Sequence record: MH675927.1
DNA: 64,000 nt
Origin: Escherichia phage vB_vPM_PD114
Strand: one strand, 5' to 3'
Below, piece after piece: positions 1 to 64,000 of the stretch. The position numbers were made by a program, and so were the translations under genes. A model generated the notes under the pieces. That model was not told the DNA's origin and made no database searches. It saw nothing but the letters and a program-made list of their open reading frames with translations. How positions within the stretch are numbered: position 1 is the stretch's first letter; the number at the start of each line of letters is the position of its first letter.

Positions 1-747
1 AGCCTACTTTCTTAAAAGCGCAATAAATTAGAATTATCTTGATTTTTAGGGCGTTTTATAGTATAGAAAATATGCAAATGATAATCATTATCAGCTATCT
101 TCCACGGGTGGCACTATTTCACGCAGGAGCATTTCATTTGGCAAGGTGTATATAGATGTTTAGAAATGCCAAGCCATTGATTTACTTAAGATTTATTTGT
201 TTTATTGGGAATAGTGCCTTTATTGCTCAGAAAATAATCAAAAGTCTTATAAGTCATTGAATGATAATGCAAATGATAATAATTCTCATTGATATTTGAG
301 GGGGACGGTCGGCAGAAATCGGGGGGGCGCTAAAAATCGCGTTAAGCACCTCTCGCAAGCGAGCAGTATTTTGCGGCAAGTTATTGATATTATTGACTTT
401 ACGCTTATGAAAAGGGGGTGTGTCGAAATAAATCGGGTATACCGGAAAATTTTTGTGGCATAGATATTTATTTGTCTATATTATGTACAAAGGGGTGTGT
501 TAAAAATAATAGGTATATATAGAATAATTGATAGGGAAATCCTATACTAAATCCTTCATTAATGATGTTCCTATGTTGCTGTTCTTGTAACAGATGAAAA
601 GAAGCTATATGATGTGTGGCATGAAACGTAAATTTATAAGATGCAAATAATGCTTGCATTGAATAGAAATGTCTGTATAGTGGTTTGCATACCGCGCACG
701 ACGCGTTTCCATTTTCAATAAAATGTTAGCATTATGGGAGGTAGAAA
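1..747. other. AT-rich noncoding region with direct repeats upstream of the first + strand gene
   Basis: no ORF with SD; atgcaaatgataat present twice (approx 72-86, 269-283); two copies of aaGGGGTGTGT..AAATAA..GGTATA (approx 410-441, 489-520); promoter-like TTGCAT-N16-TATAGT approx 653-690. Confidence 0.5.
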
Positions 748-1209
748 ATGAGACAACTATCTATACTGGAAGCACATGTGCAATGTGTTGCAGATTATGT
801 CAAAGAACACTCAAGTTTGTTGGATGTAACCTGTGCAGTGCAAAATGATGTAGGTATTGTCTGTGTGCGACATATCTTATCTGAAACTCGTTATGAAGTA
901 TTTCGTGCCAAGTTGTTTGGATGTGATCAAGTGCATGTAAACTTCTTGGATTCCAATTTTCGTTATGCTTTAGAAAATATTGATGATTATCTTCCTTGCT
1001 CTCCGACCGGATATGTGATGATGGCAGCAAATGAAGTAACACCAAGCAACAATGAGCGGGAAACTTTGTTACGGAAGAAAATACGCCAACTGCAAGTGTT
1101 GAATGAAATGAAAGAAGAGATTGAAAAAGAACTGAAAGAAGATTTTGGTATGCTTCCAAAAGATGCTTTGAAATGGTATGATGAACTAGGAGAGGAAAGT
1201 TATGAATAA
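748..1209 (+). CDS. hypothetical protein (paralog of 7246..7497)
   Basis: track ORF; SD ggaggtagaaa before ATG; shares SLL.VT..V.N..G.V.V.H.LS.T.Y.VF pattern with 7246..7497. Confidence 0.6.
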   Translation: MRQLSILEAHVQCVADYVKEHSSLLDVTCAVQNDVGIVCVRHILSETRYEVFRAKLFGCDQVHVNFLDSNFRYALENIDDYLPCSPTGYVMMAANEVTPSNNERETLLRKKIRQLQVLNEMKEEIEKELKEDFGMLPKDALKWYDELGEESYE

Positions 1210-1378
1210 AGAAACTACTGTGTACTTAGTAACAAAGAATACCCCAGGCTGGAGCCAATGCAGCACTGTTCCTTACAAAATCTGTGCAACACTCGAACTA
1301 GCACAACGTGCAGAAGCAGAAGTGAATGCCATGCAATACAGCTATGGTGAAATCATTCCTTTTACTCTTGAACAATAA
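1202..1378 (+). CDS. small hypothetical protein (58 aa)
   Basis: ATG overlapping previous stop (ATGAATAA); fills gap to next gene; below track size cutoff. Confidence 0.35.
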   Translation: MNKETTVYLVTKNTPGWSQCSTVPYKICATLELAQRAEAEVNAMQYSYGEIIPFTLEQ

Positions 1379-1389
1379 GGAGTTGTGTA

Positions 1390-1845
1390 ATGTTTGAAAT
1401 TGGTAAAGTATATCGTTTTAAAAACGCATCTTATATCCGTAAGTTTGCTAATGTGTCTGAGTGCAATAGCAGAATTGCTTCTTTCTTAGGTGATTCCTGC
1501 TTTCGTGTATTAGATGTGGATGATTGGTATGGTGTCACTTCTTTGCAATCCTTAGCAGGAGAACAAGAAATTATCACTCAAAACGAAGGAGACTTTGTTC
1601 TGTGTTACACCTTACTTGCAGAAGCTGAGTTTGAATACTTTGTAGAAGTAGTAGTAGAGGAAGCACCAAAAAGTAAACATGAAGAGAAATACCTGCTCGT
1701 AGTGGACGGAGTTCCAATCATGGAAACCATCTACCGTGAGGAAGTTGAAAAAGAGGCAAAACGTTACAAGCTGGATCGTACACAGAGCGTAGTTGAAGTA
1801 TATTCTCTTATTGGTGTTGCAGATATTCATGTGAACATTGTATAA
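1390..1845 (+). CDS. hypothetical protein
   Basis: track ORF; SD aaggag upstream. Confidence 0.6.
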   Translation: MFEIGKVYRFKNASYIRKFANVSECNSRIASFLGDSCFRVLDVDDWYGVTSLQSLAGEQEIITQNEGDFVLCYTLLAEAEFEYFVEVVVEEAPKSKHEEKYLLVVDGVPIMETIYREEVEKEAKRYKLDRTQSVVEVYSLIGVADIHVNIV

Positions 1846-2059
1846 TATGTGTAATGATAGATACATTCTTCGTGTATCTGATAAGTCTCCAATGTTTGAC
1901 TGGCGGGGCTGGTGGTTACTAGCTCCGATGCAAGGTCTAACAGACGTGGAAAAGGAGGCTTATGTGTATACAAAAGAAGAGATAGAAGATAGCCTTTATT
2001 TGACAGATAATATTAAGAATGGTATCTTTGAGTGTAAATTGAAAGGAGAGGAAGAATGA
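1838..2059 (+). CDS. hypothetical protein
   Basis: track ORF in compact same-strand array; start uncertain. Confidence 0.45.
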   Translation: MYNMCNDRYILRVSDKSPMFDWRGWWLLAPMQGLTDVEKEAYVYTKEEIEDSLYLTDNIKNGIFECKLKGEEE

Positions 2060-2355
2060 CTGTTACAGAAAAACTGCGCTGTATTGCAAAGCAAAGTGGA
2101 GAAGGCTTGTGGTTTCCTATTGATGAAGTTATTCAGGATTGTTATGATCAGGCAAAAACTGGCAAATACTCCAAGGCATTTAAACCATCTGTTTTCGGTT
2201 TGGATGACTATCCGACAAATGAACAAGCAAGGAAACGCCAAGTGGATTTGATTGATCTTGCTATGGAAGCACTGCGAGAGCGTGGACTTAGTAAGGTGTA
2301 TGCTTTAAACACCAAAGAAGGTTTTGTAGATTCAGTGATCGTAGACTGGCATTAA
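2056..2355 (+). CDS. hypothetical protein
   Basis: track ORF; SD aggagaggaaga before ATG; ATGA overlap with upstream stop. Confidence 0.6.
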   Translation: MTVTEKLRCIAKQSGEGLWFPIDEVIQDCYDQAKTGKYSKAFKPSVFGLDDYPTNEQARKRQVDLIDLAMEALRERGLSKVYALNTKEGFVDSVIVDWH

Positions 2356-2364
2356 GGATAGATC

Positions 2365-2733
2365 ATGCAAGAGAATAATAAAGTGTGTAACATGAAAAGC
2401 AGCCCCTATTTGCTACAATTTTATGAGTGGTGGTTAGAACAAGAAGATACAAACTTTAGCAAAAAGCATTATGGTCTTTGCACGTGTCTTGTAGACTTCT
2501 TATACAATATTGCTTGGATAAAAGACGTTGAGAATGTAGCAAACCTTCAAGCCTCTGTACGAGAGGAAATGAAGGAACAGTTTAAGAAAGCAGGTTTGAA
2601 CCATTTACATCCATTTAATACAGATTTCTCACATTACTTTACGGAAACAGAGTTAGGCATTGCACACCTTAACAAAGAACGTGTACAATGGGTGATTGAT
2701 CGTATTCGTGATATGGAGGAATACAATGGTTAA
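2365..2733 (+). CDS. hypothetical protein (paralog of 3643..4227)
   Basis: track ORF; shares LLQFY, LHPFN and HLN.KR..WV motifs with 3643..4227. Confidence 0.6.
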   Translation: MQENNKVCNMKSSPYLLQFYEWWLEQEDTNFSKKHYGLCTCLVDFLYNIAWIKDVENVANLQASVREEMKEQFKKAGLNHLHPFNTDFSHYFTETELGIAHLNKERVQWVIDRIRDMEEYNG

Positions 2734-2935
2734 GTTTAAAACTTTCTGTGCAATCTCTGTTTGTCTTATTCTTGCATACGTGTTATTCTCTGGTATCATT
2801 CGTTTAGGTGAGCATATGGCAAGAGAAGCTCGTGAAAGTGAAGCTAAAAAAGAACAGTGTATTGTGTTCAAGCATCAAAGGGATGCTGAAAAATTTCTTG
2901 AACAGGATTGTGGGCGCTATGTGAATTATAATTAG
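2726..2935 (+). CDS. small membrane protein (paralog of 7721..7945)
   Basis: internal ATG overlapping upstream stop chosen over track start 2696; one hydrophobic helix; C.I.KH..AE.FL..C motif shared with 7721..7945. Confidence 0.5.
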   Translation: MVKFKTFCAISVCLILAYVLFSGIIRLGEHMAREARESEAKKEQCIVFKHQRDAEKFLEQDCGRYVNYN

Positions 2936-2944
2936 GAGGGAAGT

Positions 2945-3193
2945 ATGTTAGATATTTTTACCTTTGATCGTGTTGGTACACCGATTACCGAAGAAGAACG
3001 TACCAAAATTGAACAAGAATTGGATGCTTTACGTGCGTCTCTTACAGACACAGCCTCACTACAACGTGAAGCTGCACATCTCACAGAGATCACTGGTATT
3101 CAGTGGAGCACGGAGTGGGTTGTAATTACAATTGAAGCGGATATTTGGGGACATGAAGAGACGCTACGTACCGGAGTAGTAACGATTTGGTGA
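2945..3193 (+). CDS. hypothetical protein
   Basis: track ORF; SD taggaggg upstream. Confidence 0.6.
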   Translation: MLDIFTFDRVGTPITEEERTKIEQELDALRASLTDTASLQREAAHLTEITGIQWSTEWVVITIEADIWGHEETLRTGVVTIW

Positions 3194-3239
3194 TAGATGT
3201 TATTCTTTTGTGTTTCTTGATATATAAATAGGAGGGTTT

Positions 3240-3464
3240 ATGGTAAAACGTCTGGAATGGGATGCGTGTACTGTTCACGCTTGTCACTGCGATATTGTGG
3301 AAGATCCTAATGGAGAAATGGTGTATTATGAAGATTACGAAGCATTGCACAATGCTGTGATTGCTTTGCTGGATGATATTAGCTCACGCTACCCAGGACA
3401 ACAGTTTACGTGTCCACATATTCAACTGTTAGCCAAACTTACGGAGTATCCAAGTGTTCCATAA
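3240..3464 (+). CDS. hypothetical Cys/His-rich protein (paralog of 8606..8869)
   Basis: track ORF; SD aggaggg; shares CDIV.DP.G..V...DY motif with 8606..8869. Confidence 0.6.
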   Translation: MVKRLEWDACTVHACHCDIVEDPNGEMVYYEDYEALHNAVIALLDDISSRYPGQQFTCPHIQLLAKLTEYPSVP

Positions 3465-3465
3465 T

Positions 3466-3633
3466 ATGGGTGTCCCTGAACAACTACTCTTTATTGTAGG
3501 ACTAGTAGGCTTATTGGCGGCTGGAGCTAAAGCCGCTTCTCACACGCGTCACATAATGTTAAGATTTCTATTCCTGCTCCCTTCTATCCTCGTACTACTA
3601 GTCATACTGATCGATAACATTTTTCACAATTAA
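3466..3633 (+). CDS. small hydrophobic protein (55 aa)
   Basis: ORF filling gap 3465-3642; strongly hydrophobic; no clear SD. Confidence 0.3.
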   Translation: MGVPEQLLFIVGLVGLLAAGAKAASHTRHIMLRFLFLLPSILVLLVILIDNIFHN

Positions 3634-3642
3634 GGAGAGGTC

Positions 3643-4227
3643 ATGAGTAAAATTATACCAAGCAGTTATGAATTATTGCAGTTTTATGTATATTATATAG
3701 ACTGGGTTACTAGATCGAATGTTAAAGACAATGCGATGTTTAGTAAAAATATCTGTTTAACGGAAAGTATCTTCCGTTATTGGCACACAGGCAGAAAGTG
3801 TACACACAGTGAAGCTATGCGCATTGTAGGAGAATATCTGGAGCAATTACAAAAAGCAGAACTTCCTGTCCTTCACCCATTCAACGAATCTAAAGAAGAA
3901 TTAGAACAAGAGTGTAGAGAAGGTAAGTGCCATTTGAATGAAAAACGTATTGAATGGGTAAGGCAACGTTTAGCCGATGCAGGAAAGACTCCTAGTGACT
4001 CTGACTATACGTGGTACGATGTAGAGGGTTTAGTTCAAGGTTTTGAGGCTTGTGCTATAGATAATACCAACTTTGCCAAAGTTTTATGCGAGGTTTATGA
4101 TCTGGCAGATAAAATCCGAAATCAAGGATGGAAACAAGAGCATAAAGAATCATATGAACGTCTTGACAAGATTTTCAAACAGATCTATTCTAACCACAAA
4201 GAGATGTTCCAAATGGAGGATGTGTAA
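3643..4227 (+). CDS. hypothetical protein (paralog of 2365..2733)
   Basis: track ORF; SD taaggagagg. Confidence 0.6.
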   Translation: MSKIIPSSYELLQFYVYYIDWVTRSNVKDNAMFSKNICLTESIFRYWHTGRKCTHSEAMRIVGEYLEQLQKAELPVLHPFNESKEELEQECREGKCHLNEKRIEWVRQRLADAGKTPSDSDYTWYDVEGLVQGFEACAIDNTNFAKVLCEVYDLADKIRNQGWKQEHKESYERLDKIFKQIYSNHKEMFQMEDV

Positions 4228-4910
4228 TGAAAGAGACTATGTTTGAAGGTCATCGTTACGAAGTTCCAGACAATGCAAATTTTATGGCTCGTGATATCAC
4301 TGGAGATGTGTTCTGGTTTGAAGATGAACCTGTGTTTTCGAACAAACATTGGTTTTCACAACAATCTTCTTCTGAAAATATGACTTTTGGCTACGTAGAA
4401 CCTAAAGTCCGTTGCAGAGCAGCTTCTTCTTTGGTAAAAATTTCCCAAGATAATGAAGAAAATACTCCAGATGTTGTTAGTGCACTACTGAAGTACATTG
4501 CAGAACTTGAGAAGAAAATTAAAGAAGCAGAAACTAAGGTGAAAGCACGATCAGCAATCATTGAAGCTATGTCTGAACGTATTTTAGAACTAGAAGATTT
4601 GTGTGGAGAGGCTTATCAAGTGGTTGGTGCACTGGCTTGTGAAGCACAAATGTTTGAAACTTCAGAGCAAGTTTCACATATGTTAGATAATTTGAGTGAA
4701 TGTAAAATGATTCATGATGATGTATTGCCATTCTGTTGCAATGTTAACAAAACAGAGCAAACAGAAGATTCAGAAACAGTTTATGTTCCGCTAATGTGTG
4801 TTCCAGATCATCTAAAAGGTGTATTCTCTTGCAAATGGTCACTGTTGAGCGTTACTAATTGTGGTGAAAACTATTCTGCTAACATTGAATTGCTAAAACA
4901 CGTTAAATAA
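4227..4910 (+). CDS. hypothetical protein
   Basis: track ORF; TAATG overlap with upstream gene. Confidence 0.55.
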   Translation: MKETMFEGHRYEVPDNANFMARDITGDVFWFEDEPVFSNKHWFSQQSSSENMTFGYVEPKVRCRAASSLVKISQDNEENTPDVVSALLKYIAELEKKIKEAETKVKARSAIIEAMSERILELEDLCGEAYQVVGALACEAQMFETSEQVSHMLDNLSECKMIHDDVLPFCCNVNKTEQTEDSETVYVPLMCVPDHLKGVFSCKWSLLSVTNCGENYSANIELLKHVK

Positions 4911-4920
4911 GGAGAGTAAG

Positions 4921-5325
4921 ATGTGGTCTGTTAAAATCAAATATAATGCGCAGTATTATGGTGGAAAACCTTACGAAGTTGTTATTTGTGACTGTATCTC
5001 TAAAGAAGTTGCACAGCTTTGTGGTGCTGGTGTTAGTGAAGCTATGAACAAAATGCATAATTCTACTGTGCGTTTCCTGGATCGGGATATTCCAGAAGAT
5101 GTAAATGACTATGGTTACGAAGTTATTTACAGTGAAGGTAAGAAGCTCTCTATTGAAGATGCACTTAAAGCACTACCTGCTATGTGCAACCCGACACCAG
5201 AAGCAGTTAAAGAGATTTTACCAGAATCCAACCCCGATGAATATGCTTCTATGGTTGCTTCAGATATGTGGAATCTCTGTCGAGAAACTATGATTAAAAA
5301 TCTTGTGGAAATGGCACATGAGTAA
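4921..5325 (+). CDS. hypothetical protein
   Basis: track ORF; SD taaggagag. Confidence 0.6.
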   Translation: MWSVKIKYNAQYYGGKPYEVVICDCISKEVAQLCGAGVSEAMNKMHNSTVRFLDRDIPEDVNDYGYEVIYSEGKKLSIEDALKALPAMCNPTPEAVKEILPESNPDEYASMVASDMWNLCRETMIKNLVEMAHE

Positions 5326-5536
5326 AACGCACTTTATACATCCGTTTGATCCAAAGAACAAGGCGGTTATACACCGCCGTTGGACTGAAACGCGCATTAC
5401 AAAATGTCCTGTGCCAGCAGCACAGGAATATAACAAAACATATAAAGCAGAATTTGTGGAGTACACCTTTGTGAATAACAAAGGGAAGGAGGTTTATGTT
5501 CCAGAATACTGCCTTTGGATAAAATGGGAGGAGTAA
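5318..5536 (+). CDS. hypothetical protein
   Basis: track ORF 5303..5536 trimmed to ATG overlapping upstream stop. Confidence 0.5.
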   Translation: MSKTHFIHPFDPKNKAVIHRRWTETRITKCPVPAAQEYNKTYKAEFVEYTFVNNKGKEVYVPEYCLWIKWEE

Positions 5537-5703
5537 TGCAAACATTTTTTATCGACAAGTTCAACAAAAATATGAACACGTGGATGGCAACATTCACTAT
5601 GCAATTTGCGTCATTTAAAGAGGCTCAAGAATGGTGCGATCAACACAAGGATTTTGATTTTTACTATCAAATTAATCCAAATCTCTCTCCAGAGGAGAAA
5701 TAA
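5536..5703 (+). CDS. hypothetical protein
   Basis: track ORF 5515..5703 trimmed to internal ATG preceded by ggagg. Confidence 0.5.
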   Translation: MQTFFIDKFNKNMNTWMATFTMQFASFKEAQEWCDQHKDFDFYYQINPNLSPEEK

Positions 5704-5704
5704 C

Positions 5705-6055
5705 ATGTTGGCTGATATTGAAATCCTTATGTACCGACAAGGTATGATCAAGATGTGGCTGGATTCTTTTAGCAACATATACTGCACAGTGCGATCAGCA
5801 GAGGAGCGTAAAACGCTTATTTTATCTGCTATTGTTGATAAACAACGTTTCTTCAAAGAAGTTTTGCAAACAGGATTCTCCGATGCAGGAGTAGAGATTG
5901 CAACTCTTAGTCTTGGGGTGCTGTCTTACTTGGAGTCCGTTGTTTTATATGTCTTCTCTTTAGAAGAAGACTTGCAATTGGAAGCATTAAAACTTATTCT
6001 AAATGCTGCAATTGACATAGAACAAAACAGAATTGATTCTTTTGAAGAAAAATAA
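5705..6055 (+). CDS. hypothetical protein
   Basis: track ORF 5606..6055 trimmed to ATG just after upstream stop. Confidence 0.5.
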   Translation: MLADIEILMYRQGMIKMWLDSFSNIYCTVRSAEERKTLILSAIVDKQRFFKEVLQTGFSDAGVEIATLSLGVLSYLESVVLYVFSLEEDLQLEALKLILNAAIDIEQNRIDSFEEK

Positions 6056-6065
6056 GGAGAAAACT

Positions 6066-6524
6066 ATGCAAGAGGTTAAACATTATCCACATGGTCGTAG
6101 TTTTGTAGCTGTATGGCATGTTCCGGCTCGTAATGAACTTTTTTGTGCATCTTTTCATTATAAAGATGGACAATATTTCACCTATGACGAAACGATGGAT
6201 GATTTTATCCCAGAGTGCGATCATGGGTATACACCAATGTTCTTTAAACGTATGAAAGCTCGTTTCTTCGTTACAGATGTTGATGGTGAACCTACTTGGC
6301 ACATCGAAGAAGATTGGCAAGATTCTGTGGATATTAAAGAAGCCCCAGAATGGGCTACACTACTGGTACACGTCAAAACCCCTACCCTTGACGTTATGGC
6401 GTGGGTTAATCATGATGACACCCATTTCCAATACATAAATAGTAGCACAGAAATTTCTGGCGAGATTATTGGTCGTTGGAAGCCTACGAATCAGGTTGCT
6501 ATTGTCGGGTATAAGACTGTATAA
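6066..6524 (+). CDS. hypothetical protein
   Basis: track ORF 6033..6524 trimmed to ATG preceded by aaggagaaaac. Confidence 0.55.
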   Translation: MQEVKHYPHGRSFVAVWHVPARNELFCASFHYKDGQYFTYDETMDDFIPECDHGYTPMFFKRMKARFFVTDVDGEPTWHIEEDWQDSVDIKEAPEWATLLVHVKTPTLDVMAWVNHDDTHFQYINSSTEISGEIIGRWKPTNQVAIVGYKTV

Positions 6525-6525
6525 T

Positions 6526-6720
6526 ATGAAAAATAGCGTAGATTGGGATGATTTATCCGATTTTGAAAAATGGTTCTTAGGTAGTGGTTGTTATGCAGAT
6601 GAGGATCTCGAAAGAGATCCTTCTGGAAACTACACTATGCCATTAACCCAAGGTTTTTATGAGTGCTGGTGCGCAGCACAAGACAACGTACTGAATAAGG
6701 AGACAACACAATGCAATTAA
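6526..6720 (+). CDS. hypothetical protein
   Basis: track ORF 6469..6720 trimmed to ATG after upstream stop. Confidence 0.5.
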   Translation: MKNSVDWDDLSDFEKWFLGSGCYADEDLERDPSGNYTMPLTQGFYECWCAAQDNVLNKETTQCN

Positions 6721-6950
6721 ACATCGGACAACCAATTTTTGATGCAGATACTGGTCAATATGCAGTAATTGTTGCTCGTATGAGCAATGATGACTTTATT
6801 GTTTCAGAACTACTTGAATCAGATCCGCAACTGCGCGTAGTTTGTGACCTATATCTTCGAGACGAAAGTGATCGCATTGCACTGAAAGAAGATGGTGTGC
6901 TCTACTACACCTGGACTAGAGATCCTGGGGTAACGGAGGTAGAGGTATAA
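6711..6950 (+). CDS. hypothetical protein
   Basis: track ORF; SD aaggagac upstream. Confidence 0.55.
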   Translation: MQLNIGQPIFDADTGQYAVIVARMSNDDFIVSELLESDPQLRVVCDLYLRDESDRIALKEDGVLYYTWTRDPGVTEVEV

Positions 6951-7249
6951 TGGTAAGGAATAGGGGTTTACATAAAAGAAGACACCTTACTTACTGGCAT
7001 CGCAAAGTACATGAACCTGTATCAAAGAAAGAATGGCAATACCTGCCTTATGGAAAGGAGCGAAGAAAGTATTTGTTGGCTCATTTAAGGGTACATGGTT
7101 CGCTTCCTGTTAACAGTAAGTGGCAATTGCAAACAGCTTATGACGAAGATATGAAATATTTGTTAAAGAGAGGCATTATTTGCCTTGTTAAGATAGGGCG
7201 ATGGAAATCTCGTCAATCCTATATCGTACTTAAACAGGAGAAACCATGA
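6950..7249 (+). CDS. hypothetical basic protein
   Basis: track ORF; SD ggaggtagagg; Lys/Arg/His-rich. Confidence 0.55.
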   Translation: MVRNRGLHKRRHLTYWHRKVHEPVSKKEWQYLPYGKERRKYLLAHLRVHGSLPVNSKWQLQTAYDEDMKYLLKRGIICLVKIGRWKSRQSYIVLKQEKP

Positions 7250-7497
7250 ATATCAAAGATGTTGTAGCATACGTAGAAGATGAAGTTAAAAACCATACAA
7301 GTTTACTGAAAGTAACGGTTGTGGTTAAAAATGGTATTGGACAAGTAAACGTACAACATGTCTTATCTGACACTGTATATAATGTGTTTGAATGTAAAGA
7401 AACACCTCATGGAGTACGTGTGGTTTATATTGATAACAATTTCAAAGAATGTGTGAGACATACTTTAAAAAATGAGCTAAGGATCACAACCTTATGA
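7246..7497 (+). CDS. hypothetical protein (paralog of 748..1209)
   Basis: track ORF; SD caggag. Confidence 0.6.
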   Translation: MNIKDVVAYVEDEVKNHTSLLKVTVVVKNGIGQVNVQHVLSDTVYNVFECKETPHGVRVVYIDNNFKECVRHTLKNELRITTL

Positions 7498-7667
7498 GTT
7501 ATTATGTTGTACCTTATGCCAATAAGTGGAGAGTAAGAGAAACTTGTTTTCTATTCTCCTGGTGGGCTACATTCGGAGATGGTTGTGGAAATGATACAGG
7601 AAAGCCTGTAGAGTATGACACAAAAGAAGAATGTGAACAGTGGATAAAATTAACACAAAGATGTTGA
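7494..7667 (+). CDS. small Cys/Trp-rich hypothetical protein (57 aa)
   Basis: ATGA overlap with upstream stop; fills gap before promoter at 7664. Confidence 0.4.
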   Translation: MSYYVVPYANKWRVRETCFLFSWWATFGDGCGNDTGKPVEYDTKEECEQWIKLTQRC

Positions 7668-7692
7668 CACGATCTTAACTTCTTGTTAGTAT
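7664..7692 (+). promoter_or_regulatory. sigma70-like promoter (TTGACA-N17-TAGTAT)
   Basis: near-consensus -35/-10 with 17-nt spacer upstream of 7721 gene. Confidence 0.5.
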
Positions 7693-7720
7693 CAATGTGT
7701 ACTAACGATAAGGAGGGTTT

Positions 7721-7945
7721 ATGAAGTCTGTAAACAAGTTGCAACAATTTTTGTTATCAACAGCAATCTTTTTGCTTTTGTTAATTGGTATTCTGTATGG
7801 TGCATCTAACTTATACAATCTACACAACAATGTAGAACATAACATAGAGAAGTGCACCATTCTAAAACACAATAAACAAGCAGAAGATTTCTTAAAGAAT
7901 AAATGTTACAACTACATTGATTATGAGGAGACAAATAATGATTAA
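7721..7945 (+). CDS. small membrane protein
   Basis: track ORF; SD taaggaggg; N-terminal hydrophobic helix. Confidence 0.6.
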   Translation: MKSVNKLQQFLLSTAIFLLLLIGILYGASNLYNLHNNVEHNIEKCTILKHNKQAEDFLKNKCYNYIDYEETNND

Positions 7946-8180
7946 AGAATTAGGCATGCGAGTATACAGTGAGTGGACTCCAAGCAATGGCCCAGGAGTT
8001 GTTGCAGCTAAGTGTATCAATGGTCGTATTGAGTACCTGGAAGGTTATGAAGATAATGAAGAGTTAGTAGATTATGCTAAATCTTTTATTGAAGATGATA
8101 CAGACTTTATTGTATTATATGATACAGGAGAGTTAGAGTATGGATATGATGGAGATGGGGATATCTTTGAACTTCAATAA
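7938..8180 (+). CDS. hypothetical acidic protein
   Basis: track ORF 7917..8180 trimmed to ATG after gaggag. Confidence 0.55.
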   Translation: MIKELGMRVYSEWTPSNGPGVVAAKCINGRIEYLEGYEDNEELVDYAKSFIEDDTDFIVLYDTGELEYGYDGDGDIFELQ

Positions 8181-8387
8181 GAGTAGTAAGTAAGATATAA
8201 AGAGTATATAGTTAGTTATAGAGTTAGTAACATTACATATACTCTTTCCATGTATAACATGGAATATTCTCTACCTCGCTATCGCTCGGTATATAAGATT
8301 AGGGTAGCATGTTTTTTACGAAAAGTAAAACTGTTTGTACCGATTGATAGCAGGTTTTTAATAGATTTTATCTATGAGGAGTAGAAA

Positions 8388-8606
8388 GTGTACAAATTAT
8401 ATAAAGCAAAAGATAAGTTTACGGGTAATACATCTGGTTTTTATGTAACACCTCGTGGTGTTGCTGTGTTCGATTGGATCTCCGGTACTCCAGATCGTGA
8501 AATGATCTCTCTTGTAAAACTGTCGGAACAAGAGTACACTTACGGTGACATTACAACATTCTATTCTCGTGCAGAAAATCCAAAACTGATTGCGGAGTGG
8601 GAATAA
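8388..8606 (+). CDS. hypothetical protein
   Basis: track ORF; GTG start after gaggag. Confidence 0.5.
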   Translation: MYKLYKAKDKFTGNTSGFYVTPRGVAVFDWISGTPDREMISLVKLSEQEYTYGDITTFYSRAENPKLIAEWE

Positions 8607-8869
8607 TGGTTACACGATATGGCTTAGAGGTGTACAGCCAAGGTGCTGCTGGTCAGTGTGATATTGTACCAGATCCAGAAGGGGATTATGTTCTTCTTGC
8701 TGATTACAATAAACTAGAAGAAAGACTTCTGGCTGTGTATGCTAAAGAGAACAAAACAATCTGCCCTTATTGCAGTGGAATGGGTTGGGTAGTTGCAGAT
8801 GTTGGACAAATGTATGAATGTGTGCCTTGTAAAACCACAGGATTTATTGAAAAGGATACTGACAAATGA
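8606..8869 (+). CDS. hypothetical Cys-rich protein (CxxC pairs)
   Basis: track ORF 8597..8869 trimmed to ATG overlapping upstream stop; CPYCSG and CVPCK motifs. Confidence 0.55.
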   Translation: MVTRYGLEVYSQGAAGQCDIVPDPEGDYVLLADYNKLEERLLAVYAKENKTICPYCSGMGWVVADVGQMYECVPCKTTGFIEKDTDK

Positions 8870-9114
8870 CTGTAGCAGATAAAATGAGAGAACTGGCAGA
8901 AAACGCAGAACTTAACAAAGCAAAGGATAGTCTACAAAATATCTACTCGTATATTGAGAGAGCAGCTAAAGATGGAGACAGAGAAGTTGCTATATACACG
9001 CTTTATCCAACTTTTGTAAAAGTTAACTTGGATGCTGAAGGTTTTTCAACTTTTATTGATACAGAAACATCTCATTACGATGAAAACTTTACTCGAATAG
9101 TTATTCGATGGTAA
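8866..9114 (+). CDS. hypothetical protein
   Basis: track ORF; ATGA overlap. Confidence 0.55.
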   Translation: MTVADKMRELAENAELNKAKDSLQNIYSYIERAAKDGDREVAIYTLYPTFVKVNLDAEGFSTFIDTETSHYDENFTRIVIRW

Positions 9115-9129
9115 ATTTCTGACATTTAT

Positions 9130-9190
9130 GCGCCCTGGCTACCTGGGCGTAATAAATTCAGCTTATATTTGATCCGCGCCTTCGGCGCTT
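9130..9190 (+). promoter_or_regulatory. two GC-rich hairpins in intergenic region (second with UUCG tetraloop)
   Basis: cgccc-N9-gggcg and gcgccTTCGgcgc; no downstream T-run. Confidence 0.35.
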
Positions 9191-9219
9191 AGGCAAAGCC
9201 ACGCCACACAGGAGGGTTT

Positions 9220-9630
9220 ATGTTCAAATGGTTAAAAGGGTTTCTAACATCTTTGGCAGAACCTAAGCAAGATGTTATTAAAAGCTCTATCACAGGAAAA
9301 CCGCTTGTTATAGTCACAGGCGGCTTTGGTCATGGGTTTTCTCTTAAACAAACAGATATAGGTTTACAGGGGTGTCTGATTAGCTTTAGAATCACTCAAT
9401 TAGGAGATAATAGACAAACAATCTTAGATCTTTTCAATGGGGAGTTTGATGATTATTTATCTAAGAGTGATAAAGAACGTCTGATCGAGCATATAAAACA
9501 CCGATATGAGCGTGGTGGCTACTATTTAGAGACAAAACGTAATTCACAAGGTGATCTTGACATAGTTAGCATAGCGTGGGATAATGAATTTAAAACTAAA
9601 CTTGGTAAACTTCTGGAGGAGTTATGGTAA
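9220..9630 (+). CDS. hypothetical protein
   Basis: track ORF; SD caggaggg. Confidence 0.6.
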   Translation: MFKWLKGFLTSLAEPKQDVIKSSITGKPLVIVTGGFGHGFSLKQTDIGLQGCLISFRITQLGDNRQTILDLFNGEFDDYLSKSDKERLIEHIKHRYERGGYYLETKRNSQGDLDIVSIAWDNEFKTKLGKLLEELW

Positions 9631-9806
9631 ATATTAAAACAGGTGATATTGTACGTCTTGCCAGCGAAGAAATGTTAATGACTGTAATGGTATCTACTTA
9701 CGATACTTGCGAAGTGGTGTGGTTTGATGTTAATGAGCAACTACAGAAAGCTACATTTGATAAACGTATGCTTCGTAAAGTTGAAGAAGTGAAGGAGGAA
9801 GAATAA
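9624..9806 (+). CDS. hypothetical protein
   Basis: track ORF; SD ggaggag. Confidence 0.55.
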   Translation: MVNIKTGDIVRLASEEMLMTVMVSTYDTCEVVWFDVNEQLQKATFDKRMLRKVEEVKEEE

Positions 9807-9807
9807 T

Positions 9808-10020
9808 ATGGGAATGTTGCTTCGTGTTTTTGTGTTTCTTATGTTCTGGATTATCGTTGGTAACGGTATTGTATTTTTGATTTTTCCTGAAGTGATGACA
9901 GGTAATGAAAATAAGGCAGTGCCTTACATTATGCTTATCGGTTACGGTATTGGTACACTTGGACTATTGTTTGCTGATTGGTTAATCAATACTTTGTTCT
10001 CTAAGTACAGGAACAACTAA
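9808..10020 (+). CDS. small membrane protein (two hydrophobic helices)
   Basis: track ORF; hydrophobic segments. Confidence 0.55.
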   Translation: MGMLLRVFVFLMFWIIVGNGIVFLIFPEVMTGNENKAVPYIMLIGYGIGTLGLLFADWLINTLFSKYRNN

Positions 10021-10021
10021 T

Positions 10022-10294
10022 ATGTCGGAAAACTTACCTAATGTTTTCTTTTGTTTTGTAGATTGTGTTACACAAGAAATTATAGTTGACGAAGAAGGTA
10101 TGTTTACTTATTTTGCATCTGAAGAAGAGGCAAAACTATCAGCTATGAAATGTATAAGCCAATTGTCAGTACCTGCTGTCAACAGGTTCGGTATTGCCCA
10201 GGTGTATAAAACAGTAACAGAGTTTACACCAGATCGAAAACTAACTTTTCTTAACGTTCACTTTGTTTGTAAGTTTAGTGAACTACGACATTAA
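10022..10294 (+). CDS. hypothetical protein
   Basis: track ORF directly after upstream stop. Confidence 0.5.
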   Translation: MSENLPNVFFCFVDCVTQEIIVDEEGMFTYFASEEEAKLSAMKCISQLSVPAVNRFGIAQVYKTVTEFTPDRKLTFLNVHFVCKFSELRH

Positions 10295-10308
10295 AATCAG
10301 GAGTAAAA

Positions 10309-10908
10309 ATGAAAGAATATTGGAGTGGTGAGAAGGGCTTGCTAAAGCCAGGAATGCTTTTGCGAGTAAAGAACATGTTGATCACACAAGATTACATAAT
10401 GCCTAATCCTGGAGCATTAGTGGAATTCCTTACTGCGCGAGATCAACCTGGGGTTGGTGAAATGTGGATTGTAACGTGGATATCTCTCGATAGTAAATTG
10501 CGCGTTGCTCCTATTGACCCAAAACACTTGGAATCTCCTTACGCCAGCATTGATTCTCGGATCATAGATTTGGCTAGAGTTTATAAGGCTAGGACTGGTG
10601 TAGAATTAGATGTAGAAATTTTAAATCAATGTATTGACTTCTTACCTGAAAAAGTGCATAATGCACAACAAGAAGATAGCGGTTTAGAAGTTATTCTTCT
10701 GAATGATGGGATGTTCTCTGGTTTGGCATCTGTAGATTTTCCAATAACATTAAGATTGTTACCTGGGGAATACGTACTGGATGAAGATACTATTGCTATA
10801 TCCTCTAAAATTTTAGAACTCATTCCAGGTGCAAGGTGTGTTGGTGATACATCTTCCTTGCTGTTTACTCTGAATGAAGAAGCCATTATAGTTAAAAAGG
10901 AGAAGTAA
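10309..10908 (+). CDS. hypothetical protein
   Basis: track ORF; SD caggag. Confidence 0.6.
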   Translation: MKEYWSGEKGLLKPGMLLRVKNMLITQDYIMPNPGALVEFLTARDQPGVGEMWIVTWISLDSKLRVAPIDPKHLESPYASIDSRIIDLARVYKARTGVELDVEILNQCIDFLPEKVHNAQQEDSGLEVILLNDGMFSGLASVDFPITLRLLPGEYVLDEDTIAISSKILELIPGARCVGDTSSLLFTLNEEAIIVKKEK

Positions 10909-11013
10909 ATGATGACGTTTATTGTTGGTGTTGTTGTTGGTTATTTTGGTCACAAGTATCAGGATGTTATCATCGCTAAAGTTGACGAAGTAATCGAAAA
11001 ATTTAAACACTAA
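10909..11013 (+). CDS. small hydrophobic peptide (34 aa)
   Basis: ATG immediately after upstream stop; hydrophobic N-terminus. Confidence 0.3.
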   Translation: MMTFIVGVVVGYFGHKYQDVIIAKVDEVIEKFKH

Positions 11014-11064
11014 TTTTCTAAAAGGCTGTACTATTGTGCAGCCTATCTTTTAAAGGAGAGTAAA

Positions 11065-11238
11065 ATGTTCAAAGATACCAATTATAAATGTGTACATTGT
11101 GGTAAATCTTTTGGTGATCACCAAGCTAAGACGTTCAATTGTCCACGAAAAGGGCGAGGTAGCTTTAAAGGTTTTAATCCATCCCACGTTTATTCTCCCA
11201 ACTACGAGAAACCAGAAGAAGAAAAATTTGTAATCTGA
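11065..11238 (+). CDS. small zinc-ribbon-like protein (57 aa)
   Basis: SD taaaggagag before ATG; CVHCG..NCPRKG Cys pairs. Confidence 0.45.
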   Translation: MFKDTNYKCVHCGKSFGDHQAKTFNCPRKGRGSFKGFNPSHVYSPNYEKPEEEKFVI

Positions 11239-11247
11239 GGAGGCAAT

Positions 11248-11535
11248 ATGGAACTAGTACAAGAAGTTTATGAAAAACTAAAAGAAGAGAATCTTGATTG
11301 GCCTGAACATGCTCTTATTGTCGTCAAAGATACTAATGGTGAAATAAAATTCTCAAGTGTAAGTGAAGACGATGTTGTTTTAAGTCCTACAGGATATTAT
11401 ATGAGAGGTGTTACGTGTCTGTTCAACACCAAAGTGTATCCTGAAGTTAAACTTAGTTACGGTGAACCTGATCATCCAGAAATCGTTACACGTAATGAAT
11501 ATGAAAATTATTATTTTGCTCGTGAAAGCAAATAA
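11248..11535 (+). CDS. hypothetical protein
   Basis: track ORF; SD gaggagg. Confidence 0.6.
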   Translation: MELVQEVYEKLKEENLDWPEHALIVVKDTNGEIKFSSVSEDDVVLSPTGYYMRGVTCLFNTKVYPEVKLSYGEPDHPEIVTRNEYENYYFARESK

Positions 11536-11543
11536 GGAAAACT

Positions 11544-11867
11544 ATGCAAAAAATAAATACTGGTTCTCGTCCTAAACAGAAGCAAACAAAAGCAAGGGTA
11601 TCTTATGTTGATAACTCTTGTTATAATTTCAAAAATGTTAAAGAAGTTATCATTGATGAAAAAGAAGGTTTGATTCACATTTCATCTGAACGTTTGAAAG
11701 GTAGTGTTACTCTTCGTGAGAATGTATCTATACCTATGAAAGTTGTGGTTACACTCTGTGTTGATAAGCCCGATGTTGTTAACTATTATGTGTTCCGTGA
11801 TAGTTGTATTTCATCACATAATAAGATTTTTAAATCTTCGCACGTTAAAACAAAACACATTGTGTAA
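11544..11867 (+). CDS. hypothetical protein
   Basis: track ORF. Confidence 0.55.
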   Translation: MQKINTGSRPKQKQTKARVSYVDNSCYNFKNVKEVIIDEKEGLIHISSERLKGSVTLRENVSIPMKVVVTLCVDKPDVVNYYVFRDSCISSHNKIFKSSHVKTKHIV

Positions 11868-11872
11868 CACAT

Positions 11873-11897
11873 AAACCCGCTTCGGCGGGTTTTCTTG
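11873..11897 (+). terminator. rho-independent terminator
   Basis: cccgcTTCGgcggg hairpin followed by TTTTCTTG. Confidence 0.6.
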
Positions 11898-11952
11898 TAT
11901 ATACGCTCTTTATCTGTTATAAACACTTTTACCATAAACAATAGGAGGTATT

Positions 11953-12174
11953 ATGTCTGTAGTTGTAGAAGGTAGTATTGGTTTCTTAGTAGATAACCCT
12001 CACCCTTTCGTGGTTAAGGTTCATATTCAAGAAAAGGTAAGCAACAATACGTGGCTGTGTTTGTTAGATAGTAAGATACACTCTTATACAGAGGTTTATC
12101 TTCACACTTGGCAAATTGGTACGATAACAGCAGAGGATGAATTGATAATTGAACTATATGAACGAGATCTATAG
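11953..12174 (+). CDS. hypothetical protein
   Basis: track ORF; SD ataggagg. Confidence 0.55.
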   Translation: MSVVVEGSIGFLVDNPHPFVVKVHIQEKVSNNTWLCLLDSKIHSYTEVYLHTWQIGTITAEDELIIELYERDL

Positions 12175-12254
12175 ATGACTTTACTAGAGAGTATCGTAGT
12201 GTTAATCATCTTTATCATTGTTGTCATAGGATATTTTACAGAAGACTAAAATAA

Positions 12255-12284
12255 AGCCCCTAGAAGCGATTCTAGGGGCTTTTG
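12255..12284 (+). terminator. rho-independent terminator ending the + strand early block
   Basis: gcccctaga-agcgat-tctaggggc hairpin then TTTTG. Confidence 0.6.
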
Positions 12285-12349
12285 TTTGCATTAGGTAGGG
12301 AAACGTATTACTAAAATAAAAAGTGCGTTAGAATGCGTTACAGGAGGTT

Positions 12350-12607
12350 TTAGGAATGCATAAAATCTTCTTCAGGGCAGGTTGAGAGATAAGAGATGCA
12401 CGTTGGGACAACAACAACATTATCTTTAAGGTTTTCAACCAAGCCTTTTGTGATTCCAGCCACTGCCCCGTTAATATCTGCTTGACGGATACCAAAACCT
12501 TGTTGTGCGGATAGATAACAAAATCCCTCACCTTTCTGTTGATTGTTATTGAAGTAATAAACGTAGTGCATCATAAAATGGTCTTTAACGATTTGTTCTG
12601 TGGTCAT
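12350..12607 (-). CDS. hypothetical protein
   Basis: track ORF; SD aggag upstream. Confidence 0.5.
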   Translation of the reverse strand: MTTEQIVKDHFMMHYVYYFNNNQQKGEGFCYLSAQQGFGIRQADINGAVAGITKGLVENLKDNVVVVPTCISYLSTCPEEDFMHS

Positions 12608-12618
12608 AATATTCTCCT

Positions 12619-12644
12619 ATAAGAAAAGGGGCTTTCGCCCCCTT
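12619..12644 (-). terminator. rho-independent terminator downstream of SIR2-like gene
   Basis: ggggc/gcccc hairpin followed by T-run on the - strand. Confidence 0.45.
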
Positions 12645-12651
12645 GGTTAAG

Positions 12652-13464
12652 TTATTTAGTCAAATGATCTTCTATCATTTTTATGAAAGCAGGATTGCTA
12701 AAAGCATCTGCGGCCTTTTCTCGATAAACAAAGACTCCTCTATCTTCGTAAAGAAGAGTTTCTTCGTAATTAATTCCTGGGTTAACAACAATCATTTTTG
12801 TACCCATACTAAGTGCAGGGAATAATTCCCAATTAAAATTGATAACTTGGTTTGAACATCCCACTACAACAACCAAATCTTGCATGGTCAAAGTATCAAA
12901 AATATGATACATATCCGTGTAAAGTGGAGCAGCTTCCCCAAAGAAAATTACATTAGGTTTTACATAATGGTAGTCATCTACATCTATAGCTTGATAACCA
13001 ACATCTTTTACAATTGTAGGTTGTCCAGCTTTTCTTTGAAAAGTAATTTCAGGAAGAAAACCGTGCACATGTAGCACTTCTTCCCTATCTACTCCTGCTC
13101 GTTCAAGGAGGTCATCCACGTTAGTAGTAATGTTAATAATTCGTTCTGGGCCATATTTTTTGAACCATTCTCCAATCTGAAGATGTGCTGGATTCGGGTC
13201 AACTTTCTCTAATTCCACGCGACGTTTATTGTAAAAGTCGTGAGTTTTACGGTAGAGGTTATATCCTTCTGCATCTAAACCACCCATAGCATCAAGAACA
13301 CCTTGTTCTTGCTGATAACCGTCACGGAAGTTGAAAATGTCACAGACCTCAAAAAGATCATAAGAAGACCATAACGCCTTCCCTGAAGAAGTATCTGTTC
13401 TAAAAGCTGAGATACCGCTATCCACAGATAGTCCTGCACCACTGACAAAAATTACTCTTCGCAT
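12652..13464 (-). CDS. SIR2-like (sirtuin fold) NAD-binding protein
   Basis: GAGLSVDSGISAFR glycine-rich NAD loop near N-terminus, VHG and VIFFGE motifs as in sirtuins; no Zn-ribbon Cys pairs; SD aagagga. Confidence 0.6.
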   Translation of the reverse strand: MRRVIFVSGAGLSVDSGISAFRTDTSSGKALWSSYDLFEVCDIFNFRDGYQQEQGVLDAMGGLDAEGYNLYRKTHDFYNKRRVELEKVDPNPAHLQIGEWFKKYGPERIINITTNVDDLLERAGVDREEVLHVHGFLPEITFQRKAGQPTIVKDVGYQAIDVDDYHYVKPNVIFFGEAAPLYTDMYHIFDTLTMQDLVVVVGCSNQVINFNWELFPALSMGTKMIVVNPGINYEETLLYEDRGVFVYREKAADAFSNPAFIKMIEDHLTK

Positions 13465-13475
13465 TCAATATCCTC

Positions 13476-14006
13476 TTAGTAATCATCATCCCAAGAAGAT
13501 GCGTCGTAACGCTCTTCCTCTTCGAAATCCCAATTAATTTCTACTCCAAAATCTAAAAACAATTTAACAATGTTTTCTGTAGAGTAGTATTTATCATAAG
13601 CGTTAGCTAGTTCCCAATACTTGTCACTCAATTTTTTATAATTAGGATCATTATAATCATGAGCTACTTTATCACCATAATCATACATCTCTTGTTCAGC
13701 TTTAAGCATAGCTTCTGGTGTAAGAAGATTAGGGAACGGACGATTTCTTTCTTTTAACTTAAAAGCAATCCAGTTTGCAACATTCGCCACTTCACCATCT
13801 CGATTATCACCTAAACAACTTGCATAATCTCCATCTTCGTAAGTGCCTAAATCCCCACTGACTTCATGTACAATAGATGAATACGATCCACACGTTTCAC
13901 AATCTGAAAAAGTGTCTACTGTTGTAATATCAATAGATAAAACTGGTAAAGCCATAGCTTCTTTCACACAAGCCTCCTCATATAATAACATATCATCAAA
14001 ACCCAT
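13476..14006 (-). CDS. hypothetical acidic protein
   Basis: track ORF trimmed to ATG after ggagg; very acidic C-terminus. Confidence 0.5.
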   Translation of the reverse strand: MGFDDMLLYEEACVKEAMALPVLSIDITTVDTFSDCETCGSYSSIVHEVSGDLGTYEDGDYASCLGDNRDGEVANVANWIAFKLKERNRPFPNLLTPEAMLKAEQEMYDYGDKVAHDYNDPNYKKLSDKYWELANAYDKYYSTENIVKLFLDFGVEINWDFEEEERYDASSWDDDY

Positions 14007-14017
14007 ATATCCTCCAG

Positions 14018-14043
14018 ACAAATAAAGCCCCTGGTTGGGGGCT
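14018..14043 (-). terminator. hairpin with T-rich tail
   Basis: agcccc/ggggct stem, T-rich downstream on - strand. Confidence 0.35.
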
Positions 14044-14061
14044 TTGGTTAAGTTTTACGGA

Positions 14062-14673
14062 TTATACCAGACTTTTAAGGTAGTTGTCAAGGGCTTCTTG
14101 ATCACCTTGACAAACATAGCAACGGAAATCTTGAGCAGAAGGTTCTTTGTCCTCCTCCCAATCCCAATAGACAGTACCTTTATAGCGTGAGCCTGGGAAC
14201 TCGAAGTATGCTACATGGGTAATATGGTGTGGGCCACCCCAAAACTCTGTAAAAGTAAATTGAGGATACGCTGCTTTAACTGTATTTTCAAACCAAGTTT
14301 TACGATCTAATGCTTCGTTTATAAAATAAGCATGGCGTTCCATTTCATCCCAATCTTTCCAAACGCATTTTTCATCCAGAGAAAAAACAAAATTTTCACT
14401 GTTAAAATCGTCTGTATCTGATTCCAAAATATCATAATCATGTGCGCTAGGTATCCACCATCCAGCTTCTAATAGTGCTTTCGCAGGTACAAAACCTTTT
14501 TCAGCGTATTGATCAAATTCTTTTACTCTACGTACAGTGCAGTATTCATCTTCACCACCAATGTCCAGTAGACAAGCGCCTTTGCGTCTTGCTGCAAGAC
14601 CATGTGTATCAAAAACTACAACACTACCTTCACCATCTTCACGATCTACTTGATATGCAACTTTTTGAGTCAT
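14062..14673 (-). CDS. hypothetical protein (Trp/acidic-rich)
   Basis: track ORF. Confidence 0.5.
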   Translation of the reverse strand: MTQKVAYQVDREDGEGSVVVFDTHGLAARRKGACLLDIGGEDEYCTVRRVKEFDQYAEKGFVPAKALLEAGWWIPSAHDYDILESDTDDFNSENFVFSLDEKCVWKDWDEMERHAYFINEALDRKTWFENTVKAAYPQFTFTEFWGGPHHITHVAYFEFPGSRYKGTVYWDWEEDKEPSAQDFRCYVCQGDQEALDNYLKSLV

Positions 14674-14796
14674 ATTACCCCCAATGTATATGGGAAATTA
14701 ACCAAAAGATAAATTCCCAAAAACACCAACCAAGAAAAGTTAATGGAATTATAAAAGCTATCAGAGCAGTCTTCCAGCCTTTCCACAATGTTTCCA

Positions 14797-15786
14797 TCAT
14801 TCCTCCATACACTTAAGAATATGTGCAATGACAGGTATAGTCCAACCATTACCTAACATCTTATATGCTTGTGTGTTACTACTCACTTTAAAGTAATCAT
14901 CTGGAACACCTTGTAAGCGGCAACACTCTTTAACCGTTAACTTTCTATAATGCACACCTTCACTCAATTTTTCAAAGGCATCCAGATATCTTCCAGGTGG
15001 AATGTAAGCTAACAGTACGTCTTTAGGCACAGTCGTGAGGCAACGAGTTTTTTCACTGTCCTGAACTTCCAAGCAATGTACCAAACGATCAGCTTTAGAT
15101 GTACTACGTTTGCCATTTTCATTAATTCTACGCCCATATATTGCTGCCGGATAAAAAGCTAGTTGTCTGCGGCTCTTTTCAAAATACTGTTCTATATTAC
15201 CACCTTTGGCATAATTTGCATCTATGCAATAAGCCTTATCCCTGTCTACAATACTATCATCTTCAATGATATCTTGCAACACTTCATTGGTAATATCCCA
15301 AGGTTTTATTTCCCAATTGCACCAGTATAAACGTTGTCTATTCTGTGCAGTGAAATCTGCGGAGTTAATGAATACGGGATCAACACCTAAGTAACTTGTG
15401 ATCACGTTTTCCCACTCCACCTTCATCTTAACGTTTTCAAGCATGAACTTAACATTAGGGTTAAACTTTTTAATATGTTCAAGAATTTCAACATATTCAA
15501 AGAACAGTTTAGATCGCGGATCTTGAAAGTTCAAACCCTTACCAGAAGAAGAGAAGCCTTGGCACGGGCTACCGCCTAACAAAATATCAATTTCTCCCCA
15601 CGGGATATCCCATTCTCTCCATTTTGTAACATCACCTAATTGAATAATATCTGGAAAATTGGCTTGGCTTTCAGCTATGGCAAATTTGTCCAATTCTGAG
15701 GCATAATACTTATCTACTTCAATACCTGCACTTTTTAGTGCAAGCATTCCTCCTGACATACCATCAAAAAGACTTAAAACTTTCAT
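14797..15786 (-). CDS. DNA cytosine-5 methyltransferase
   Basis: motif I FDGMSGG, motif IV GGSPCQGFS, motif VI ENV in canonical order. Confidence 0.8.
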   Translation of the reverse strand: MKVLSLFDGMSGGMLALKSAGIEVDKYYASELDKFAIAESQANFPDIIQLGDVTKWREWDIPWGEIDILLGGSPCQGFSSSGKGLNFQDPRSKLFFEYVEILEHIKKFNPNVKFMLENVKMKVEWENVITSYLGVDPVFINSADFTAQNRQRLYWCNWEIKPWDITNEVLQDIIEDDSIVDRDKAYCIDANYAKGGNIEQYFEKSRRQLAFYPAAIYGRRINENGKRSTSKADRLVHCLEVQDSEKTRCLTTVPKDVLLAYIPPGRYLDAFEKLSEGVHYRKLTVKECCRLQGVPDDYFKVSSNTQAYKMLGNGWTIPVIAHILKCMEE

Positions 15787-16199
15787 TATTGCTTCTTCTC
15801 CTTAACACTAGCTGGTAATTCTGCCTTAAGGCAGAAGTTTAAACGGTAAGCCTCATTTTCATTTAAAAGTACAGATTCACACGATAACCAGAACAAGAGA
15901 TCCTCAATACTAGGACTGTGAAGCCAACAGTGCAGAAGAGAATGTTGTTCTATATCAATGTAATTTAGCAACAAGCCTTGTAAGGCGTAACTAGTTCCTG
16001 TCGTTTTTGCTTTTTCAAGGATGATATTGTGTTTACTAACAACCTTCTTTCTAAGACCAAACCATTTATTAACAACAACAGTCTCTTCTTGTAGTTGTTT
16101 TCTTATTTTCTCACATTCTTTAACTACAATCTGCATCTTATCCACTGCTGATTGAAGTTGTTCTTTTGTTGGGTTTACAAAATAGTCACTATAATACAT
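15786..16199 (-). CDS. hypothetical protein
   Basis: track ORF; SD gaagaggag; TAATG overlap with methyltransferase. Confidence 0.55.
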   Translation of the reverse strand: MYYSDYFVNPTKEQLQSAVDKMQIVVKECEKIRKQLQEETVVVNKWFGLRKKVVSKHNIILEKAKTTGTSYALQGLLLNYIDIEQHSLLHCWLHSPSIEDLLFWLSCESVLLNENEAYRLNFCLKAELPASVKEKKQ

Positions 16200-16225
16200 A
16201 CTAATCTCCTCTTCTGTTTTTGTGT

Positions 16226-16254
16226 AGTTTATTCGAAAAAACTGGTGTTGTCAA
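16226..16254 (-). promoter_or_regulatory. sigma70-like promoter on - strand (TTGACA-N17-TAAACT)
   Basis: reverse complement of 16226-16254 upstream of gene starting at 16199. Confidence 0.45.
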
Positions 16255-16277
16255 CAAAAAACCCGCCGAAGCGGGTT
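16252..16277 (-). terminator. rho-independent terminator
   Basis: aacccgcCGAAgcgggtt hairpin with T-run on - strand. Confidence 0.55.
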
Positions 16278-16281
16278 TATA

Positions 16282-16539
16282 TTATTCTACAGGAATTTCT
16301 TCACCAAGAGAAACTTCCAAACGGAATGCTTTACTTTCAATACATTCACTACCTTTTAAGAAATCGAATTGCACTATAGACTGACTTAATAGAATAGATA
16401 GAATCACATCGCAATCTTCACTAGGAGCCAGATGTTTGTATTCTTCCTTCAAGGTAACATCATAAAAACATAAATCCCCTACTCCTAGTTCATCCCATCC
16501 TTCCCACGCATCTACAAAGTTAAACTCTAAACCTTTCAT
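16282..16539 (-). CDS. hypothetical acidic protein
   Basis: track ORF; SD gaggagg. Confidence 0.55.
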   Translation of the reverse strand: MKGLEFNFVDAWEGWDELGVGDLCFYDVTLKEEYKHLAPSEDCDVILSILLSQSIVQFDFLKGSECIESKAFRLEVSLGEEIPVE

Positions 16540-17060
16540 ACAACCTCCTCGTAATTGTTATTGTGTTTTACTGTCTCAACATACAATAAAGATTCCATCT
16601 GTAAGACATTACCAGAAATAATAAACCCATAAGCCATTTCAGATGTGTCTATATCGTATGCCCCATCTTCCGGTTTAGCAAAGTGTAAAACCATTTCATC
16701 TGGGTTTTCTTCATCCCATATTTTAGAAATTTTCCGAACCAGAATATTAGCTAAAATAGTTGACATTCGGGATAAAGCTGTATCCTCGTATCTTTTAAAA
16801 CCTAACCAATAGAGGTTAAGAATTTCTACTTCTTCTTGTGTTAAGTTTTTGTCTAAAGTAATCAGATCTGTAGTGCACGGCGTTTTTGTTGAACCTACTG
16901 TTACAAAACCTGGAGTGTTATGAAAAACAATCTTAACTTTATCACGTATGAAGTTTAAACCTTGTGCCTCCACTATATATTGTATTGTAGGTACAATATC
17001 GTTTGTTACATCAATAAAGCTATCTTTGATGACGCTTATATTATTTCTGGACAAGACCAT
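16536..17060 (-). CDS. hypothetical protein
   Basis: track ORF; SD agaggaga. Confidence 0.55.
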   Translation of the reverse strand: MVLSRNNISVIKDSFIDVTNDIVPTIQYIVEAQGLNFIRDKVKIVFHNTPGFVTVGSTKTPCTTDLITLDKNLTQEEVEILNLYWLGFKRYEDTALSRMSTILANILVRKISKIWDEENPDEMVLHFAKPEDGAYDIDTSEMAYGFIISGNVLQMESLLYVETVKHNNNYEEVV

Positions 17061-17619
17061 TCTCCTCTAAAATAGGTTTAATAAATTCGAAGATTTGTTT
17101 TTTACTTTTACCTCGAATATTAAAACAAGGAACATTAAACTTTTTAGCCAACATCCAAGCTGTTCTTGTACCACCCAAAGGATCTCCATTTTTATCTGTA
17201 TTTGCACAAGCTAAAAGAAAACAAGACGGTTTTGGATTCTCAAGATCTTTGCCAAGAACTTGGTGGATATTCCTTTGATGTAATTTTTTAGCACCTTGAG
17301 ATAATCTGTCCCAAGCCGGATGCAATTCTTTTGCATATTGCAAGGTTAGAGCATAGTTTACACTATCTGGTCTGTCAAGAACAATAACCTCTCCCTCTAT
17401 CTCATTACCTTTAAACGAAGGCCAAGGAATGTATATTTCTTTCTTTGTATTATTTCCACTATCATATACCCCGCATTCAAATGCGGAATCTGCACCTTCT
17501 GCTTTACCAGATCGCAAAATGAACCATGTAGATAACCATTTTGCAACAGCTACCATAGTGTCCCATTCTTCGTCTGTAATATCTCTGCTACCAACACCTG
17601 TGTAGAATAAATCGCTCAT
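17041..17619 (-). CDS. DprA/Smf-like Rossmann-fold protein
   Basis: GVGSR and SGKAEGADSAFE motifs resembling the DprA nucleotide-binding core; track ORF 17041..17724 trimmed to ATG after taaggagaaaac. Confidence 0.45.
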   Translation of the reverse strand: MSDLFYTGVGSRDITDEEWDTMVAVAKWLSTWFILRSGKAEGADSAFECGVYDSGNNTKKEIYIPWPSFKGNEIEGEVIVLDRPDSVNYALTLQYAKELHPAWDRLSQGAKKLHQRNIHQVLGKDLENPKPSCFLLACANTDKNGDPLGGTRTAWMLAKKFNVPCFNIRGKSKKQIFEFIKPILEENGLVQK

Positions 17620-17629
17620 GGTTTTCTCC

Positions 17630-17938
17630 TTAACAAGTAATACTGGGAGTAACAATTGGATTAATAGGATACGTATACCAAGGGCTTCCAATTTCCCAAG
17701 GGTTATAAGGTGTACGAGGATCAAATGGAGGCGTTACTTGAGGCTTTTTCCAAATCTCCGCTAGTTGTTTCTTCCATTTATCCCTTGCTGTATCGTTATC
17801 TTCATCCAACTGTTCGTCATTATCTTTTATTTCTGATTTTGGAAATAAAAGCTCTTTGACTAACTCAACGTCTTCCGTTTCAATAGTAGTTTCTTTCGTA
17901 ATATTCCCTACCGTCTCTTTAATTGTGACTTTATACAT
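17630..17938 (-). CDS. hypothetical protein
   Basis: track ORF; SD agaggagg. Confidence 0.55.
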   Translation of the reverse strand: MYKVTIKETVGNITKETTIETEDVELVKELLFPKSEIKDNDEQLDEDNDTARDKWKKQLAEIWKKPQVTPPFDPRTPYNPWEIGSPWYTYPINPIVTPSITC

Positions 17939-18684
17939 TAGTCCTCCTCTAAAGTAGAATAAAATTGTAACGTATTTGAATCATCAAAATATGCAAAGGT
18001 TAAATTACCATTGAACACAGACCCAGTATCCATATATACCCTATTACTGCTAATTACAGGTTTAGGAACATAAGAATGCCCGTGAAATACATAATCTACT
18101 CCTGAAACTCTAGGAAGAAGAATCCCTTCAAGTGCGCAATCTATCATATCACGATCCCACATTAAAGATTCTGTGAATCGAGAAACTTGCTCTTTATCCA
18201 TATTCAAACAAAATGGCAAAACTTCTGTCACTGGTAAATGTTCCAAAACTGAAGGATATCCACCGTGAATAAAGCCTAGTTTCATATTACGATAATTGAC
18301 AACAAGTACAACAGGTAAGTCTTCTAGCATCAAAGCAAGAGCAGTTGCACCTTCTTCTCCACACTCGTTTAGAACTGTATGGCCTCCGTTCTGAAACCAA
18401 CATTCGTAATATCGCCTATCACCTTCTAGCAACCCTTTAATCATCATATCTTCGTGATTTCCACGAATAGCATAGCGATTTAGTTTTCTGGTGAATTCAA
18501 CGGTACAACGAAAATTCTGCTTGCCGCGATCTGTAAGATCTCCTAAAGATACAACAACATCTTGATCTCGGATACCTAAAGTATTAACACCTTTCTGGTA
18601 TAAATCAAAGCAACCATGTAAATCACCAATAATAAACAGGTCTTGATCATCTTTTACACTAATTTCTTGATATACTAGCATCAA
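17938..18684 (-). CDS. Ser/Thr protein phosphatase (PPP, calcineurin-like)
   Basis: GDLHG, GDLTDRG and RGNHE metal-binding motifs in canonical order. Confidence 0.8.
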   Translation of the reverse strand: MMLVYQEISVKDDQDLFIIGDLHGCFDLYQKGVNTLGIRDQDVVVSLGDLTDRGKQNFRCTVEFTRKLNRYAIRGNHEDMMIKGLLEGDRRYYECWFQNGGHTVLNECGEEGATALALMLEDLPVVLVVNYRNMKLGFIHGGYPSVLEHLPVTEVLPFCLNMDKEQVSRFTESLMWDRDMIDCALEGILLPRVSGVDYVFHGHSYVPKPVISSNRVYMDTGSVFNGNLTFAYFDDSNTLQFYSTLEED

Positions 18685-19007
18685 CTCTCCTCAAAATCCA
18701 TAAGTATAAAGATATTAACTTTACCTTCTATATTATGTTCTACAACAAGATCTGCAAATTCTTTGTAGGCTTTTTCTTCTATTTGTTCAATGTGAGACGC
18801 TACATCTTTATATATAGCGTCACCATCTACTTTAACAAGGAGGAATAGAGATCTTACCTCAATCTCTTTATTTTTGCGGGGTAGAAAATCGACGGCTTCT
18901 TGTATACGCCAGCCGAGATACCCTGGAGTCCTTTGAATATCCTCCAAATGACTTTCTAAGATTTCCCTTCCTTTGTCTATTAAAGCCTGTTCTGTCGTTA
19001 TTTTCAT
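18681..19007 (-). CDS. hypothetical protein
   Basis: track ORF; SD taaggagaagggg. Confidence 0.55.
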   Translation of the reverse strand: MKITTEQALIDKGREILESHLEDIQRTPGYLGWRIQEAVDFLPRKNKEIEVRSLFLLVKVDGDAIYKDVASHIEQIEEKAYKEFADLVVEHNIEGKVNIFILMDFEES

Positions 19008-19017
19008 CCCCTTCTCC

Positions 19018-19590
19018 TTAATGTGTTAATGAAACTGCGTAACTAAACACAGGTTCAGATATTACATCGGCTACAGTAATAAAAACGTCCTCATCTTGCG
19101 TTGTTTCTACACGACATACAGTTACACCATTTACTACAAATTCAACGCAATGTGGAATATCTTCACAAACGAATGTAGTGTAAGTAACACCCAAAGCATC
19201 ATACAAAGATTTAACAGTATTTGCAAGTGCCGCAGTTTCTTCTTTTTCTGAGACAATGAATGCTGTAACAACAAGATTGTTTGCATAGTTTAGACTGTCC
19301 TCTATAGCCAATGATTTACAAGGTAGTAATGCAAAATATTTACCTGGTTTAATCAGACCTGCTTCCCATTGATTCAAAATTGCCTGGGATGGTTTAGTAA
19401 TATAAAACAGATTTTCACTTGGGTTATCAATATTACTTCTGGCGATACAACGTGAAGGATTATTAATATCGAACACATGATCAAAATCTACACAAACTGG
19501 TAAACTGAAAGGTGTAAATTTTTTACCTAATAATCCTACTGCTGACAATATGTTTGCTGTGCTTATCTTCCCGTTAAAAGCTAAACGCAT
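19018..19590 (-). CDS. hypothetical protein
   Basis: track ORF; SD aaaggag. Confidence 0.55.
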   Translation of the reverse strand: MRLAFNGKISTANILSAVGLLGKKFTPFSLPVCVDFDHVFDINNPSRCIARSNIDNPSENLFYITKPSQAILNQWEAGLIKPGKYFALLPCKSLAIEDSLNYANNLVVTAFIVSEKEETAALANTVKSLYDALGVTYTTFVCEDIPHCVEFVVNGVTVCRVETTQDEDVFITVADVISEPVFSYAVSLTH

Positions 19591-19601
19591 ATTTAACTCC
19601 T

Positions 19602-19805
19602 TTAACTAGCAACCGTAACTTCCGAACTTTCTTCTTTCGTACTGTCTACGATATGCCTGGTGGCAATATACGAGACTTGCCAGTTACCATCTGGTGTAGT
19701 CTCAATAAGTACCCTATCTACTTCGAGAAAATGCAAAAATTCAACCATCGCTCGCTTCGATAGGAATTGTTTTTTAACAGTCTCCTCAAAAGATTGAACT
19801 GCCAT
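19602..19805 (-). CDS. hypothetical protein
   Basis: track ORF; SD aaggagg. Confidence 0.55.
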   Translation of the reverse strand: MAVQSFEETVKKQFLSKRAMVEFLHFLEVDRVLIETTPDGNWQVSYIATRHIVDSTKEESSEVTVAS

Positions 19806-19814
19806 GTTTCCTCC

Positions 19815-20477
19815 TTATTTAATATTCAATTTTGCACAAAGACGTTGTACCGCTTTGGCATCGAACAAACTCCCACGAATAGTTCTCTTTCCTGATTCAT
19901 TCAGATGCTTTGCAATCGTCATATATGGCGTTTTACAAGCTCTGTATGCAACTAAAGAATCTTTTAAAGAAAGCGCAAACTCTTTTGAGCGTTTTGCTTC
20001 TTCCGTTTTCGTATAATCTGTTCTTTTGTATTTAGGGTTTGCTGCACCAAGAAGCGTTCCCTTCGCTTTTGCTACCTTAAGGCTCTTCTTAACACGATCA
20101 GATATTGCACGAGCCTCTTCTTCTGCCAGAACTGCTAAAATATTTATTATCATATTTTCAGCGGAGGGCATAGTTGCTATCCGTACATTAATCATCTCTA
20201 ACAAGGTTGCAACAGAAGCTGTGTTACGTCCAAGACGGTCAACCTTAGCAACAACAAGTGTAGCACCTGTTTCTTTGCAAAGATTAACAGCTTTTACAAG
20301 CTCTCTACGTTGCTTCCAATCGCCTTTACCAGAATAAAACTCTGCAAAGCTACCTACAATAGTATAGTTTTCTTGTGAATCCAGGAAGCGTTGGATATCT
20401 GCTTCCTGTGATTCTATACCATACTGGTTGCCTTGTTGTTTCTTCTTAGAAAGTCGATGATACAGTACAAACTTCAT
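19815..20477 (-). CDS. serine recombinase (resolvase/invertase family)
   Basis: N-terminal YHRLSKKKQ with candidate catalytic Ser, VVAKVDRLGR motif, C-terminal helix-turn-helix-like region. Confidence 0.7.
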   Translation of the reverse strand: MKFVLYHRLSKKKQQGNQYGIESQEADIQRFLDSQENYTIVGSFAEFYSGKGDWKQRRELVKAVNLCKETGATLVVAKVDRLGRNTASVATLLEMINVRIATMPSAENMIINILAVLAEEEARAISDRVKKSLKVAKAKGTLLGAANPKYKRTDYTKTEEAKRSKEFALSLKDSLVAYRACKTPYMTIAKHLNESGKRTIRGSLFDAKAVQRLCAKLNIK

Positions 20478-20534
20478 AATACCCTCCTGTTCTGTTGCAG
20501 GAAGTATGCACTACCTTAATGTTAAAGTCAACAG

Positions 20535-20738
20535 TTAAGTAGTGGTAATATCATCTTCTTGAATACCAGGGTCAACTTCTGCAAAGATAGCCTCTACAGG
20601 AATTTCTTCACCTGCTATTCTAGAAAGAAGCACTGAACCAATAGCTTTTGCGTGTTCTTCGGATTCCGCATAAACATTAGTTCCTGTGTCTTTTTTCTTA
20701 GTTTCGTTAAAATATACCAGATAGTAATTGTATGCCAT
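20535..20738 (-). CDS. hypothetical acidic protein
   Basis: track ORF. Confidence 0.45.
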   Translation of the reverse strand: MAYNYYLVYFNETKKKDTGTNVYAESEEHAKAIGSVLLSRIAGEEIPVEAIFAEVDPGIQEDDITTT

Positions 20739-20968
20739 TATTCATCCCAATCGTTGTTGCGAGCACTTTCAAGAACCTTGACAACTTCTGCATACTCTAC
20801 AGCTAAACCAGCACACACTTCAGCTTGTTTTGCAATTGCTTGCTTAAAGAACATAGCGATTGCAACACTCTGTGTTGTGTGAATGTTATCTGCTTTAGTT
20901 GATACATGAAGATCAAAATCTTCTTCATCAAAGGTGAGTTCCATAGTAACAATAAATTTCTCGGTCAT
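20738..20968 (-). CDS. hypothetical acidic protein
   Basis: track ORF 20738..20989 trimmed to ATG after aagaggag. Confidence 0.5.
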   Translation of the reverse strand: MTEKFIVTMELTFDEEDFDLHVSTKADNIHTTQSVAIAMFFKQAIAKQAEVCAGLAVEYAEVVKVLESARNNDWDE

Positions 20969-20981
20969 AAAAATGCTCCTC

Positions 20982-21491
20982 TTAAACAAAATAGAAAGGT
21001 TGAGTTAAACCCAGCCTGTTTTTTGGGTCGTAGACGTACCAAGCATATGCTGTCTTATCAGTACCACCTGCAACAAAAGATGGTCGTTCAGAAAGAACAA
21101 TCAAATTTGTTGGTGGGTTCTGTTTATGGAATTCCCTTCGTTTAATAGACTCTAGGAACCCAAGACGCAACAAGTATATGCAAACGTCTGCTTCTTTTAA
21201 GCTCTTTTGCAAGAACTCAAGTGCAAGTCTGAATGGTGGATTTGTGATTATAATATCCGGCTTAGTATGCCATTCGTGGTTAAAATAATCCTTCCCCTCT
21301 TCTAACTCACAATATTCTGATCCTTCTGGAAAATGTTGATAAATTGCAGCAGCAGCGCCTTTACACGGTTCTGCAAAAATAAAACCTTCTTCTTTAAGGT
21401 TATTAAAATCTATTACACTAAATAATGCATTTATACATTTTTGTGGAGTAGGATAGTAATCAGTTGGTGGACGATCATACTTATTTGCCAC
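20982..21491 (-). CDS. DNA N6-adenine methyltransferase (phage Dam-like)
   Basis: DYYPTP near N-terminus and catalytic IITNPPF (NPPF) motif; about 170 aa; GTG start. Confidence 0.65.
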   Translation of the reverse strand: MANKYDRPPTDYYPTPQKCINALFSVIDFNNLKEEGFIFAEPCKGAAAAIYQHFPEGSEYCELEEGKDYFNHEWHTKPDIIITNPPFRLALEFLQKSLKEADVCIYLLRLGFLESIKRREFHKQNPPTNLIVLSERPSFVAGGTDKTAYAWYVYDPKNRLGLTQPFYFV

Positions 21492-21909
21492 TACTTAAAA
21501 TCTCCTCTTTTGTGATTTCAGGGTTTTCTTCAAAAACCATAATATCTCTTAAGAACGTTAATTCTTCCATAGATACTGGTATTGTATCTTCTTCTGTTTT
21601 TCGTTTACATAAGTCGTCAAGAAAGTTTTTAACGCTTTCTGACACATCGTAAAATTTCAACCGTTGATAATCACAGGAGGAGATCCTATCTAGTTCTAAC
21701 ATTCTTTCTAAGATATTTTCTGTGTTGCCGTACAACACACGAACTTCTCCGAAAGGGTTGACTAAATATTGTGAAGTTCTGAACCATCCCTTTTTAGATA
21801 CAGTATAACGCTGTTCTGCTAAACTTTCAATAAAATTTTTAGCCCTTTTACAGTTTTGTTCTAAAGAGTAGTAGGCTTTTTCTACAAAGATTACAGGTAC
21901 TGGTAACAT
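21481..21909 (-). CDS. hypothetical protein
   Basis: track ORF; SD aggaggag. Confidence 0.55.
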   Translation of the reverse strand: MLPVPVIFVEKAYYSLEQNCKRAKNFIESLAEQRYTVSKKGWFRTSQYLVNPFGEVRVLYGNTENILERMLELDRISSCDYQRLKFYDVSESVKNFLDDLCKRKTEEDTIPVSMEELTFLRDIMVFEENPEITKEEILSSGK

Positions 21910-21948
21910 ATCTCCTCCTAATAACCCCGTGAGGGGGTTTATGTTAGA

Positions 21949-22602
21949 TTAATTATCAGAGGATACTTTATCAAGTTTTTCAGAGACTGTCAATACTTTT
22001 TCTTGTGATTCTTTCATTTCTGCTAAAATACTTTCAGCTTCATCACTATCAGGATCACCAGTCAACAGCATACTAATTAGTTGCTCCTTGCTGAAGTTCA
22101 GAATATCTTCCGCTGTTAGCTCCAGTTGTTCTTCGATCTCTTCAACAAAAGTTTCACCGCCTGAAAAAGCATCTCGTAGTTTTGCAACTTCCATCGCTTC
22201 TTCTGGGGTTGCCCCAGCGTCTAAAGCTGCTAAAGCAAAATCTGCCCCACTACCAACAGCATAGTAATCTTCAGTTAAAGGATATGCTCGCGTTGGATTA
22301 TTACCCTCGTGCATATAAATTTTACCGTCTGGGTGAACAACCAATGCCACAAACTCTTCATCTTCTTTATCAGGGTCTGATTGGATCACCAAACCTGGGA
22401 TTGTCTCTTGTGCTGCCTGGCACTGTAAGTTTTGTTCAAACCAAGAAAAGAAAGTCAGGATAGAAGACAGACGTCCTGCACCACCAACAAGGTAATCCCC
22501 AATTTTACGCACTTTCTTGAAATTTAAAGTGTCTACTCGATTACCTACTGTTACTTTACCGTCAGATAGAATTTTGTTATGTGTTGCAATAATTGTTGTC
22601 AT
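21949..22602 (-). CDS. HslV/proteasome beta-like Ntn-hydrolase peptidase
   Basis: N-terminal MTTIIA (Thr directly after initiator Met), GGAG and AVGSGA motifs as in HslV. Confidence 0.55.
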   Translation of the reverse strand: MTTIIATHNKILSDGKVTVGNRVDTLNFKKVRKIGDYLVGGAGRLSSILTFFSWFEQNLQCQAAQETIPGLVIQSDPDKEDEEFVALVVHPDGKIYMHEGNNPTRAYPLTEDYYAVGSGADFALAALDAGATPEEAMEVAKLRDAFSGGETFVEEIEEQLELTAEDILNFSKEQLISMLLTGDPDSDEAESILAEMKESQEKVLTVSEKLDKVSSDN

Positions 22603-23093
22603 TGTACTTCCTCCTGTAGTGTTTTAAGGACTGCTTTACCACCGCTTACATACTTACGTAGGTAATCAATAGCTCTTAGTGTTTCTTTATCCACAAGAAT
22701 TTTATTGGTTCTTGTTAGTGGATGATTTAGTAAATCACTGCAATTTCTTACTAACATAGATTTCTTGTGAAAGATACTGCTAAGAAAAAGAAGTTTAGAA
22801 TCTTCTTCATCAATCAGGAGTAATTCTGAATTAGACCCAGCTACATTTATTATACACTCAAACAAGCCTTCTTGACTATCAGATAATTCCTGGTAATATT
22901 TAGTTAGCCAATCCTCTCCTTTTAACCAACTAAAAAACATCTGAACTTTTTGCAAAGTTGTCATGTTCTCTAAACGAAGAGATATTTCTTTTTCAATCTT
23001 GTCAATATAAATCTGTCTAAACTCATTCGGCTTAACTAAGCCAGCTTGATAGCATTCATCAATACCATTGCGATCAATCTCAATTAGCGTCAT
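22599..23093 (-). CDS. hypothetical protein
   Basis: track ORF; SD tggagg. Confidence 0.55.
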   Translation of the reverse strand: MTLIEIDRNGIDECYQAGLVKPNEFRQIYIDKIEKEISLRLENMTTLQKVQMFFSWLKGEDWLTKYYQELSDSQEGLFECIINVAGSNSELLLIDEEDSKLLFLSSIFHKKSMLVRNCSDLLNHPLTRTNKILVDKETLRAIDYLRKYVSGGKAVLKTLQEEVQ

Positions 23094-23129
23094 TTAACCT
23101 CCATAATAGGCATCCTTGCCTTGTAATTA

Positions 23130-23882
23130 TTAATATACTTCCGTGATGAACTGAGACAAACGGGAACGTTGGTTATCAGCAGTTGTCATTTCAACATAAC
23201 CAATAAAATCTACAATAGCTTCCCTTTCTCCTTCTTCGTTAATAGGAACAACACGATCTAACAAATCACCTAACCCGTTAGCTCTTCGTTTAATTGCATA
23301 TGTTTGATTAACATCGCCCATAATGACAATACGTGTATTAAGACCTGCTCGCTCAAGGAGAAGTTTTACTGTGTTTGGTGACATAAGTTGAACTTCATCA
23401 ATAAGAATAATGCTGTTATCCCACGTAGCACCTAGTGCATAGTTCGGAATATTAAGTTCAATTTTGCCACTTGCAATATCGTTTTCCAATTTATTTGCAG
23501 TCATAAACTGTTGGAAAATTCGTTTAGTTGATTCGTAGTGTGCTGCTAGTTTATCAGTCTTATCTCCAGATAAGAAACCGATTTGGTCATCACCTACTTC
23601 TGTCGGGTTTTTAAGGAAAATCAACTTTCTGAAGTCACCAGCTTTAAGCATTTGTAATGCTTTCCATAGTGCTGTTGTCGTTTTTCCTGTTCCTGCTGGG
23701 GCATTAACAATGGTTAAATCATTCCAAACCATGCTTCTTACAATAGCTTCTTGATTCCCAACAGGGGTAAATTCATCAAGACGGTAATCATCATTTCCTA
23801 CTGCTTTAGCCGCATAACGACTGGCACGTTTGTCATCATTGGCTGCTGATTGACGACGAGCCTTTGCGGTTTTATTTCCCAT
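23130..23882 (-). CDS. phoH: PhoH-like ATPase
   Basis: Walker A APAGTGKTT, Walker B ILIDEVQ. Confidence 0.8.
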   Translation of the reverse strand: MGNKTAKARRQSAANDDKRASRYAAKAVGNDDYRLDEFTPVGNQEAIVRSMVWNDLTIVNAPAGTGKTTTALWKALQMLKAGDFRKLIFLKNPTEVGDDQIGFLSGDKTDKLAAHYESTKRIFQQFMTANKLENDIASGKIELNIPNYALGATWDNSIILIDEVQLMSPNTVKLLLERAGLNTRIVIMGDVNQTYAIKRRANGLGDLLDRVVPINEEGEREAIVDFIGYVEMTTADNQRSRLSQFITEVY

Positions 23883-23892
23883 GTTTGCACTC

Positions 23893-23918
23893 CTTATAAA
23901 AGGGGCTTTCGCCCCTTT
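23893..23918 (-). terminator. rho-independent terminator after lysozyme gene
   Basis: aaaggggcTTTCgcccctt hairpin with T-run on - strand. Confidence 0.5.
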
Positions 23919-23920
23919 GT

Positions 23921-24421
23921 TTAGTTATAAGCGTCTAATGTTCCAGTTTTAAGCACCTGAATTACACGCTCTGCGCGATTAGGCGTTTGGCGATACCATT
24001 TACTTTTACGTAAATTTATAGAGGCTTGAGTATAATATGAATTACTCACTAAAGTCAAGCTATTTTTGAAAGATTCTGCACCTTTCAATCCCATTTGAAA
24101 TACCATATTGATAATAGCCATTTTACGATTAGGACTTACTTTATCGTAAATAGGAGATAATATGGTACTTGAATGGATTTGTTGTATCGCTTTCTTTACG
24201 TCACCCTCAAAGATTTTTCTAGCTTCCGCTTCAGTAATAACCCCATTAGTTTTTCTACCTACTAAGTTATCAAGAATGCGTATAGCTTCTGATTTATCTT
24301 TAAGTTTTGTCAGAAGGTGTCCAATACCAACCGTCCAATACCCTTCGGTATCAGTATATACAGTTAGCTTTAGTCCTTCATCAAAACGTAACATATCAAA
24401 CACATCAACTACTTTAGCCAT
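23921..24421 (-). CDS. endolysin, T4 e-type lysozyme (GH24)
   Basis: DEGLKLTVYTDTEGYWTVGIGHLLTK catalytic region and INMVFQMG, WYRQTPNRA blocks matching T4 lysozyme. Confidence 0.85.
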   Translation of the reverse strand: MAKVVDVFDMLRFDEGLKLTVYTDTEGYWTVGIGHLLTKLKDKSEAIRILDNLVGRKTNGVITEAEARKIFEGDVKKAIQQIHSSTILSPIYDKVSPNRKMAIINMVFQMGLKGAESFKNSLTLVSNSYYTQASINLRKSKWYRQTPNRAERVIQVLKTGTLDAYN

Positions 24422-24433
24422 GTTTTCCTTATA

Positions 24434-24577
24434 TTAGTCGCCCTCCCCATGATCTAGCTCTTGAAACAGTAGGTGTTCAGGAGACATTTCACGTTTAGGC
24501 TTCGTCTTTTTAGTTTGGGACTTAAGCTCTGTTGCCAAAGCACGAGAAAAGATCTTACGTTTCTGTTTACCTTTCAT
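24434..24577 (-). CDS. small basic protein (47 aa)
   Basis: ATG after SD ggagtaac; fills gap between glutaredoxin and lysozyme. Confidence 0.3.
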   Translation of the reverse strand: MKGKQKRKIFSRALATELKSQTKKTKPKREMSPEHLLFQELDHGEGD

Positions 24578-24581
24578 ATTG

Positions 24582-24848
24582 TTACTCCGCAATCTGAGCC
24601 ATGAATTCACGTAGTTCAGAAAAACCTCCTACGTGGGTTAGCTGTTCACCATCTTCCACAAAAATCTGAGGGAATGTGCGTGGTAGAACACCTGTTTTCT
24701 CTAAAACCAGATTCTGAATCTGATCTAAAGAATAGTCTTCATCTAAGGTAAGATATTTAAAATCCTGTTCACGCTGTTCCAGTAGAATCTTAGCGTTAGT
24801 GCAGAAAGGACAATTTGGTTTACCGTAGATAATAAAATTCATTTTCAC
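24582..24848 (-). CDS. glutaredoxin/NrdH-like redoxin
   Basis: CPFC active site near N-terminus, about 88 aa; SD aaggag. Confidence 0.75.
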   Translation of the reverse strand: MKMNFIIYGKPNCPFCTNAKILLEQREQDFKYLTLDEDYSLDQIQNLVLEKTGVLPRTFPQIFVEDGEQLTHVGGFSELREFMAQIAE

Positions 24849-25675
24849 TCCTTGTTTAAAAGTATAGTTAAAGTTCTTACAATACCGCTATCAACACTTC
24901 GCGGATTTAAAGTAGGATCTGTTTTTAAATAAGATGTTGCTGGTCTGACTGCTTTAGAATTATAGGTTGAAGCAGATACAGGATTAACTGTAACAGATAA
25001 ATCTATAACAAGAAATATCTTACGTGCAAAATCATACCAAGAAATATAATCTGCACCTGCATAGTGTACAATTTTACTATTTACACCATCTTTTACAAGT
25101 TTAAAAATTGTTTCTGCCAGATCAGGTGCATAAGTAGGACATGATAAATGATCACATACTACATTAAATTCTTTTTGACCACCGTTGTAGCGTTCCAACA
25201 TAGTTTTCAAAAAGTTATGTCCAAATTCACTATAAACAGAAGCTGTTCTGATAATAAGTGCTGTAGGACAAACTGTTTGTACTAAAGTTTCACCTAATTG
25301 TTTACTGTAACCATAGGTGTTCAAGGGGTTTGTTTTACTATCTTCTGTGCCAGCGACATGCCCATCAAAAACATAGTCTGTTGAAATATGTACAAACTGT
25401 ATCAGTAAATCATTACATGCTTTGGCAATGTTTGTTGCACCGTATGCATTAACATTTATACAGGTGTTAACATCTTCTTCAGCTTTATCTACTGCCGTGT
25501 AAGCCGCACAATTCACAACAACATCAGGCACATGCTGTACAAGACTATTCATAACATCTTTAAAGTTGGTAATGTCTACATCACTTGCTTCAATCAAAAT
25601 AACATCTTCGGGCGCAACTTTTGCCAAAGACTGTCCTAATTGACCTTTTGAACCAAAGATTAAAAATTTTGTCAA
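24845..25675 (-). CDS. rmlD: dTDP-4-dehydrorhamnose reductase
   Basis: N-terminal Rossmann FGSKGQLG; RmlD-like length; non-ATG start per track with SD aaggagatc. Confidence 0.7.
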   Translation of the reverse strand: MTKFLIFGSKGQLGQSLAKVAPEDVILIEASDVDITNFKDVMNSLVQHVPDVVVNCAAYTAVDKAEEDVNTCINVNAYGATNIAKACNDLLIQFVHISTDYVFDGHVAGTEDSKTNPLNTYGYSKQLGETLVQTVCPTALIIRTASVYSEFGHNFLKTMLERYNGGQKEFNVVCDHLSCPTYAPDLAETIFKLVKDGVNSKIVHYAGADYISWYDFARKIFLVIDLSVTVNPVSASTYNSKAVRPATSYLKTDPTLNPRSVDSGIVRTLTILLNKE

Positions 25676-26226
25676 AATATGATCTCCTTTAGTGTTTTGG
25701 CTTGCTGATCTTTTTGTGACAAGATAGGTTTAAAATTAATATCATTAAAGATTAAATCAAAACCCCAGTCTATATTGATATCTGGATCATTCCACGCAAG
25801 ACTACACTCTGAAGTCGGATCGTAATATTCTGTACATTTATATTCAAAATCAGCAATGTCGCTAATCACAACAAAGCCATGAGCGAAACCAGGAGGAATC
25901 CAAAATTGTGTTTTATTCTTTTCAGATAAGAGAACACCTACCCATTCTCCAAATGTTGGACTACCAACCCTAATATCTACAGCAACATCATAAACTTCAC
26001 CACGAACACAACGTACTAACTTCCCTTGTGGGTTTTTCTTTTGAAAATGAAGCCCACGTAGAACTCCTCGAATAGAACGTGAGTGGTTATCCTGGACAAA
26101 GTTTTGTTTACCTATGTATTGATCATATAAAGCCTGATTAAAACTTTCTAAGAAAAAGCCACGTTCATCTCCGTAAACGTCAGGTTGAATGATCAACAAA
26201 TCTTCGATTTTTGTTGCTTGAATCAT
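25672..26226 (-). CDS. rmlC: dTDP-4-dehydrorhamnose 3,5-epimerase
   Basis: DERGFFLE and cupin-type RmlC blocks; 184 aa. Confidence 0.75.
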   Translation of the reverse strand: MIQATKIEDLLIIQPDVYGDERGFFLESFNQALYDQYIGKQNFVQDNHSRSIRGVLRGLHFQKKNPQGKLVRCVRGEVYDVAVDIRVGSPTFGEWVGVLLSEKNKTQFWIPPGFAHGFVVISDIADFEYKCTEYYDPTSECSLAWNDPDINIDWGFDLIFNDINFKPILSQKDQQAKTLKEIIF

Positions 26227-26238
26227 TTAATTCCCCCT

Positions 26239-27108
26239 TTATTTTAATTTAAGTAAATACTTACCGTAGTCTGTTTTACTTAAAACCTCTCCAGAACTTT
26301 TTACAGAGTCTAAAGTAATCCATTCATTTTTAAAAGCAATCTCTTCTAGGCATGCAACCTTCATACCTTGTTGCTTTTCTATCGCATGAACAAATTGAGA
26401 TGCTTCCATAAGACTTTCATGTGTTCCTGTATCCAGCCAAGTGAAACCTCTTCCTAGTTTACAGACACGTAAAGTCTTTTCTTTCCAGTACATCTCATTT
26501 ATATCTGTAATCTCTAACTCCCCTCTAGCAGAAGGTTTAACGCTCTTAGCTTTCTGTATAACAGAATTATCGTAAAAGTACAAGCCTGTGATTGCGTAGT
26601 TGCTTTTTGGTGCTTTTGGTTTTTCTTCAATACTCACCACTGTACCTTCAGAATCAAACTCAACAACACCAAATCTTTCAGGATCATTTACGTGATACCC
26701 AAAAATATTAGCTCCACCATTCTTTTCAATATGTTCTTTAGCAGAATCTAAAATGCTACCAAAACTCTGACCAAAGAATAAATTATCACCTAGCACAAGT
26801 GCTACAGAATCTTCACCAATAAAGTTCTCACCAATAATAAATGCTTCTGCTAAACCTTTTGGGCTGTTCTGTACTGCATACTGTAGGGAAATACCAAAAG
26901 AAGAACCATCACCTAAAAGATTTACAAAATTAATTTGATCTTCTGGTGTTGTAATTATTAGTATTTCCCTAATTCCAGAAAGCATTAGGACAGAGAGTGG
27001 ATAATAAATCATAGGCTTATCGTAAATTGGTAATAGTTGTTTACTAACCCCTTTAGTAACTGGGTAAAGTCTTGTTCCGCTACCACCTGCTAAGATAATA
27101 CCTTTCAT
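26239..27108 (-). CDS. rmlA: glucose-1-phosphate thymidylyltransferase
   Basis: [38 protein letters not shown]; high similarity to enterobacterial RmlA as recalled. Confidence 0.85.
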
Positions 27109-27116
27109 ACTCCTCC

Positions 27117-28106
27117 TTAAACTTTATTTTCCCACCACTCTTTGTTATCTACATACCAATCAATGGTTGAATAAAGTTTTTCTTCAAATGTGCCTTTAGC
27201 TTTCCACCCTAATTCCTTTTCGATCTTATAAGGATTCACTTCATATCTCAGATCATGCCCAGGTCTATCTGTAACCATCTCAATTAGGCTACAAGCATCT
27301 GTTTCAGATGGATACACCGCATCCATATAATCACAAATCATATAGATTACATCAATATTAGTTCTAGGGTTTCTGCTTCCAATATTATATGTCTCTCCAG
27401 ATTTGCCTTTAGTTACTACTAGGTGTAATGCTTCTGCGTGATCGTCAACGTATAACCAGTCTCTTACTTGAAGACCATTGCCATAAACAGGGATTGGTTT
27501 ATTCATCAAGATATTTGTTATCGTTTTAGGTATTAGTTTTTCTGGATGATGATATGCTCCAAAATTATTTGAACAATTTGTTATAACTGTCGGAATACCA
27601 TAAGTACGATGCCACGCTCTTACCAAATGATCGCTTGCTGCCTTAGATGCAGCATATGGACTACTTGGCTTATAAGGATTCTGTTCTGTAAACGGATAAT
27701 CCCCTTCTTCCATATCACCATATACTTCATCTGTTGAAATATGATGGAACATTTTAAGATTTGATTTATCTCCCATTAAACGAACAGCTTCTAGGAGATT
27801 AAATGTCCCAACAATATTTGAATTTATAAAAACACTCGGTGATGCTATTGAATTATCTACGTGACTTTCTGCTGCAAGATGCATTATATAATCTGGATTA
27901 ACATCTGCCACAATCTTAGCAGTTAACTGCGCATTTGTCAAGTCAACACGACAAAACTTTACATTGGGTGTTTCTGATAAATTTCTAGGGTCTGAAGCGT
28001 AACCCCATTTATCTATAACGTAAATATCATTTTTAGTATTTTTAGCCAGGAAACGAACTACCGCACTTCCAATAAAGCCTAAACCACCTGTTACTAAGTA
28101 TTTCAT
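27117..28106 (-). CDS. rmlB: dTDP-glucose 4,6-dehydratase
   Basis: TGGLGFIGS Rossmann, [20 protein letters not shown] (YxxxK) SDR motifs. Confidence 0.8.
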
Positions 28107-28300
28107 TTAGTCTCCTTCCAATTATTCCCTTCAGTAAAAATAATACCTTCATAAAACAACCATCTGGAACCTTTTTCAACAGGAACAGGAAGCTCTTCTT
28201 CAGTAAAGTTATAAACCTCTTTAGCATCTTCTAAAAGTGATGCAAATGTTTTTGGACTTACTGTTACGCGAGGAGCATTGATCAGTTGATCTAGCATCAT
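28103..28300 (-). CDS. hypothetical protein
   Basis: track ORF 28103..28393 trimmed to internal ATG after aaggagg to remove overlap. Confidence 0.45.
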   Translation of the reverse strand: MMLDQLINAPRVTVSPKTFASLLEDAKEVYNFTEEELPVPVEKGSRWLFYEGIIFTEGNNWKETK

Positions 28301-28313
28301 TCTACTATCCTCC

Positions 28314-28640
28314 TTACCAAACGTGTTGAGAAATAATAGTTTCCGTTTCAATGTTATATTTTTCAAGAAGTTGTGCATAGGCTTCTTTTGCATTCTTATT
28401 TAGTTGCTCAAGATCTACAGCTACACTTCCTTCGCCACCTTCTAAATAAATCCCATATATGCAATAAGATGCATCAGCGTCATAGAAAGGTGAGATACGG
28501 CTTAAATCAAGACCTTCTTGTAAGAACCAATTAAAATCTCCATCAAATTCTTCTTCAATTCTAGGATCTTCTCCTACAGCCTCTTCCCATTTATTAAAAG
28601 GTGCACCCTGTAACATACGCCATTCAGTGGCAACTCCCAT
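28314..28640 (-). CDS. hypothetical acidic protein
   Basis: track ORF; SD gaggagg. Confidence 0.55.
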   Translation of the reverse strand: MGVATEWRMLQGAPFNKWEEAVGEDPRIEEEFDGDFNWFLQEGLDLSRISPFYDADASYCIYGIYLEGGEGSVAVDLEQLNKNAKEAYAQLLEKYNIETETIISQHVW

Positions 28641-28776
28641 TATCTTCCTCCTCTTCTTTTTCTTCCGTGTGAACGAAGCCTAAACCGTTACAATTCCAAC
28701 ACGGAATAAATTGTTCCATACTAACAATAAAATTCCCAGTACCACCGCAGATAGGACAAATACTTACATCATCCAT
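28624..28776 (-). CDS. small zinc-ribbon protein (50 aa)
   Basis: CPICGG..CWNCNG Cys pairs; SD gaggag; overlaps downstream start by 17 nt. Confidence 0.4.
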   Translation of the reverse strand: MDDVSICPICGGTGNFIVSMEQFIPCWNCNGLGFVHTEEKEEEEDNGSCH

Positions 28777-28778
28777 TA

Positions 28779-28961
28779 TTAAAGCTCCTCAATCTTTTCT
28801 AACATCTGTTTTAACTCATTCTCTGTTAACAGAATTTCTGTGATACCATCATAAGTTTCTACCATCAGAGTAAAACATTTTTCTCCATCTGAACACACAA
28901 AAGCACCACCTTCATCTTCTGTTAAGTCAGAATTAATATCTACATCAACAAAATCAATCAT
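28779..28961 (-). CDS. hypothetical acidic protein
   Basis: track ORF 28779..28985 trimmed to ATG overlapping upstream stop. Confidence 0.5.
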   Translation of the reverse strand: MIDFVDVDINSDLTEDEGGAFVCSDGEKCFTLMVETYDGITEILLTENELKQMLEKIEEL

Positions 28962-29172
28962 CTTTTTCTCCTTTGATAATTTCAAACTTGGCTACACCAT
29001 TAACTATAATGTGACCACAAGACATAACTCCTAGCCAATGATCACCATTCTTTTTTAAACGTTTACCGTAAACATCACAGAAACCATTCTGTAATTCGGA
29101 AGCCTCATAAGAGGCTCCCTTTTCGAAAACGTCTTTGAAGTCAGAAATTAATCCAACACAAAGTAGTTTCAT
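28954..29172 (-). CDS. hypothetical protein
   Basis: track ORF; SD gaggag; ATGA overlap with nrdB stop. Confidence 0.5.
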   Translation of the reverse strand: MKLLCVGLISDFKDVFEKGASYEASELQNGFCDVYGKRLKKNGDHWLGVMSCGHIIVNGVAKFEIIKGEKDD

Positions 29173-30257
29173 TAAAAGTCTAACTCCTCGTCATCACTTA
29201 CATCTTTATTTGCTGAATTCAGTTTGTAAGCTGTAATTTGGATCTCCTGTGCTGCTGCTTGAATTTGATCTGGATTTAACCAAACATCCATCCAAGGCAG
29301 TGGACTTTTCTTCGGTGCACGGAATTTGTGTTTCATTTTCAGTCTGCGATAGATAGGCGCAGCATTGAAGTAAACCCAAAGTTTGAACAACTCTGCGTTA
29401 CCACCAACGATAATCCTTCCTTCACTAAACAGATAGTCACACCAGTCTTCCTCTTGTCCAACTACCGTGTCAAGAATTTCTGTCAGAACGTCGATATTAT
29501 CTTCGTATACTTTTCTCCAAACAGGATCTTTCAGCAGTGCATCAATAATAGCATAATCCATTTTAACGTGCAATAGTTCATCCAACATAATTTTTTGAAT
29601 GAGTTTAGCTGCACCTACAAACAGTTGCTGCTCTGCTAAAGCAAATGTTGCAGCAAAAGAGGATATGAATTGAATGCCTTCCAGACCGATAAGTGCAATC
29701 ATTCCTTTCAGGATCAGTAGACGAAGGTTATCATCCTTCTCAATCAGACCTAGAGCATATTTATGTCCTGCTTCTGCCAGATCACTCATTACCTCTTCAA
29801 CTATACCCATCCTCTGGAAGATTCTTTCATTCTCCATAATCTGATCGATAACTTCATTTGGATTAGGGATACACTGACGAATAATTTCAGAATATGTCAA
29901 AGCGTGTAAAACTTCCATTTCTGATTGCTTCATCATCATTGCACATGCTTCGTTGTTGCTTAAAAATGGTGCAAACAAAGTGATGATTGATTTAGCAAGT
30001 GAATCATTTTCCCATTGGAAAGATAGGTTTTTGATCATAACATCGTAGTTGCTTTTAGAACAAGCTACGAAATCTTTTCGTGTCTGATCTAAGTCTACTT
30101 CGTTTTCATCCCAATCTTGCTGTTTTTGTAGTTTGTACAGACGATGCATTTCTGGGTATGTTACATTAATAGAATCAAAAATACCTAACTGTTCTCCCAA
30201 AAATACAGGATAGAAACCTTCTTTGTAAGTGTCGTTGTATAAATTAATTGCTGCCAT
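29172..30257 (-). CDS. nrdB: ribonucleotide reductase class Ia beta subunit
   Basis: ferritin-like di-iron protein with EVLHAL and DELLHVK carboxylate/His blocks, acidic C-terminal tail; adjacent to nrdA. Confidence 0.8.
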   Translation of the reverse strand: MAAINLYNDTYKEGFYPVFLGEQLGIFDSINVTYPEMHRLYKLQKQQDWDENEVDLDQTRKDFVACSKSNYDVMIKNLSFQWENDSLAKSIITLFAPFLSNNEACAMMMKQSEMEVLHALTYSEIIRQCIPNPNEVIDQIMENERIFQRMGIVEEVMSDLAEAGHKYALGLIEKDDNLRLLILKGMIALIGLEGIQFISSFAATFALAEQQLFVGAAKLIQKIMLDELLHVKMDYAIIDALLKDPVWRKVYEDNIDVLTEILDTVVGQEEDWCDYLFSEGRIIVGGNAELFKLWVYFNAAPIYRRLKMKHKFRAPKKSPLPWMDVWLNPDQIQAAAQEIQITAYKLNSANKDVSDDEELDF

Positions 30258-30271
30258 TTAAAATTCTCCTC

Positions 30272-30296
30272 AATAAAAAAGGGGCCGAAGCCCATT
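30272..30296 (-). terminator. hairpin with T-run
   Basis: gggcTTCGgccc followed by TTTTTTATT on - strand. Confidence 0.4.
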
Positions 30297-30301
30297 TATA
30301 T

Positions 30302-30958
30302 TTAGCCTCGAAATACTGTTTTTGTTTCCGCCAGGTGACAATAGAAATCCGCTTTGTTTACAAGAGTGTTGTACACCTCTGGATAAAAATGTTCTTCCTC
30401 TTTGTAACGATCCGCTGTTTCCCTGATTGACTTAGCTTTATCCTTTAGCCAAGCAAAGTGTGCCTCTTCCTCTGTAGCGAAGTAGCCTAAATGCTTACCT
30501 TTACTTCCAGAGGCTTTTGCATAAATCTTACCATCTTTCCTAACATGTGCTCCTAGTAAGTATTTTCTTTCATACCTTTTAGCATAACTTAAGAGTGTAT
30601 TTATGTAAGGAGGAACAAACCTACAATATTCAGGACAATAAACAGTATTTCCTTCAAGAACAAGATCTTTATCTAAAACAAAGCCTTCCACGCTATGTTC
30701 CTGATACCAGTTATCAAAGTTTGAAAAGGTGAACCAAGCATCACACACGGTAACATCTTTATAACCTGGTCTAATGTTTTCCATATTATATGCACGATTA
30801 AACATACCCTTCCAAGCTGCATAAGAAGGGTCTATGAATGTATTAACCCTTTTCCCATTGATAACACCACCTTCCCACAATCTACGTTCAACATCCACAA
30901 TCAAGGGGATTTCTCCCCTCTCTGTGAGAACGGTAACTTTACGTTTACCCTTCTTCAT
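30302..30958 (-). CDS. putative homing endonuclease with AP2-like DNA-binding domain
   Basis: free-standing ORF between nrdA and nrdB; HLGYFATEEEAHFAW resembles AP2 domain; SD aggagaa. Confidence 0.45.
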   Translation of the reverse strand: MKKGKRKVTVLTERGEIPLIVDVERRLWEGGVINGKRVNTFIDPSYAAWKGMFNRAYNMENIRPGYKDVTVCDAWFTFSNFDNWYQEHSVEGFVLDKDLVLEGNTVYCPEYCRFVPPYINTLLSYAKRYERKYLLGAHVRKDGKIYAKASGSKGKHLGYFATEEEAHFAWLKDKAKSIRETADRYKEEEHFYPEVYNTLVNKADFYCHLAETKTVFRG

Positions 30959-30969
30959 CTGTTCTCCTA

Positions 30970-33234
30970 CTACATTTTACAGGCACTACATCCTTCGTCT
31001 TCAGAATCTTCTTGTGCAAAAGAGTCTGCTGATTTTGTTCTACTATTTAGATAGTACAAAGATTTACCACCAAGTTTTGCAAACTGAAGGATATATTGCA
31101 TTTCTGATTTAATGGATAAACGACCACCTTCCATCTTAGAATAGTCAATCCACTTATCACATGATGCGCCTTGATCTAAGAATTTAGTCAATAGTCCATA
31201 TGCTTCAGCCATATCTTTATCTGGCGTATCCCAAGCCGATTGGTAAATATCTTTTAGTTTATCATAGTCTGGCACAATAAACAGGACATTACCTTTTTGG
31301 CTTTGTTTATAAACTATAGTATCACGTACAGGATACACAGAGTTAGTCGTATTACTTACAAGACTACTGGACTCATTCGGAGCAATAGCTGCTAATACAC
31401 TATTTCGGATACCGCCTTGTGCAATGATATCTTGTCGTAAACCTTCCCAATCCATTTTAAGTTTAAAATTGCCAATATCGTCTACAGCTTTAGCGTAGGT
31501 GTCAATAGGCAACCATCCTTCAGGCCATTTGGTTTTATGCATCCATTCTGCATTACCCTTCTCTTTTGCCAAACGAAGAGAAGCTCTTGCTAACCAGTAA
31601 TAATGCCTTTCTGCTAATTCGTGAATTAGTTTTTTGCCGTAAGGATCTGAATAAGTAACAAAATTACTTGCCAGATAATGTGCAAGGTTTGTAATACCTA
31701 CACCGATAGACCTACGTGCTTTAGCAGTGATTTCGTTATGTTTAAACGGATACTGCATTGTTTCAATAACATTATCAATAGTTAGAACTGTATAATATGC
31801 AACATCTTCATATTCTTCTGGTGTAACACGACCAGCTACAATAGAAGACAGGAAGCATAATGCCAATTCTTGATCTTCTGTATTCTCACCTGTGAAAAGA
31901 TCAGTCATATTGTGAAATGCTTTCGTAGGTAAGAAAATTTCTTGGCACAAGTTTGACTGATAAATAACATCCTTAAACGGAGTATGCCTATTAGCATTAT
32001 CCGCAAAGAACATATAAATACGTCCTGTCTCTGCTCTTTGTGTAATAATTTCTGCCAGAAGATCTCGTGCTTTTACAAACTTCTTCTTAATACGTTTGCG
32101 ACTAACTTTTTCATATACTTCTTCAAACTCTTCCTCGCTTTTATAAAGCGCCTCATAGAGTTCTGGTGCTTCGTCATAACTAACTAGCATCCAATCTTTA
32201 CCTTTTGCTGCACGGCGCAGGAAAGCATTGTTTACTACGATAGAGTAATCAAGTTTATCTACTCGTTTTTCACTAACAGTAGTTGGGTTTTTCAAACGTA
32301 CCAAATCTTCAAAATCAGGTTCTAATATTGTAAACGTTACTGTTGCACTTCCACCACGACTTGCTTGTTTTGATGCTCCAACACTTGTCTCCATCCATTT
32401 CAGATATGGTAAAAGACCACCGTGAACGATACGGTTGTTCTTAACACCTTGTCCTGTGGCACGGGTTTGAAGGTTAACACCAATACCTGCATTATTCAAT
32501 GTATATTCATGCGCAAGATAGTTAGCAATTGCTAAAGATTCTGCTGTATCATCTGCTCTAAACAGACAACAAGAAGCACTACCTTTAATCTTAGTACGCA
32601 AAGTTGTTAAATAAGGCGATGGTAAATTAATCTTAAGATCACTTACGTAGGTATATAGACGTTTAATGTCTTCTACTCTGCGATCTTTTGGTTGGATTTC
32701 CATTACCTTCATTGCTACACCAATGAATAAAAACTGTGGTGATTCAAAAACAACATCATTGATCGCATCTTTCACAAGATACTTATCAACCATCTGGCGC
32801 AGTACGGAATAACCATAAGTTAGGTTTTTATCGTGATTGACAATTTTACCAATCTCAATAATTTCTTCTTCTGTATAATCCATTTTTCCCCAATAGCCTT
32901 TACTTACAGACATATTGTAGAAATCCAGGAGGGAGGGGATATTATGATATCCCCCATGAGCCTGTTTATAAATCATACCAAGAAGTAACCGACCTGCCAT
33001 ATCACTATATGCCTGATCTTTCTTATCAATACATGCTGCTATCATAGCTTTATGTAAATCACGAGTAGGCACACCGTCGTAACAACGTTTAACAGCTTCA
33101 AGTTCAATTTCAGACCAATTTAATTTACCAGCAGCAAACTCTGACCATTTACGAAGTTTTTCTGGATTAAATTCTTCTTTCTTGCCGTTTGTTTTTGTTA
33201 CATAACGGATAGATTTGCTTAGATACTGAGTCAC
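30970..33234 (-). CDS. nrdA: ribonucleotide reductase class Ia alpha subunit
   Basis: 754 aa; active-site NLCQE, C-terminal CSACKM redox pair; start codon at 33234 not verified. Confidence 0.85.
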   Translation of the reverse strand: MTQYLSKSIRYVTKTNGKKEEFNPEKLRKWSEFAAGKLNWSEIELEAVKRCYDGVPTRDLHKAMIAACIDKKDQAYSDMAGRLLLGMIYKQAHGGYHNIPSLLDFYNMSVSKGYWGKMDYTEEEIIEIGKIVNHDKNLTYGYSVLRQMVDKYLVKDAINDVVFESPQFLFIGVAMKVMEIQPKDRRVEDIKRLYTYVSDLKINLPSPYLTTLRTKIKGSASCCLFRADDTAESLAIANYLAHEYTLNNAGIGVNLQTRATGQGVKNNRIVHGGLLPYLKWMETSVGASKQASRGGSATVTFTILEPDFEDLVRLKNPTTVSEKRVDKLDYSIVVNNAFLRRAAKGKDWMLVSYDEAPELYEALYKSEEEFEEVYEKVSRKRIKKKFVKARDLLAEIITQRAETGRIYMFFADNANRHTPFKDVIYQSNLCQEIFLPTKAFHNMTDLFTGENTEDQELALCFLSSIVAGRVTPEEYEDVAYYTVLTIDNVIETMQYPFKHNEITAKARRSIGVGITNLAHYLASNFVTYSDPYGKKLIHELAERHYYWLARASLRLAKEKGNAEWMHKTKWPEGWLPIDTYAKAVDDIGNFKLKMDWEGLRQDIIAQGGIRNSVLAAIAPNESSSLVSNTTNSVYPVRDTIVYKQSQKGNVLFIVPDYDKLKDIYQSAWDTPDKDMAEAYGLLTKFLDQGASCDKWIDYSKMEGGRLSIKSEMQYILQFAKLGGKSLYYLNSRTKSADSFAQEDSEDEGCSACKM

Positions 33235-33245
33235 TTCCTCTCCTA

Positions 33246-33506
33246 TTAATTGTGCATGTTTAGAACATCTACATCATAACCGCCACGCATCTCATTATAT
33301 AAGCCATTTGCGTATAGAAAACCTTCAAAATGATCTATACCTTCAAAACCTTTTGCCTTTGCTTTGCGGTCTGCTTCTTGTCTTTTTGGGGATAATCTTT
33401 TAGATGTATCAAGGATAACTGTTACATTGCAACCTAATGTTTCATCAAAATAGACTTCAATTTCACAGCCTTCATATTTATTACTTTCTGTCATTTGGCC
33501 TCTCAA
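33246..33506 (-). CDS. hypothetical protein
   Basis: track ORF. Confidence 0.5.
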   Translation of the reverse strand: MRGQMTESNKYEGCEIEVYFDETLGCNVTVILDTSKRLSPKRQEADRKAKAKGFEGIDHFEGFLYANGLYNEMRGGYDVDVLNMHN

Positions 33507-33917
33507 TTAGAATTCAGAATCATCATCTCGTGATGGATCATGTTCATTTCCGAAGTCTTCCATTTTGATATGAGAGCTACCCCAACCTGTAAAATCTTCT
33601 TCTCCAAAGTGCAAAATATCTACACCTTGATAGATTCGCTTATATTTATAGTCTTGTCGAACTGGGAAAGTATACAATGTAGTATTTGCAAACACCACAC
33701 GTCGATTGTTGTTACTACGAATATTAACACCACGTTCTACTGTATAATGTCCATCGGTAGACATACCAAGCATTACTAATGCTGCTCGCAATGTAGTGTT
33801 ATGATACTCGTGAGGAATTTTTCCTCCGTGTTTTTTAGCCATTTCTTTCCAGATCGGTGTAGCCTTAATGGTAGACATACTTACGGTCGCCCAAATGGTT
33901 GTATTAATTAGTGACAT
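33507..33917 (-). CDS. hypothetical protein
   Basis: track ORF; SD gaaggag. Confidence 0.55.
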   Translation of the reverse strand: MSLINTTIWATVSMSTIKATPIWKEMAKKHGGKIPHEYHNTTLRAALVMLGMSTDGHYTVERGVNIRSNNNRRVVFANTTLYTFPVRQDYKYKRIYQGVDILHFGEEDFTGWGSSHIKMEDFGNEHDPSRDDDSEF

Positions 33918-34014
33918 AAATTCTCCTTCTCTCTTTTAAGGAGAGCATAGCTCTCCTAACGTTAGCCTATACTACACGAATCTCAATTAAAAGTCAACTA
34001 TAATTTTAAGTTGA

Positions 34015-34986
34015 TCACCATTTTGTATGGTTAGTCAAAAGTTGACGATGTTGAATCCAACCACAGAAGTTTCCACTCCATAAACGATGTTTACGATCCA
34101 TATGTGTAATACCTTCTTCCCAAGAAGTAGGGAACGGAGGAATATTAATACCACCTTTCTGTTGTTTTAATCCTGACAAATCCATTTCTTTCATTGGTGT
34201 TGCCTGGTGTTCAAACGGGGATGCATGTACCTTTTGTCCAGACAGCAAACGAGAATAGATATCCAATGCTTTATCTTTAGTATCATTCAACTTACGATAA
34301 CTTACCTGAGCGCAACAAGAAGCTGAAATAGCTTTTGCTTCATCTTCTGTCAACATTTTCTCGTTGGAGAAGGTTTCACCCAAGAAATAACGGATCATAC
34401 CAGTTTCTGGATCTCGATCACGATTAACGTAAGGTGTATGCCATTCTCCTGGGAAAAGAAGATATGGTTCAGAAGATTCATACAGTTTTTTAATTTCTTT
34501 AGCAAGAGCCTCAATAGTAGGATCTGCATCAGCATCTACGCGCAACCACAAGAAGTTTTCTAGCTCTGTAGTGGTTACTACAGTCTTCATACGCTGAAAT
34601 GGTTCTAGTAGTCGGTTTGCAACCTGTTTATGATAACCAGCAAGGGCAAACTCTTCTGCAAAACGTGCAGCACTTAGCGCAGCCAAGTCCCACCATTCTT
34701 TTGCAGTATAACCTGCATCAATCAGGGCATCGTGATCTGTGCCTTTATCTTGCATACCTGGTTGGTTAGCACCAAAGCGATAAGGACGTGCTGGAGATTG
34801 CCGTACCATTTCAATTAGAGTTTTAACAGGGATAGCTCGACTTGATGCGGCATTACGAGAAAACAAACGATGCGTCATCAATTCAGAGTGAATGATTCGA
34901 GGATATTCAAGTTCAAAGGTAACAATATCCTTACCTTCGGATGTTTGAGAGTGTGCAATAATTTTTGCTGAAATAGAATTTGTCAT
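34015..34986 (-). CDS. thyX: flavin-dependent thymidylate synthase
   Basis: ThyX signature MTHRLFSRNAASSRAIP (RHR...S). Confidence 0.8.
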   Translation of the reverse strand: MTNSISAKIIAHSQTSEGKDIVTFELEYPRIIHSELMTHRLFSRNAASSRAIPVKTLIEMVRQSPARPYRFGANQPGMQDKGTDHDALIDAGYTAKEWWDLAALSAARFAEEFALAGYHKQVANRLLEPFQRMKTVVTTTELENFLWLRVDADADPTIEALAKEIKKLYESSEPYLLFPGEWHTPYVNRDRDPETGMIRYFLGETFSNEKMLTEDEAKAISASCCAQVSYRKLNDTKDKALDIYSRLLSGQKVHASPFEHQATPMKEMDLSGLKQQKGGINIPPFPTSWEEGITHMDRKHRLWSGNFCGWIQHRQLLTNHTKW

Positions 34987-34995
34987 TATTTCTCC

Positions 34996-35586
34996 TTAAG
35001 GTAGTAAAATACTTTCAATTTCTTCCCACTGATTATCTAAACCAGTGATAATTACATTAGGAAGTTTCTTTAACTCTTCCAAATATGGATCTTCGTAAAT
35101 AGTGTTGAAATATATTTTCAACGTTTCATCTGGAAACAGGACAAGATTTTCAGCCCTATCGTCAATAGTTACATCGCAAGGTAATAAGTATTTTTCTTTT
35201 GTTGCGAAAAAACCATTACCAGATGTTCTACTAAAATCCACTTTATCTAAAGATCGTGTTACGTGTCTATATTTAGAACTAAGGTGTCCACCCTTAGTGT
35301 GGCTTGCTATAGATATATTAGCTCCATTTGCAATTATACGATGAACAACATCTGTACTATTAGGTACTACTCCCATAGTATCATATAGATGTTGGTTATC
35401 CCAAAAAGAGTAAGGATCTACACCAAATTGCTTTTTAAAATCAGGGAAATATTTCGTAATATCATAGTGCACAGTTTTATGTGTCTTATCAAATTTGATA
35501 TTAGATCTACTTACCGCATTTAACCAATTTAACCATTCTATATCCGCTGGAGCTATTACTAAATCCCAATCACATACTAGACGCAT
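34996..35586 (-). CDS. putative HAD-family 5'-nucleotidase
   Basis: DWD (DxD) near trimmed N-terminus and IDDR near C-terminus; track ORF 34996..35700 trimmed to ATG after aggagaa. Confidence 0.4.
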   Translation of the reverse strand: MRLVCDWDLVIAPADIEWLNWLNAVSRSNIKFDKTHKTVHYDITKYFPDFKKQFGVDPYSFWDNQHLYDTMGVVPNSTDVVHRIIANGANISIASHTKGGHLSSKYRHVTRSLDKVDFSRTSGNGFFATKEKYLLPCDVTIDDRAENLVLFPDETLKIYFNTIYEDPYLEELKKLPNVIITGLDNQWEEIESILLP

Positions 35587-36133
35587 TATTTCTCCTGTTA
35601 TAACATTTTCTACACATTGTTTCGTAAATGTCTTCTCCTCCAATAACAATCTGTTCTTTAGAGTCGATAAGTCTAGCATTGAAAATAGCTTTTCTTCCAC
35701 ATTTACAAATGCTTTTCAATTCTGTAATTGAATCTGCTATGGCTAATAACCGTTCAGAACCTTCAAACAATTCTGTAGCAAAATCTGTTTTAAGTCCATA
35801 GCAGAATACAGGAATATCGTAATTATCTACCACATCTCCAAGAATGTCAACCATATCTTTAGTTAGGAATTGTGATTCGTCCACAAATACTGCATCTACT
35901 GGATTTTCTTTAAGTTGTGTATAAATTTCCAGCATATCTTCTTTTGTTTTAACTGGTTTTGCTTCCTCTTTAATACCTATCCTGGAAGCAATAGCACCAC
36001 CAGATCTGGTATCTAAAGCTGAAGTTAAAAGAAGAACTTTCATATTTCTTTCTTTATAGTTCCAAGCTGTTTGTAGCAGATGTGTGCTTTTACCACTGTT
36101 CATTGGACTATATCGGAAATAAAGTTTAGCCAT
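35570..36133 (-). CDS. tdk: thymidine kinase
   Basis: P-loop YSPMNSGKST, C-terminal CKCGRK...CRKCY zinc site. Confidence 0.85.
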   Translation of the reverse strand: MAKLYFRYSPMNSGKSTHLLQTAWNYKERNMKVLLLTSALDTRSGGAIASRIGIKEEAKPVKTKEDMLEIYTQLKENPVDAVFVDESQFLTKDMVDILGDVVDNYDIPVFCYGLKTDFATELFEGSERLLAIADSITELKSICKCGRKAIFNARLIDSKEQIVIGGEDIYETMCRKCYNRRNNASSM

Positions 36134-36178
36134 ATTTTCTCCTCTAACGCTCCCATTTGTGGGAGCGATAATACTTTA

Positions 36179-36754
36179 TTATTTTTCTTCATCAAGAAGA
36201 ATTTTTACTATTTGTTTTCTTCGCTTACTTACTGTACTTTCTGGTGAAATTCCGCGCTTCGTTAGCCAATTTTTATCCTTTTTAGACTGGCATAAAGCTA
36301 TCGCTTCCTTCTCCGCTTTTGCTTCCCTGAATGTCATATCGTGCTTGTCAGCATAAGCTAGGATAGCGTTACACTGCTTACAAACTACACGCAGGTCGTC
36401 TTCTGTTACATACAATAGGCGTAAAACAAAACTTGGGATATCTTCATAACAGGTTAATGTACCTGCTGCATTAATATGGTCTACTTGAAAGTCTTTCATA
36501 CCTCCTGTATGTCCACACAATTCACATTTACAATTCCAAACCTGTTTCGGTTTGCCTGTTTTCTTATCTAAAACTACATTGCCATCTTTGTCCAACCTAT
36601 CGGCTTTAAATCGTACAGATTGGATCTTTTTTATCTTATTCGGGTGTCTCACCCATGCTTTCCTTAAGCAACCCCTTAAATATGTATAAAAGGCTGCTTG
36701 AGTTTTCCAAGGTGTTCCATCTCCCCAAATAATTTTAGGTTCTTTATTTTCCAA
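36179..36754 (-). CDS. HNH endonuclease (free-standing)
   Basis: CELCGH...DHINAAG...CKQCN HNH/zinc motifs; alternative start codon per track. Confidence 0.65.
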   Translation of the reverse strand: MENKEPKIIWGDGTPWKTQAAFYTYLRGCLRKAWVRHPNKIKKIQSVRFKADRLDKDGNVVLDKKTGKPKQVWNCKCELCGHTGGMKDFQVDHINAAGTLTCYEDIPSFVLRLLYVTEDDLRVVCKQCNAILAYADKHDMTFREAKAEKEAIALCQSKKDKNWLTKRGISPESTVSKRRKQIVKILLDEEK

Positions 36755-36938
36755 TAGTGCTCACCTTTTTAGCTACATAATCTCCAGGTGGAATGTTATA
36801 TTTAAAGAAAAGCATACGGTCTAAACCAGCCTTACACATGTTTTCTGGGATTGTGATTGTATATAGGAGTTTATCTCCACGTTTATTGTATATTTTATAT
36901 ACTTCACCCTCTCCGTATTGTTTACCGTGAGAAGCCAT
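36744..36938 (-). CDS. hypothetical protein
   Basis: track ORF; SD gaaggagag. Confidence 0.5.
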   Translation of the reverse strand: MASHGKQYGEGEVYKIYNKRGDKLLYTITIPENMCKAGLDRMLFFKYNIPPGDYVAKKVSTIGK

Positions 36939-37323
36939 CTACACTCTCCTTCAATTGTTCAATAGCATCTGCTGCTTCAATATACTTACCTTTATACATT
37001 GCTTTTAAAGCCTTACGAACAAGATTATCGTCTGTGTATAAATCAATTAGCTGATTAGCTAACTCAATTTTTACAGGATTTTTTAAGTTAGGGTAGGCTT
37101 CATACAACATATTGTAATATTTATCACTCAATTCTTTTTCAATATGAATAACGTGAATCGCTTTGTTTAGGTTGATCACACGATCACCTTTGTTTCGACA
37201 AGCATACTTAGCTAACTTAGTGAAACAAGGAGTTGCACCAATTAGATATGCAAGTTCCAAAGGTTGCATACGCATACGTTTGTAGTGATCACCATCAATT
37301 TGAATATCCAGTGCTGTAGTCAT
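36922..37323 (-). CDS. hypothetical protein
   Basis: track ORF; SD tggagg. Confidence 0.55.
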   Translation of the reverse strand: MTTALDIQIDGDHYKRMRMQPLELAYLIGATPCFTKLAKYACRNKGDRVINLNKAIHVIHIEKELSDKYYNMLYEAYPNLKNPVKIELANQLIDLYTDDNLVRKALKAMYKGKYIEAADAIEQLKESVDGFSR

Positions 37324-37332
37324 AAATCCTCC

Positions 37333-37362
37333 AAAAATAAAGGGGCTTTCGCCCCTTTTTAT
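37333..37362 (-). terminator. hairpin terminator, possibly bidirectional
   Basis: aaaggggcTTTCgcccctttt with T/A runs on both sides. Confidence 0.5.
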
Positions 37363-38324
37363 TAAATTCCAATAACAGTGTTTACACGCTTCTCTTTGCT
37401 ACGCAAATTAACACGTCCACGAGACAGGCTATTACATGATGTGCATCTTAGCACTTGGAATGTACTAACCGCTGTTGTGTAAACCTTACCAGGAACAACT
37501 TCAAGGTGCTCTTTACCGCAACGAGGACAACGAAGTTTTTCATCGTCATAGAATGCAGATACGTTAGGATGTTGTGGAATCCACGCACGAAGTTTGATGT
37601 AAAGATCTCTAAGAGAAACAACATCACCATCGTTGTATGTTTGCATACGGAAGAAGGCGTGTCTGTCTCCTTCACAACATGCTTTCCACAAAGGAAAACC
37701 TTCATTATCAAGTTTAAAGTTTTCTGTATCAAAATACAAACACATTTCTTTAAGCGCATTAGAAGGTAGTGCAAACTGCTTCTTAGCTGCCTTGAGTGTA
37801 TCAATCACAACATAGTGTGATGGTGGCTCCATACCGTGAAAAGCAAAACGTTGGTTAATATAAGCCTTATCAAACTTAATACCGTTGTGTGCGATCACAA
37901 TATCTGCATCGTCAAGCAAGTGCCACAGATCTTGACATAATTCCCAATCATCTGTATGATCTATGTCAAACAGAGGATAATTGCTAAGGTTCTTACCTTC
38001 TACTTCTCCTGTTTCTAAATCAGCAGATGAATAGGAAAGCAAGTAACCTCGACGAATAACTTGTTCAGGTGCAATAAAGGCTTTGAAACGTGAGAAGCTA
38101 TACACAATCTCCGGTGCTGTCTCTACGTCAATAATTTTAATTACTGGCCCACCTTTATCTTGGGGAGCACCGCGATGTGGTGAATTTACACGAGCTAAGT
38201 AATCATTTACTGTGCTCTTCTTAGTAGAACTTCCCAACACCTCTTGTGCAATCTTACGCGAAGAATAACCTTGTGCTTTCATAGATACAATCAAGGCTTT
38301 CTGTTCGTCTGTTAATTTACTCAA
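37362..38324 (-). CDS. 3'-5' exonuclease (DEDDh/DnaQ-like)
   Basis: Exo I IIDVETA, Exo II HNGIKFDKAY; C-terminal Cys pairs. Confidence 0.65.
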   Translation of the reverse strand: MSKLTDEQKALIVSMKAQGYSSRKIAQEVLGSSTKKSTVNDYLARVNSPHRGAPQDKGGPVIKIIDVETAPEIVYSFSRFKAFIAPEQVIRRGYLLSYSSADLETGEVEGKNLSNYPLFDIDHTDDWELCQDLWHLLDDADIVIAHNGIKFDKAYINQRFAFHGMEPPSHYVVIDTLKAAKKQFALPSNALKEMCLYFDTENFKLDNEGFPLWKACCEGDRHAFFRMQTYNDGDVVSLRDLYIKLRAWIPQHPNVSAFYDDEKLRCPRCGKEHLEVVPGKVYTTAVSTFQVLRCTSCNSLSRGRVNLRSKEKRVNTVIGI

Positions 38325-39355
38325 TGTTCCTCCTGCTCTGAAATATATGCTTGTAGCATACTTTCAAAAGTTGTTTCATCATTCGCCCAACGTTTCATAT
38401 ATACCAACTGAAAAATTGTCTCTATCCATTCATCAGTTGTCATCTCTACTTCTTCACCATCCCAAGAAGTAAATTTAACGCCATCTGGGAACCATTCATA
38501 ATACTGATCTTTAACTGTCTGAAAAAGTTCAGCCTGTGTTTTACATTTGGAAATAAGATTAAAGCAAGTAATATCTCCAAACTTAACATCGAAATCTTGG
38601 TAAGGTCGAATACTATCTGTCTTATCGCCCATTAGCATTTGATAAGCTAACCAGTAACTACCCCAACCCTTAATTTCTTTTTTCTTACCTTTTTCTACGA
38701 TCCAGATATCGCCAATAGATTCATCAATCAGAATAATACAAGGATTTTTATAAACACCATCCTCTTTATAAAAGTTAAAGAGTAAACTTGGTGTGTGCAA
38801 GCTATCTTTGTCGATAGATGCTACAATATGAGAAAACTTACCAGTTTCCTTGTAGGCTTTATACCCTGCATATCCATAGATTTCTAAAGCATCATCTGCC
38901 TCAATACCAGTAACAACGTCACCGTTATGTTTTTCAACTAGATAATCTTTAGTATCTGATAAATGGATTGGTCTTAAATCTGATCGTTCTGATTTATATT
39001 CTTTTGGCATTTTGAAAGAATGCCGGAAGGTTTTTCCTACCCCGATGACACCGCAATACTTTTGAAGTTTTAGGTGATCCATCATCTGGGTTATTTTTGT
39101 CTTTGCAGCTTGAAACGTAAAAGAAATATTATCTGGGACTATTTGAACATCTTTTATTTCAAAATCTTCTCTAGAGAACAACTTTTTACCAGCAGCTTCG
39201 CGTTGCGCGTTAAGTGCTCCTAACCATCCTCCAATATTTTTTGAAGATTTACCCCAAAAATCTGTTCTTGTTTCAAACTCTTTTACATTACCGGAAGCCT
39301 TGTGTACAGCGTGGATTTTTCTTTGTTCTAAAGCTGAAGACGCTTGGAACGCCAC
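38321..39355 (-). CDS. 5'-3' exonuclease / RNase H (FEN family)
   Basis: GIEADD and MGDKTDSI motifs as in T4 RNase H; alternative start, no clear SD. Confidence 0.65.
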   Translation of the reverse strand: MAFQASSALEQRKIHAVHKASGNVKEFETRTDFWGKSSKNIGGWLGALNAQREAAGKKLFSREDFEIKDVQIVPDNISFTFQAAKTKITQMMDHLKLQKYCGVIGVGKTFRHSFKMPKEYKSERSDLRPIHLSDTKDYLVEKHNGDVVTGIEADDALEIYGYAGYKAYKETGKFSHIVASIDKDSLHTPSLLFNFYKEDGVYKNPCIILIDESIGDIWIVEKGKKKEIKGWGSYWLAYQMLMGDKTDSIRPYQDFDVKFGDITCFNLISKCKTQAELFQTVKDQYYEWFPDGVKFTSWDGEEVEMTTDEWIETIFQLVYMKRWANDETTFESMLQAYISEQEEH

Positions 39356-39447
39356 TTGATCGTAGTCTATTGCAAGAATTGTGTTCTCGTCAACATATTT
39401 GTGCAGGTCTTCCGGTTGGATTAAAATGTAACCGCTAATATTACCTC

Positions 39448-39660
39448 CTATTCATCATCTGAACTCTCTGTTGAGAATGTTCGTGTGTAGGGACACTGAC
39501 GACTTGCAGAAACCTCTATAACCTTGTCGTACATACCGTTAGAGTAAAAACAGTATTTTGTACTTCCAGAAACTTGTTCTCCAGAATTAATTAAAGTTAT
39601 TTGACCAGCATAAGAATAAGAACTGATTACTAAAAGTAAACCGACAAGAAGTTTTTTCAT
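39448..39660 (-). CDS. small secreted protein with signal peptide
   Basis: MKKLLVGLLLVISSYSYA signal-like N-terminus; SD aaggagac. Confidence 0.55.
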   Translation of the reverse strand: MKKLLVGLLLVISSYSYAGQITLINSGEQVSGSTKYCFYSNGMYDKVIEVSASRQCPYTRTFSTESSDDE

Positions 39661-39734
39661 GGTGTGTCTCCTTAAAAGCCCACCTAACTAAGTAGGTAGG
39701 CATATTAACACATATTAAATTAGTAAGTCAAGTA

Positions 39735-40619
39735 TTATTTTTGAATAGTTGACTTGATAAGGTCTTGCATAATACCACGGATTTCGTTAAAGCACAGAAG
39801 GACAGATGCTTCAAAAGATCCTTCTTCATCATTAAAGTATTTAGGGAATTTAATACCACTCAACTTAAATTCTTTATCAACAATAAAGTTAACGAAACCG
39901 TCATATTCCAGGCCAATGGCAACAACGTGCTTACCATCTTCCATAAGTTCTACTGCACGAGATTCATAAAGGGACTCTTTACTCCATACAACCACACCTT
40001 CCGAATCTTCAAGTTTAATATAATTACCCAGGGTCAGTCGTTCAGCCTCATGTTCTTCTAAGATGGTATCAAAACCTTTAATAATGGCTTCTTCGTGTAC
40101 ACTAAACGGCAGAACTGGGAAAGTACCCAACACCTCACGAAGAAATACAGCAATATCTTCACTAATTTTCTTAGTACCATTAAGAACATAGGTAATACTG
40201 TTTTCAGTGTCTACAACAACATAGTTATAGAAATCATCTGCCTCTGTTTCTGGGAGCAGAGAAAACACAATATCAGCCTCAATTGCTTTTTTGCTTTCTT
40301 TGTCCAAGAAGAACTCTTTAGTAGGATTTGCAGCAATAAACTCTTGTTCCATCTCCTGGAGTTTTTCATTAAGAATGCGTTTAACTTTCTTCTTATTAAC
40401 TTTCTTAACAGACTGCCCTACTTTAATAACCTCTAAACCAGAGAACACTTTTACATAGGAACCATCATCTTCAAAACGAACAAGACCAATGGTATGTGCT
40501 TGTTGCCCCTGTGCCACAACAAAATCCAGCGGTTTGTCTGTTACTGTGTTCAGTGCTGAAATAGACAGACCATCACCAGAAATCAGGGTTACGCAAGATT
40601 TGAAATTTTTAGCAAACAT
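39735..40619 (-). CDS. hypothetical protein
   Basis: track ORF 39735..40640 trimmed to ATG after gaggag. Confidence 0.55.
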   Translation of the reverse strand: MFAKNFKSCVTLISGDGLSISALNTVTDKPLDFVVAQGQQAHTIGLVRFEDDGSYVKVFSGLEVIKVGQSVKKVNKKKVKRILNEKLQEMEQEFIAANPTKEFFLDKESKKAIEADIVFSLLPETEADDFYNYVVVDTENSITYVLNGTKKISEDIAVFLREVLGTFPVLPFSVHEEAIIKGFDTILEEHEAERLTLGNYIKLEDSEGVVVWSKESLYESRAVELMEDGKHVVAIGLEYDGFVNFIVDKEFKLSGIKFPKYFNDEEGSFEASVLLCFNEIRGIMQDLIKSTIQK

Positions 40620-40629
40620 AGTTTTCTCC

Positions 40630-40908
40630 TCAAATAACAACTACAAAATATTTTACACCATCATATTCGACAATATGATCAGGATATTTAAATCCTTTAT
40701 AAGATTTACCAAACAGACTAACAGCTTCATTAGCTTTGTTTTGCGGATTACTCAACCACTGTTCTTCTGTGTAAAACTTAAATTCTGTTCTCTTACCTTC
40801 TTTTTCTAAACCAACAATTTCCTGTGTGATATCTTCAATACCTGCATTCTTCAAGGATTTGATCACCTGACGCAAACCGTGTTTAAAGATATCTTCTGCT
40901 GTTAACAT
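40630..40908 (-). CDS. hypothetical protein
   Basis: track ORF; SD tggagg. Confidence 0.55.
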   Translation of the reverse strand: MLTAEDIFKHGLRQVIKSLKNAGIEDITQEIVGLEKEGKRTEFKFYTEEQWLSNPQNKANEAVSLFGKSYKGFKYPDHIVEYDGVKYFVVVI

Positions 40909-40944
40909 AATACCTCCAATAAGCCCCCGAAGGGGCTTTATTTC

Positions 40945-41667
40945 TTAAGCAATGATTGCTGCGATATTAGGTTTAACAAAGGTAGATGGCTTCATAATTT
41001 TACCTTTGTCATCAAAGAATACGTATACCTTTTGAACTTCGTTATATACAGCATGTACTCCAGTATAAGAACCTTCTGCACGATCTTTGCTTCGCATCTC
41101 GATAGCATCACACTCTTTTTCAAGAGCTTCAACAATATCCTTAGTTTCCCAAATAGCCAGGAGTTGCTTCTTGGTAGGATACTTGGACTCATTGCTATTC
41201 AACACTTCACGCATAACCTTCTTCTCGTTATAAACAGAACGCACCAAAGTATCTCGTGCCATACGTGTAAGTGTAAGAGACATTAGGGCAAATTGCAAGT
41301 CATTTTCTACCATTTTATCAAATTCAATGATAACATCGTAAATGTTTTCTGCCAGAACATCTCCTGTCGGCATTTCCAGGGCTTTATCAACACCTTCTTT
41401 ACCAAAGAACATAAATGCCAGGTAGGATGCTACCACAAAAATATCTGCTGCTGCATCAAGTAATTCAACGTGATCATTTTCCTGTGCTGCTGCTTGGAAC
41501 TCTTTTAGTTCTTCTCGTACAAAAGAAAGTTGAGCTTCAAACATCTCTTGAGTAAATTCTGGGGTTACGCCACCACGTGCCTTAGCATTCCAAGCAACAA
41601 TTTGATCGGCAGCTTTGATAAAGAAGCTATTGTCCACTTTTACTTGTTTGAAAAAATTCTCGATCAT
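40945..41667 (-). CDS. hypothetical protein (possible nucleotide pyrophosphohydrolase)
   Basis: track ORF; SD aaggagaa; function is a weak guess from helical EEL..E..DA composition. Confidence 0.5.
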   Translation of the reverse strand: MIENFFKQVKVDNSFFIKAADQIVAWNAKARGGVTPEFTQEMFEAQLSFVREELKEFQAAAQENDHVELLDAAADIFVVASYLAFMFFGKEGVDKALEMPTGDVLAENIYDVIIEFDKMVENDLQFALMSLTLTRMARDTLVRSVYNEKKVMREVLNSNESKYPTKKQLLAIWETKDIVEALEKECDAIEMRSKDRAEGSYTGVHAVYNEVQKVYVFFDDKGKIMKPSTFVKPNIAAIIA

Positions 41668-41865
41668 TGTTTCTCCTTATTTAAAATATTGTTCTAACAA
41701 AACACTAATGCGAACTACCGATTCGCCCATATACGCCCCAGCACAGAGGAAAACAACAAATCTACAAAAATTGCAGTACCATTTGTTCACTGGAAACGAG
41801 GCTAACATTATAATTGCAATAGCAATTAACATCATAAGAACTGTTACTAATACCATATTTACCTC

Positions 41866-42981
41866 TTACTCTGCTGGTTCCCAAGTACCTGGAATCATCT
41901 TACGTACACGTACCCCAACAGGCTTGGTAGGAATACCTTCGTCTGAAAATTCTTCGTACTCAATTTCAACAAATTGACCAATAAGTGTCAAAGCATTTTC
42001 TTCTTTACGATAGTTAATGGTTTCATCTGAATCCTTACGCATCAGGAATTCGACTACTTTACCATTTTCCATCTCGCCTGTCAATACCCCGTCACCATTT
42101 TTATCACGCTTTGCACTTACCACCTTAACTTCAAGCGTCTGCCGTGGTTTACGTTTAATAACATCATAAGAACGTTTATCAAACTCGTAAACACCTTGTG
42201 CATTACGATACACCACACCTTCCGCTTTCTCACGCAGAGCTTTTGCATAGAATTCATCAAACTGCTCTTGGTTTTCAATGTACTCTGTATGTACTACACA
42301 AATAAGTTCGTCTAAACCTTTATCTTGAACAACTTCTTTTAGAGCAGCCAAAACTTCAACCCTCTTCTCAAATGGTACAGATGGCACAGGAACATCATAT
42401 ACATAGTATTTAAGAAGCGGAGTGTTAGCATTATGCTTTTTCCACGCACTATTAATTTGTTGAAGGCTAAGAACACCCAAACCAGCAAAAACTTCACCGT
42501 CAAGAGGATGACCAACTACTTCTTTAATGAAGGTTGGAATTTCTTTCCAGTGAGGTGGAAGTTTATATACTTCCCCAGCTTTAGATAAGCATTCACCTTG
42601 CATGTTAATCATTGAACGTAGACCATTCAATTTATACTGTGCATAACCTGGAAACAAAACACGATCAGCATAATCTTTATAATCCTGACATTTCATGGGT
42701 GTGGAAGGAACATGGTTTTCAGCTTCCTCTTTTGTTTTATAATACCCATTCTTAAGTTGCTTTGTCCATTTGGCAAGAGCTTCTATTTCAGCTTGTTCTT
42801 CTGCTGTTGTTTCATTTGAGCGACCAATATTTTTAGGTTCTGCTGTATAAGATTTGCTAGTAATCTTTCCACCTAATTGACCATGAGTAACAGTTACAAC
42901 ACTACCTTCGGTATAGACTGACCACTGTTTAATTTTACCTGTAGAAGTTTTACCATACAATGTAGGATTAGTTTGTTTCAT
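41866..42981 (-). CDS. ATP-dependent DNA ligase (nucleotidyltransferase superfamily)
   Basis: motif I YKLNG (KxDG-type lysine), size about 370 aa; track ORF trimmed to ATG after tggagg. Confidence 0.6.
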   Translation of the reverse strand: MKQTNPTLYGKTSTGKIKQWSVYTEGSVVTVTHGQLGGKITSKSYTAEPKNIGRSNETTAEEQAEIEALAKWTKQLKNGYYKTKEEAENHVPSTPMKCQDYKDYADRVLFPGYAQYKLNGLRSMINMQGECLSKAGEVYKLPPHWKEIPTFIKEVVGHPLDGEVFAGLGVLSLQQINSAWKKHNANTPLLKYYVYDVPVPSVPFEKRVEVLAALKEVVQDKGLDELICVVHTEYIENQEQFDEFYAKALREKAEGVVYRNAQGVYEFDKRSYDVIKRKPRQTLEVKVVSAKRDKNGDGVLTGEMENGKVVEFLMRKDSDETINYRKEENALTLIGQFVEIEYEEFSDEGIPTKPVGVRVRKMIPGTWEPAE

Positions 42982-43156
42982 CTTTAACCTCCAGTTGCGA
43001 AAGAACCCATTTAGCCATTTCAATTTCACCGTGTAGTCTGCCTAGTTCATAGGCATCATCAATATTACCACCAGTGTAATCATCCACCATAAAGTAAGGA
43101 TCTTCGCTACTGTTAGGTGCGTTTGCAATTCTCGTTAGTTCTTCAATAAATGTCAT
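42968..43156 (-). CDS. hypothetical protein
   Basis: track ORF trimmed to ATG. Confidence 0.45.
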   Translation of the reverse strand: MTFIEELTRIANAPNSSEDPYFMVDDYTGGNIDDAYELGRLHGEIEMAKWVLSQLEVKDETN

Positions 43157-43164
43157 AGTTACCC

Positions 43165-43389
43165 TTACCAATTATACACAAGAGTTTGAATCTCTTCCAT
43201 CAAATCTTCAAGATCTGTATCAACGTATTCAGAAGATGTTGCCATAAAGTATGTAATCATTGTGAACCCTTCCGAAGAAAGAGCATCAAGGATATCATTA
43301 AACATATCTTCCATTTCAGTATTCTCACCAAATGAGAATAACATTTGTTGGTCTTCGCTTACACCTTTAACATAGATAGCTGTACTCAT
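43165..43389 (-). CDS. hypothetical acidic protein
   Basis: track ORF; SD aaggatt. Confidence 0.5.
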   Translation of the reverse strand: MSTAIYVKGVSEDQQMLFSFGENTEMEDMFNDILDALSSEGFTMITYFMATSSEYVDTDLEDLMEEIQTLVYNW

Positions 43390-43392
43390 ATA

Positions 43393-43713
43393 TTAATCCT
43401 TAAGACGTTCATTTAAATCTGCAATAACATCACCTAAATCTTCACATTCCAGTGTTAACTCTGAAACTTGTTCATTCAAACAAGAAACTTCTTCGTTTAG
43501 ATCTGAAATAATGTTTTCTAATGAATCTACTTGGTCATCATATGAACGTTTTGTTTCTTCAAGTTCTTCCGTAAGATCATTAATCAAACGGAGCAAAGAT
43601 AAGATATAGCCGTCTCCTGTCTCGTTCCTCCACTCACTTCCGTAGCGATAAATAATAATTTCACCATTATCGACTACTGTAAAATACTTACCTTCACCAG
43701 AATAAATTTCCAT
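43393..43713 (-). CDS. hypothetical coiled-coil protein
   Basis: track ORF; SD aaggagag. Confidence 0.55.
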   Translation of the reverse strand: MEIYSGEGKYFTVVDNGEIIIYRYGSEWRNETGDGYILSLLRLINDLTEELEETKRSYDDQVDSLENIISDLNEEVSCLNEQVSELTLECEDLGDVIADLNERLKD

Positions 43714-43722
43714 ACACTCTCC

Positions 43723-44127
43723 TTATTGTAGCTTAAGTGAACTGCGAAGACGTTTCTCTTGCTGATCACGAATATGTTGTGGAACCTCATGAATTGAGTC
43801 GTTACCGTGCCTATTTTCAACAACTAAAGAGATAACTTGATAACCAAACTCTTCAGCAAGAGTAAAATAAGGTTTAAGTTCTTTCTCTGTGGTTGAAGTG
43901 TTAGAGACAATAATCTTTTTAATATTAGATGCCATAGCATCACGAACAATACTCTGACACCATGCGTGTGCTTTACCTACATTTTCTGGCTTCCAATCGT
44001 AAACACCACTTTCTGTGTAATGATATTGATCTGCCTCACAGATAGGCCAATAACCTTCAGAAATAATTTCTGCTACTGTAGATTTACCTGCACCTGAAAC
44101 ACCACGTAAAATGATAAGTTGTTTCAT
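43723..44127 (-). CDS. P-loop polynucleotide kinase-like protein
   Basis: N-terminus MKQLIILRGVSGAGKST resembles T4 Pnk kinase domain start; SD tggagg. Confidence 0.6.
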   Translation of the reverse strand: MKQLIILRGVSGAGKSTVAEIISEGYWPICEADQYHYTESGVYDWKPENVGKAHAWCQSIVRDAMASNIKKIIVSNTSTTEKELKPYFTLAEEFGYQVISLVVENRHGNDSIHEVPQHIRDQQEKRLRSSLKLQ

Positions 44128-45060
44128 TTAGCCTCCAAAGAAGTTTTCTATTTCTTTACGTCGCTCTTGTGGATCTAAAGCAGCCCATTGAGTCTTGGTA
44201 AAGTTGTTTCGAAGCCATTCTAGCAAAGTATAATATTCTTCGTCAACAATTTGTTTAGCATTTTTTGGGTTGTCCCAAATCATATCCCACTTCTTATTGC
44301 CACCACGCATAAGGAATTTCTTAGCAAGATAGTATGGTGACTTAATCTTTAACAGCAAGTTAAACGGATAGTTTGTTTCACGAACTACAAACCCTTCGTG
44401 CTTACATTGTTTAGACATTTCAACAACATCTGAAAATTTAATCATCTGATAAACTTCAGGACGTTTAAATTTTGTAACAGATGCAATCCCATCGAGCACA
44501 CCTTCAGGTAGCATGAAACTTGTCCCATCATCATTTTGAATTCTTGCTCCGATTAAGTATGCACCTGGTTCTTCTTCAACAATATGTGGATCAGAAGGAT
44601 CACAGATTTCAAAAAGGAAAGTTGCTTTTGCACTTTCTGTCCACTTAATGAAATATTCTATGTCATCACACTCGGAAACAATATGGTTCTTGGCAAGAGT
44701 TGCAAAATCTGACTCTAGGCTCCCTGTTGTTGATACAATAAGTTGCCCTTTGTACACACCTACAGATGCCATAAAACCGTTTACTTTACGGACAGCATCT
44801 ACAAGTTGGTCTGCTGGAAGATCTGTACCATTCTCAAAACGATTAAAGATTTTAGTAAAAGGCCAAATAACAACATTGTCTTCTGAGTCAACAACCAACC
44901 CACGACAATCTAGAAGTCGTTTGTCAACGTTCCACAAGTTATCCCAGAATACATTGTTTTTGTATTTAAGTACAGCAAGACCAGCATACTCTCCAGATTT
45001 AACTTCTTTTTTATGCACTAAACCTTTTGCAATCAGGTCATCACAATTGAACTTAGCCAC
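44128..45060 (-). CDS. RNA ligase (Rnl1-like nucleotidyltransferase)
   Basis: motif I KVNGFMASV followed by Gly-rich segment as in T4 Rnl1; GTG start after aaggag. Confidence 0.55.
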   Translation of the reverse strand: MAKFNCDDLIAKGLVHKKEVKSGEYAGLAVLKYKNNVFWDNLWNVDKRLLDCRGLVVDSEDNVVIWPFTKIFNRFENGTDLPADQLVDAVRKVNGFMASVGVYKGQLIVSTTGSLESDFATLAKNHIVSECDDIEYFIKWTESAKATFLFEICDPSDPHIVEEEPGAYLIGARIQNDDGTSFMLPEGVLDGIASVTKFKRPEVYQMIKFSDVVEMSKQCKHEGFVVRETNYPFNLLLKIKSPYYLAKKFLMRGGNKKWDMIWDNPKNAKQIVDEEYYTLLEWLRNNFTKTQWAALDPQERRKEIENFFGG

Positions 45061-45061
45061 C

Positions 45062-45613
45062 TTAATCTCCTTTGATTATCTTATGATGGTCTACAACAAC
45101 AATATCACGCTTATCCATAATAGAGATGATTTCGTCAAAATGCAAGATTTTTCCGTGTGCGTCCCAACCAACGTCCAACATTTTCCCATACAAATGATCA
45201 GGGAATGATCCGTGAGAGTGCCCGTGTAGCATGATTGATCCATGCCCTTGTTTATTCCAGGAAGCCATAGGGTAATGACTTAAGACGAAGAACAGTTTCT
45301 GATATTTCACTTCGTCATAATACACCACCTCGCCATATTCTGCAAGCACTTCTCGGTGTTTGCTGTAATCATGGTTCCCAACACAGTAAGTGATATCACC
45401 TTGAAGACGTGAAGCAATTTTACGGGTATCTTCTTCAGTCCCGAAACAGAAGTCGCCCAAGTGCCACATCTTGACACCAGGACTCGTAGCACATTTATTC
45501 CATGCTTCAATCAGTGCTTCTGTCATATGATCCATATCTTCCCACGGGCGATATTCAGGAGCAAACTCTCGAATACGTTTGTGCATAAAATGCAAATCAC
45601 TTGTAATAAACAT
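45062..45613 (-). CDS. calcineurin-like metallophosphoesterase
   Basis: DLHF, GDFCFG and GNHD metal-binding motifs. Confidence 0.7.
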   Translation of the reverse strand: MFITSDLHFMHKRIREFAPEYRPWEDMDHMTEALIEAWNKCATSPGVKMWHLGDFCFGTEEDTRKIASRLQGDITYCVGNHDYSKHREVLAEYGEVVYYDEVKYQKLFFVLSHYPMASWNKQGHGSIMLHGHSHGSFPDHLYGKMLDVGWDAHGKILHFDEIISIMDKRDIVVVDHHKIIKGD

Positions 45614-45972
45614 TAGTATAATCCCTCGCTGAATAGTTCACTGTCGTGACCATTTCTTTCATAGTTAATTTGTTTGGCGTTATCTGCAATGATATAAGCA
45701 TCTTTGCGACTCCACCAATTATAATACTGATCAATAAACCCTTGATTATCAGGTAAGCAAAACAGCTTATCAATCAATCCTGCATCTTTTAAAACATTAA
45801 GTTGTGCAGATAGTACAGGATTTGCATGCCTAACACAAAGAATAATCAATTCTTCGCCATTGTTGAGAATATACTTATTCGCAGCGCATACTATAACACG
45901 TTGAGCATAGTGATCCTCACCAATCCAAGTAAGAGGTTGGTAACAAATATCATGTTGATTAGTAGCGCACAT
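45613..45972 (-). CDS. hypothetical protein
   Basis: track ORF 45613..45975 trimmed by one codon to ATG. Confidence 0.5.
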   Translation of the reverse strand: MCATNQHDICYQPLTWIGEDHYAQRVIVCAANKYILNNGEELIILCVRHANPVLSAQLNVLKDAGLIDKLFCLPDNQGFIDQYYNWWSRKDAYIIADNAKQINYERNGHDSELFSEGLY

Positions 45973-46121
45973 CAATTTTCTCCGTACTCTTTTAATCTAT
46001 CAGCGAAAAAACTGTAATCAGGAAGTAAAAGATCATTACTCGTATCGTTACAGTTTTCTTCATCTTTATAGATAAAACGCCCTTCATCCTCTTCTTGCTC
46101 TGACCAAACTGAGTAATGCAT
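45972..46121 (-). CDS. small acidic protein (49 aa)
   Basis: ORF filling gap; stop overlaps downstream start. Confidence 0.3.
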   Translation of the reverse strand: MHYSVWSEQEEDEGRFIYKDEENCNDTSNDLLLPDYSFFADRLKEYGEN

Positions 46122-46130
46122 AATACCTAC

Positions 46131-46472
46131 TTAATAGTTAACACGTTTAATTTCAACACCATAGGATGAAATAAAATTTTCCTTAGCTAACATATATTTA
46201 CCGGCAGCAGAAGGATTTGATGTATGAACATAGATAGTTTTAAGAGCATCCCATTCACCAGCGTACAACATACATTCTACGTCTAAGAACGCATGATATC
46301 CTTCTTGATCTTCTCCAAGATCATTATCGAAGTGTATCTCTGAGATATTATTGAAATTATCTTCATCTGAAACAAAAGATAACCAATCCTCAAAAGATTT
46401 TAACCAAATGGCATCCTCATAACCATAATCTTTAGGATCTCTTAAATCGTCTAACCAAAGAATTTTAGCCAC
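46131..46472 (-). CDS. hypothetical protein
   Basis: track ORF 46131..46505 trimmed to GTG after aggaagggg. Confidence 0.5.
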   Translation of the reverse strand: MAKILWLDDLRDPKDYGYEDAIWLKSFEDWLSFVSDEDNFNNISEIHFDNDLGEDQEGYHAFLDVECMLYAGEWDALKTIYVHTSNPSAAGKYMLAKENFISSYGVEIKRVNY

Positions 46473-46474
46473 TA

Positions 46475-46666
46475 TCAACCCCCTTCCTGTTTCTCTTCTT
46501 TCCAAGTTTTACCATTATCTACCAACTTCTTAGAAACAGCAAATCTTTCTCCATTGATATAAAACAAATAAAGAATAAAGGATTTTCCTATAGTTACAGT
46601 ATCTACTACTTTTACACGCTTCACACCTTGCATGTATTTGGCTTTACCTGAATAAATAAGGAACAT
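46475..46666 (-). CDS. hypothetical protein
   Basis: track ORF; SD aaggaata. Confidence 0.5.
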   Translation of the reverse strand: MFLIYSGKAKYMQGVKRVKVVDTVTIGKSFILYLFYINGERFAVSKKLVDNGKTWKEEKQEGG

Positions 46667-46944
46667 TACTTATTCCTTTTGTTGTTGATCACATCTAAAG
46701 CTGTGTAAGGTTTGTTTGTACCGCTGTATTCAAGAATAATTGGTACATATTCATAGACCAACTCAAAAGTACCATACATAGAATCTGCAACTGAAATAAG
46801 CATTTCAGTGCCTTTGTCGTTCTTAATTAATGAAAATCTTGCCCCTGGTTTATTGAGCACTTCATATTTCTTACCTGCTGTCAGCAAACCTGAATACCAT
46901 TCATTTTGCACAACAGACAAACACTTCAGATAAGTTTTTCTCAT
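46666..46944 (-). CDS. hypothetical protein
   Basis: track ORF; SD gaaggag. Confidence 0.55.
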   Translation of the reverse strand: MRKTYLKCLSVVQNEWYSGLLTAGKKYEVLNKPGARFSLIKNDKGTEMLISVADSMYGTFELVYEYVPIILEYSGTNKPYTALDVINNKRNK

Positions 46945-47276
46945 TTCTTTTTGCTCCTTCTTTTAGGTTTCTCGTATAAACCTAACACAGCCGATTCTTT
47001 TGCGCAAATAGGAACTGACTTCATTCCTCGTTTTTTAGCTTCTGGTAGATTCAAAACCCACCAGCCAAACCAGTACAATTCATCTTCTGTGAAAGGATCT
47101 GCCATAGGATCTGCATCACGTTCCTCAAATTTAGCAAGAGCTTCTTCTATCTTTTCTATTGGAGTATCAAAGACAAAAGCCTCTGTGTCAAATTTTTGTT
47201 TCTTAGGAGCGGCTTTTGCCGCCCCATCTTTAGATGCGCGCTTTGTTACGGATCGCTTCTTCGGTGTTTTCGCCAT
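46941..47276 (-). CDS. hypothetical Lys-rich basic protein
   Basis: track ORF 46941..47282 trimmed to ATG after ggagg; overlaps end of upstream gene by 47 nt. Confidence 0.5.
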   Translation of the reverse strand: MAKTPKKRSVTKRASKDGAAKAAPKKQKFDTEAFVFDTPIEKIEEALAKFEERDADPMADPFTEDELYWFGWWVLNLPEAKKRGMKSVPICAKESAVLGLYEKPKRRSKKK

Positions 47277-47469
47277 CAACAACCTCCATGCGGTGTAAGA
47301 AATCTTGCTGGAATCGCCAATACTGTTGACCAGTCCTTACATCTTCGTAGATCACAACAGGATCAAATACTTTAGATACACCCGCTGGTTTAGGAAAGCC
47401 AACTACACGATATAAACCGCCTTTGCTAATACAAGAATATGTTACATCAGTTAAAATTTCTTTTTTCAT
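47230..47469 (-). CDS. hypothetical protein
   Basis: track ORF; SD ggag. Confidence 0.5.
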   Translation of the reverse strand: MKKEILTDVTYSCISKGGLYRVVGFPKPAGVSKVFDPVVIYEDVRTGQQYWRFQQDFLHRMEVVDGENTEEAIRNKARI

Positions 47470-47663
47470 TTCTTAATAAACTCCAATACAGGTACGTGAT
47501 CAGCAGTTAAAGTTACACAATTGTAACTTACCTTTTCAACTTCAGAGAATGCTTCAACCCATAGCAAGAAATTCTCTTTAGCTTCTTCATAATTCAATGT
47601 TGACTTAACAACATGGAACTCACCAAGGATTACTCTATAGATTGTTTGCATAGTTTGATTCAT
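47466..47663 (-). CDS. hypothetical protein
   Basis: track ORF; SD aaagga. Confidence 0.5.
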   Translation of the reverse strand: MNQTMQTIYRVILGEFHVVKSTLNYEEAKENFLLWVEAFSEVEKVSYNCVTLTADHVPVLEFIKK

Positions 47664-47729
47664 TTATTTTTCCTTTGTTTAAAATGTGTTAAACAATCGC
47701 AAATGCTTGTGACGCACTTTGTGATCCCA

Positions 47730-48098
47730 CTAATTAACGTCAGCACTATGATTGTTGAGAGTATAGGATACTCCATCGCCCAAGTCAACATGAATCTCAA
47801 CTCCTAATTGTCTTTCTAATGGTAAACGTTTTGAGAATTGATAATTACAAAGTTTACAGTCTAAGTCAAGCAACTCATGTTTGCTTAAACCTGCAACGAT
47901 AACTTTGCTTCCTACTGTCCACTCAATACCTTCAAAGTTATCTCTTCTTTTCAAAATGTCAAGTAAGAAGATGATTTGTTGCCATTCCGTAGACAAGTCT
48001 TCTTCATAGAATGCAGAACAAAAAGTTTTATCATCGTAGAAAGCATACATTATGCCTCCATCTATTGTTTCACTTCTAACGTAACGTGTGACCCTCAT
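47730..48098 (-). CDS. hypothetical protein
   Basis: track ORF 47730..48137 trimmed to internal ATG after caggaggg; first gene of the - strand block. Confidence 0.5.
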   Translation of the reverse strand: MRVTRYVRSETIDGGIMYAFYDDKTFCSAFYEEDLSTEWQQIIFLLDILKRRDNFEGIEWTVGSKVIVAGLSKHELLDLDCKLCNYQFSKRLPLERQLGVEIHVDLGDGVSYTLNNHSADVN

Positions 48099-48437
48099 TA
48101 TTCCCTCCTGTATGGCTCTGTAACGAGCTAATAGCACCTAAGATATGCAATCACCTTACCTCACAGTAAAACTCGTTACAATCGTTTTTAGGAGGTTCAG
48201 GTTGTACTTAAAAATAATCTAAAAGGTGTTGACAAACGCAAAAAAGTATGCTACCCTAACCCCCGAAAAACGCCGAGCGCAGCGAGGGGGTGTTATCTAA
48301 TCTTGTGATACATGATCTAACAGACAACTGAGTAGTCTACATATAGCACTATGTTATGTCTATAATACTAACATACATGCTCTATACTAACAATAGATTA
48401 TTTATTAATTTTATTATTAATTAAATAATAAATATCT

Positions 48438-48466
48438 ATTGACTTTAGATCTATCTGTATGTAGAG
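48438..48466 (+). promoter_or_regulatory. sigma70-like promoter (TTGACT-N17-TAGAGT)
   Basis: near-consensus hexamers upstream of 48507 gene, preceded by AT-rich tract. Confidence 0.5.
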
Positions 48467-48506
48467 TAGAGAACATAAAGTCCTAACGCAACTAAGGAGA
48501 TAAAGA

Positions 48507-49400
48507 ATGAAAGTTAGTATTCTGCATGGTGTTGACTGTTATGTTACTGATGTAGACGTTAAAGTGTTTACATTCTCTGGTGGAGAACAACATGTTCAAT
48601 TAGATACGAATCTATCAGGTTTCAATCATGCTACAGACAGAATCTTACTCACTTTAGAAGTAAGATCTGCTAAAGACTTGATGACTTTGGTTATGACTAA
48701 GAATGCATTGGACAATATGCTATATCATAAACCATATTGTGTTGATTTACTCATGTTGTATGTGCCGTATGCACGACAAGACAGAGTGTGTGAGCCTGGG
48801 GAAGCATTCGGAGTTAAAGCATTTGCTTCTATAATTAATTCATTAAATTTCTCACGTGTTATCGTTGCTGATCCGCATAGTGATGTTACTCCAGCAGTGT
48901 TTGACAGACTCTGTGTAATACCTCAAGAGGAGATTGCTTACGAAACTTTAAAGTGGAAGTTACGTATGGAGAATTTTGCTCTTGTTAGCCCTGATGGTGG
49001 TGCTCTTAAGAAAATATTTAAATTATCTAAGAAAATGTCTTTAGATGTGTTCTGTGCAGAGAAGGTTAGAGATACCGCAACAGGTGCTATTGTTCGTACA
49101 GACATTTCTGTACAGGATTTCAATAAGCGTAACCTGATGATCGTAGATGATATCTGTGATGGTGGTAGAACTTTTATTGAATTGGCTAAAGTGCTACGTG
49201 CTCGTAACGCAGGTAAGATTGAGTTATATGTTACACACGGTATCTTCTCTAAAGGTCTTAAAGAGTTGAGTGAACACTTTGACTGCATTCATTCTCTTAA
49301 TGTGTGGGAAGATAACATCCAAGAAGATTCCGGTGTTCTTGTTAAGAATCAGTCAGATTTGCAACAACAAATTGTATCTCCATACGTGTGGAATTTTTAA
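48507..49400 (+). CDS. ribose-phosphate pyrophosphokinase-like enzyme (Prs homolog; Adps-type candidate)
   Basis: YARQDR motif and PRPP-binding loop LMIVDDICDGGRT; SD taaggagataaaga. Confidence 0.75.
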   Translation: MKVSILHGVDCYVTDVDVKVFTFSGGEQHVQLDTNLSGFNHATDRILLTLEVRSAKDLMTLVMTKNALDNMLYHKPYCVDLLMLYVPYARQDRVCEPGEAFGVKAFASIINSLNFSRVIVADPHSDVTPAVFDRLCVIPQEEIAYETLKWKLRMENFALVSPDGGALKKIFKLSKKMSLDVFCAEKVRDTATGAIVRTDISVQDFNKRNLMIVDDICDGGRTFIELAKVLRARNAGKIELYVTHGIFSKGLKELSEHFDCIHSLNVWEDNIQEDSGVLVKNQSDLQQQIVSPYVWNF

Positions 49401-49410
49401 ATAATAAGTG

Positions 49411-49439
49411 TTGACAATAGGGAGTATGCTTAGTAAGAT
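49411..49439 (+). promoter_or_regulatory. sigma70-like promoter (TTGACA-N17-TAAGAT)
   Basis: near-consensus hexamers upstream of 49472 gene. Confidence 0.5.
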
Positions 49440-49471
49440 ACTCCCACATTAACAAACAAGGAGACATAACT

Positions 49472-51205
49472 ATGAATATTTTTGCACCTTTTGCTACTGA
49501 TTGGTACAAACCTGGTCACAAGCAGATGTACAATCAAAATACAAAACTCATTTTCTCTAATTTAACTCCTCGTAATGATAAAAACTTTGCACACTATGCA
49601 GATCGTGAAGCACGTGGTGTGATTGTTTTAGGTATTCGTCGAGCAGTCACTGATGCTCTTGTAACTATGTGGGATAGCTTCTTTAAAATGTCTCGTAGTG
49701 CAGCAGTAAATAAATTTTATCGTATGTCTAAAAATGCATTAGGTGCTTCTGCTCCTTCTGCTGAATGTTGGGGAGAATTGCACGATTTAGGTTATCTTCC
49801 GCTGGAAGTTCGATCTCTGCCAGAAGGTGTTTTGTGTCCTATTGGTGTTCCTGTGTTTACTGTGCATAATACTTTAGAAAAATTCTTTTGGTTAACTAAC
49901 TATGTGGAAACACTGTTGTCAGATGAAACTTGGAAGACAATGACTAATGCCACAGCAGCTTTTCAGTATAAGCGTATCGCTATGGCATATGCGATGGCAA
50001 CGTGTGATAATATTGATCACGTTAACTTCCAGTGTCATGACTTTAGCCTACGTGGTTTAAGTAATATCGAAGATGGTTATAAGAGTGGTATCGCTCACTT
50101 GGCATCGTTCACAGGAACAGATAATATTCTGGCTATTGAAACTGTGCATGACTATTATGGTATTGATTATGATCAGTTTGTTGCAGGTTCTATTCCGGCA
50201 ACAGAACATTCAGTAGCAACGACTAACATTGGAGCTATTGTTGAAGATCTGAAGAAACATTTCCCACATCTTAAAGATGATGTAGATGGGCTTCGTTATG
50301 TAGCAGAAAAAGAGTTTCTTCGTCGTTATATCGAAGAAATTGTTCCAGAAGGTTTTTGTTCATATGTAGCAGACTCTTATGACTATTGGGCTGTATTGAC
50401 TCGCATTCTGGTAGAATTGAAAGATTCCATTATGTCACGAAATGGTCGTCTTGTTATTCGTCCAGATTCAGGAGATCCGGTTAAAGTTGTTGCAGGATAC
50501 AATGTTGAATCTTTTGATAACTATGAAGACCTCTTAAATAATGGTATTGCGACAGCCACTGAAGTAGTTCATTTGGCTGATGTTAATAAGTATTACAATG
50601 TTCTTCAGGATTGCAGTGTTGCTGACTGTATTGATGAAACTTATGAGATTCCTTATTGTGAAGCAGTAGGTTCTATTCAAATCCTTTGGGAAGTGTTTGG
50701 TGGTACTATCAACCGAAAAGGCTACAAGGTTCTTGATCAGCATATCGGTATGATTTATGGTGATTCTATTACTGTTGAACGAGAACACGAGATCTTACGC
50801 CGACTGAAGAAGAAAGGTTTTGCAGCTTCCAATATTGTATTTGGTGTTGGTAGTTATACTTATCAGTTCAATACACGAGATACTTTTGGTTTTGCTGTTA
50901 AAGCAACAGGTAGTATTATCGGTGAACACGAAATTTTGGTAAGTAAGGAGCCTAAAACTGATCCTGGTAAACGCTCTGCAAAAGGTTTTATTAAGGTTGT
51001 TAAGGATACCAATGGTAATCTGTCTCTTGTAGATAATCTTTCTTTTAAAGATATCCAGGATGAAGACAATGAGTTACAAGTTATCTTCAAGGATGGTAAG
51101 GTTATTACACCACAAGTAGAAGGCCGTGATGAAACATTCACTGATATCCGCAACCGTGTTGACGTAGAGGTTCTTCGTACTATGGGAACCATCCAGGTTG
51201 ACTAA
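49472..51205 (+). CDS. nicotinamide phosphoribosyltransferase family enzyme (Nampt homolog; Namat-type candidate)
   Basis: Nampt-family blocks HDFSLRG, LVIRPDSGDP, GMIYGDSIT, KTDPGKRSAKG; 577 aa with N-terminal extension. Confidence 0.8.
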   Translation: MNIFAPFATDWYKPGHKQMYNQNTKLIFSNLTPRNDKNFAHYADREARGVIVLGIRRAVTDALVTMWDSFFKMSRSAAVNKFYRMSKNALGASAPSAECWGELHDLGYLPLEVRSLPEGVLCPIGVPVFTVHNTLEKFFWLTNYVETLLSDETWKTMTNATAAFQYKRIAMAYAMATCDNIDHVNFQCHDFSLRGLSNIEDGYKSGIAHLASFTGTDNILAIETVHDYYGIDYDQFVAGSIPATEHSVATTNIGAIVEDLKKHFPHLKDDVDGLRYVAEKEFLRRYIEEIVPEGFCSYVADSYDYWAVLTRILVELKDSIMSRNGRLVIRPDSGDPVKVVAGYNVESFDNYEDLLNNGIATATEVVHLADVNKYYNVLQDCSVADCIDETYEIPYCEAVGSIQILWEVFGGTINRKGYKVLDQHIGMIYGDSITVEREHEILRRLKKKGFAASNIVFGVGSYTYQFNTRDTFGFAVKATGSIIGEHEILVSKEPKTDPGKRSAKGFIKVVKDTNGNLSLVDNLSFKDIQDEDNELQVIFKDGKVITPQVEGRDETFTDIRNRVDVEVLRTMGTIQVD

Positions 51206-51276
51206 ATAAAAACTTCGTGATAAGATTAAGGTAAGGAGAGCCTACAACTGCCCTGGATGGGCTTCACGAAGGATTT

Positions 51277-51498
51277 ATGAAACAACATAATTTTTATTTT
51301 CGTTGCCGAGCCTGTAACAGACACTTGACTAATCATTCCCGTAGAGACAGGAATGGTAATATTCAAGAGTCGGATCTATGCTCGATTTGTACAAGTTTGG
51401 CATTCGATGACAGTCCCGAAAGGGTTTATCAACATCAAAGTGTAACTGATCTTCTTCTAAATTACACAACACCAGAGGAGGAATTAGATTTCACATAA
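51277..51498 (+). CDS. hypothetical Cys-rich protein
   Basis: track ORF; CRACNRH and CSICTS Cys pairs. Confidence 0.5.
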   Translation: MKQHNFYFRCRACNRHLTNHSRRDRNGNIQESDLCSICTSLAFDDSPERVYQHQSVTDLLLNYTTPEEELDFT

Positions 51499-51511
51499 TT
51501 AAGGAAACAGT

Positions 51512-51622
51512 ATGTCTACAGAAATTATTTTTGGCTTATCTGTTTTTATTGCTATTGTATCTTTTGTATGCGGTTATACACTAGGTTACAGATCAAGAAA
51601 AAATATTGTAAAAACTAGTTGA
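51512..51622 (+). CDS. small hydrophobic peptide (36 aa)
   Basis: SD taaggaaacag before ATG; hydrophobic. Confidence 0.35.
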   Translation: MSTEIIFGLSVFIAIVSFVCGYTLGYRSRKNIVKTS

Positions 51623-51648
51623 CAACATAGCTAGTTATTTGCTAAGAT
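51619..51648 (+). promoter_or_regulatory. sigma70-like promoter (TTGACA-N18-TAAGAT)
   Basis: upstream of 51679 gene. Confidence 0.45.
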
Positions 51649-51678
51649 AAGCACAAGTTAAACAAAAAGGAGAAAACT

Positions 51679-51945
51679 ATGACAGAACGTACTTATGGTA
51701 AAGAATTGATTGAGAAGCACGTATTGATTGATAATAAAGGTGGAGCAATCTTTATTTTTGAACCTGAATCAGTTCTTACTGAAAACGAAAATGGTAGCGT
51801 TAGCCTTAAAACAGAAAGTTTGGTAATTGACTTCCTTGCTCTTCTGGATGAAATGGGGCTTCCGCACGAAGAAGAAGCAGCTATTGCTTTGATTACAGTT
51901 CTTCTGGAGAAACGCGAAGCTGGTGAAATGACCCAGTATGCTTAA
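51679..51945 (+). CDS. hypothetical protein
   Basis: track ORF; SD aaaggagaaaac. Confidence 0.55.
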   Translation: MTERTYGKELIEKHVLIDNKGGAIFIFEPESVLTENENGSVSLKTESLVIDFLALLDEMGLPHEEEAAIALITVLLEKREAGEMTQYA

Positions 51946-51952
51946 TATTCAA

Positions 51953-52028
51953 GGTTCCATAGCTCACTGACGAGAGCGCACACCTCATAAGTGTCGAGGG
52001 CAGGGATTGTAACCCTGGGGAACCACCA
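51953..52028 (+). tRNA. tRNA with CAT anticodon (Met or Ile-lysidine), atypical T-loop
   Basis: acceptor GGTTCC/GGAACC, D-arm GCTC-actgacga-GAGC, anticodon loop CTCATAA, 3' ACCA; T-loop ATTGTAA non-canonical, 7:66 mismatch. Confidence 0.45.
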
Positions 52029-52059
52029 TTTAAAAGGAGATGCTATGCATCTCCTATAT

Positions 52060-52145
52060 GCAAGTGTGGTGGAATTGGTGATACACATTGTGCTTAAAAC
52101 GCAACGCTTAAATGATTGAGGGTTCGAATCCCTCCACTTGCACCA
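52060..52145 (+). tRNA. tRNA-Leu (TAA)
   Basis: 7-bp acceptor GCAAGTG/CACTTGC, anticodon loop CTTAAAA, long variable arm, T-arm GAGGGTTCGAATCCCTC, encoded CCA. Confidence 0.7.
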
Positions 52146-52147
52146 AC

Positions 52148-52253
52148 GCCTAGTAGGGTATTTGGTAATTCCGAGGCCATCAAAGCCTGAAAAATATGTT
52201 AGACCGCTTTGTCTAACTAAATACGAAATATGGTTCGATTCCATAACTAGGCT
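52148..52253 (+). ncRNA. atypical 106-nt tRNA-like RNA (possible TCA anticodon hairpin, long extra arm)
   Basis: perfect 7-bp acceptor GCCTAGT/ACTAGGC and canonical T-arm TATGGTTCGATTCCATA but about 30 nt too long; 7-bp extra hairpin gttagac-cgcttt-gtctaac; fold not computed. Confidence 0.3.
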
Positions 52254-52285
52254 TCAATTTAAATAATAATTTTAGTAAAAATATC

Positions 52286-52314
52286 TTGACATTCACTTAG
52301 TTTTTTGTTATAGT
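52286..52314 (+). promoter_or_regulatory. sigma70-like promoter (TTGACA-N17-TATAGT)
   Basis: about 12 nt upstream of tRNA-like gene at 52326. Confidence 0.5.
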
Positions 52315-52325
52315 TACTGTGAAAA

Positions 52326-52407
52326 CGGGGTGTATCTCACCTGACTTCTAATCAGGCGTTAACCGAGTAATTGGAGTATGCAGGTTCGAATCCTGTCACC
52401 CCGACCA
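52326..52407 (+). ncRNA. atypical tRNA-like RNA with TCT (Arg-type) anticodon hairpin, no canonical D-arm
   Basis: 7/7 acceptor CGGGGTG/CACCCCG, T-arm GCAGGTTCGAATCCTGT, ACCA end; anticodon-like hairpin cctga-CTTCTAA-tcagg begins at position 15. Confidence 0.35.
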
Positions 52408-52425
52408 AAAAGTTTTAAAAACTAC

Positions 52426-52454
52426 TTGACAAGCAAGATAGTTTTATGTTAGAT
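52426..52454 (+). promoter_or_regulatory. sigma70-like promoter (TTGACA-N17-TTAGAT)
   Basis: upstream of tRNA-Ser at 52471. Confidence 0.5.
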
Positions 52455-52470
52455 TTAAAGTATGATAACG

Positions 52471-52560
52471 GGAAGGTAGGGCGCAGCGGTGCGCAACCAG
52501 GTTTGAACCCTGGCCCATTGTAGCGATACGGTGATGGTTCGACTCCATTATCTTCCTCCA
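52471..52560 (+). tRNA. tRNA-Ser (TGA)
   Basis: acceptor GGAAGGT/ATCTTCC (one GU), D-stem GCGC, anticodon stem CCAGG/CCTGG loop TTTGAAC, long variable arm, T-arm, CCA; anchored to ORF track at 52531. Confidence 0.65.
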
Positions 52561-52578
52561 AATTCAACTAGGAGCTTT

Positions 52579-52731
52579 ATGAATTATAAAACTATTGGAC
52601 AGGTTGTTACCGGAGTTAAGATTGTAGATAATAAAGTTGTTTATGAGTATTCTAATCTTCAACAATCTGAAGATGGTAAAAATATTCGTATGGTAAAAGC
52701 AGAACAAAAAGATTCCGGTTGTTTTGAATAA
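52579..52731 (+). CDS. hypothetical protein (50 aa)
   Basis: track ORF 52531..52731 overlaps tRNA-Ser; trimmed to ATG after taggagc. Confidence 0.45.
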   Translation: MNYKTIGQVVTGVKIVDNKVVYEYSNLQQSEDGKNIRMVKAEQKDSGCFE

Positions 52732-52739
52732 TTAAGAAC

Positions 52740-52825
52740 GGTAGATTGGTGAAATGGTAGCCACAACAGTTTGCTAAACTGTCGTCGGAAACGGCGTGTA
52801 GGTTCAAGTCCTACATCTACCGCCA
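52740..52825 (+). tRNA. tRNA-Ser (GCT)
   Basis: perfect acceptor GGTAGAT/ATCTACC, anticodon stem ACAGT/ACTGT loop TTGCTAA, long variable arm, T-arm GTAGGTTCAAGTCCTAC, CCA. Confidence 0.7.
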
Positions 52826-52845
52826 AATTTATGCGAGGAGGATGT

Positions 52846-53226
52846 ATGCCAAGCAATGATTATATGCGGGAATACATGAAAACTCGGTGGCAGAAGCGAA
52901 GAGCTTCCGCAATCCTCCAGCTTGGAGGTAAATGTGTTAATTGTGGGTCTGTAGATGACTTGGAATTTGATCATAAAGATTCAAGCGAGAAGAAGTTTTA
53001 TATTAGTCGAATGAGTTCATGCTCTGAGGCTAAATGGCAGGAAGAACTTGCCAAATGTCAACTTTTGTGCCATGACTGTCACATGAAGAAGACAAGAATA
53101 TCCCAAGACATGGGAAACAGAATTAGAACAACGGTGTGTGTTTGCGGGGCAGTATTTTATAGTACAAAGGCTTATGCTGGACATACACGGTGGTGTAAAG
53201 AGTATGCATCGTTAGCCAAGCGGTAA
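52846..53226 (+). CDS. HNH endonuclease (free-standing, inside tRNA cluster)
   Basis: CVNCGS..DHKD..CHDCH HNH motifs; track ORF 52771..53226 begins inside tRNA-Ser, trimmed to ATG after gaggagg; 3' end overlaps tRNA-Lys by about 21 nt. Confidence 0.65.
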   Translation: MPSNDYMREYMKTRWQKRRASAILQLGGKCVNCGSVDDLEFDHKDSSEKKFYISRMSSCSEAKWQEELAKCQLLCHDCHMKKTRISQDMGNRIRTTVCVCGAVFYSTKAYAGHTRWCKEYASLAKR

Positions 53227-53280
53227 GGCACTTGACTTTTAATCAAGGGAGCGAAGGTTCGAATCCTTCACGATGTACCA
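53206..53280 (+). tRNA. tRNA-Lys (TTT)
   Basis: acceptor GCATCGT/ACGATGT (G1-U72), anticodon stem CTTGA/TCAAG loop CTTTTAA, T-arm GAAGGTTCGAATCCTTC, CCA. Confidence 0.7.
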
Positions 53281-53285
53281 AACAC

Positions 53286-53372
53286 GTAGGTATCGCATAG
53301 CGGCAATTGCTGGAGACTGTAAATCTCCTGCCCTTCGGGGCTTCGTTGGTTCGAGTCCAACTACCTGCACCA
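53286..53372 (+). tRNA. tRNA-Tyr (GTA)
   Basis: acceptor GTAGGTA/TACCTGC, anticodon stem GGAGA/TCTCC loop CTGTAAA, long variable arm, T-arm, CCA. Confidence 0.7.
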
Positions 53373-53379
53373 AATTAAA

Positions 53380-53463
53380 GATGGATTGGCCTAGTGGTTG
53401 GGCGACGGACTGTTAATCCGTGAACGAAAGTTCTAGCAAGGTTCAAATCCTTGATCCATCGCC
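53380..53463 (+). tRNA. type II (long variable arm) tRNA with GTT anticodon (Asn-decoding)
   Basis: perfect acceptor GATGGAT/ATCCATC, anticodon stem ACGGA/TCCGT loop CTGTTAA, extra arm gaac-gaaa-gttc, T-arm CAAGGTTCAAATCCTTG, CCA. Confidence 0.5.
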
Positions 53464-53471
53464 AGAATTAT

Positions 53472-53548
53472 GGACTTGTAGAGTTAAGGTAAACCCTCAG
53501 TCGCAAAGAGGCTTCTGGAATTGCAGGTATCGAATCCTGCCGAGTCCA
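53472..53548 (+). ncRNA. degenerate tRNA-like element
   Basis: acceptor GGACTTG/CGAGTCC and 8-nt T-loop GCAGG-TATCGAAT-CCTGC but no canonical 5-7-5 anticodon arm; no CCA. Confidence 0.3.
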
Positions 53549-53554
53549 ATTATT

Positions 53555-53629
53555 GCTCCTATCGTATAACGGCTATTACGGTTGCCTTGTAAGCAACTTA
53601 TCAGGGTTCGAGTCCTTGTGGGAGCACCA
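53555..53629 (+). tRNA. tRNA-Thr (TGT)
   Basis: acceptor GCTCCTA/TGGGAGC, D-arm GTA..TAC, anticodon stem GTTGC/GCAAC loop CTTGTAA, T-arm, CCA. Confidence 0.7.
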
Positions 53630-53652
53630 ATTTTAACTCTAAAGGAGTGTAT

Positions 53653-53976
53653 GTGACAGAAAAAGAGTTAGAGAAATATTTTAATATCAATGTTTTCGAT
53701 GGTTTTGATGATATTGAAGATGTTGAAAGATATTATGAAGTAGAGTTAGATAAGGATAACATTGTAATTCTTTCTGCCACTTATGATTGTGCATATTATG
53801 AAGGTGAATCTCACGTTTATTTTTATGATATGAAAACATCTTTGTTTTATGAAGTACACGCATATCATTGTTCTTGTTATGGTTTAGAAGGTCAGTGGGA
53901 ACCTGAAGAAATAGGTGATTTGAGCTTTACGGTTGCATATCTAAACAGACGTGGTGCATCTACTATTTTAAAATAA
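53653..53976 (+). CDS. hypothetical protein
   Basis: track ORF 53647..53976; probable start at second GTG after aaaggag. Confidence 0.5.
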   Translation: MTEKELEKYFNINVFDGFDDIEDVERYYEVELDKDNIVILSATYDCAYYEGESHVYFYDMKTSLFYEVHAYHCSCYGLEGQWEPEEIGDLSFTVAYLNRRGASTILK

Positions 53977-53990
53977 ATATTAAAAGCCTC

Positions 53991-54020
53991 TTGACAAAGG
54001 GGCTAATAATATGTTAGAGT
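53991..54020 (+). promoter_or_regulatory. sigma70-like promoter (TTGACA-N17-TTAGAG)
   Basis: upstream of tRNA-Gly. Confidence 0.5.
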
Positions 54021-54031
54021 AATATTGTTAA

Positions 54032-54106
54032 GCGGGTATAGTGTTAATGGTAGCATATGAGGTTTCCACCCTCCAGGTGCAGGTTCAAGTCCTGTTACTC
54101 GCTCCA
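54032..54106 (+). tRNA. tRNA-Gly (TCC)
   Basis: acceptor GCGGGTA/TACTCGC (one GU), anticodon loop TTTCCAC, T-arm GCAGGTTCAAGTCCTGT, CCA. Confidence 0.7.
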
Positions 54107-54537
54107 AGATTATTTAAATGGAATCGCTAGAGAAAATTTCTCTTTTCGCTCATGGTTTTCTCCTTCAAACTCTAGCGGTTCTTTTTAAGTGATTTTTTAG
54201 TTTATTGGAGATTCACTGCCTTAGTGTGAGCTAAAATCGAGGAGCCATCGAACTGTCTGATTAATGATTTGCGAATCATTATAGTTTTAAGACCCCGGCA
54301 GTTTTATGGTGTACCTCTTGAATGTGAATGATGACGGGTTTATGGTTATCCTGGTCGTTAAATATCCAAAAACCTATGTTCCCCTTGAGGGCTTGCGCAG
54401 GCAATGCCAATAAGTCCTGCATTTTCATTTAAAAGAGAATTTATAATGGAAAAAGATGAACTTAAGTATGCTAAGCCTCTGGCTTCTGCTGCACGAAAAG
54501 CAGTTCGTCACTTTGTGGTAACACTGAAGTAATTTAT
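54107..54537 (+). other. structured noncoding spacer inside tRNA cluster (candidate small RNAs)
   Basis: 8-bp stem cgctagag/ctctagcg then U-tract (approx 54125-54190); hairpin taatgatt-tgcg-aatcatta (approx 54259-54278); gcagg..cctgc hairpin plus U-tract (approx 54393-54430); no convincing ORF. Confidence 0.35.
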
Positions 54538-54612
54538 TGGAGATTAGCCTAGTGGGAAGGCAACGGCCTTTGAAGTCGTGATGACTAGGTTCGATTCCTA
54601 GATCTCCAGCCA
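54538..54612 (+). tRNA. tRNA-Gln (TTG)
   Basis: perfect acceptor TGGAGAT/ATCTCCA, D-stem GCC/GGC, anticodon loop CTTTGAA, T-arm CTAGGTTCGATTCCTAG, CCA. Confidence 0.7.
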
Positions 54613-54619
54613 AGATTTA

Positions 54620-54695
54620 CAGTGCGTAGCGCAGTTGGTAGCGTGGGAGCCTTGGACGCTTCAGGTCGCAGGTTCGAGTCCTGCCGCACTGACCA
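54620..54695 (+). tRNA. tRNA-Pro (TGG)
   Basis: perfect acceptor CAGTGCG/CGCACTG, D-arm GCGC-AGTTGGTA-GCGT, anticodon loop CTTGGAC, T-arm GCAGGTTCGAGTCCTGC, CCA. Confidence 0.75.
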
Positions 54696-54700
54696 AATTT

Positions 54701-54775
54701 GCAGAGATAGCTGAGACGGATTAGTGCTACCCTGAAAAGGTAGAAAGGATGGATCGTTACCATCTCTCTGCACCA
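54701..54775 (+). tRNA. tRNA-Phe (GAA)
   Basis: perfect acceptor GCAGAGA/TCTCTGC, anticodon stem CTACC/GGTAG loop CTGAAAA, T-arm GATGGATCGTTACCATC, CCA. Confidence 0.7.
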
Positions 54776-54852
54776 AATAACACCATCCAAGGAGTAGACT
54801 TGGTTAACTGTCAATAGCACATTGAGGCTTCTTACAGTGGTGTACTTATTAT

Positions 54853-54937
54853 GGCTAAGTGGTGGAATGGTATACACGATACGCTTAGAACGTATTGCCC
54901 CAAGGGATTGTGAGTTCGAGTCTCACCTTAGCTACCA
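54853..54937 (+). tRNA. tRNA-Leu (TAG)
   Basis: acceptor GGCTAAG/CTTAGCT (G1-U72), anticodon stem ATACG/CGTAT loop CTTAGAA, long variable arm, T-arm GTGAGTTCGAGTCTCAC, CCA. Confidence 0.7.
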
Positions 54938-54952
54938 AATTATTACAGATTG

Positions 54953-55031
54953 CGCGGGATAGAGGAGTCTGGTCGTCCTCGCCAGTTTCATATGCTGGAG
55001 ATCATCGGTTCAAATCCGATTCCCGCCTCCA
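54953..55031 (+). tRNA. tRNA-Met (CAT), possible initiator type
   Basis: acceptor CGCGGGA/TCCCGCC with 1:72 mismatch, D-stem GAGG/CCTC, anticodon loop TTCATAT, T-arm ATCGGTTCAAATCCGAT, CCA. Confidence 0.55.
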
Positions 55032-55089
55032 CTAAATACCTCCCTTCTGGTGTAATGATTAAATTACATTGACACCTCAAGGAACTCAT

Positions 55090-55172
55090 AGCTGGGTAGA
55101 TTTAAAAGAGTATGGTACTCAATATGGCTCCAAACCATAGATCAAGGGGTTCGATTCCTCACCTTGCTGCCA
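55090..55172 (+). ncRNA. tRNA-Trp-like (CCA anticodon) with irregular 5' region
   Basis: anticodon arm TATGG-CTCCAAA-CCATA, D-like arm GAG-TATGGTA-CTC, T-loop TTCGATT, 3' CCTTGCT-G-CCA; only 6/7 acceptor candidate, separated from D-arm by about 11 nt. Confidence 0.35.
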
Positions 55173-55177
55173 ATTAT

Positions 55178-55253
55178 TGTGGTATCGTACAGATGGTTAG
55201 TACACTCGACCGATAATCGAGAAACAACGGTTCGACTCCGTTTACCACGACCA
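55178..55253 (+). tRNA. tRNA-Ile (GAT)
   Basis: 76 nt; acceptor TGTGGTA/TACCACG (U1-G72), D-stem GTAC, anticodon stem CTCGA/TCGAG loop CCGATAA, T-arm AACGGTTCGACTCCGTT, CCA. Confidence 0.6.
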
Positions 55254-55366
55254 AACTCCGTGCCAGCGGTGTCTTCGAAGAACAAGCCTAGTTCCTTCTG
55301 AGATGGAGGGGTGCGACTCCTTAACGCACAATTCTAATAAAGCATTTCAACTTAACAGTATTTATT

Positions 55367-55390
55367 AGCCTCCTTATTGGAGGCTTTTTG
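55367..55390 (+). terminator. rho-independent terminator closing the tRNA operon
   Basis: agcctcc-ttatt-ggaggct hairpin followed by TTTTTG. Confidence 0.6.
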
Positions 55391-55408
55391 CTATTTATTG
55401 AATAAAAC

Positions 55409-55437
55409 TTGACTTATTATTTTTTATATGTTATCCT
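55409..55437 (+). promoter_or_regulatory. sigma70-like promoter (TTGACT-N17-TATCCT)
   Basis: upstream of 55458 gene. Confidence 0.45.
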
Positions 55438-55457
55438 TAAGTAAGGAGGTGCATATT

Positions 55458-55748
55458 ATGCCTAAATTGAAAAGAGGTCGAGGTAGACCTACAGCCGAAA
55501 TGCAACAGATTTATGCTATGGATGCTGCACAGGCGCAAGTAAAAGAAATTTTTGCTGGTCGTTATTTAGATGCTATGCGTTACATTGCAGATCTTGTTGT
55601 AGATGAAAAGGCTTCTGCTAATATTAAGTTGACTGCTTCTAAGATCATCAAAGAACAAGTAGAAGAATGGCTGGAAGAACATTATGAATCTATGGAAGAA
55701 GAAGATATTCTTCCAGAAAATTCTCCCCCTCAAAAAATCGTTATCTAA
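55458..55748 (+). CDS. hypothetical protein with basic N-terminus (small terminase candidate)
   Basis: track ORF 55428..55748 trimmed to ATG after taaggagg; MPKLKRGRGRP basic start; function is a positional guess. Confidence 0.5.
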   Translation: MPKLKRGRGRPTAEMQQIYAMDAAQAQVKEIFAGRYLDAMRYIADLVVDEKASANIKLTASKIIKEQVEEWLEEHYESMEEEDILPENSPPQKIVI

Positions 55749-55793
55749 TTCTCCTCTCTTGGGAACTTTGTTCCCCCCTCTCCTTGTTAATTA

Positions 55794-55830
55794 ACACCCC
55801 TTTCCGAAAGGTTAGGGGGTTTTTTATTTA
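55794..55830 (+). terminator. rho-independent terminator
   Basis: acccc..ggggg hairpin followed by TTTTTTATTT; preceded by gggaac-tttg-ttccc hairpin. Confidence 0.5.
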
Positions 55831-55886
55831 TACCTATTGCTTTTATATATGTTTTTATGATATGATTAATACAGGAGGACTATAAA

Positions 55887-56060
55887 ATGAGAAACTATGT
55901 AGCTAAACACGATTTCAATAGGGCTTCTTATCACAGAGATAAGAAGAACAGTTATTCGCGTAAATGGGATCTGGAGGAAGAATTAGATTATGATTACAGA
56001 AGAACAATGGAAGGAGATTTTGGAGAATGCACAACCGATGGTAGTGAAGAAGATAGTTAA
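55887..56060 (+). CDS. small hypothetical protein (57 aa)
   Basis: SD aggagg before ATG; below track cutoff. Confidence 0.4.
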   Translation: MRNYVAKHDFNRASYHRDKKNSYSRKWDLEEELDYDYRRTMEGDFGECTTDGSEEDS

Positions 56061-56095
56061 TAATTCACCAAGTCTCCCTAAAGTAAAATTTAAAG

Positions 56096-56527
56096 ATGAT
56101 GATACTGATTATGTTAATAAACCTACTGAAGAATAAATGGGTTAGGTATTTTGTTCTTATTATAGCATTGTTTGGTGGTTTGTATATTGGTTTAAACAAA
56201 TTACACGATGATGTGTATGCACAAGGCTACAACGCAGGTGTTGCTAAACAAGAACAAATATTACAACAAAACCAAATTAAAGCAAAACAGCAATTCGATA
56301 TTTTACAAGCAAAAGCAGATTCAGAAAGATCTAAATTGAATGAAAAAATTCATTCATTAACGAAAGAAAAAAATGATCTTCTTATACAATTGGATAAGAA
56401 GAGTAATAACATAACACAAGAGAGAATAGATTATGCGAAAACATCTTCTGGCGCTATGTCTTGTTTTAGCCCTAATGATGACGGGTTGCGCATCATCAAC
56501 AACAGCTTCCCAGCCTCTACTGATTGA
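56096..56527 (+). CDS. Rz-like inner-membrane spanin
   Basis: N-terminal transmembrane helix then Gln/Lys-rich coiled coil; contains embedded Rz1-like ORF. Confidence 0.55.
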   Translation: MMILIMLINLLKNKWVRYFVLIIALFGGLYIGLNKLHDDVYAQGYNAGVAKQEQILQQNQIKAKQQFDILQAKADSERSKLNEKIHSLTKEKNDLLIQLDKKSNNITQERIDYAKTSSGAMSCFSPNDDGLRIINNSFPASTD

Positions 56528-56762
56528 GCAGTGTAAAGCTGTAGCAACACAACAAATAAAAGCCCCTGATTCTGTTAGTATGGAGAAACCATCTACCCCT
56601 GTTTTATATACTCCTAATCAAATAAAGAAAGGAGTTACAAGATCAGAGGTAGTTGATAATCAAACTTTAAACAACGCTTTGTGGGAAAAAGATAGGATAA
56701 AACTTATCAGTTTGCAAAACTATATTAAAACATTACAAAGCGAAGGAATAATTTCTAATTAG
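56433..56762 (+). CDS. Rz1-like outer-membrane lipoprotein spanin
   Basis: signal peptide with lipobox LMMTGC; starts inside Rz in another frame and extends beyond it. Confidence 0.55.
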   Translation: MRKHLLALCLVLALMMTGCASSTTASQPLLIEQCKAVATQQIKAPDSVSMEKPSTPVLYTPNQIKKGVTRSEVVDNQTLNNALWEKDRIKLISLQNYIKTLQSEGIISN

Positions 56763-56770
56763 GAGGAGAT

Positions 56771-57999
56771 GTGGCAAGGAAACCTGTCAAACAATCTTTT
56801 GAAAATGTAGATATTGAAGTTAAAGCCCAACCTGGCAAACAAACACTAGCTATGGATCTTATGCCTGAAGTAATGATTTATGGTGGTGCGGCAGGTTGTG
56901 TTTCAGCAGAAACAGAATACTTAACAAGAGACGGTTGGAAACAAATAAGTGAATATGATGGTGAGGATATTTATCAATACAATCCAAGAAACAAACGTCT
57001 TGAATTAGTTACACCATCTTTTGTAGAATATGATGCTAAAGATAATCTGTATTGTATTACAAACGGAGTAGGTGTCTTCCAAGAATTAAGTATGGAACAT
57101 CGCTTTGTTTTCTACAAGAAGAAAAAATCCAAAAAACATTTTGAAATTCTTGTTGGGGATCTTATTGCACTACAGCAAGCAGGACACCCATTACGAGGAT
57201 ATATTGAAAATCCTTTTGGTAAACGTGTTCCGTTTAACATTCAAGGTAAACCTAGCACATATCTAAAAATTCATGAGGTAATGACAAGTGATGATAAGAA
57301 ATATTGCTTTGAAACTCCAAGCAGTTATGTCGTGTTTAGACGTGGCGATCACATCTTCGTTACTGGGAATAGCGGCAAAAGCCGTCTGCTACTTCTAAAA
57401 GCACTTAAATACGCATATAAAGATCCACTGTTTGGTGGTATTCTTTTCCGTAAAAATACAACAGCTTTACGTAAATCTGGTGGTTTGTTTACTGAAGCTA
57501 AAAAACTTTATCTACCATTAAAGCCTCACGTAAGAGAACAGGCTATGGAGATGGAGTTCAGAGCCACAAAAGGTGGCACACTTAAATTTGACCATCTTGA
57601 AAATGATAACGTAACTGCTGAAACTAACCATCAAGGTACACAGTATTCGATGGTAGGGTTTGACGAACTTACACATTTTACACAATATGAAATGCTGTAT
57701 CTGTTAGGGCGTATGCGTTCTGAATCAGAAACATCTTTTATGCTGTGTACTTGTAACCCTGATGCTGACAGTTGGGTGTTGAAATGGGTACTTCCTTATT
57801 TGGATGAAGCTGGTTATCCACGGGAAGATATGTGTGGCAAACAGCTATACTTTCTTATTGTGCAAGATGAACCAGTATTTGCTGAAACAGCAGAAGAGTT
57901 GAAAGAAAAGTATCCTGAAAACTGTTTTATGCAAAACCCAAACACAGGTGAAACAGTGGTTATTGAACCACAAACATTTGTGTTCATTGGTGGAACCAT
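56771..57999 (+). CDS. terL: terminase large subunit, exon 1 (ATPase domain, contains intein)
   Basis: Walker A split as GGAAG | intein | SGKS; track ORF runs to stop at 58009 but inferred 5' splice site follows T at 57999. Confidence 0.65.
56897..57370 (+). other. mini-intein (158 aa) inserted in TerL Walker A loop
   Basis: begins CVSAETEYLTRDG (intein block A-like), internal T..H block (ITNGVGVF..MEHRFV), ends ..DHIFVTGN followed by Ser; excision gives GGAAGSGKS. Confidence 0.65.
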
Positions 58000-58064
58000 T
58001 AATCAATAGTGGCTTTGTGCAGCGATGCACATCGAATAACTTTGTTAATTGCTGGGAAGTCTAT

Positions 58065-58093
58065 TGACAAATAGATAATCAGCAGCTATAATC
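58065..58093 (+). promoter_or_regulatory. sigma70-like promoter inside intron (TTGACA-N17-TATAAT)
   Basis: consensus hexamers about 30 nt upstream of homing endonuclease ATG. Confidence 0.55.
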
Positions 58094-58124
58094 ACTTCTC
58101 CAAAAATATTAGTAGGAGAGTAAA

Positions 58125-58805
58125 ATGAAAAACTTAGATTTCATCGGATACCCGCATTATTGCGCCACATACGATGGTCGTATTTTTAGTTTATACACCC
58201 AAAAATTCCTAAGCGAAAATAAGATGCTTGGAGATTACAAGGGAGTAACCATTTGTGAAAATGGTAACAGGATAGAAGAATTACAGCACAGGTTGATAGC
58301 AAAAGCATTTGTGCCTAACCCTGAAAATAAGCCTTTTGTTAATCACAAAGATGGCAACAAACTTAATAATTGTGCAGACAATCTTGAGTGGACAACAGAA
58401 CAAGAGAATACTCTTCACGCTATGTCCACAGGGTTAAGACGAACAGAAGTCATAAATGACTACAGACCTATTCCAGACACTGTTGCTGTGGAAATTTGCA
58501 AACTGTTAGAGCAAGGATCACGTAACAAAGATATCTGTCAGATGTATAATGTGGCACAATCTGTTGTTAGTGATATAAAAGCTGGCAGAACATATAAAGA
58601 CATTTCACAAGACTTTAACTTTAGAAAAATACCCTCTTCCAACAGAATAAGTGAAGATAAAGTCTTAGGGATTTGTGAAAAGCTGCAAGAAAATATTCTA
58701 TCAATAAATAAAATAGCTAAAAAATACGGCGTAAGTTTTAATGTAGTTAAGAGTATTAAAGATAGGAAAACCTATACGTACTTATCTAATAACTACAATT
58801 GGTGA
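58125..58805 (+). CDS. HNH homing endonuclease (intron-encoded)
   Basis: HNH block HRLIAKAFVPNPENKPFVNHKDGNKLNNCADNLEW; SD taggagag; located inside the terL intron. Confidence 0.75.
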   Translation: MKNLDFIGYPHYCATYDGRIFSLYTQKFLSENKMLGDYKGVTICENGNRIEELQHRLIAKAFVPNPENKPFVNHKDGNKLNNCADNLEWTTEQENTLHAMSTGLRRTEVINDYRPIPDTVAVEICKLLEQGSRNKDICQMYNVAQSVVSDIKAGRTYKDISQDFNFRKIPSSNRISEDKVLGICEKLQENILSINKIAKKYGVSFNVVKSIKDRKTYTYLSNNYNW

Positions 58806-58992
58806 TGTAGTTCAACGACTATCCCGAAAGGGAGTAGGGCAGAAGCAAATGCTGCTCGAAAAGCAAAGCATCTCTTAGGAGATGATGATATAGTCTATTC
58901 TGCACAGTGATGTGCAGCAGTTCATAAGAGAACGTGGAGTAGAGTTGCGACTACTCCAGAATAAAAAGATTTGATAACCCTGAACTAATAAG

Positions 58993-59824
58993 ACTTAACC
59001 CTAAATACTTAGCTTCTTTGAAGGCTCAAACCGCCGTTAAGAGAGCACAGCTTTTAGATGGTTGTTGGTTTGCTCGTGCGCAAGAAGAGAGTTTCTTTAA
59101 CAGAGAATGGTTACACGTTATCAAGTTTAAAGATTTACCAAACAATCTTAAATATATGCGAGCGTGGGATAAAGCAGTATCTGTTCCAACAGAATCTTAT
59201 CGTTATCCTGACTACACAACATCTGTTAAAATGGCTAAAGACTCTGATGGAAATTATTACATTTTTGGTGATTATGATTATGATGCTCACGATGAAGGTA
59301 GTAAAATTTTTGGTAGATTCAGAAGACTACCAGGTGATCGAGATAATTTAATTCTAAACCAATGTAAGATTGATGGAGATGAAGTTACAGTTGTATTGCC
59401 AAAAGATCCTTCTGGTGCTGGTTTGATTGAATATACAGAATCAGCTAAAAAACTAATTGCTGAAGGGTTTGTTGTTAAACCAGACGCTATGCCTGGTAAC
59501 AAGAAAAAGTTACAACGCTTTATGCCATTTAGTAGTGCTTGTCAAAATGGTTTTGTTTATATTGTAGAAGAATCTTTCCCTAATAAAGAAACTCTTGATC
59601 ATTTCTATAAAGAGATGGAGTCGTTTAATGGAGAAAGATCTACAGCAACATTAAAAGATGATATTCCAGATGCTGCTGCATCTTGCTTTAATACTTTGTC
59701 AAAAGAACAGATGTTTAAAGCAGTAGCAATACCTTCTGCAACAAATGCATTAACAGGGTATGGTAAGATGGGTGGAAGATCAAGAAACTCTTTATCTTCT
59801 CCATATAGTATCAGAGGAAGATAA
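58993..59824 (+). CDS. terL: terminase large subunit, exon 2 (nuclease domain)
   Basis: open frame from 58994 continuous with track ORF 59018..59824 (alternative start); acidic DDIPDAAAS motif; joins exon 1 in frame via junction codon ATA. Confidence 0.55.
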
Positions 59825-59827
59825 ATC

Positions 59828-59857
59828 TTGACAAAACTATTTAAAATATGTTAAAGT
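59828..59857 (+). promoter_or_regulatory. sigma70-like promoter (TTGACA-N18-TAAAGT)
   Basis: upstream of portal candidate. Confidence 0.4.
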
Positions 59858-59921
59858 AGCATTATATGTCTACCCCTTCAATGGGGTAGAGTCATTTGTC
59901 CAGCATTAGCGGAGGTTCTGA

Positions 59922-61490
59922 GTGTCTACAGGTAAGCGTAAGTACACTAAAAGATCGGATTACTGGAACAAAGGCTCAACTGAAAAAGCTGCACTGTCTC
60001 CAACACAAAGTGCAACTAAAGAGAAGAACTTGGTACTTTCACCAGAAATAGGTACTATTGGTCTTAATTCGATTAAAGCCTTTACGAACTTCATGCAACC
60101 GTATGAAACTCGCTTCCCAGAAAACATCCGAACATACAAAGAAATGGGAGAAGACCCTGACGTAGCTACTGCTCTTGATGCTACGTATATCTTTGTAGAT
60201 AGAGCATTCTTTGATTTTAAAATAAAATACAATGTTAGTTCAGCTAAGTCAAGACGTGCTGCAAAGTTTGTAGACTACACACTTCGCAACATGAATGCAC
60301 CACTAAGACAGTATGTACGCTCCTTGCTAACATATAAGCAATTTGGGTTTGCATTTGCAGAAAAGGTGTATGAACTTGATGAAGATCCAAAAAGCCCGTA
60401 TTTTGGTTATTACCGTCTTGTTAAATTGGCGTTTAGACCCCAGGATACAATTGATTTGGCACAACCTTTCACCTATTCTGATGACGGTCGCACTATTCTT
60501 ACGGTAAACCAAAACATTACTAATGCAATGGTAAGCCCCGGTACTAACGCAACTCTGATAGGAAGAAAAGAAATTCCTATGGAGAAAGTTATTTACGTAG
60601 GGAGCAACATTACAGAGAATAATCCATTAGGTGTAAGCCCACTTCTTGCAGTATATAGAAGTTGGCGTGAAAAATCTCTGATTCAAGAATACGAAGTTGT
60701 TGGTGTTTCGAAAGACTTAGGCGGTATGCCAGTGTTGATGGTTCCAAGTGATATTCTCAACAGGGCATCACTAAACCCAAGCGGGGATGAAGCACAATCT
60801 TTACGTGTTCTGCAAGCAAATATCGCTAACTTACACGCAGGTGAACAATCTTATATGGTGTTACCTTCTGATGTTTATGAAGGTACTGTTATGCGCCAGT
60901 ATGATCTTGTATTCCAAGGTGTTGAGGGTAGTGGTAAGCAATTCGATACACAGGCTCTAATAAAACAACGTAAATTAGATATCTACAACAGATTTGGTGC
61001 AGGTGTTCTGATTATGGGTGATGGAGAAGGTGGTAGTTACTCTTTGTCAGATAACAAACAAACCCTTCTTTCACATTTTATTGAGCGTGATGTAGATATT
61101 ATTACAGAAGCACTAAATACTCAAGTAATTCCCCAACTTCTACGTTTGAACGGTATTTTCTTATCTCAAGAAGATATGCCTAAATTTGTTAGTGACGATA
61201 TTGGTGATCCTGATATTGAAGTTAATGCTAAGGCAATCCAACAAATCGTAGCTGCTGGTGCAATACCATTAACGCCAGAAGTAATTAATGAATTCTTCGA
61301 ACGTTTAGGTTTCAATTATAGAATACCTGATGATATTGTTGCTGATCCAGATAAGTTCCAAGAGTTCCTTGAGACTTTTATGCCAGATAAGACTTCAAGA
61401 TCTGGTGATGGTTTAGCGGCTGGTGCTGGTAATGGAACGTCAACATCTCCTGCTGCATTAGATACATCGGCAGCAAATTTGGCAAATTAA
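59922..61490 (+). CDS. portal protein (candidate)
   Basis: 522-aa ORF directly downstream of terL; alternative start after ggagg; no motif recognised, assignment by position and size. Confidence 0.5.
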   Translation: MSTGKRKYTKRSDYWNKGSTEKAALSPTQSATKEKNLVLSPEIGTIGLNSIKAFTNFMQPYETRFPENIRTYKEMGEDPDVATALDATYIFVDRAFFDFKIKYNVSSAKSRRAAKFVDYTLRNMNAPLRQYVRSLLTYKQFGFAFAEKVYELDEDPKSPYFGYYRLVKLAFRPQDTIDLAQPFTYSDDGRTILTVNQNITNAMVSPGTNATLIGRKEIPMEKVIYVGSNITENNPLGVSPLLAVYRSWREKSLIQEYEVVGVSKDLGGMPVLMVPSDILNRASLNPSGDEAQSLRVLQANIANLHAGEQSYMVLPSDVYEGTVMRQYDLVFQGVEGSGKQFDTQALIKQRKLDIYNRFGAGVLIMGDGEGGSYSLSDNKQTLLSHFIERDVDIITEALNTQVIPQLLRLNGIFLSQEDMPKFVSDDIGDPDIEVNAKAIQQIVAAGAIPLTPEVINEFFERLGFNYRIPDDIVADPDKFQEFLETFMPDKTSRSGDGLAAGAGNGTSTSPAALDTSAANLAN

Positions 61491-61521
61491 AAATATTTTT
61501 AAAAATTTTTTAATTTAGGTA

Positions 61522-61550
61522 TTGACAAATAAGCAAATATCCTGTAGACT
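61522..61550 (+). promoter_or_regulatory. sigma70-like promoter (TTGACA-N17-TAGACT)
   Basis: upstream of 61587 gene. Confidence 0.45.
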
Positions 61551-61586
61551 AAGATTTATGGGATATTTGTTTTTATGAGGAACCGT

Positions 61587-62066
61587 ATGGAACTTAATAA
61601 AGACACGCTTTGGGAACTCTATAAAACGTTCAGTGGAACGAAAGAGAAAAAGCAAACCCAACAAAATTCCACTCCAGAAGAAACACCTGCTACTATCGTC
61701 AAACAAAATAAATTTGACGAAGAAAAAATGCAAGTGATTGAAGTGATGTATTGTCCACCAGAACACGATGACCTCCACGGTGAACGTATGTCTGAAATTG
61801 AAATCAGAAAGATGGTTGACAACTTCAACGCAAATATTACTAACGTAAGTGGTAATCTTGGTCATATCAAAAACACCGATAAATTTAAACCAGTTAAGGC
61901 TTGGGTTAATGAAGTCGATTGTTATATTGGTGACGAGTTTGTTGTTGAAGGAACACCACTCGTTAAAATTCAATTCTATGATCCTGAACTGTATGAAGCA
62001 AGAAAGAACGGCGTTCTTAAAGGTTTAAGCATTGGTGCAGTAGGATGTAAAGTGAAGAAGGATTAA
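61587..62066 (+). CDS. head morphogenesis protein (function unassigned)
   Basis: track ORF 61575..62066 trimmed to ATG after gaggaa; between portal and scaffold-like gene. Confidence 0.5.
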   Translation: MELNKDTLWELYKTFSGTKEKKQTQQNSTPEETPATIVKQNKFDEEKMQVIEVMYCPPEHDDLHGERMSEIEIRKMVDNFNANITNVSGNLGHIKNTDKFKPVKAWVNEVDCYIGDEFVVEGTPLVKIQFYDPELYEARKNGVLKGLSIGAVGCKVKKD

Positions 62067-62068
62067 TT

Positions 62069-63184
62069 GTGGCACATACATATCTAGCTGACGTAGACTT
62101 TTCGGGTAAAGCTACGGAAGATTCTTGCGGAGCACACATTGCTTACACCTTCGAATTTCAAGGTGGTGCTGCTTCTGGCTTTAATACCCCTCTACTTTTT
62201 AAATCTGGCGACAACCCAGACATTAGCTTCACTAAATTAGAAGCTCTAGAAAAAATGGGTGAAGACGTTACTGAATTACGTAAATCATATATGAACCAAC
62301 TTATGGGATCATTATCTGATGCCGTTCGTGAAAAATACGAATCTGGTTGGGATTGGGTTTATGTAGTCGATGCCGATTTTGATAATGGCATTGTTATTTT
62401 CTGTTCTGACTATGGAATGTTCTCTACTGATTTTACCATTAACGGACTTCTTGTTGAAGTTGGTGATGTTGCAAAACCAGTAGTACAAACAACGGACTAT
62501 GAAGTAGTAGACGGTGATGTTTTAGTTTCCCTGGATTTCTTTGATAACTTGATTGATGATGCTCTAGGTGATTTAGTTAAGAGCGCAATTAAGTTTGATC
62601 ACGTAAAAGATTATTTAGTAAAAGCTCACGAAGCTCGTACTAATAAAGACTCTGTGATTGCAGAGGATAATCCAGCAGATCTTGAATCTGCAAACACAAC
62701 CGATATAAATAAAGGAGATACCCCTTTGGAAAATATTAACAAAGAAGAATTCCTGAAATCTGCTGAGGTGCAAGACCTTATTAAAGCACAGATTGCAGAA
62801 GCGGTAGAAAAAGCTGCTGCTGAAGCTCGTGCAGAGGCAGAAGCTAAAGCACAGGAAGAAATCAACAAAGCTAAGGCAGAAGCCGAAGAACTTCGTAAAG
62901 CAGAAATTGCTCGTATCGAAGAAGACTATACCAATGTAATTAAGTCTTATGGCTATGTTGAAGAAGACAAAGTTGAAGCACTTGTTAAATACCTAGTAGA
63001 TAACAAAGAAATTGCTGAAACTGTTGTTACTGCATTTGAAAAAGCTCGCGAAGAAGTTGAAACAGTTAAGAAAGAATTTGGCAAAGAAGTAGGTGTTGAT
63101 GTTGAAAACAAAGAACCTGTTGCTAAATCTGCTTCTGAACTGATTCGTCAAAAAGCTGCTGAACTTAAAAAAGCCCAGAAATAA
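62069..63184 (+). CDS. putative scaffolding protein (possibly protease-scaffold fusion)
   Basis: C-terminal Ala/Glu/Lys-rich coiled coil (AEARAEAEAKAQEEINKAKAEAEELRK); alternative start; upstream of capsid gene. Confidence 0.45.
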   Translation: MAHTYLADVDFSGKATEDSCGAHIAYTFEFQGGAASGFNTPLLFKSGDNPDISFTKLEALEKMGEDVTELRKSYMNQLMGSLSDAVREKYESGWDWVYVVDADFDNGIVIFCSDYGMFSTDFTINGLLVEVGDVAKPVVQTTDYEVVDGDVLVSLDFFDNLIDDALGDLVKSAIKFDHVKDYLVKAHEARTNKDSVIAEDNPADLESANTTDINKGDTPLENINKEEFLKSAEVQDLIKAQIAEAVEKAAAEARAEAEAKAQEEINKAKAEAEELRKAEIARIEEDYTNVIKSYGYVEEDKVEALVKYLVDNKEIAETVVTAFEKAREEVETVKKEFGKEVGVDVENKEPVAKSASELIRQKAAELKKAQK

Positions 63185-63202
63185 TCTAAGGAGATTTAAT
63201 TA

Positions 63203-63595
63203 ATGGCAACTGGAATTTCTTTATCAAACTACCGCCAGGAATTTGGACACCTTGTTCTGGGTGGAGTATTTAGTTCTGACCTAGGTCACTGTGTTCGTGA
63301 AGTGAACCTGGTTAAAACTGCAACCATGAAAATTGGTTCTGTACTGAAAGCTGACAACACAGAAGCTGCTTCTGCTGGTGAAGCTGTTAAAGTTCTGCTG
63401 TGGACTGACGCACTGTTCGGGATCGATGATGTTGCAGTAGGTGACACTTTCACCGCAGTTGTTGGTGTACGTGACCTGACTCTCAACCGTTATGCAGTTT
63501 ACTACAAGAGTGGTGATCTGATTGATGACGCTGGCGTTGCAGCACTGGAAACTCACGATCTGAAACTGACTGAAAAAGTTGTTTTCACTTCTTAA
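63203..63595 (+). CDS. putative head decoration protein
   Basis: 130-aa ORF with SD aaggag directly upstream of major capsid gene; positional inference. Confidence 0.4.
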   Translation: MATGISLSNYRQEFGHLVLGGVFSSDLGHCVREVNLVKTATMKIGSVLKADNTEAASAGEAVKVLLWTDALFGIDDVAVGDTFTAVVGVRDLTLNRYAVYYKSGDLIDDAGVAALETHDLKLTEKVVFTS

Positions 63596-63616
63596 TTTTT
63601 AATAGGAGATTTATAC

Positions 63617-64000
63617 ATGCCAGCTATTATCTTAGATCAGGTTGTTGACTTTAGCCCAATGATTGAGCTACAAGAAACTCCTGATACACTTATCGCAAGT
63701 CTGAACCTGTTTGATGTTCAGTATCATGCTACCACTGCTATCGAAATTGGCAGACAGAAAAATGCAGATGGTCTGATCCCAGCACGTGAACGTGGTGGTG
63801 AGCGTAACTTCCTGACTATGGACGCTCCAAGCGTTAAAGTCTTCCGTATTCCGTTCTTCCCTCTGGATAAGAACATTAAGGCACAGGATATTCAATCCTT
63901 CCGTAGCTTCGCTATGGGTGGCATCAATGATAACCTGCGTACCGAAGCGGAAGTTGTTAACCGCTATATGACTCAAATCCTGCGTGATGTTGCAAAAACT
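63617..64000 (+). CDS. major capsid protein (N-terminal part, truncated by window end)
   Basis: ORF begins ATG at 63617 after SD taggag and is open to window end; follows scaffold and decoration-like genes. Confidence 0.55.
   Translation, partial: MPAIILDQVVDFSPMIELQETPDTLIASLNLFDVQYHATTAIEIGRQKNADGLIPARERGGERNFLTMDAPSVKVFRIPFFPLDKNIKAQDIQSFRSFAMGGINDNLRTEAEVVNRYMTQILRDVAKT

Follow-up and report, generated by a model that had tools for sequence, protein, structure and literature searches.

A phage-encoded sirtuin without a zinc ribbon in a phi92-like coliphage, and its possible role in RNA-end repair

What does a sirtuin do for the phage that encodes it, and do the acidic proteins encoded beside it belong to the same system? 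We addressed these questions for a locus in a 64-kb stretch of DNA (the window), which is the left part of a phi92-like coliphage genome (Justusliebigvirus). The initial annotation of this locus described a SIR2-like protein that heads a small group of genes bracketed by hairpins, with two acidic partner proteins and an 85-aa ORF, and suggested manipulation of NAD+ by the phage.

All four ORFs are present on the minus strand, where they are transcribed in the order acidic 203-aa protein (14062-14673; phi92 gp041 homolog, PHROG 8514), acidic 176-aa protein (13476-14006; phi92 gp039 homolog, PHROG 9509), 270-aa sirtuin (12652-13464; phi92 gp038 homolog, PHROG 2162) and 85-aa ORF (12350-12607; phi92 gp037 homolog, PHROG 15991), the last in the unit. 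These are real genes, each matching its PHROG at E<=1e-52 and being kept in more than 100 phage genomes. The sirtuin gene (sir2) is third in transcription order and does not head the group, nor do hairpins bracket the four genes: a strong bidirectional intrinsic terminator with a 13-bp stem lies downstream (12253-12282), closing both the minus strand unit gp039-sir2-gp037 and the converging plus strand genes, and the other hairpins are internal. One of these, a short G+C hairpin on the minus strand between the sirtuin stop and the start of the 85-aa ORF (12626-12644), is possibly an attenuating terminator or an RNA-stabilising element. Another, terminator-like and located between gp041 and gp039 (14024-14045, minus strand), is kept in Phapecoctavirus with compensatory changes in the stem. 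It is preceded by a perfect sigma70-type promoter match (TTGACA-18-TATAAT with TG; 14090-14061, minus strand), a match to consensus only, which lies inside coding sequence and overlaps the last gp041 codons. This predicted promoter is likely to be the start of the gp039-sir2-gp037 transcript. The sirtuin lies in a small early-type unit made up of the promoter match, gp039, sir2, gp037 and the downstream terminator, and gp041 is part of the upstream (methyltransferase) unit; the next terminator upstream is found at 16259-16278, past the C5-methyltransferase. Terminator-like sites are over-represented in the region (9, versus 2.5 +/- 1.3 in shuffles).

The sequence identifies ORF 12652-13464 as a genuine Sir2-family protein with intact catalytic motifs and without a zinc ribbon. 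A Pfam SIR2 profile search returned PF02146 (E=2.4e-19, 70.4 bits versus a cut-off of 24), the match spanning residues 9-207 of the protein and positions 1-178 of the 180 in the model, and no other Pfam family was found at E<=0.1 in this single-domain protein, which matches PHROG 2162 at E=7e-99. The motifs on which the SIR2 assignment had been based are all in place: GAGLSVDSGISAFR at residues 9-22, VHG at 133-135 and VIFFGE at 172-177. Conserved residues comprise GAGxS (9-13), F21 and R22, Y78-x-x-R81, N115 and D117 and the catalytic H134, followed in the C-terminal part by FGE (175-177) and GCS (202-204). Across 14 clade members G9, A10, G11, S13, F21, R22, N115, D117, H134, G135, F175, G176 and E177 are invariant; Y78 and R81, which align with FYNARR of CobB, are also invariant in the clade. 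The absence of zinc-ribbon cysteines had been noticed correctly, as the only cysteines in the protein are C41 and C203, with none between the catalytic His and FGE. No Cys4 zinc ribbon was found in any of the 14 clade members (0-1 Cys between HG and FGE), and the cysteine-poor segment of the phage sirtuins aligns to the CobB stretch bearing C...CxCC. A Cys4 zinc ribbon is typical of the Sir2 family and is not demanded by the Pfam model. Matches in the PDB were to canonical sirtuins only (CobB, Sir2Af, Sir2Tm and SIRT5/3/2), and we consider the sequence evidence for the predicted sirtuin fold decisive. The phage clade is acidic throughout, with pI values of 4.65-6.26. Comparison with phage ZCKP1 gave dN/dS values of 0.11 for the sirtuin, 0.10 for gp041 and 0.44 for gp039, indicating that the sirtuin is under purifying selection.

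PHROG 2162 is a phage-specific clade related to CobB/class III sirtuins. Of 50,697 phage records, 984 contain a member, about 1 in 50 (about 2%), and the carriers include T5, rV5-like, phi92-like and jumbo phages. The sirtuin studied here shares 98.5% identity with a protein of phage muut annotated as "Sir2" (JR322_gp165), 73% with the phi92 protein, 53% with that of T5 ('cobb') and 48-49% with rV5-like proteins, among them that of EmilHeitz (49% identity, E=7e-85). The sirtuin is already known: GenBank entries for nearly identical copies name it Sir2, and Iyer et al. 2022 describe a 'distinct clade of viral sirtuins' with a predicted role (PMC9503650). Literature searches found no experimental work, biochemical or genetic, on any member of the clade. 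The gene is chimeric, with residues 1-190 of Phapecoctavirus type and residues 191-270 of phi92 type, a pattern indicating that the sirtuin has been swapped between phage genera by recombination; its locus is a hot spot for such exchange. The related phage EP57 has no sirtuin at the syntenic site, and the sirtuin is therefore dispensable.

The neighbours of the sirtuin are indeed acidic, gp039 having a pI of 4.05 and a net charge of -26 and gp041 a pI of 4.58 and a net charge of -19. The gp039 start codon (ATG at 14006) is served by a GGAGGA ribosome-binding site, and the protein has invariant cysteines arranged as C36-x-x-C39 ... C64 within a fold that is predicted to combine a beta-sheet with a helical bundle and is without a characterised relative. 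gp041 has two alpha+beta domains, with a cystatin/NTF2-like fold in its C-terminal half. Fold comparison gave no function for gp039 or gp041, and no Pfam or NCBIfam domain was found in the neighbours of the sirtuin. A DNA-mimic or anti-restriction role for acidic proteins encoded next to a C5-methyltransferase was considered.

That the two acidic proteins are partners of the sirtuin is not borne out by their distribution across phages: the sirtuin occurs in 984 records, versus 136 for gp039 and 153 for gp041. An exhaustive HMMER search with gp039 gave 11 matches among 1.84 billion representatives, so narrow a family that it is unfit for context analysis. gp041 is found, in addition, in groups of Pseudomonas, Xanthomonas and Vibrio phages that are absent from the matches of the sirtuin search. 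The 85-aa ORF is found in 126 phage records, from Stephanstirmvirinae only. These three genes are lineage-specific (about 130-150 Stephanstirmvirinae genomes) and are not required partners. We consider it improbable that the sirtuin and the acidic proteins act together as a module, in which, for example, gp039 with its Cys-x-x-Cys...Cys arrangement could be a regulator, inhibitor or targeting factor of the sirtuin or give it a zinc module in trans. The order gp041-gp039-sir2-gp037 is kept in both Stephanstirmvirinae genera and in phi92 and ZCKP1 the gp039 stop codon either overlaps with the start of the sirtuin gene or directly adjoins it, but an HNH gene parts gp039 from sir2 in muut, and the conserved terminator and promoter detach gp041 from the unit. 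Loss of the sirtuin in EP57 is accompanied by a truncated gp039, as a module would lead one to expect; on the other hand, recombination replaced the N-terminal two thirds of the sirtuin studied here (residues 1-190), leaving only 62% identity in that part, whereas gp039 kept 97% identity. Proteins related to gp039 in fold were seen only in sirtuin-holding groups (Phapecoctavirus, BF-like jumbo and RaK2/121Q-like jumbo phages), yet the gp039-like gene of Serratia phage BF has no annotated sirtuin within 7 kb on each side, and about 850 sirtuin-bearing phage genomes are without gp039 and gp041. Homologs of gp041 lie among replication genes in Vibrio/Pseudomonas phages, and the 8 kb around them contain no annotated sirtuin.

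In the rV5-like phage EmilHeitz an RNA ligase, a cREC (cyclic-phosphate processing receiver domain; PF20274, E=9e-14) and the sirtuin follow one another, with a polynucleotide kinase (PNK) and a phosphoesterase adjoining, and in rV5-like phages the cREC gene is directly upstream of the sirtuin. The T5 sirtuin adjoins a HAD_SAK_2 gene (PF18143, E=4e-20), and in a 608-kb megaphage, whose sirtuin is 33% identical, a Rnl1 RNA ligase is encoded two genes upstream. Among 22 sirtuin lineages in a sample from IMG/VR, six are of rV5 type, with a PNK and mostly an RNA ligase or cREC beside the sirtuin, and 3-4 are of T5 type with a HAD_SAK_2-like gene; a calcineurin phosphoesterase and an RNA ligase were each found once in the others. 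These three distinct contexts (rV5-like, T5 and megaphage) appear to tie the sirtuin clade to RNA-end processing.

The window itself encodes an RNA-repair set on the minus strand at 43.7-46.5 kb. It comprises a P-loop polynucleotide-kinase-like protein (AAA_33; 43723-44127), a T4 Rnl1-type RNA ligase (PF09511; 44128-45060), a calcineurin-like phosphoesterase (45062-45613) and a cREC (PF20274, E=3e-14; 46131-46505). ORF 43393-43713, annotated 'hol-like chemotaxis' in relatives, was rejected as the cREC, the true one being that at 46131-46505. At 134 aa the PNK is kinase-only, and healing of 2',3' ends is therefore left to other proteins. A MazG-like pyrophosphohydrolase (40945-41667) and an ATP-dependent DNA ligase (41866-43029) are also encoded on the minus strand, and their homologs flank the sirtuin in rV5-like phages. 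The sirtuin gene, at 12.7-13.5 kb, is ~27-31 kb from the RNA-repair genes, and no RNA ligase, cREC, kinase, phosphoesterase or HAD_SAK gene is adjacent to it, such neighbours being met in relatives. The window has homologs of all members of the rV5-type module at 29-48% identity (49% for the sirtuin), and its PNK-like protein is 43% identical to one beside the rV5-type sirtuin module. This fits inheritance of the whole set with displacement of only the sirtuin, by about 27 kb. The phage carries 15 tRNA genes.

An NAD+ salvage pair elsewhere in the window had been read as a sign of deliberate NAD+ manipulation. The pair consists of an Adps-like PRPP-synthetase homolog (48507-49400, plus strand) and a Namat-like NAMPT homolog (49472-51205, plus strand), which match Bas63 gene 79 (36% identity, E=3e-43) and gene 80 (39% identity, E=4e-136), respectively, in the same gene order. 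Bas63 genes 79-80 are Adps and Namat; together they constitute NARP1, which experiments have shown to counter host defence by making NAD+ anew from ADP-ribose and nicotinamide. Judged by this homology, the pair is to be read as NARP1 and would restore NAD+ against host defence. A NARP2-like salvage pathway was rejected, as no NMNAT is annotated beside the pair and the homology points to NARP1. ADP-ribose and nicotinamide are also the leftovers of NAD+ cleavage by a sirtuin.

We propose, with a probability of about 0.4, that the sirtuin is the NAD+-consuming step in phage RNA-end repair. It would use one NAD+ per substrate molecule and would not be a free NADase. The likeliest substrate would be a 2'-phosphate that remains where an RNA break has been healed or ligated, with tRNAs cut by host anticodon nucleases as the target of repair and the cREC, the calcineurin-like phosphoesterase, the kinase-only PNK and the Rnl1-type ligase as partners. 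In chemistry parallel to that of Tpt1/KptA, a phosphate oxygen held by a Tyr78/Arg81 anion site would attack C1'' of NAD+ and nicotinamide would leave; the NARP1 pair at 48.5-51.2 kb would keep NAD+ available. An RNA-repair role was predicted independently by Iyer et al. 2022 (PMC9503650, section 3.7.3). The general form of the proposal, that zinc-less phage sirtuins are not deacylases but RNA 2'-phosphotransferases or nucleic-acid-end ADP-ribosyl transferases replacing Tpt1/KptA in tRNA repair against anticodon nucleases, with NARP1 recycling nicotinamide and ADP-ribose, is one we put forward with more reserve. Genes for nucleic-acid enzymes are crowded together in the early regions of phages, so that their being neighbours says less in a phage than it would in a bacterium. 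The clade is acidic, and most of its invariant basic residues recur in the CobB alignment, so no new RNA-binding surface is evident, and all residues needed for ordinary lysine deacylation are kept. The closest cellular relatives, from Marinobacterium, are encoded amid metabolic and not RNA-repair genes; since these sirtuins are also Cys-less, zinc loss alone is no sign of a new substrate, and their context lowers support for the RNA-repair explanation.

Deacylase or ADP-ribosyl-transfer activity of the phage sirtuin is plausible. A close rival to RNA-end repair, and itself a tentative possibility, is that the protein is a CobB/SIRT5-type protein lysine deacylase, probably preferring acidic acyl groups (succinyl, malonyl). 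During infection such an enzyme would deacylate proteins of the host or the phage, with metabolic enzymes, RNA polymerase and the catalytic lysines in the RNA/DNA ligases of the phage itself as possible targets, and would consume NAD+ and release nicotinamide and O-acyl-ADP-ribose. CobB and SIRT5 are the best sequence relatives, and the catalytic His, the Asn/Asp pair, the FGE substrate-staple and the class III Y-x-x-R, a motif that binds the acidic acyl group in SIRT5/CobB, are all invariant. However, the protein falls far under the cut-offs of the CobB-type NCBIfam equivalogs (NF040867, NF001752-5), the best being NF001753 with 90 bits versus 243 and NF040867 giving 74.6 bits versus 320. The Cys-less Marinobacterium cousins (35-41% identity) are chromosomal and lie amid metabolic genes, as for a housekeeping deacylase, and an acidic pI is unremarkable in a protein-modifying enzyme; but the repeated, independent linkage of the clade to RNA ligase, cREC, PNK and HAD_SAK is unexplained by deacylation unless these are its targets, and the zinc module, which in canonical sirtuins helps to form the peptide cleft, is without its ligands.

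An ADP-ribosyltransferase marking a host or competitor protein, DNA or RNA, like SirTM or the HerA-linked DNA-targeting sirtuins, is in our judgement unlikely. The NAD+ site is intact and some sirtuins are dedicated ADP-ribosyltransferases (PMC4518038; PMC9503650), but the phage protein has HG and not QG, no macrodomain gene is adjacent and no HerA-type partner is present. A free NADase lowering host NAD+ for host shut-off or superinfection exclusion, as defence SIR2 domains do, is very unlikely, since the phage invests in restoring NAD+ through the NARP1 of the same genome. Sirtuin-fold proteins can be NADases in defence systems, and the zinc module is absent from the phage sirtuin as it is from defence SIR2 domains. 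Yet a PADLOC scan of all four proteins gave no match to its defence models at E<=0.01, and with PF02146 the only Pfam family and canonical sirtuins the only PDB matches, the link to defence-type NADases drawn in the initial annotation falls away. The catalytic His and substrate motifs of deacylating sirtuins are kept, and there is no fused sensor or regulatory domain.

The gene itself adds nothing new, the clade having been described and its role predicted in 2022; among the corrections for this window, the acidic neighbours are not to be read as parts of a sirtuin system. About a thousand sequenced phages, the model phage T5 included, carry this sirtuin. To our knowledge, 2'-phosphotransferase activity has never been shown for any sirtuin. 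If RNA-end repair by an RNA 2'-phosphotransferase is the true role, it would widen sirtuin chemistry, demonstrate for the first time that a canonical HG-type sirtuin can act on a nucleic acid and add a new phage counter-defence step against tRNA-cleaving immunity. If the protein is a deacylase, phages would be shown to edit the host acyl-proteome.

Of the proteins with solved structures, E. coli CobB and human SIRT5 (PDB 1S5P, 2B4Y) come nearest to the phage sirtuin (E=2e-13 when its sequence is used alone, 4e-24 when the clade profile is used), with CobB the closest. They have GAGxS, FR, Y-x-x-R, N-x-D, HG and FGE in common, whereas the phage sirtuin is without the four zinc cysteines, although the length of the segment is kept, and has a 20-residue insert at residues 50-70. 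The Marinobacterium chromosomal sirtuins, the closest cellular relatives found, have TTNVDDLxERAG, KPNVVFFGE and the lack of Cys between HG and FGE in common with the phage proteins, and are encoded next to genes for 2-oxoacid:ferredoxin oxidoreductase, amino-acid dehydrogenase and transporters. The RNA 2'-phosphotransferase Tpt1/KptA is a proposed functional analogy only, with an unrelated fold and no sequence similarity; both enzymes would depend on NAD+, with an oxyanion attacking C1'', nicotinamide leaving and 1'',2''-cyclic ADP-ribose as the product (PMC11417386; PMC9503650). The defence SIR2 NADases (ThsA, DSR1/2, SIR2-HerA, SIR2-pAgo) belong to the same broad NAD+-binding Rossmann superfamily, but the phage sirtuin differs from these and from AVAST in having no fused or adjacent sensor (SLOG, HerA, pAgo or a long C-terminal domain) and in coming from a lytic phage with NARP1 in its own genome. 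Class M sirtuins have the sirtuin fold and possible ADP-ribosyl transfer in common with it; SirTM has QG in place of HG, a retained zinc domain and a linked macrodomain gene (PMC4518038), and identity with SirTM was rejected because HG is present (H134 invariant) and no macrodomain was detected in the flanking ORFs; the phage protein is also without zinc ligands. The other phage sirtuins of the clade have the same length, the same invariant catalytic residues and the same absence of zinc-ribbon cysteines; the gene of this lineage lies away from the RNA-repair genes, and the present copy is a recombinant of the alleles of two genera.

The segment 12300-14900 of the window has 96-98% DNA identity to Salmonella phage UAB_1 and to Escherichia phages muut, cardinal and phi92, all phi92-like coliphages (Justusliebigvirus, Stephanstirmvirinae). 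Because these matches sit at the equivalent genome position, the window is the left ~64 kb of a phi92-like phage. Its early block is on the - strand, from ~47.7 kb down to 12.3 kb, and upstream of the sirtuin cluster encodes a C5 cytosine DNA methyltransferase (14797-15786, - strand; PF00145, E=2e-43), a second calcineurin-like phosphoesterase annotated as NinI-like in relatives (17938-18684, - strand; PF00149, E=7e-14) and a resolvase/invertase (19815-20477, - strand; PF00239, E=8e-22). Several records labelled 'Campylobacter phage' (MG065639, MG065645, MG065656, MG065689 and others; host Campylobacter jejuni) are ~97% identical to phi92-like coliphages over the regions compared, and their host label looks doubtful.

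The ORF at 12652-13464 (- strand) encodes a member of the Sir2 family, as the initial annotation had proposed; membership was established by a Pfam profile search (PF02146, E=2.4e-19; score 70.4 bits, cut-off 24), and the protein matches PHROG 2162 'Sir2' with E=7e-99. The sirtuin motifs described for it are present and the zinc-ribbon cysteines are absent: there are two cysteines in total, none of them in the small-domain segment. The closest solved structure by sequence is E. coli CobB (1S5P; E=2e-13, or E=4e-24 with a phage-clade profile), followed by archaeal Sir2Af, Sir2Tm, SIRT5, SIRT3 and SIRT2. Only CobB-type deacylase models were matched in NCBIfam, far under their curated cut-offs (90 versus 243 bits). 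The suggested link to defence-system SIR2 proteins proved wrong, since no defence SIR2 occurs among the solved structures matched by sequence and a PADLOC scan of all four proteins of the cluster gave zero matches. Alignment of 14 clade members having 55-99% identity to the window sirtuin establishes an intact NAD+/catalytic site, with invariant GAGxS, F21 R22, Y78-x-x-R81, N115, D117, H134-G135, F175-G176-E177, G202-C-S204 and N228. The segment between HG and FGE has the same length as the CobB zinc module and contains zero or one cysteine in each member, so the loss of zinc ligands is established as a trait of the whole clade. Relative to the orthologs of Phapecoctavirus ZCKP1, dN/dS is 0.11 for the sirtuin, which establishes purifying selection, 0.10 for gp041 and 0.44 for gp039, which is evolving fast. 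Identity with SirTM was considered and excluded, as SirTM carries QG where the phage protein has HG, retains its zinc domain and has a macrodomain gene linked to it (PMC4518038).

All four ORFs of the cluster are genuine conserved genes lying precisely where they had been placed, but the sirtuin is third rather than first: transcription on the - strand runs through gp041 (14062-14673), gp039 (13476-14006), the sirtuin and finally the 85-aa ORF gp037 (12350-12607). Nor do hairpins bracket the four genes. A strong bidirectional terminator (12253-12282) lies downstream of the group, and the other two hairpins are internal, one separating the sirtuin from the 85-aa ORF (12626-12644) and one between gp041 and gp039 (14024-14045). 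Within the final codons of gp041 is a sigma70 consensus, TTGACA-18-TATAAT (14090-14061, - strand), matching at 12/12 positions and having an extended -10 TG; the TATAAT includes the gp041 stop codon (TAA), and the 14024-14045 hairpin comes straight after. This promoter-like site and hairpin are kept in phi92, muut, ZCKP1 and EP57, with compensatory changes in the hairpin stem; the Phapecoctavirus copies have TATAGT as the second hexamer and a better T-run. Given this conservation, the transcription unit is likely promoter, gp039, sir2, gp037 and terminator, with gp041 belonging to an upstream unit that also holds the C5 DNA methyltransferase and gp044.

The window sirtuin gene is a chimera (12652-13470) produced by inter-genus recombination. 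Over residues 1-190 the protein shares 94% identity with the Phapecoctavirus 'nepoznato' type and 62% with phi92; over residues 191-270 it is of phi92 type (99% identity), and the flanks of the gene are ~98% identical to phi92. Synonymous sites are saturated over the N-terminal stretch, where pS is 0.75 as against 0.02 over the C-terminal one. Exactly between gp039 and sir2, muut carries an inserted gene of 246 aa that matches HNH_3 weakly (E=1e-4, slightly under the Pfam cut-off; locus L002, 4157-4897). The insertion coincides with the upstream recombination breakpoint, which suggests that the allele exchange is linked to a homing endonuclease. In EP57, a reduced Phapecoctavirus of 130 kb (locus L008, 3003-4198), gp041, gp037 and a gp039 truncated to residues 77-155 are present and no sirtuin was found between gp039 and gp037 in the 8-kb locus examined. 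The sirtuin thus appears to be dispensable, with possible concurrent decay of gp039.

The two acidic neighbours are indeed acidic, gp039 having a pI of 4.05 (net charge -26) and gp041 one of 4.58 (net charge -19), but their proposed role as sirtuin partners was not borne out. A functional module of the sirtuin with gp039 and gp041, which would not exclude other readings, could draw on the four-gene order common to both genera, the abutting or overlapping of gp039 and sir2 in phi92 and ZCKP1, the joint loss and truncation in EP57, and the confinement of gp039-fold relatives to phage groups that also bear sirtuins. We nevertheless consider it unlikely. The 85-aa ORF, gp039 and gp041 occur in 126, 136 and 153 phage records respectively, essentially all Stephanstirmvirinae, compared with 984 for the sirtuin, which leaves ~850 sirtuin-bearing genomes without any of these neighbours. 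A gp039-like gene of Serratia phage BF has no annotated sirtuin within 7 kb on either side, and the gp041 homologs of Vibrio phage MAR and of Pseudomonas Ab18/PAKlein3-like phages are flanked by replication genes, the 8 kb around them including no annotated sirtuin. The HNH-like gene of muut splits gp039 from sir2. Finally, gp039 has stayed 97% identical to phi92 despite replacement of the N-terminal two thirds of the sirtuin, making a tight physical partnership with that part of the sirtuin unlikely.

Just 11 relatives of gp039 turned up when 1.84 billion representatives were scanned exhaustively with HMMER. In its predicted structure (pLDDT 87) a long beta-hairpin sheet lies against a helical bundle, with an acidic tail and an invariant C36-x-x-C39...C64 motif that is possibly a small metal site; the fold matched nothing meaningful in the PDB and only uncharacterised phage proteins in BFVD. 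The window copy is without the final eight residues (EEDIECEE) borne by its closest homologs, and ends approximately where identity to phi92 collapses.

In relatives, the sirtuin recurs in an RNA-repair context, published earlier and derived afresh here. The rV5-like phage EmilHeitz has the order RNA ligase, cREC (PF20274, E=9e-14), sirtuin, MazG-like, two small ORFs and DNA ligase, with PNK and phosphoesterase genes transcribed divergently, and T5 has a HAD_SAK_2 phosphatase gene (PF18143, E=4e-20) next after the sirtuin. A scan of IMG/VR gave 54 sirtuin loci, which reduce to 22 lineages at 85% identity. Six of the 22 are rV5-type, with PNK, mostly RNA ligase or cREC, and usually DNA ligase; four are T5-type, three of these with a HAD_SAK_2-like gene; and six are phi92-type, all with gp041 and three also with gp039. 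The others are single lineages: in one, the sirtuin is accompanied by genes for a calcineurin phosphoesterase, a Toprim protein and a DNA ligase; one, a 608-kb megaphage, encodes an Rnl1 RNA ligase two genes upstream of a sirtuin with just 33% identity; one has a DNA ligase and a gene family common to rV5-type loci; one has a DNA ligase two genes downstream; one has an adjoining nucleoside deoxyribosyltransferase-like gene; and in one a solute-binding protein gene is the lone annotated neighbour. On the megaphage contig (L063, 3582-6708) the genes run from the Rnl1-type ligase through an arginase-family gene (PF00491, E=9e-76) and a 109-aa ORF to the distant sirtuin; an arginase-family enzyme is unexpected beside an RNA ligase and a sirtuin. 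On a 279-kb jumbo phage contig (L062, 6001-7198) the gene right after the sirtuin is nucleoside 2-deoxyribosyltransferase-like (PF15891, E=1e-33), a further nucleotide/NAD-processing domain.

The window itself holds homologs of all members of the rV5-type module, at 29-48% identity to EmilHeitz (sirtuin, 49%): a MazG-like gene (40945-41667), DNA ligase (41866-43029), PNK-like kinase (43723-44127), Rnl1 ligase (44128-45060), phosphoesterase (45062-45613) and cREC (46131-46505). The simplest reading is a shared ancestral gene set from which only the sirtuin was relocated, by ~27 kb.

We favor, with a probability of about 0.4, the model of Iyer et al. in which the sirtuin removes 2'-phosphate from RNA, a substrate that we infer. 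Cleavage of tRNA by a host nuclease would leave a 2',3'-cyclic phosphate; cREC and the phosphoesterase would process the cut end, the kinase-only PNK would phosphorylate the 5'-OH and Rnl1 would close the break. The sirtuin would then use NAD+ to clear the leftover 2'-phosphate through ADP-ribosyl transfer; the phosphate would sit in the invariant Tyr78/Arg81 anion site and the 2''-OH would be activated by His134, parallel to the Tpt1 reaction, which is outlined in PMC11417386 as having two steps. The main competitor, a possibility we hold tentatively, is a CobB/SIRT5-like deacylase. Several observations count against 2'-phosphate removal and for deacylation: the clade is uniformly acidic (pI 4.65-6.26) with no new basic surface evident, adjacency is weaker evidence in phage early regions, and the nearest cellular relatives, Cys-less chromosomal sirtuins found across the genus Marinobacterium (35-41% identity; e.g. 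locus L072, 5001-5594), sit amid metabolic genes (2-oxoacid:ferredoxin oxidoreductase, amino-acid dehydrogenase, SNF transporter or MetE). A deacylase could even account for the RNA-repair context if, speculatively, the catalytic lysines of the ligases were its targets. Action as an ADP-ribosyltransferase appears improbable, and action as a free NADase, the depleting activity known from defence SIR2 domains, very improbable.

The supposed NAD+ salvage pair elsewhere in the window is likewise not what it had seemed. The adjacent PRPP-synthetase-like (48507-49400, + strand) and NAMPT-like (49472-51205, + strand) genes, labelled ribose-phosphate pyrophosphokinase and nicotinamide phosphoribosyltransferase in GenBank relatives, are homologs of Adps (Bas63 gene 79; 36% identity, E=3e-43) and Namat (Bas63 gene 80; 39% identity, E=4e-136), in the same order as in Bas63. 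Osterman et al. showed that the Bas63-type pair is NARP1 rather than PRPP/NMN salvage: Adps pyrophosphorylates ADP-ribose, and Namat couples the product with nicotinamide to give NAD+, overcoming the NAD+-depleting defences SIR2-HerA, DSR2 and type I Thoeris. In their survey Namat adjoins 97% of Adps-clade genes. This homology to a counter-defence system argues that the phage guards NAD+ rather than depleting it, and the pair could recycle sirtuin products as a side benefit. Directly downstream are 15 tRNA genes (51953-55253, + strand), including Lys-UUU, Tyr, Asn, Gln, Thr and two Met.

With tblastn, the sirtuin is detected in 984 of 50,697 phage records, among them T5 and T5-like Demerecviridae, rV5-like Vequintavirinae, phi92/phAPEC8-like Stephanstirmvirinae, and jumbo phages such as 121Q, Erwinia/Serratia BF-like phages and Vibrio phages. 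The gene and clade are already known: phi92 (gp038), muut, PHB05 and numerous other phages have it annotated as Sir2, and the T5 record as 'cobb: putative transferase'. We found no experimental study of any phage-clade sirtuin in the literature, and the function of a protein that T5 and, overall, ~2% of sequenced phages carry is the sole aspect meriting follow-up. Iyer et al. 2022 (PMC9503650) described three neighbourhood types for viral sirtuins and predicted for them a KptA-like role in RNA 2'-phosphate removal.

Follow-up and report, generated by a model that had tools for sequence, protein, structure and literature searches.

The stretch of DNA analysed here (64,000 nucleotides in full, hereafter the window) contains a gene for a protein that resembles DNA resolvases and invertases, and the phage that carries it is strictly virulent. 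What does a site-specific recombinase do in such a phage, and on which DNA does it act? The phage is a phi92-like myovirus of Justusliebigvirus (Stephanstirmvirinae), and the window covers the left 64 kb of its genome, beginning with the direct terminal repeat of 344 bp. Along its length the window is collinear with the phi92 genome, to which it is 95-99% identical, and its nearest relatives are PD06 and PD211 (98.6-99.6% identity). The gene and its ribosome-binding site are as follows.

Positions 19815..20477, minus strand: recombinase coding sequence, 220 aa, complete, with an ATG start and the stop codon at 19815-19817.
Positions 20483..20488, minus strand: ribosome-binding site of the recombinase gene, GGAGG (AGGAG-type), annotated as the RBS motif for PHI92_gene_053 in NC_023693.1.

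The encoded protein is 100% identical to phi92 gp053 (YP_009012384.1), and the two genes have the same neighbours and lie at the same distance from the left genome end. The window gene, phi92 gp053 and the Stephanstirmvirinae orthologs of the latter are the same gene, and no difference separates them. The existence of the gene is already known from the public annotation of phi92, in which NC_023693.1 describes gp053 as 'DNA invertase / resolvase family'. The name 'DNA invertase' is based on homology, and no feature examined here backs it. No functional work on a gp053-like recombinase was found in the published literature searched. The first-pass annotation of the window had placed a 220-aa reading frame at 19815-20477, among metabolism and anti-defence genes and with no integration module nearby, and each of these statements holds. 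The ORF listing of the window has exactly one 220-aa ORF at these positions on the minus strand, and in its translation the quoted motifs YHRLSKKKQ and VDRLGR are residues 6-14 and 79-84. The surrounding genes, all on the minus strand, encode PhoH, an HslV-like peptidase, methyltransferases, a phosphatase, a DprA-like protein, Sir2 and proteins of nucleotide metabolism, and the neighbourhood contains no integrase/att module. In this strictly virulent phage the recombinase gene belongs to the block of early/middle metabolism genes.

Residues 4-141 of the protein match positions 2-144 of 145 of the PF00239 profile (Resolvase, N-terminal domain) with an E-value of 8.4e-22 and a score of 78.3 bits against a cut-off of 23.3, and this profile search bears out the earlier assignment to the resolvase/invertase family. 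The best PHROG match is PHROG 125 'DNA invertase' (1.3e-31), and PHROG 95 'integrase' is matched at 1.5e-25, both over the full length. Homologs were collected as 83 clusters at E <= 1e-5, nearly all of them 216-248 aa long, and 27 of these clusters (30-88% identity) make up the family alignment. When the family profile is compared with the PDB, it matches Tn3 resolvase (4e-17), Sin (8e-17), gamma-delta resolvase (1e-15) and Gin/Hin chains (1e-14 to 4e-15). The catalytic part of the protein is assigned as follows.

Positions 20055..20477, minus strand: catalytic domain and long helix E (residues 1-141), with Y6, R8, S10, Q24, E46, G50, R57, D80-R81-L82-G83-R84, E121 and R128.
Positions 20448..20450, minus strand: codon 10 (TCT), predicted nucleophilic serine, from the sequence and its alignment to Ser10 of gamma-delta and Tn3 resolvase.

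Eleven residues are invariant in the 27-sequence alignment (Q24, E46, G50, R57, D80, R81, L82, R84, E121, R128 and G140), and Y6, R8 and S10 are kept in at least 90% of its members. In the superfamily, the catalytic arginines are R8, R68 and R71 in the numbering of gamma-delta resolvase, alongside S10. In the family-profile alignment, R8 and S10 of the phage protein fall on the residues of the same number in gamma-delta and Tn3 resolvase, so that the serine proposed earlier within YHRLSKKKQ stands as the candidate nucleophile; the VDRLGR motif is equally sound, with D80, R81 and R84 invariant across the 27 homologs. These matches point to a real, intact small serine recombinase with predicted catalytic competence. 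They also bear on the possibility that the protein has lost its recombinase activity and become domesticated as a DNA-binding protein, such as a transcription regulator. Such a role would agree with the failure of the searches described below to find a substrate, and with the position of the gene, which may directly follow its own promoter as the genes of autoregulating resolvases do. However, R8, S10, D80, R81, R84, E121 and R128 are kept down to 30% identity and would be needless for binding alone, and this possibility is regarded as very unlikely.

The architecture of the protein was analysed with an AlphaFold model built on the family alignment (mean pLDDT 86.6). The catalytic alpha/beta domain has strands at residues 2-9, 39-47 and 73-76 and is followed by helix E (residues 108-138, 30 residues) and by a floppy linker (residues 139-155), for which the pLDDT is about 50. 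The remainder of the protein forms a second domain.

Positions 19818..20012, minus strand: C-terminal four-helix domain, predicted to bind DNA (residues 156-220), with model helices at residues 156-170, 172-180, 185-194 and 207-216.

The C-terminal region had been described at first as HTH-like, and in the confident AlphaFold model it is indeed helical and HTH-like. It gives no match to HTH_7, either within the whole protein (E <= 1) or as an isolated C-terminus (E <= 10), and the C-terminal segment of the window protein itself gives no Pfam match of any kind. The gathering score of PF07508 is passed by P0078 (positions 5-49 of 102) and P0079 (positions 17-49 of 102), which are more distant members of the family and not the window protein. 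The top match among solved structures over both domains is Bxb1 integrase (9iu2_A, 250 alignment columns), with Sin catalytic domains next. The best NCBIfam matches, to CcrB (positions 10-225 of 542), Mpi and YneB, all fall far under their cut-offs. The model and these profile matches suggest that the C-terminal domain is related to the beginning of PF07508, the 'Recombinase' domain found in large serine integrases, and differs from the HTH of Hin and gamma-delta resolvase. Because Bxb1 integrase is the best structure match, PF07508 is found in relatives, and HTH_7, zinc ribbon and coiled coil are all absent, the recombinase is regarded as a "mini" relative of the large serine integrases that consists of the catalytic domain and the first helical part of the recombinase domain.

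Large serine integrases are about 400-700 aa long and have a full recombinase domain and a zinc ribbon with a coiled coil, modules that they use for the choice of att sites and for direction. The likeness of the phage protein to this group (Bxb1, phiC31, TP901-1 and A118; CcrB) consists of the Bxb1 structure match and the first half of PF07508 in relatives. If the protein were an integrase, it would allow occasional lysogeny or chromosomal integration of the phage. This reading is in line with the PHROG 95 'integrase' match and with an N-terminal motif and a C-terminal domain of the large-serine-integrase type; the spacing S-x4-Q ... G-I-x-S-Q is presumably that of an integrase (TP901-1) rather than that of gamma-delta resolvase. 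However, the chain stops at residue 220, beyond the fourth C-terminal helix, so that the rest of the recombinase domain, the zinc ribbon and the coiled coil are missing, and neither att sites nor a prophage were found. No phi92-like DNA is present in 5,426 complete E. coli genomes, and no close homolog of the recombinase is present in 185,579 bacterial and archaeal species genomes, in which the best cellular relatives are 28-41% identical. The annotation of the phi92 genome contains no repressor or other lysogeny-module gene. Lysogeny is rejected, as no prophage copies occur in the bacterial genomes searched, and an integrase function is hardly credible. This is of practical concern, since phages like phi92 and phAPEC8 are widely considered for phage therapy, and matches to recombinases or integrases are used as red flags for temperate phages. 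It is argued that the recombinase flag is a false alarm for lysogeny in this case, because the integrase-specific domains are absent and the bacterial genomes searched contain no DNA of the phage and no close homolog of the recombinase.

The protein is carried at an identity of at least 99% by 55 records, and most of those listed are 100% identical. The window gene differs from the phi92 gene at eight nucleotides, all synonymous, and this divergence is like that of the neighbouring genes. The dN/dS ratio against an 82%-identical homolog (L007) is about 0.08, and the GC content is 38.9% for the gene and 37% for the genome. The gene is vertically inherited within Justusliebigvirus and appears to be under strong purifying selection. 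The Phapecoctavirus orthologs are ~57% identical, and further relatives are found in large Klebsiella, Vibrio, Shewanella and Cellulophaga phages; the phage genomes in which the context of a homolog was examined are 130-155 kb long. The gene order PhoH ... HslV-like ... recombinase ... DprA-like is common to the distant Shewanella phage 1/40. Among the suggestions made at first was that the gene may be a remnant of a mobile element. This is unlikely, because the gene is intact, has only synonymous changes against phi92 and is kept from E. coli to Shewanella and Vibrio phages, and the protein level (at least 99% identity in 55 records) and the dN/dS ratio of about 0.08 are in keeping with this. 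Truncated or split copies occur in a few relatives (Schickermooser, Klebsiella phage 05F01), and the gene is therefore non-essential and dispensable in some backgrounds. The homologs listed are only part of 161 matches, and among those listed the Vequintavirinae relatives rV5 and PVP-SE1 are absent and so appear to be without the gene.

When 1.84 billion cluster representatives were scanned, 2,556 matches were obtained at E <= 1e-10, and the best 150 of these 2,556 are nearly all 210-240 aa long and matched over their full length. Structural twins of 226-250 aa are present in other phages and in giant viruses. The two-domain architecture of ~220 aa appears to define a large family and not a rarity, with members in virulent phages, giant viruses and small plasmids. 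The window protein has the features of the gp053-like phage clade of ~220 aa, namely both domains, a length within ~215-245 aa and a large virulent phage genome.

The recombinase gene is preceded by a gap of 57 bp, in which a consensus scan finds the following element.

Positions 20503..20531, minus strand: candidate sigma-70-like promoter, TTGACT-17 nt-CATACT, within the 57 bp that immediately precede the recombinase gene.

Matches to the sigma-70 consensus in this region are not enriched over shuffles. Of the three closer homologs compared, those of 82% and 72% identity are preceded by a -35 (TTGAC) and a -10 element in the corresponding position, but the 78% homolog has no clear -35 element, and the spacer between the two elements is not conserved among the 72-82% homologs. 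The copy in Phapecoctavirus 536P1 is preceded by TTGACA-17-TAAAGT. Because candidate sigma-70-like elements lie directly upstream, the recombinase gene is probably transcribed as its own unit. The gap was also considered as a res-like site and rejected as such, since its elements resemble those of a promoter and its spacer varies among homologs.

The whole genomes of phi92 and 536P1 are collinear except for the recombinase gene and one segment of ~1.16 kb. In Justusliebigvirus the gene lies between gp054 and gp052. The 536P1 copy is part of the left early block and is encoded on the opposite strand, and the 536P1 homologs of gp054 and gp052 are adjacent, with an 'empty site' and a terminator hairpin where phi92 has the recombinase gene. 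The neighbourhoods differ again in L012, L014 and Vibrio phages. Because two genera hold the gene at different loci, each time behind a candidate promoter, it appears to behave over long times like a relocatable promoter-plus-gene unit, although it is strictly syntenic within Justusliebigvirus. Conserved cassette ends were considered and rejected, as the Justusliebigvirus and Phapecoctavirus copies have no homology outside the ORF.

These changes of locus allow the reading that the gene is a selfish, moron-like cassette of promoter and gene, with a recombinase activity that chiefly helps the cassette itself to move or to spread from one phage genome to another. The different loci and strands in the sister genera, the clean 'empty site' in 536P1, the changed neighbourhoods in L012, L014 and Vibrio phages and the candidate promoter present in both genera are all consistent with such a cassette. 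It is improbable nevertheless. The copies of the two genera have no terminal sequences in common beside the ORF, the gene keeps its place in Justusliebigvirus and evolves like its neighbours, and the order PhoH ... recombinase ... DprA-like extends to Shewanella phage 1/40. Moreover, in serine transposases of the IS607 type an N-terminal MerR-like HTH precedes a C-terminal catalytic domain. The order is opposite in the phage protein, which has the catalytic domain at its N-terminus (residues 4-141) and the predicted DNA-binding domain at its C-terminus.

Possible recombination sites were searched for among the repeats of the window and of the whole phi92 genome (short-word self-BLAST, >25 nt). 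The only inverted repeats found are terminator hairpins. Other repeats are promoter and terminator repeats in the right early region, and the sole long repeat in phi92 is the 343-bp direct terminal repeat. A 23-nt perfect inverted pair at 11871/16258 was rejected as a site, as it represents one UUCG-loop terminator used in both directions. Dyad-symmetric motifs in the terminal repeat were rejected as well; they match the Fur-box consensus at 16-17 of 19 positions and are better explained as Fur sites. A conserved GC-rich block at 137.1-137.9 kb of phi92 gives no Rfam match.

Inversions were searched for by comparison of the 55 genomes. None is detected in the window at 1-25 kb, where these genomes are collinear (17-24.5 kb likewise). 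An invertible tail-fibre segment is rejected, because the phi92 region at 75-100 kb is collinear in all Justusliebigvirus records (55 genomes); the few records with two match places in the tail-fibre region reflect breaks at record ends or replacements of the tailspike, as was checked by annotation for J-01. Genome-wide, phi92 and PD211 are collinear but for one segment. Invertases of the Hin/Gin type act on an invertible segment that is flanked by inverted sites of about 26 bp and lies beside the gene, and they depend on Fis and a recombinational enhancer, for which there is no reliable sequence signature. The phage protein resembles Hin, Gin, Cin and Pin in size, in its catalytic domain, in being phage-encoded and in having PHROG 125 as its best match, but it has no HTH_7, no adjacent invertible segment and no flanking inverted repeats, and no tail-fibre inversion occurs in the 55 genomes. 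Mpi is an example of a small serine recombinase that acts on distant loci. The protein matches the Mpi-type master invertase weakly over its full length (positions 5-197 of 203, E 3e-8, 33.5 bits against a cut-off of 272), and it matches the resolvase-like YneB weakly as well (positions 2-190 of 211, E 4e-7, 29.8 bits against a cut-off of 175). Unlike the case of Mpi, dispersed promoters flanked by inverted repeats were not found in the repeat searches of phi92 and the window.

One inversion is present outside the window, at 131,090-132,246 of phi92, 110 kb from the recombinase gene. This segment of 1.16 kb contains gp214-gp216, a divergent promoter region and the 5' domain of gp217. In Justusliebigvirus, 32 records have the phi92-like orientation and about 23 of the 55 the opposite one; the latter include W22, PD06/PD211, VEcB NC_052663 and PHB05. 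Phapecoctavirus 536P1 also has the opposite orientation, and the Phapecoctavirus records listed all share one orientation. The gp217 gene is a fusion of phrog_3474 and phrog_11295 in one orientation and is represented by two separate genes in the other. Assignment of the N-domain of gp217 to Tad2/DUF2829 was rejected, as it has no Pfam support.

This segment would be the substrate if the protein were a DNA invertase that acts at a distance. Apart from the recombinase gene it is the only exception to the collinearity of phi92 and 536P1, both orientations coexist within the genus (32 versus about 23), and its inversion re-partitions the two-domain gp217 in a manner reminiscent of gene-shuffling inversion systems. 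However, the breakpoints are identical in every genome comparison between the two types, and the phi92 junctions have no inverted repeat of 9 nt or more. The junctions of the ancestral form have AGAT/ATCT microhomology only. Those of the derived form are remodelled, with a new ribosome-binding site and start codon for gp213, an in-frame fusion of the N- and C-domains and the loss of an extra gene, and therefore a simple flip cannot interconvert the two forms. No unfused intermediates between the two forms were found. The DNA of the segment is 87-97% identical between the two types and is as diverged as its flanks. The listed Phapecoctavirus records share one orientation, and the recombinase gene is 110 kb away. 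The segment is rejected as an active switch, which is unproven in view of the fixed breakpoints, the absence of inverted repeats, the remodelling, the divergence and the lack of intermediates, and a distant-acting invertase is given a low probability. The pattern fits a single old event, of which both forms persist in the genus and which would have been spread by homologous exchange. Occasional off-target action of the recombinase could have left this inversion behind. The earlier suggestion that the protein inverts a DNA segment elsewhere in the genome finds no positive support, as the inverted-repeat search of the whole phi92 genome gives only terminator hairpins, the screened regions of the 55 genomes are without inversion, and the one distant inversion looks like a single fixed event.

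The lack of a pair of sites within the phage genome is compatible with another reading, in which the recombinase acts on foreign DNA (host chromosome, prophages, satellites or plasmids) as an anti-defence or anti-competitor tool. The missing partner site would then be explained. The candidate promoter is of the host type and would allow early expression, and the gene lies among accessory, anti-defence-like genes (Sir2, methyltransferases). Recombinases matter elsewhere in the conflicts of lytic phages with satellites, ICP1 and PLE being an example. However, homologs are found in phages of E. coli, Klebsiella, Vibrio, Shewanella and Cellulophaga and in giant viruses, and a target common to all of these is hard to imagine. 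This reading is considered rather unlikely, and it has some weight as an alternative.

The reading preferred here, tentatively and at a probability well short of even, is that an intact recombinase acts like a resolvase on replicating phage DNA, at one site per genome, in line with the earlier suggestion that it could resolve replication products. Tn3/gamma-delta resolvases and Sin, which are the best sequence-profile matches in the PDB, serve as the working model together with the multimer resolvases of plasmids. By analogy with the enzymology of the family, dimers of the recombinase would bind a dyad-symmetric site of ~24-30 bp, and two site-bound dimers would synapse into a tetramer. Ser10 would then cut all four strands to form 5'-phosphoserine links, half of the complex would rotate by 180 degrees, and the DNA would be religated. 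The substrate may be a site that is present once per phage genome, such that deletion or resolution would occur between directly repeated copies of it in replicating DNA. The outcome would be the monomerisation or cyclisation of replicative forms, or the resolution of multimers generated by recombination. If the site is single-copy, it would follow that the repeat search finds nothing. Full-length homologs of ~35% identity are the only recombinase on non-mobilisable plasmids of 6-7 kb that carry Rep and ParA; the role of these plasmid homologs is presumed to be multimer resolution, and the analogy to the phage protein is weak. Single-site resolution is judged more probable than either integration or a programmed inversion within the phage genome.

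Several observations count against resolution. No recombination site was found by the repeat searches of the window and phi92. Res sites usually lie directly upstream of the resolvase gene, and the gap of 57 bp is far too short for a res site of three subsites. The phage gene differs from those of Tn3 and gamma-delta resolvase in having no such upstream array of subsites and no transposase neighbour, and its product differs in its C-terminal domain. Phages with direct terminal repeats package their DNA from concatemers, and so the resolution of concatemers into circles is not obviously useful. The gene is also broken in a few relatives, and rV5 and PVP-SE1 of Vequintavirinae appear to do without it among the matches listed.

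The present analysis overturns nothing that is known. What it adds to the earlier annotation of gp053 is the integrase-type C-terminal domain, the breadth of the family, the selection on the gene, the candidate promoter and the shifts of locus between sister genera, together with the negative screens for inverted repeats, inversions and prophage copies and the one distant inversion that is polymorphic in the genus. It leaves a small question, which concerns an intact recombinase that is kept across virulent lineages without a visible substrate. The gp053-like clade may be kept by several unrelated, strictly lytic lineages to perform a task of the lytic cycle that would be new for serine recombinases, a possibility that is regarded as doubtful. 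If this is the case, the task may be, for example, to cyclise or process terminally repeated genomes at a specific site, or to rearrange the DNA of the host or of competitors in a targeted manner. Identification of the substrate could uncover part of the replication pathway of genomes that have direct terminal repeats, or show that phages manipulate foreign DNA by a new route.

A segment of about 1.16 kb, located at phi92 131,090-132,246 (L003:31090-32246, L003 being a phi92 stretch), is inverted between two groups of Justusliebigvirus genomes that are otherwise 95-98% identical, as revealed by comparison of phi92, W22 (L021), VEcB (L022), PD06 (L025) and the Phapecoctavirus 536P1 (L019:25958-27207). 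Genes gp214-gp216 and a divergent promoter region lie within this segment, as does the 5' domain of gp217. Its orientation is that of phi92 in 32 Justusliebigvirus records and the opposite in about 23, and it is opposite to that of phi92 in all of the Phapecoctavirus genomes listed. In the phi92 form, gp217 is a fusion of phrog_3474 and phrog_11295, which are otherwise two separate genes. The breakpoints are identical in every comparison, and no inverted repeats were found at them.

The recombinase gene is located at 19815-20477 of the window in Justusliebigvirus, whereas it is located at 103,510-104,172 of 536P1 (L020:3510-4172) in Phapecoctavirus, at a different locus and on the opposite strand. 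A candidate promoter precedes the gene in the copies of both genera. The corresponding empty site of 536P1 contains a terminator hairpin between the homologs of gp054 and gp052, the phi92 genes flanking the recombinase gene. A 229-aa member of the recombinase family is encoded at L030:4974-5663 of Pseudoalteromonas sp. A601, apparently in a prophage, where it adjoins a tape-measure-like ORF and a 594-aa ORF. The 594-aa ORF, as read from its sequence alone, may be of the tyrosine-integrase type; if so, the small serine recombinase is not the integrase there.

The same terminator hairpin with a GC stem and a UUCG loop is present at 11871-11893 and 16258-16280 of the window as perfect 23-nt copies in opposite orientation, 4.4 kb apart, and a third copy is present at phi92 134,750. 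This inverted pair was considered as recombination sites and rejected, because the hairpins are terminators at transcription-unit boundaries. An unusually GC-rich block at phi92 137,112-137,855 (L003:37112-37855), which overlaps gp224, is almost identical to that of 536P1 (at least 39/40 in sliding windows, as compared with a genome average of about 75-80% identity). An Rfam search of this block gave no match.

The terminase large-subunit gene is split into 56771-58009 and 59018-59824 by an insertion of about 970 bp at 57999-58970, which contains the following ORF:

58125-58805, + strand, 226 aa, HNH_3 endonuclease carrying a CENP-B-type HTH

This insertion is probably a homing-endonuclease intron or a free-standing insertion specific to this phage, because it is absent from phi92 and from PD211, a close relative of this phage. 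The N-terminal part of the terminase (56771-57370) contains about 150 additional residues within the Walker A motif, which reads GGAAG/CVSAETEYL...FVTGN/SGKS, and its Terminase_6N match begins only at residue 201. These residues look like a mini-intein.

Four records named as 'Campylobacter phage' A150, A145, C3 and A110a (accessions MG065639, MG065645, MG065656 and MG065689) show 98% identity to phi92-like coliphages across the compared region, and are probably mislabelled or contaminant assemblies.

Near-consensus Fur boxes, which match GATAATGATAATCATTATC at 16-17 of 19 positions, are predicted at the following sites:

window 74-92
window 262-295
L003:37011-37082
L003:47462-47480
L003:48343-48361

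Each copy of the terminal repeat has one hit, and the box at phi92 147,462 is located some 0.8 kb inward from the right-end repeat. Non-coding DNA around phi92 137.0 kb contains two boxes, which adjoin AT-rich tandem repeats. By chance, 0.04-0.07 matches would be expected per sequence. The predicted boxes suggest that iron/Fur-responsive control operates near the genome ends.

Follow-up and report, generated by a model that had tools for sequence, protein, structure and literature searches.

A gene on the minus strand of the Escherichia phage vB_vPM_PD114 genome (MH675927.1, Justusliebigvirus; the window analysed here is a 64,000 nt stretch of this record) encodes a 217 aa protein that is a member of the proteasome/HslV superfamily of Ntn hydrolases, by homology and by fold, and is not HslV proper. 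The reading that we favour, with somewhat better than even confidence, is that this is an active, propeptide-free peptidase that lacks helix H2 of HslV, works independently of HslU and acts on cytoplasmic, non-capsid targets; we infer its activity, oligomeric state, HslU independence, tail role and substrates. The gene itself is not new. Virus-encoded peptidases of the proteasome family are a recognised class, and many phage records in GenBank and RefSeq contain the identical protein, labelled 'peptidase HslV family', 'putative 20S proteasome' or 'putative proteasome component'. Homologs were found in 166 phage records. The observations added here leave this verdict unchanged: the peptidase had been annotated before, and its family had been described. 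A conserved cassette, made up of genes for a PhoH-like ATPase, a 164 aa protein (up164) and the peptidase, is a new observation, as is a phage record in which all three of these genes are disrupted, an apparent case of dispensability.

The ORF and its MTTIIA start, reported in the initial annotation, are present, with the ATG at 22602..22600 and the stop codon at 21949..21951. The GGAG and AVGSGA blocks described there correspond to residues 40–43 and 115–120, respectively, and the acidic C-terminal extension, also described there, is made up of the last 61 residues. The predicted Shine-Dalgarno sequence lies 7 nt 5′ of the ATG, within the 3′ end of the upstream ORF, and the stop codon of that ORF and the peptidase start share 4 nt. 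Promoter-like and terminator-like sites were not enriched relative to shuffled sequences, and a small hairpin 3′ of the stop codon was not significant (z = −0.98). The features referred to below are listed in Table 1.

Table 1. Positions in the window of the peptidase gene, its parts and other genes discussed
Feature	Position	Strand	Basis or remarks
Peptidase gene, 217 aa, long-form PPH-type N-terminal-threonine peptidase	21949..22602	−	ORF list, profiles, predicted fold
Shine-Dalgarno sequence, AGGAGG	22610..22615	−	Read from the sequence
Thr2 codon, predicted nucleophile (HslV/proteasome Thr1)	22597..22599	−	Alignment to E. coli HslV
Catalytic core, residues 1–158	22129..22602	−	Invariant columns, alignment with E. 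coli HslV, hhalign
Acidic loop, residues 68–84 (...SDPDKEDEEF), in place of HslV helix H2	22351..22401	−	AlphaFold2 model, multiple alignment
Conserved C-terminal motif, residues 159–183	22054..22128	−	Conservation in 90 diverse long forms, AlphaFold2 model
Variable, strongly acidic tail, residues 184–217	21952..22053	−	Charge, pLDDT
up164, 164 aa, phrog_14834	22599..23093	−	ORF list; overlaps the peptidase start by 4 nt, translationally coupled
PhoH-like P-loop ATPase gene, first of the cassette	23130..23882	−	Pfam PhoH, 123 bits
Portal gene	59922..61490		Head module
XkdF-type protease candidate	61575..62066		Pfam Peptidase_S78_2/XkdF, 44 bits (cut-off 24)

Membership of the superfamily was supported by profile, sequence and fold comparisons. 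PHROG 1040 ('peptidase HslV family') matches the protein with an E value of 1.5e-62. The score for Pfam PF00227 (Proteasome) is narrowly above the gathering score (24.4 versus 22.4 bits), and 18 of 21 family members scanned also match this profile. In a phmmer search of the PDB, the top match was HslV of T. maritima (1m4y, E value 2.4e-7), followed by a dozen more HslV entries. The AlphaFold2 model (mean pLDDT 82.7, with the core blocks mostly at 80–98) has the alpha-beta-beta-alpha fold, and Foldseek matched it to HslV, BPH and 20S beta subunits with a probability of 1.00 and E values of about 1e-8 to 1e-9. This similarity to HslV and the proteasome far exceeds chance. With these matches and an intact catalytic set, the earlier assignment as an HslV/proteasome-like Ntn hydrolase holds, and both the profile search and the structure prediction that had been proposed as checks agree with it. 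A PADLOC scan for defence and anti-defence genes gave no match for the peptidase, up164 or down142, and the literature on this family in phages (functional, proteomic or expression studies) contained annotation-level mentions only.

Conservation of the active site was assessed in an alignment of 131 long forms and 92 remoter relatives with authentic E. coli HslV. Residues T1, T2, D17, K33, G48, S124 and G125 (HslV numbering) are kept in approximately 96–100 % of these sequences. In the PD114 protein, Asp14 corresponds to HslV Asp17 and Lys30 to HslV Lys33, G40-G41-A42-G43 is the oxyanion loop and G117-S118-G119 is the loop that contains Ser124 in HslV; all of these are invariant or almost so across the family. 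The MTT start, which aligns with Thr1 of E. coli HslV and leaves no propeptide, is conserved in 126 of the 131 long forms, and the remaining five do not include this alignment column. Methionine aminopeptidase accepts Thr at position 2. Given this specificity, removal of Met1 by the host enzyme would expose Thr2 as the nucleophile, with Asp14, Lys30, the GGAG oxyanion loop and Ser118 making up the rest of an active site of the classical proteasome type. HslV and BPH suggest by analogy that the most likely assembly is a ring-shaped, self-compartmentalising particle. According to Fuchs et al., ring formation may not extend to all of the newly described proteasome homologs (PMC8665760). Since the related BPH is inert in standard peptidase assays (PMC5777263), that the phage protein is an active protease is an assumption.

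A proteasome fold that does another job, as a connectase-like transpeptidase or ligase, as an amidase acting on a non-protein substrate, or as a silent binder or decoy, is improbable here. The proteasome-like family does include the ligase connectase, and members such as BPH that have no detectable protease activity (PMC8665760, PMC5777263), and the conserved C-terminal motif described below suggests recognition of a specific partner. However, the Thr, Asp, Lys, Gly and Ser set is strictly conserved, which argues against a silent binder, and the connectase signature, namely an insertion between S3 and S4 together with the loss of both H1 and H2 (PMC8665760), is absent, H1 being present in the PD114 protein.

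The scores against profiles specific for HslV separate the protein from HslV proper. Using the NCBIfam HslV equivalogs TIGR03692 and NF003964, it scored 34.5 and 32.2 bits, against cut-offs of 137 and 157.75 bits, respectively. When the long form was compared using hhalign, the E value was 6.6e-49 to the short, H2-less forms (over residues 1–158) and 6.7e-11 to E. coli HslV.

The structural difference lies in helix H2. In HslV, H2 supplies Ala79 and Lys80 to the pocket that holds the HslU tail, with further contacts made by Phe54 and Phe57 on H1 and by Gln114 (PMC6429459), and it also carries Arg86, Arg89 and Lys90, a basic pore cluster that is responsive to HslU (PMC5777263). In the model of the PD114 protein, there is a single helix (H1, residues 45–67), then coil and a strand at residues 85–89, and no H2. 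The columns for E. coli A79, K80, R86 and L88 are gapped in the PD114 protein and in 130 of the 131 long forms. The net charge of the region from residue 62 to 84 is −6, which is also the family median.

These findings bear on the proposal in the initial annotation that the protein might pair with a host HslU-type ATPase, which we regard as unsupported. In its full form, this explanation has the phage peptidase docking on host HslU, replacing or competing with HslV and so redirecting ATP-dependent proteolysis. HslV is the nearest solved relative by sequence and fold, and HslU is present in the host E. coli and absent from the phage annotation; the annotation of phage PHB05, a near-identical phage with a 147.7 kb genome, includes no HslU-like or ClpX-like gene. 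The H1 positions aligned with E. coli Phe54, Phe57 and Phe60 are L, F and F, retaining their hydrophobicity. However, the part of the interface on H2 has been deleted family-wide and an acidic loop is found instead (PMC6429459, PMC5777263), the position aligned with E. coli Lys28 is Q, S, D, N or T and is never basic among the common residues, and the equivalog cut-offs are missed by about 100 bits. The family also occurs in Vibrio, Aeromonas and Shewanella phages, and the core is far better conserved than the surfaces that would face HslU. In BPH, loss of the HslU interface goes with HslU independence (PMC5777263). Docking on host HslU is therefore unlikely. Because H2, the tail-pocket contacts on it and the basic pore cluster are lost, the peptidase most likely acts independently of host HslU, as judged indirectly from the missing docking features. 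We note that the label 'ATP-dependent protease subunit HslV' is misleading, as the features needed for docking of HslU are gone.

Two AAA ATPases of PHB05, gp184 and gp214 (phrog_2376, Pfam AAA), were considered as a dedicated unfoldase and were rejected. Their similarity to Cdc48/p97 is weak and limited to the Walker region, an aromatic-hydrophobic-Gly pore loop was not seen on inspection of the translations by eye, and their family is common in Enterococcus, Bacillus, Staphylococcus and Lactococcus phages that have no such peptidase.

PPH and RPC, the phage and proteobacterial proteasome homologs described by Fuchs et al. in 2021, are characterised by the absence of H2 (PMC8665760). The PD114 protein appears to fit the H2-less PPH class, and the related RPC, when compared with the published descriptions. 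Its nearest relatives are H2-less proteins of about 140–150 aa. Like PPH, it is a phage-encoded group-I homolog with an MTT start, no propeptide and no H2, and the Thr/Asp/Lys triad and Gly oxyanion loop are present. In contrast to the compact PPH (approximately 140 aa), it has 217 aa, namely a core of approximately 158 aa, a 25-residue motif and an acidic tail. The core aligns end to end with the 138–155 aa H2-less forms, but the linker that replaces H2 (the span of E. coli residues 62–95) is 22 residues long in the PD114 protein compared to a median of 11 residues in the short forms. The combination of a PPH-like core with a C-terminal extension is shared with RPC. However, RPC are reported from proteobacterial genomes only (Table 1 of PMC8665760), whereas the long form is phage-borne, and a scan of 185,579 bacterial and archaeal genomes gave no close relative of it with the sequence patterns used.

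The protein was also compared with other known members of the superfamily. It shares with HslV the same catalytic residues and an MTT(I/V) N-terminus that would be exposed by removal of Met. It differs from HslV in an insertion of about 11 residues before the GSG strand, a 9-residue deletion between H3 and H4 and a C-terminal extension of about 58–61 residues, and hslU is not adjacent, the neighbours being the genes for PhoH and up164. BPH (PDB 5ovs, 5ovt and 5ovu) is also of HslV descent, has no propeptide and no known partner unfoldase, and does not conserve the HslU interface (PMC5777263). While the HslV pore is basic, the pore loop of BPH, which has no ATPase partner, is acidic (PMC5777263), and the PD114 protein likewise has acidic residues at the site of the HslV basic pore cluster. 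BPH is among the best fold matches, but is a weaker match than HslV (TM 0.45–0.53). Unlike the PD114 protein, BPH has kept H2, has an elongated pore loop and assembles into heptameric double rings; its gene is on the chromosome of Betaproteobacteria, and it has neither the C-terminal motif nor the tail of the long form. With the 20S beta subunits, the PD114 protein shares the Ntn-hydrolase alpha-beta-beta-alpha fold, a predicted catalytic mechanism and an above-threshold match to PF00227, but it is without their propeptide, alpha-ring partner, H2 and S12/H5 elements and its core is much smaller.

The C-terminal part distinguishes the long forms. In 97 % of them the motif and tail are conserved and the extension has at least 25 aa, and across the family its length ranges from 3 to 223 aa (median 96 aa). 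The net charge of the extension, counted from residue 157, is −12 in the PD114 protein and the family median is −15. In 90 diverse long forms, occupancy is ≥0.91 up to position 185. The conserved motif consists of an acidic linker followed by L-T-x-E-x4-(F/M/L)-(S/T)-K-E-(E/Q)-L-(I/L)...G, in which E173 and L175 are almost invariant, and it was modelled as two short helices (residues 164–169 and 172–181, pLDDT 71–80). The acidic tail that follows was modelled with low pLDDT (52–57), and in some relatives the tail is longer and domain-bearing. The motif and tail would allow substrates or a phage partner to be recruited. The peptidase most likely acts on cytoplasmic proteins of the host or the phage and not on those of the capsid.

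The location of the gene is relevant to the last point. The peptidase gene lies in a minus-strand block that includes genes for RNR, dTDP-sugar, PhoH and methyltransferase functions and similar genes, and the peptidase would be made in the infected cell along with these early/middle metabolic genes. As the initial annotation had it, the gene is outside the head module, from which it is separated by approximately 37 kb and which is on the opposite strand. The head module contains a separate candidate for a prohead protease, of the XkdF/S78 type, that is flanked by the portal gene and a scaffold-like ORF. This candidate is mis-annotated as a methyltransferase.

That the peptidase is a virion-maturation protease, involved in prohead or internal-protein processing, is highly improbable, in agreement with the view originally taken. 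No prohead protease is annotated by RefSeq for the group of phages that includes PD114, and processing of capsid proteins by a self-compartmentalising protease is conceivable in principle. However, the distance from the head module, the other strand and the metabolic neighbours are not those of a head gene, and because the head module owns its own XkdF-type protease candidate beside the portal gene, a prohead role for the peptidase is unlikely. In addition, there is a phage record (VEcB) without the catalytic N-terminus of the peptidase, and the short relatives are found in the early regions of temperate phages, beside integrase and phosphatase genes.

Within the metabolic block, the peptidase gene is the third of the conserved cassette. 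In the enterobacterial clade, up164 is always directly 5′ of the peptidase gene, and it stays beside it down to 40–50 % identity between the peptidases. The up164 protein includes invariant motifs and its AlphaFold2 model is all-alpha (pLDDT 93.3), but matches were not found in Pfam, among PDB sequences or in a fold search. The contexts surveyed for PhoH came from E. coli, Klebsiella-type, Vibrio and Aeromonas phages and from metagenomic contigs, and in every long-form context with enough flanking sequence the peptidase gene was preceded on its own strand by the PhoH gene. In Aeromonas phage 4L372D, two phrog_1040 genes are found side by side, and this prompted the idea that up164 might be a degenerate second proteasome-like (alpha-like) subunit. 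This was rejected based on the BLASTP E value of 0.67, an hhalign probability of 3 % and the all-alpha model.

One explanation for the linkage is a phage-encoded three-gene machine with the peptidase as its proteolytic part. Substrates, which may be RNA-bound proteins, would be delivered or remodelled by PhoH, up164 or both, and the acidic tail of the peptidase would make contact with the basic N-terminus of PhoH. The three genes are adjacent on one strand, with the up164 stop codon overlapping the peptidase start, and the trio is kept down to 40–50 % identity while the flanking lysozyme, down142 and methyltransferase genes have been lost or moved. PhoH is also upstream in the Vibrio and Aeromonas phages and in the metagenomic contigs, in one case as the immediate neighbour. 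In all of these lineages, PhoH has a basic N-terminus (+4 to +7 over its first 35 residues) and the peptidase an acidic tail, though this charge complementarity is an observation made without a control set. Finally, the deletion in VEcB disables all three genes in one event. However, wider synteny is common to all PhoH-linked cases, which are large lytic myoviruses, and inherited gene order may be enough to explain the linkage. The short PPH forms of other phages have no PhoH gene nearby, the Vibrio and Aeromonas versions have no up164, which does not resemble any known adaptor or activator, and relatives of PhoH have been described as RNA helicase-like SF1-type ATPases rather than protein unfoldases (PMC7824862). 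We therefore consider a three-gene machine rather unlikely. A more defined version, in which PhoH, up164 and the peptidase form an HslU-independent, nucleotide-driven module for degradation or ribonucleoprotein remodelling, with the motif and tail docking the partner or partners, is proposed as a long shot. If this were true, it would provide the first concrete role for a viral proteasome homolog and for phage PhoH, which is among the most widespread phage 'auxiliary' genes of unknown function.

In functional work on the HslU-independent peptidase that we favour, the conserved C-terminal motif, the tail and the genes co-transcribed with it, for PhoH and up164, would be better targets than host HslU. 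In the GenBank record of phage VEcB (MT932211.1), a single 1130 bp deletion inactivates the genes for PhoH, up164 and the peptidase together. An intact sister record of VEcB exists (OZ035773.1), and the triple-gene deletion variant and this sister provide a ready natural comparison.

The product of the peptidase ORF (see table) resembles the proteasome/HslV family beyond chance. The initial annotation had located the ORF exactly, with its strand now known to be minus, and had pointed to an MTTIIA start, GGAG and AVGSGA blocks and an acidic C-terminal extension. All of these were found: MTTIIA forms the N-terminus, GGAG is at residues 40–43 and AVGSGA at residues 115–120, and the net charge over the final 61 residues is −12. 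An AGGAGG ribosome-binding site lies 7 nt 5′ of the ATG, and the upstream ORF, stop included, runs 4 nt into the start of the peptidase gene.

Features of the window referred to in the text
Feature	Position	Strand	Description
Peptidase ORF	21949..22602	minus	ATG at 22602; 217 aa
Upstream ORF (up164)	22599..23093		164 aa, phrog_14834; translationally coupled to peptidase
PhoH-like ATPase gene (PhoH)	23130..23882	minus	
Portal	59922..61490		5′ neighbour of 61575..62066 ORF
Candidate prohead protease ORF	61575..62066	plus	Pfam Peptidase_S78_2 (XkdF phage serine protease), 44.1 bits, cut-off 24
Scaffold-like ORF	62069..63184		371 aa; other neighbour of 61575..62066 ORF

PHROG 1040 ('peptidase HslV family') matched residues 1–212 of the window protein (E 1.5e-62), and Pfam Proteasome (PF00227), which was also matched by 18 of 21 diverse family members, scored 24.4 bits against a gathering score of 22.4. 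When all PDB sequences were searched with phmmer, HslV entries were on top (1m4y, E 2.4e-7), followed by 20S beta5 subunits. The AlphaFold2 model (21 homologs) had a mean pLDDT of 82.7, with core blocks mostly at 80–98, and was matched by Foldseek to HslV, to the Betaproteobacteria proteasome homolog (BPH) and to archaeal and eukaryotic beta subunits, with probability 1.00.

Authentic E. coli HslV (hslV and hslU were fetched) was aligned with the window protein and 223 relatives. HslV Thr1, Thr2, Asp17, Lys33, Gly48, Ser124 and Gly125 correspond to phage T2, T3, D14, K30, G43, S118 and G119, and these seven catalytic positions are kept in about 96–100 % of the sequences, namely 131 long forms (relatives with a C-terminal extension) and 92 more distant ones. 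The window protein has no propeptide. As the specificity of methionine aminopeptidase is established, with the initiator Met cleaved before Thr, loss of this Met would expose the Thr nucleophile, as in E. coli HslV. Absence of a profile match or of the N-terminal Thr geometry had been named in advance as evidence against the family assignment; both are present, the catalytic residues being aligned and conserved with no propeptide, and the assignment therefore stands.

However, the window protein is not HslV proper. It scored 34.5 and 32.2 bits with the NCBIfam HslV equivalogs, for which the cut-offs are 137 and 157.75. In the model, a single long helix, H1 (residues 45–67), is followed by a 17-residue coil where HslV has a second helix, H2. 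Compared with HslV, the protein also has ~11 residues inserted ahead of the GSG strand and lacks 9 residues between H3 and H4. The columns for Ala79, Lys80, Arg86 and Leu88 (E. coli HslV numbering) are gapped in the window protein and in 130 of the 131 long forms, and the Lys28 column holds Q, S, D, N or T in the phage family. The segment in place of H2 is acidic (…SDPDKEDEEF), with a charge of −6 over region 62–84 (family median −6).

These differences bear on the proposal in the initial annotation that the peptidase pairs with host HslU. In HslV, the pocket for the HslU C-terminal tail consists of Phe54 and Phe57 (H1), Ala79 and Lys80 (H2) and Gln114 (PMC6429459), and the pore is lined by an H2 cluster, Arg86/Arg89/Lys90, that is required for activity and shifts on HslU binding (PMC5777263). 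BPH, which descends from HslV, lacks a partner ATPase and the residues of the HslU interface, in place of which it has an acidic pore loop (PMC5777263). The phage family shows these changes too and goes further, in that H2 is wholly absent. In the genome of the near-identical phage PHB05, no HslU- or ClpX-like gene is annotated. From these comparisons, pairing with host HslU appears improbable. The family assignment and the view that a prohead protease role is unlikely (see below) are retained from the initial annotation, and the HslU partnership is not.

The 3.5 kb around the peptidase gene shares ≥99 % identity with 15 phage records and 95–99 % with 40 more, which are from Justusliebigvirus (Stephanstirmvirinae) E. 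coli myoviruses of ~147 kb, e.g. PHB05, alia and ECGD1. The identical protein is already annotated there as 'peptidase HslV family', 'HslV family peptidase', 'putative 20S proteasome' or 'putative proteasome component', and the basic identification is therefore not new. Homologs were found by tblastn in 166 phage records, from phages of Escherichia, Klebsiella, Aeromonas, Vibrio and Shewanella. When 1.84 billion cluster representatives were searched exhaustively with a profile, 8243 relatives were recovered at E ≤1e-3, and the 57 at E ≤1e-30 are long forms of 180–350 aa. Many lower-scoring relatives are short forms of 138–155 aa, which start with MTT, have one helix and a short linker, and end directly after the last strand; none of those tested reached the HslV cut-offs. 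In profile–profile comparisons, long and short forms matched over residues 1–158 with E 6.6e-49, versus 6.7e-11 for long forms and E. coli HslV.

Fuchs, Alva, Lupas and colleagues described PPH, a proteasome homolog of ~140 residues from tailed phages and their hosts, and RPC, a PPH relative with a C-terminal extension reported from proteobacterial genomes only; both lack H2 (PMC8665760). The long and short forms fit this description, and the window protein has a PPH-like core followed by a C-terminal extension. In contrast to RPC, a scan of 185,579 bacterial and archaeal genomes yielded no close relative of it. The gene thus belongs to a class that has been described, the phage H2-less proteasome homologs, is annotated already and represents no new kind of system. 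Literature searches on this peptidase family brought up annotation-level mentions and the 2021 bioinformatic survey, but no biochemical, structural, proteomic or genetic work.

The C-terminal extension is a family feature, with at least 25 residues past the core in 97 % of 90 diverse long forms. The part next to the core, ~25 residues long, is a conserved motif that opens with an acidic linker and continues L-T-x-E-x4-(F/M/L)-(S/T)-K-E-(E/Q)-L-(I/L)…G, modelled as two short helices (164–169 and 172–181, pLDDT 71–80). A variable, strongly acidic tail follows (median net charge −15, median length 96 aa in long forms), and some long-form relatives have extra C-terminal domains. Homolog C-termini mostly point away from the presumed rings and are possible interaction sites (Fuchs et al., PMC8665760). 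The explanation we favour, with some confidence, is that the putative peptidase works independently of HslU, with the N-terminal Thr as nucleophile, on cytoplasmic proteins of host or phage, and that the motif and acidic tail would recruit substrate or partner.

The minus-strand block containing the peptidase gene also encodes ribonucleotide reductase, dTDP-sugar enzymes, glutaredoxin, lysozyme, PhoH, methyltransferases, a phosphatase and Sir2. The head module is ~37 kb away on the plus strand, and no prohead protease is annotated by RefSeq. However, an XkdF-type ORF lies between the portal and the scaffold-like ORF, and a conventional candidate is therefore in the expected place, consistent with the earlier view that the peptidase is outside the head module and is unlikely to be the prohead protease. 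The product of this ORF is 100 % identical to PHB05 gp113 across all 159 gp113 residues. In RefSeq, gp113 carries the name 'DNA methyltransferase', probably a mis-annotation of the true prohead protease.

In GenBank MT932211.1 (phage VEcB), 1130 bp equivalent to window 22417..23546 are missing (VEcB locus L038, 2165..2968). The deletion is flanked by two 8 bp direct repeats, GCAGCACA, and joins PhoH residues 1–~114 in frame to peptidase residues ~63–217. The whole of up164 is lost, together with PhoH's C-terminal half and peptidase Thr1, Asp14 and Lys30. In a second VEcB record, OZ035773.1, the cassette is intact. Provided that MT932211.1 is accurate, the phage can propagate on its isolation host without the cassette, which would agree better with an accessory role in host interaction than with one in core morphogenesis.

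PhoH, up164 and the peptidase are adjacent in every enterobacterial-type locus with enough flank (local tblastn, 33 fetched loci). This holds at 40–50 % peptidase identity, where lysozyme and the downstream ORF are absent and the methyltransferase is displaced by ~3.5 kb. In Vibrio and Aeromonas phages and in metagenomic contigs, PhoH again lies upstream of the peptidase and is encoded on the same strand; in one distant contig the two genes adjoin directly. As no PhoH was found near short PPH forms in temperate-phage-like contigs, the linkage may be synteny inherited in one lineage of large lytic myoviruses. In each lineage examined (the window gene and L002–L005, L010, L013, L018, L022, L025, L030 and L031), all with a long-form peptidase, PhoH residues 1–35 are basic, at +4 to +7. 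This complements the acidic peptidase tail; the observation covers PhoH proteins from lineages with the long-form peptidase. A PhoH–up164–peptidase machine is an improbable reading.

The phage's two AAA ATPases were rejected as dedicated partners, as the family is common in phages with no peptidase. In PHB05, these paralogous classical-AAA ATPases (18223..19383, minus, 386 aa; 34148..35275, plus, 375 aa) belong to phrog_2376 and Pfam PF00004 and weakly resemble Cdc48/p97 in its Walker region; phrog_2376 occurs widely among large phages, with both Gram-positive and Gram-negative hosts.

In Aeromonas phage 4L372D (L004), two adjacent genes each match phrog_1040. The first (3432..3983) encodes 183 aa starting (M)TCIIAL (E 9.6e-26), and the second (4001..4885) a 294 aa long form sharing 35 % identity with the window protein; the pair may represent a two-subunit arrangement. 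In two metagenomic contigs (L036, 1456..2687; L037, 466..1697), a temperate-phage-like early region that includes an integrase holds a 138 aa short PPH-type gene, which is translationally coupled both to the 100 aa ORF before it and to the Metallophos phosphatase gene after it. PHB05 and L013 also have a NinI-like phosphatase, which follows the peptidase at a distance of a few kb.
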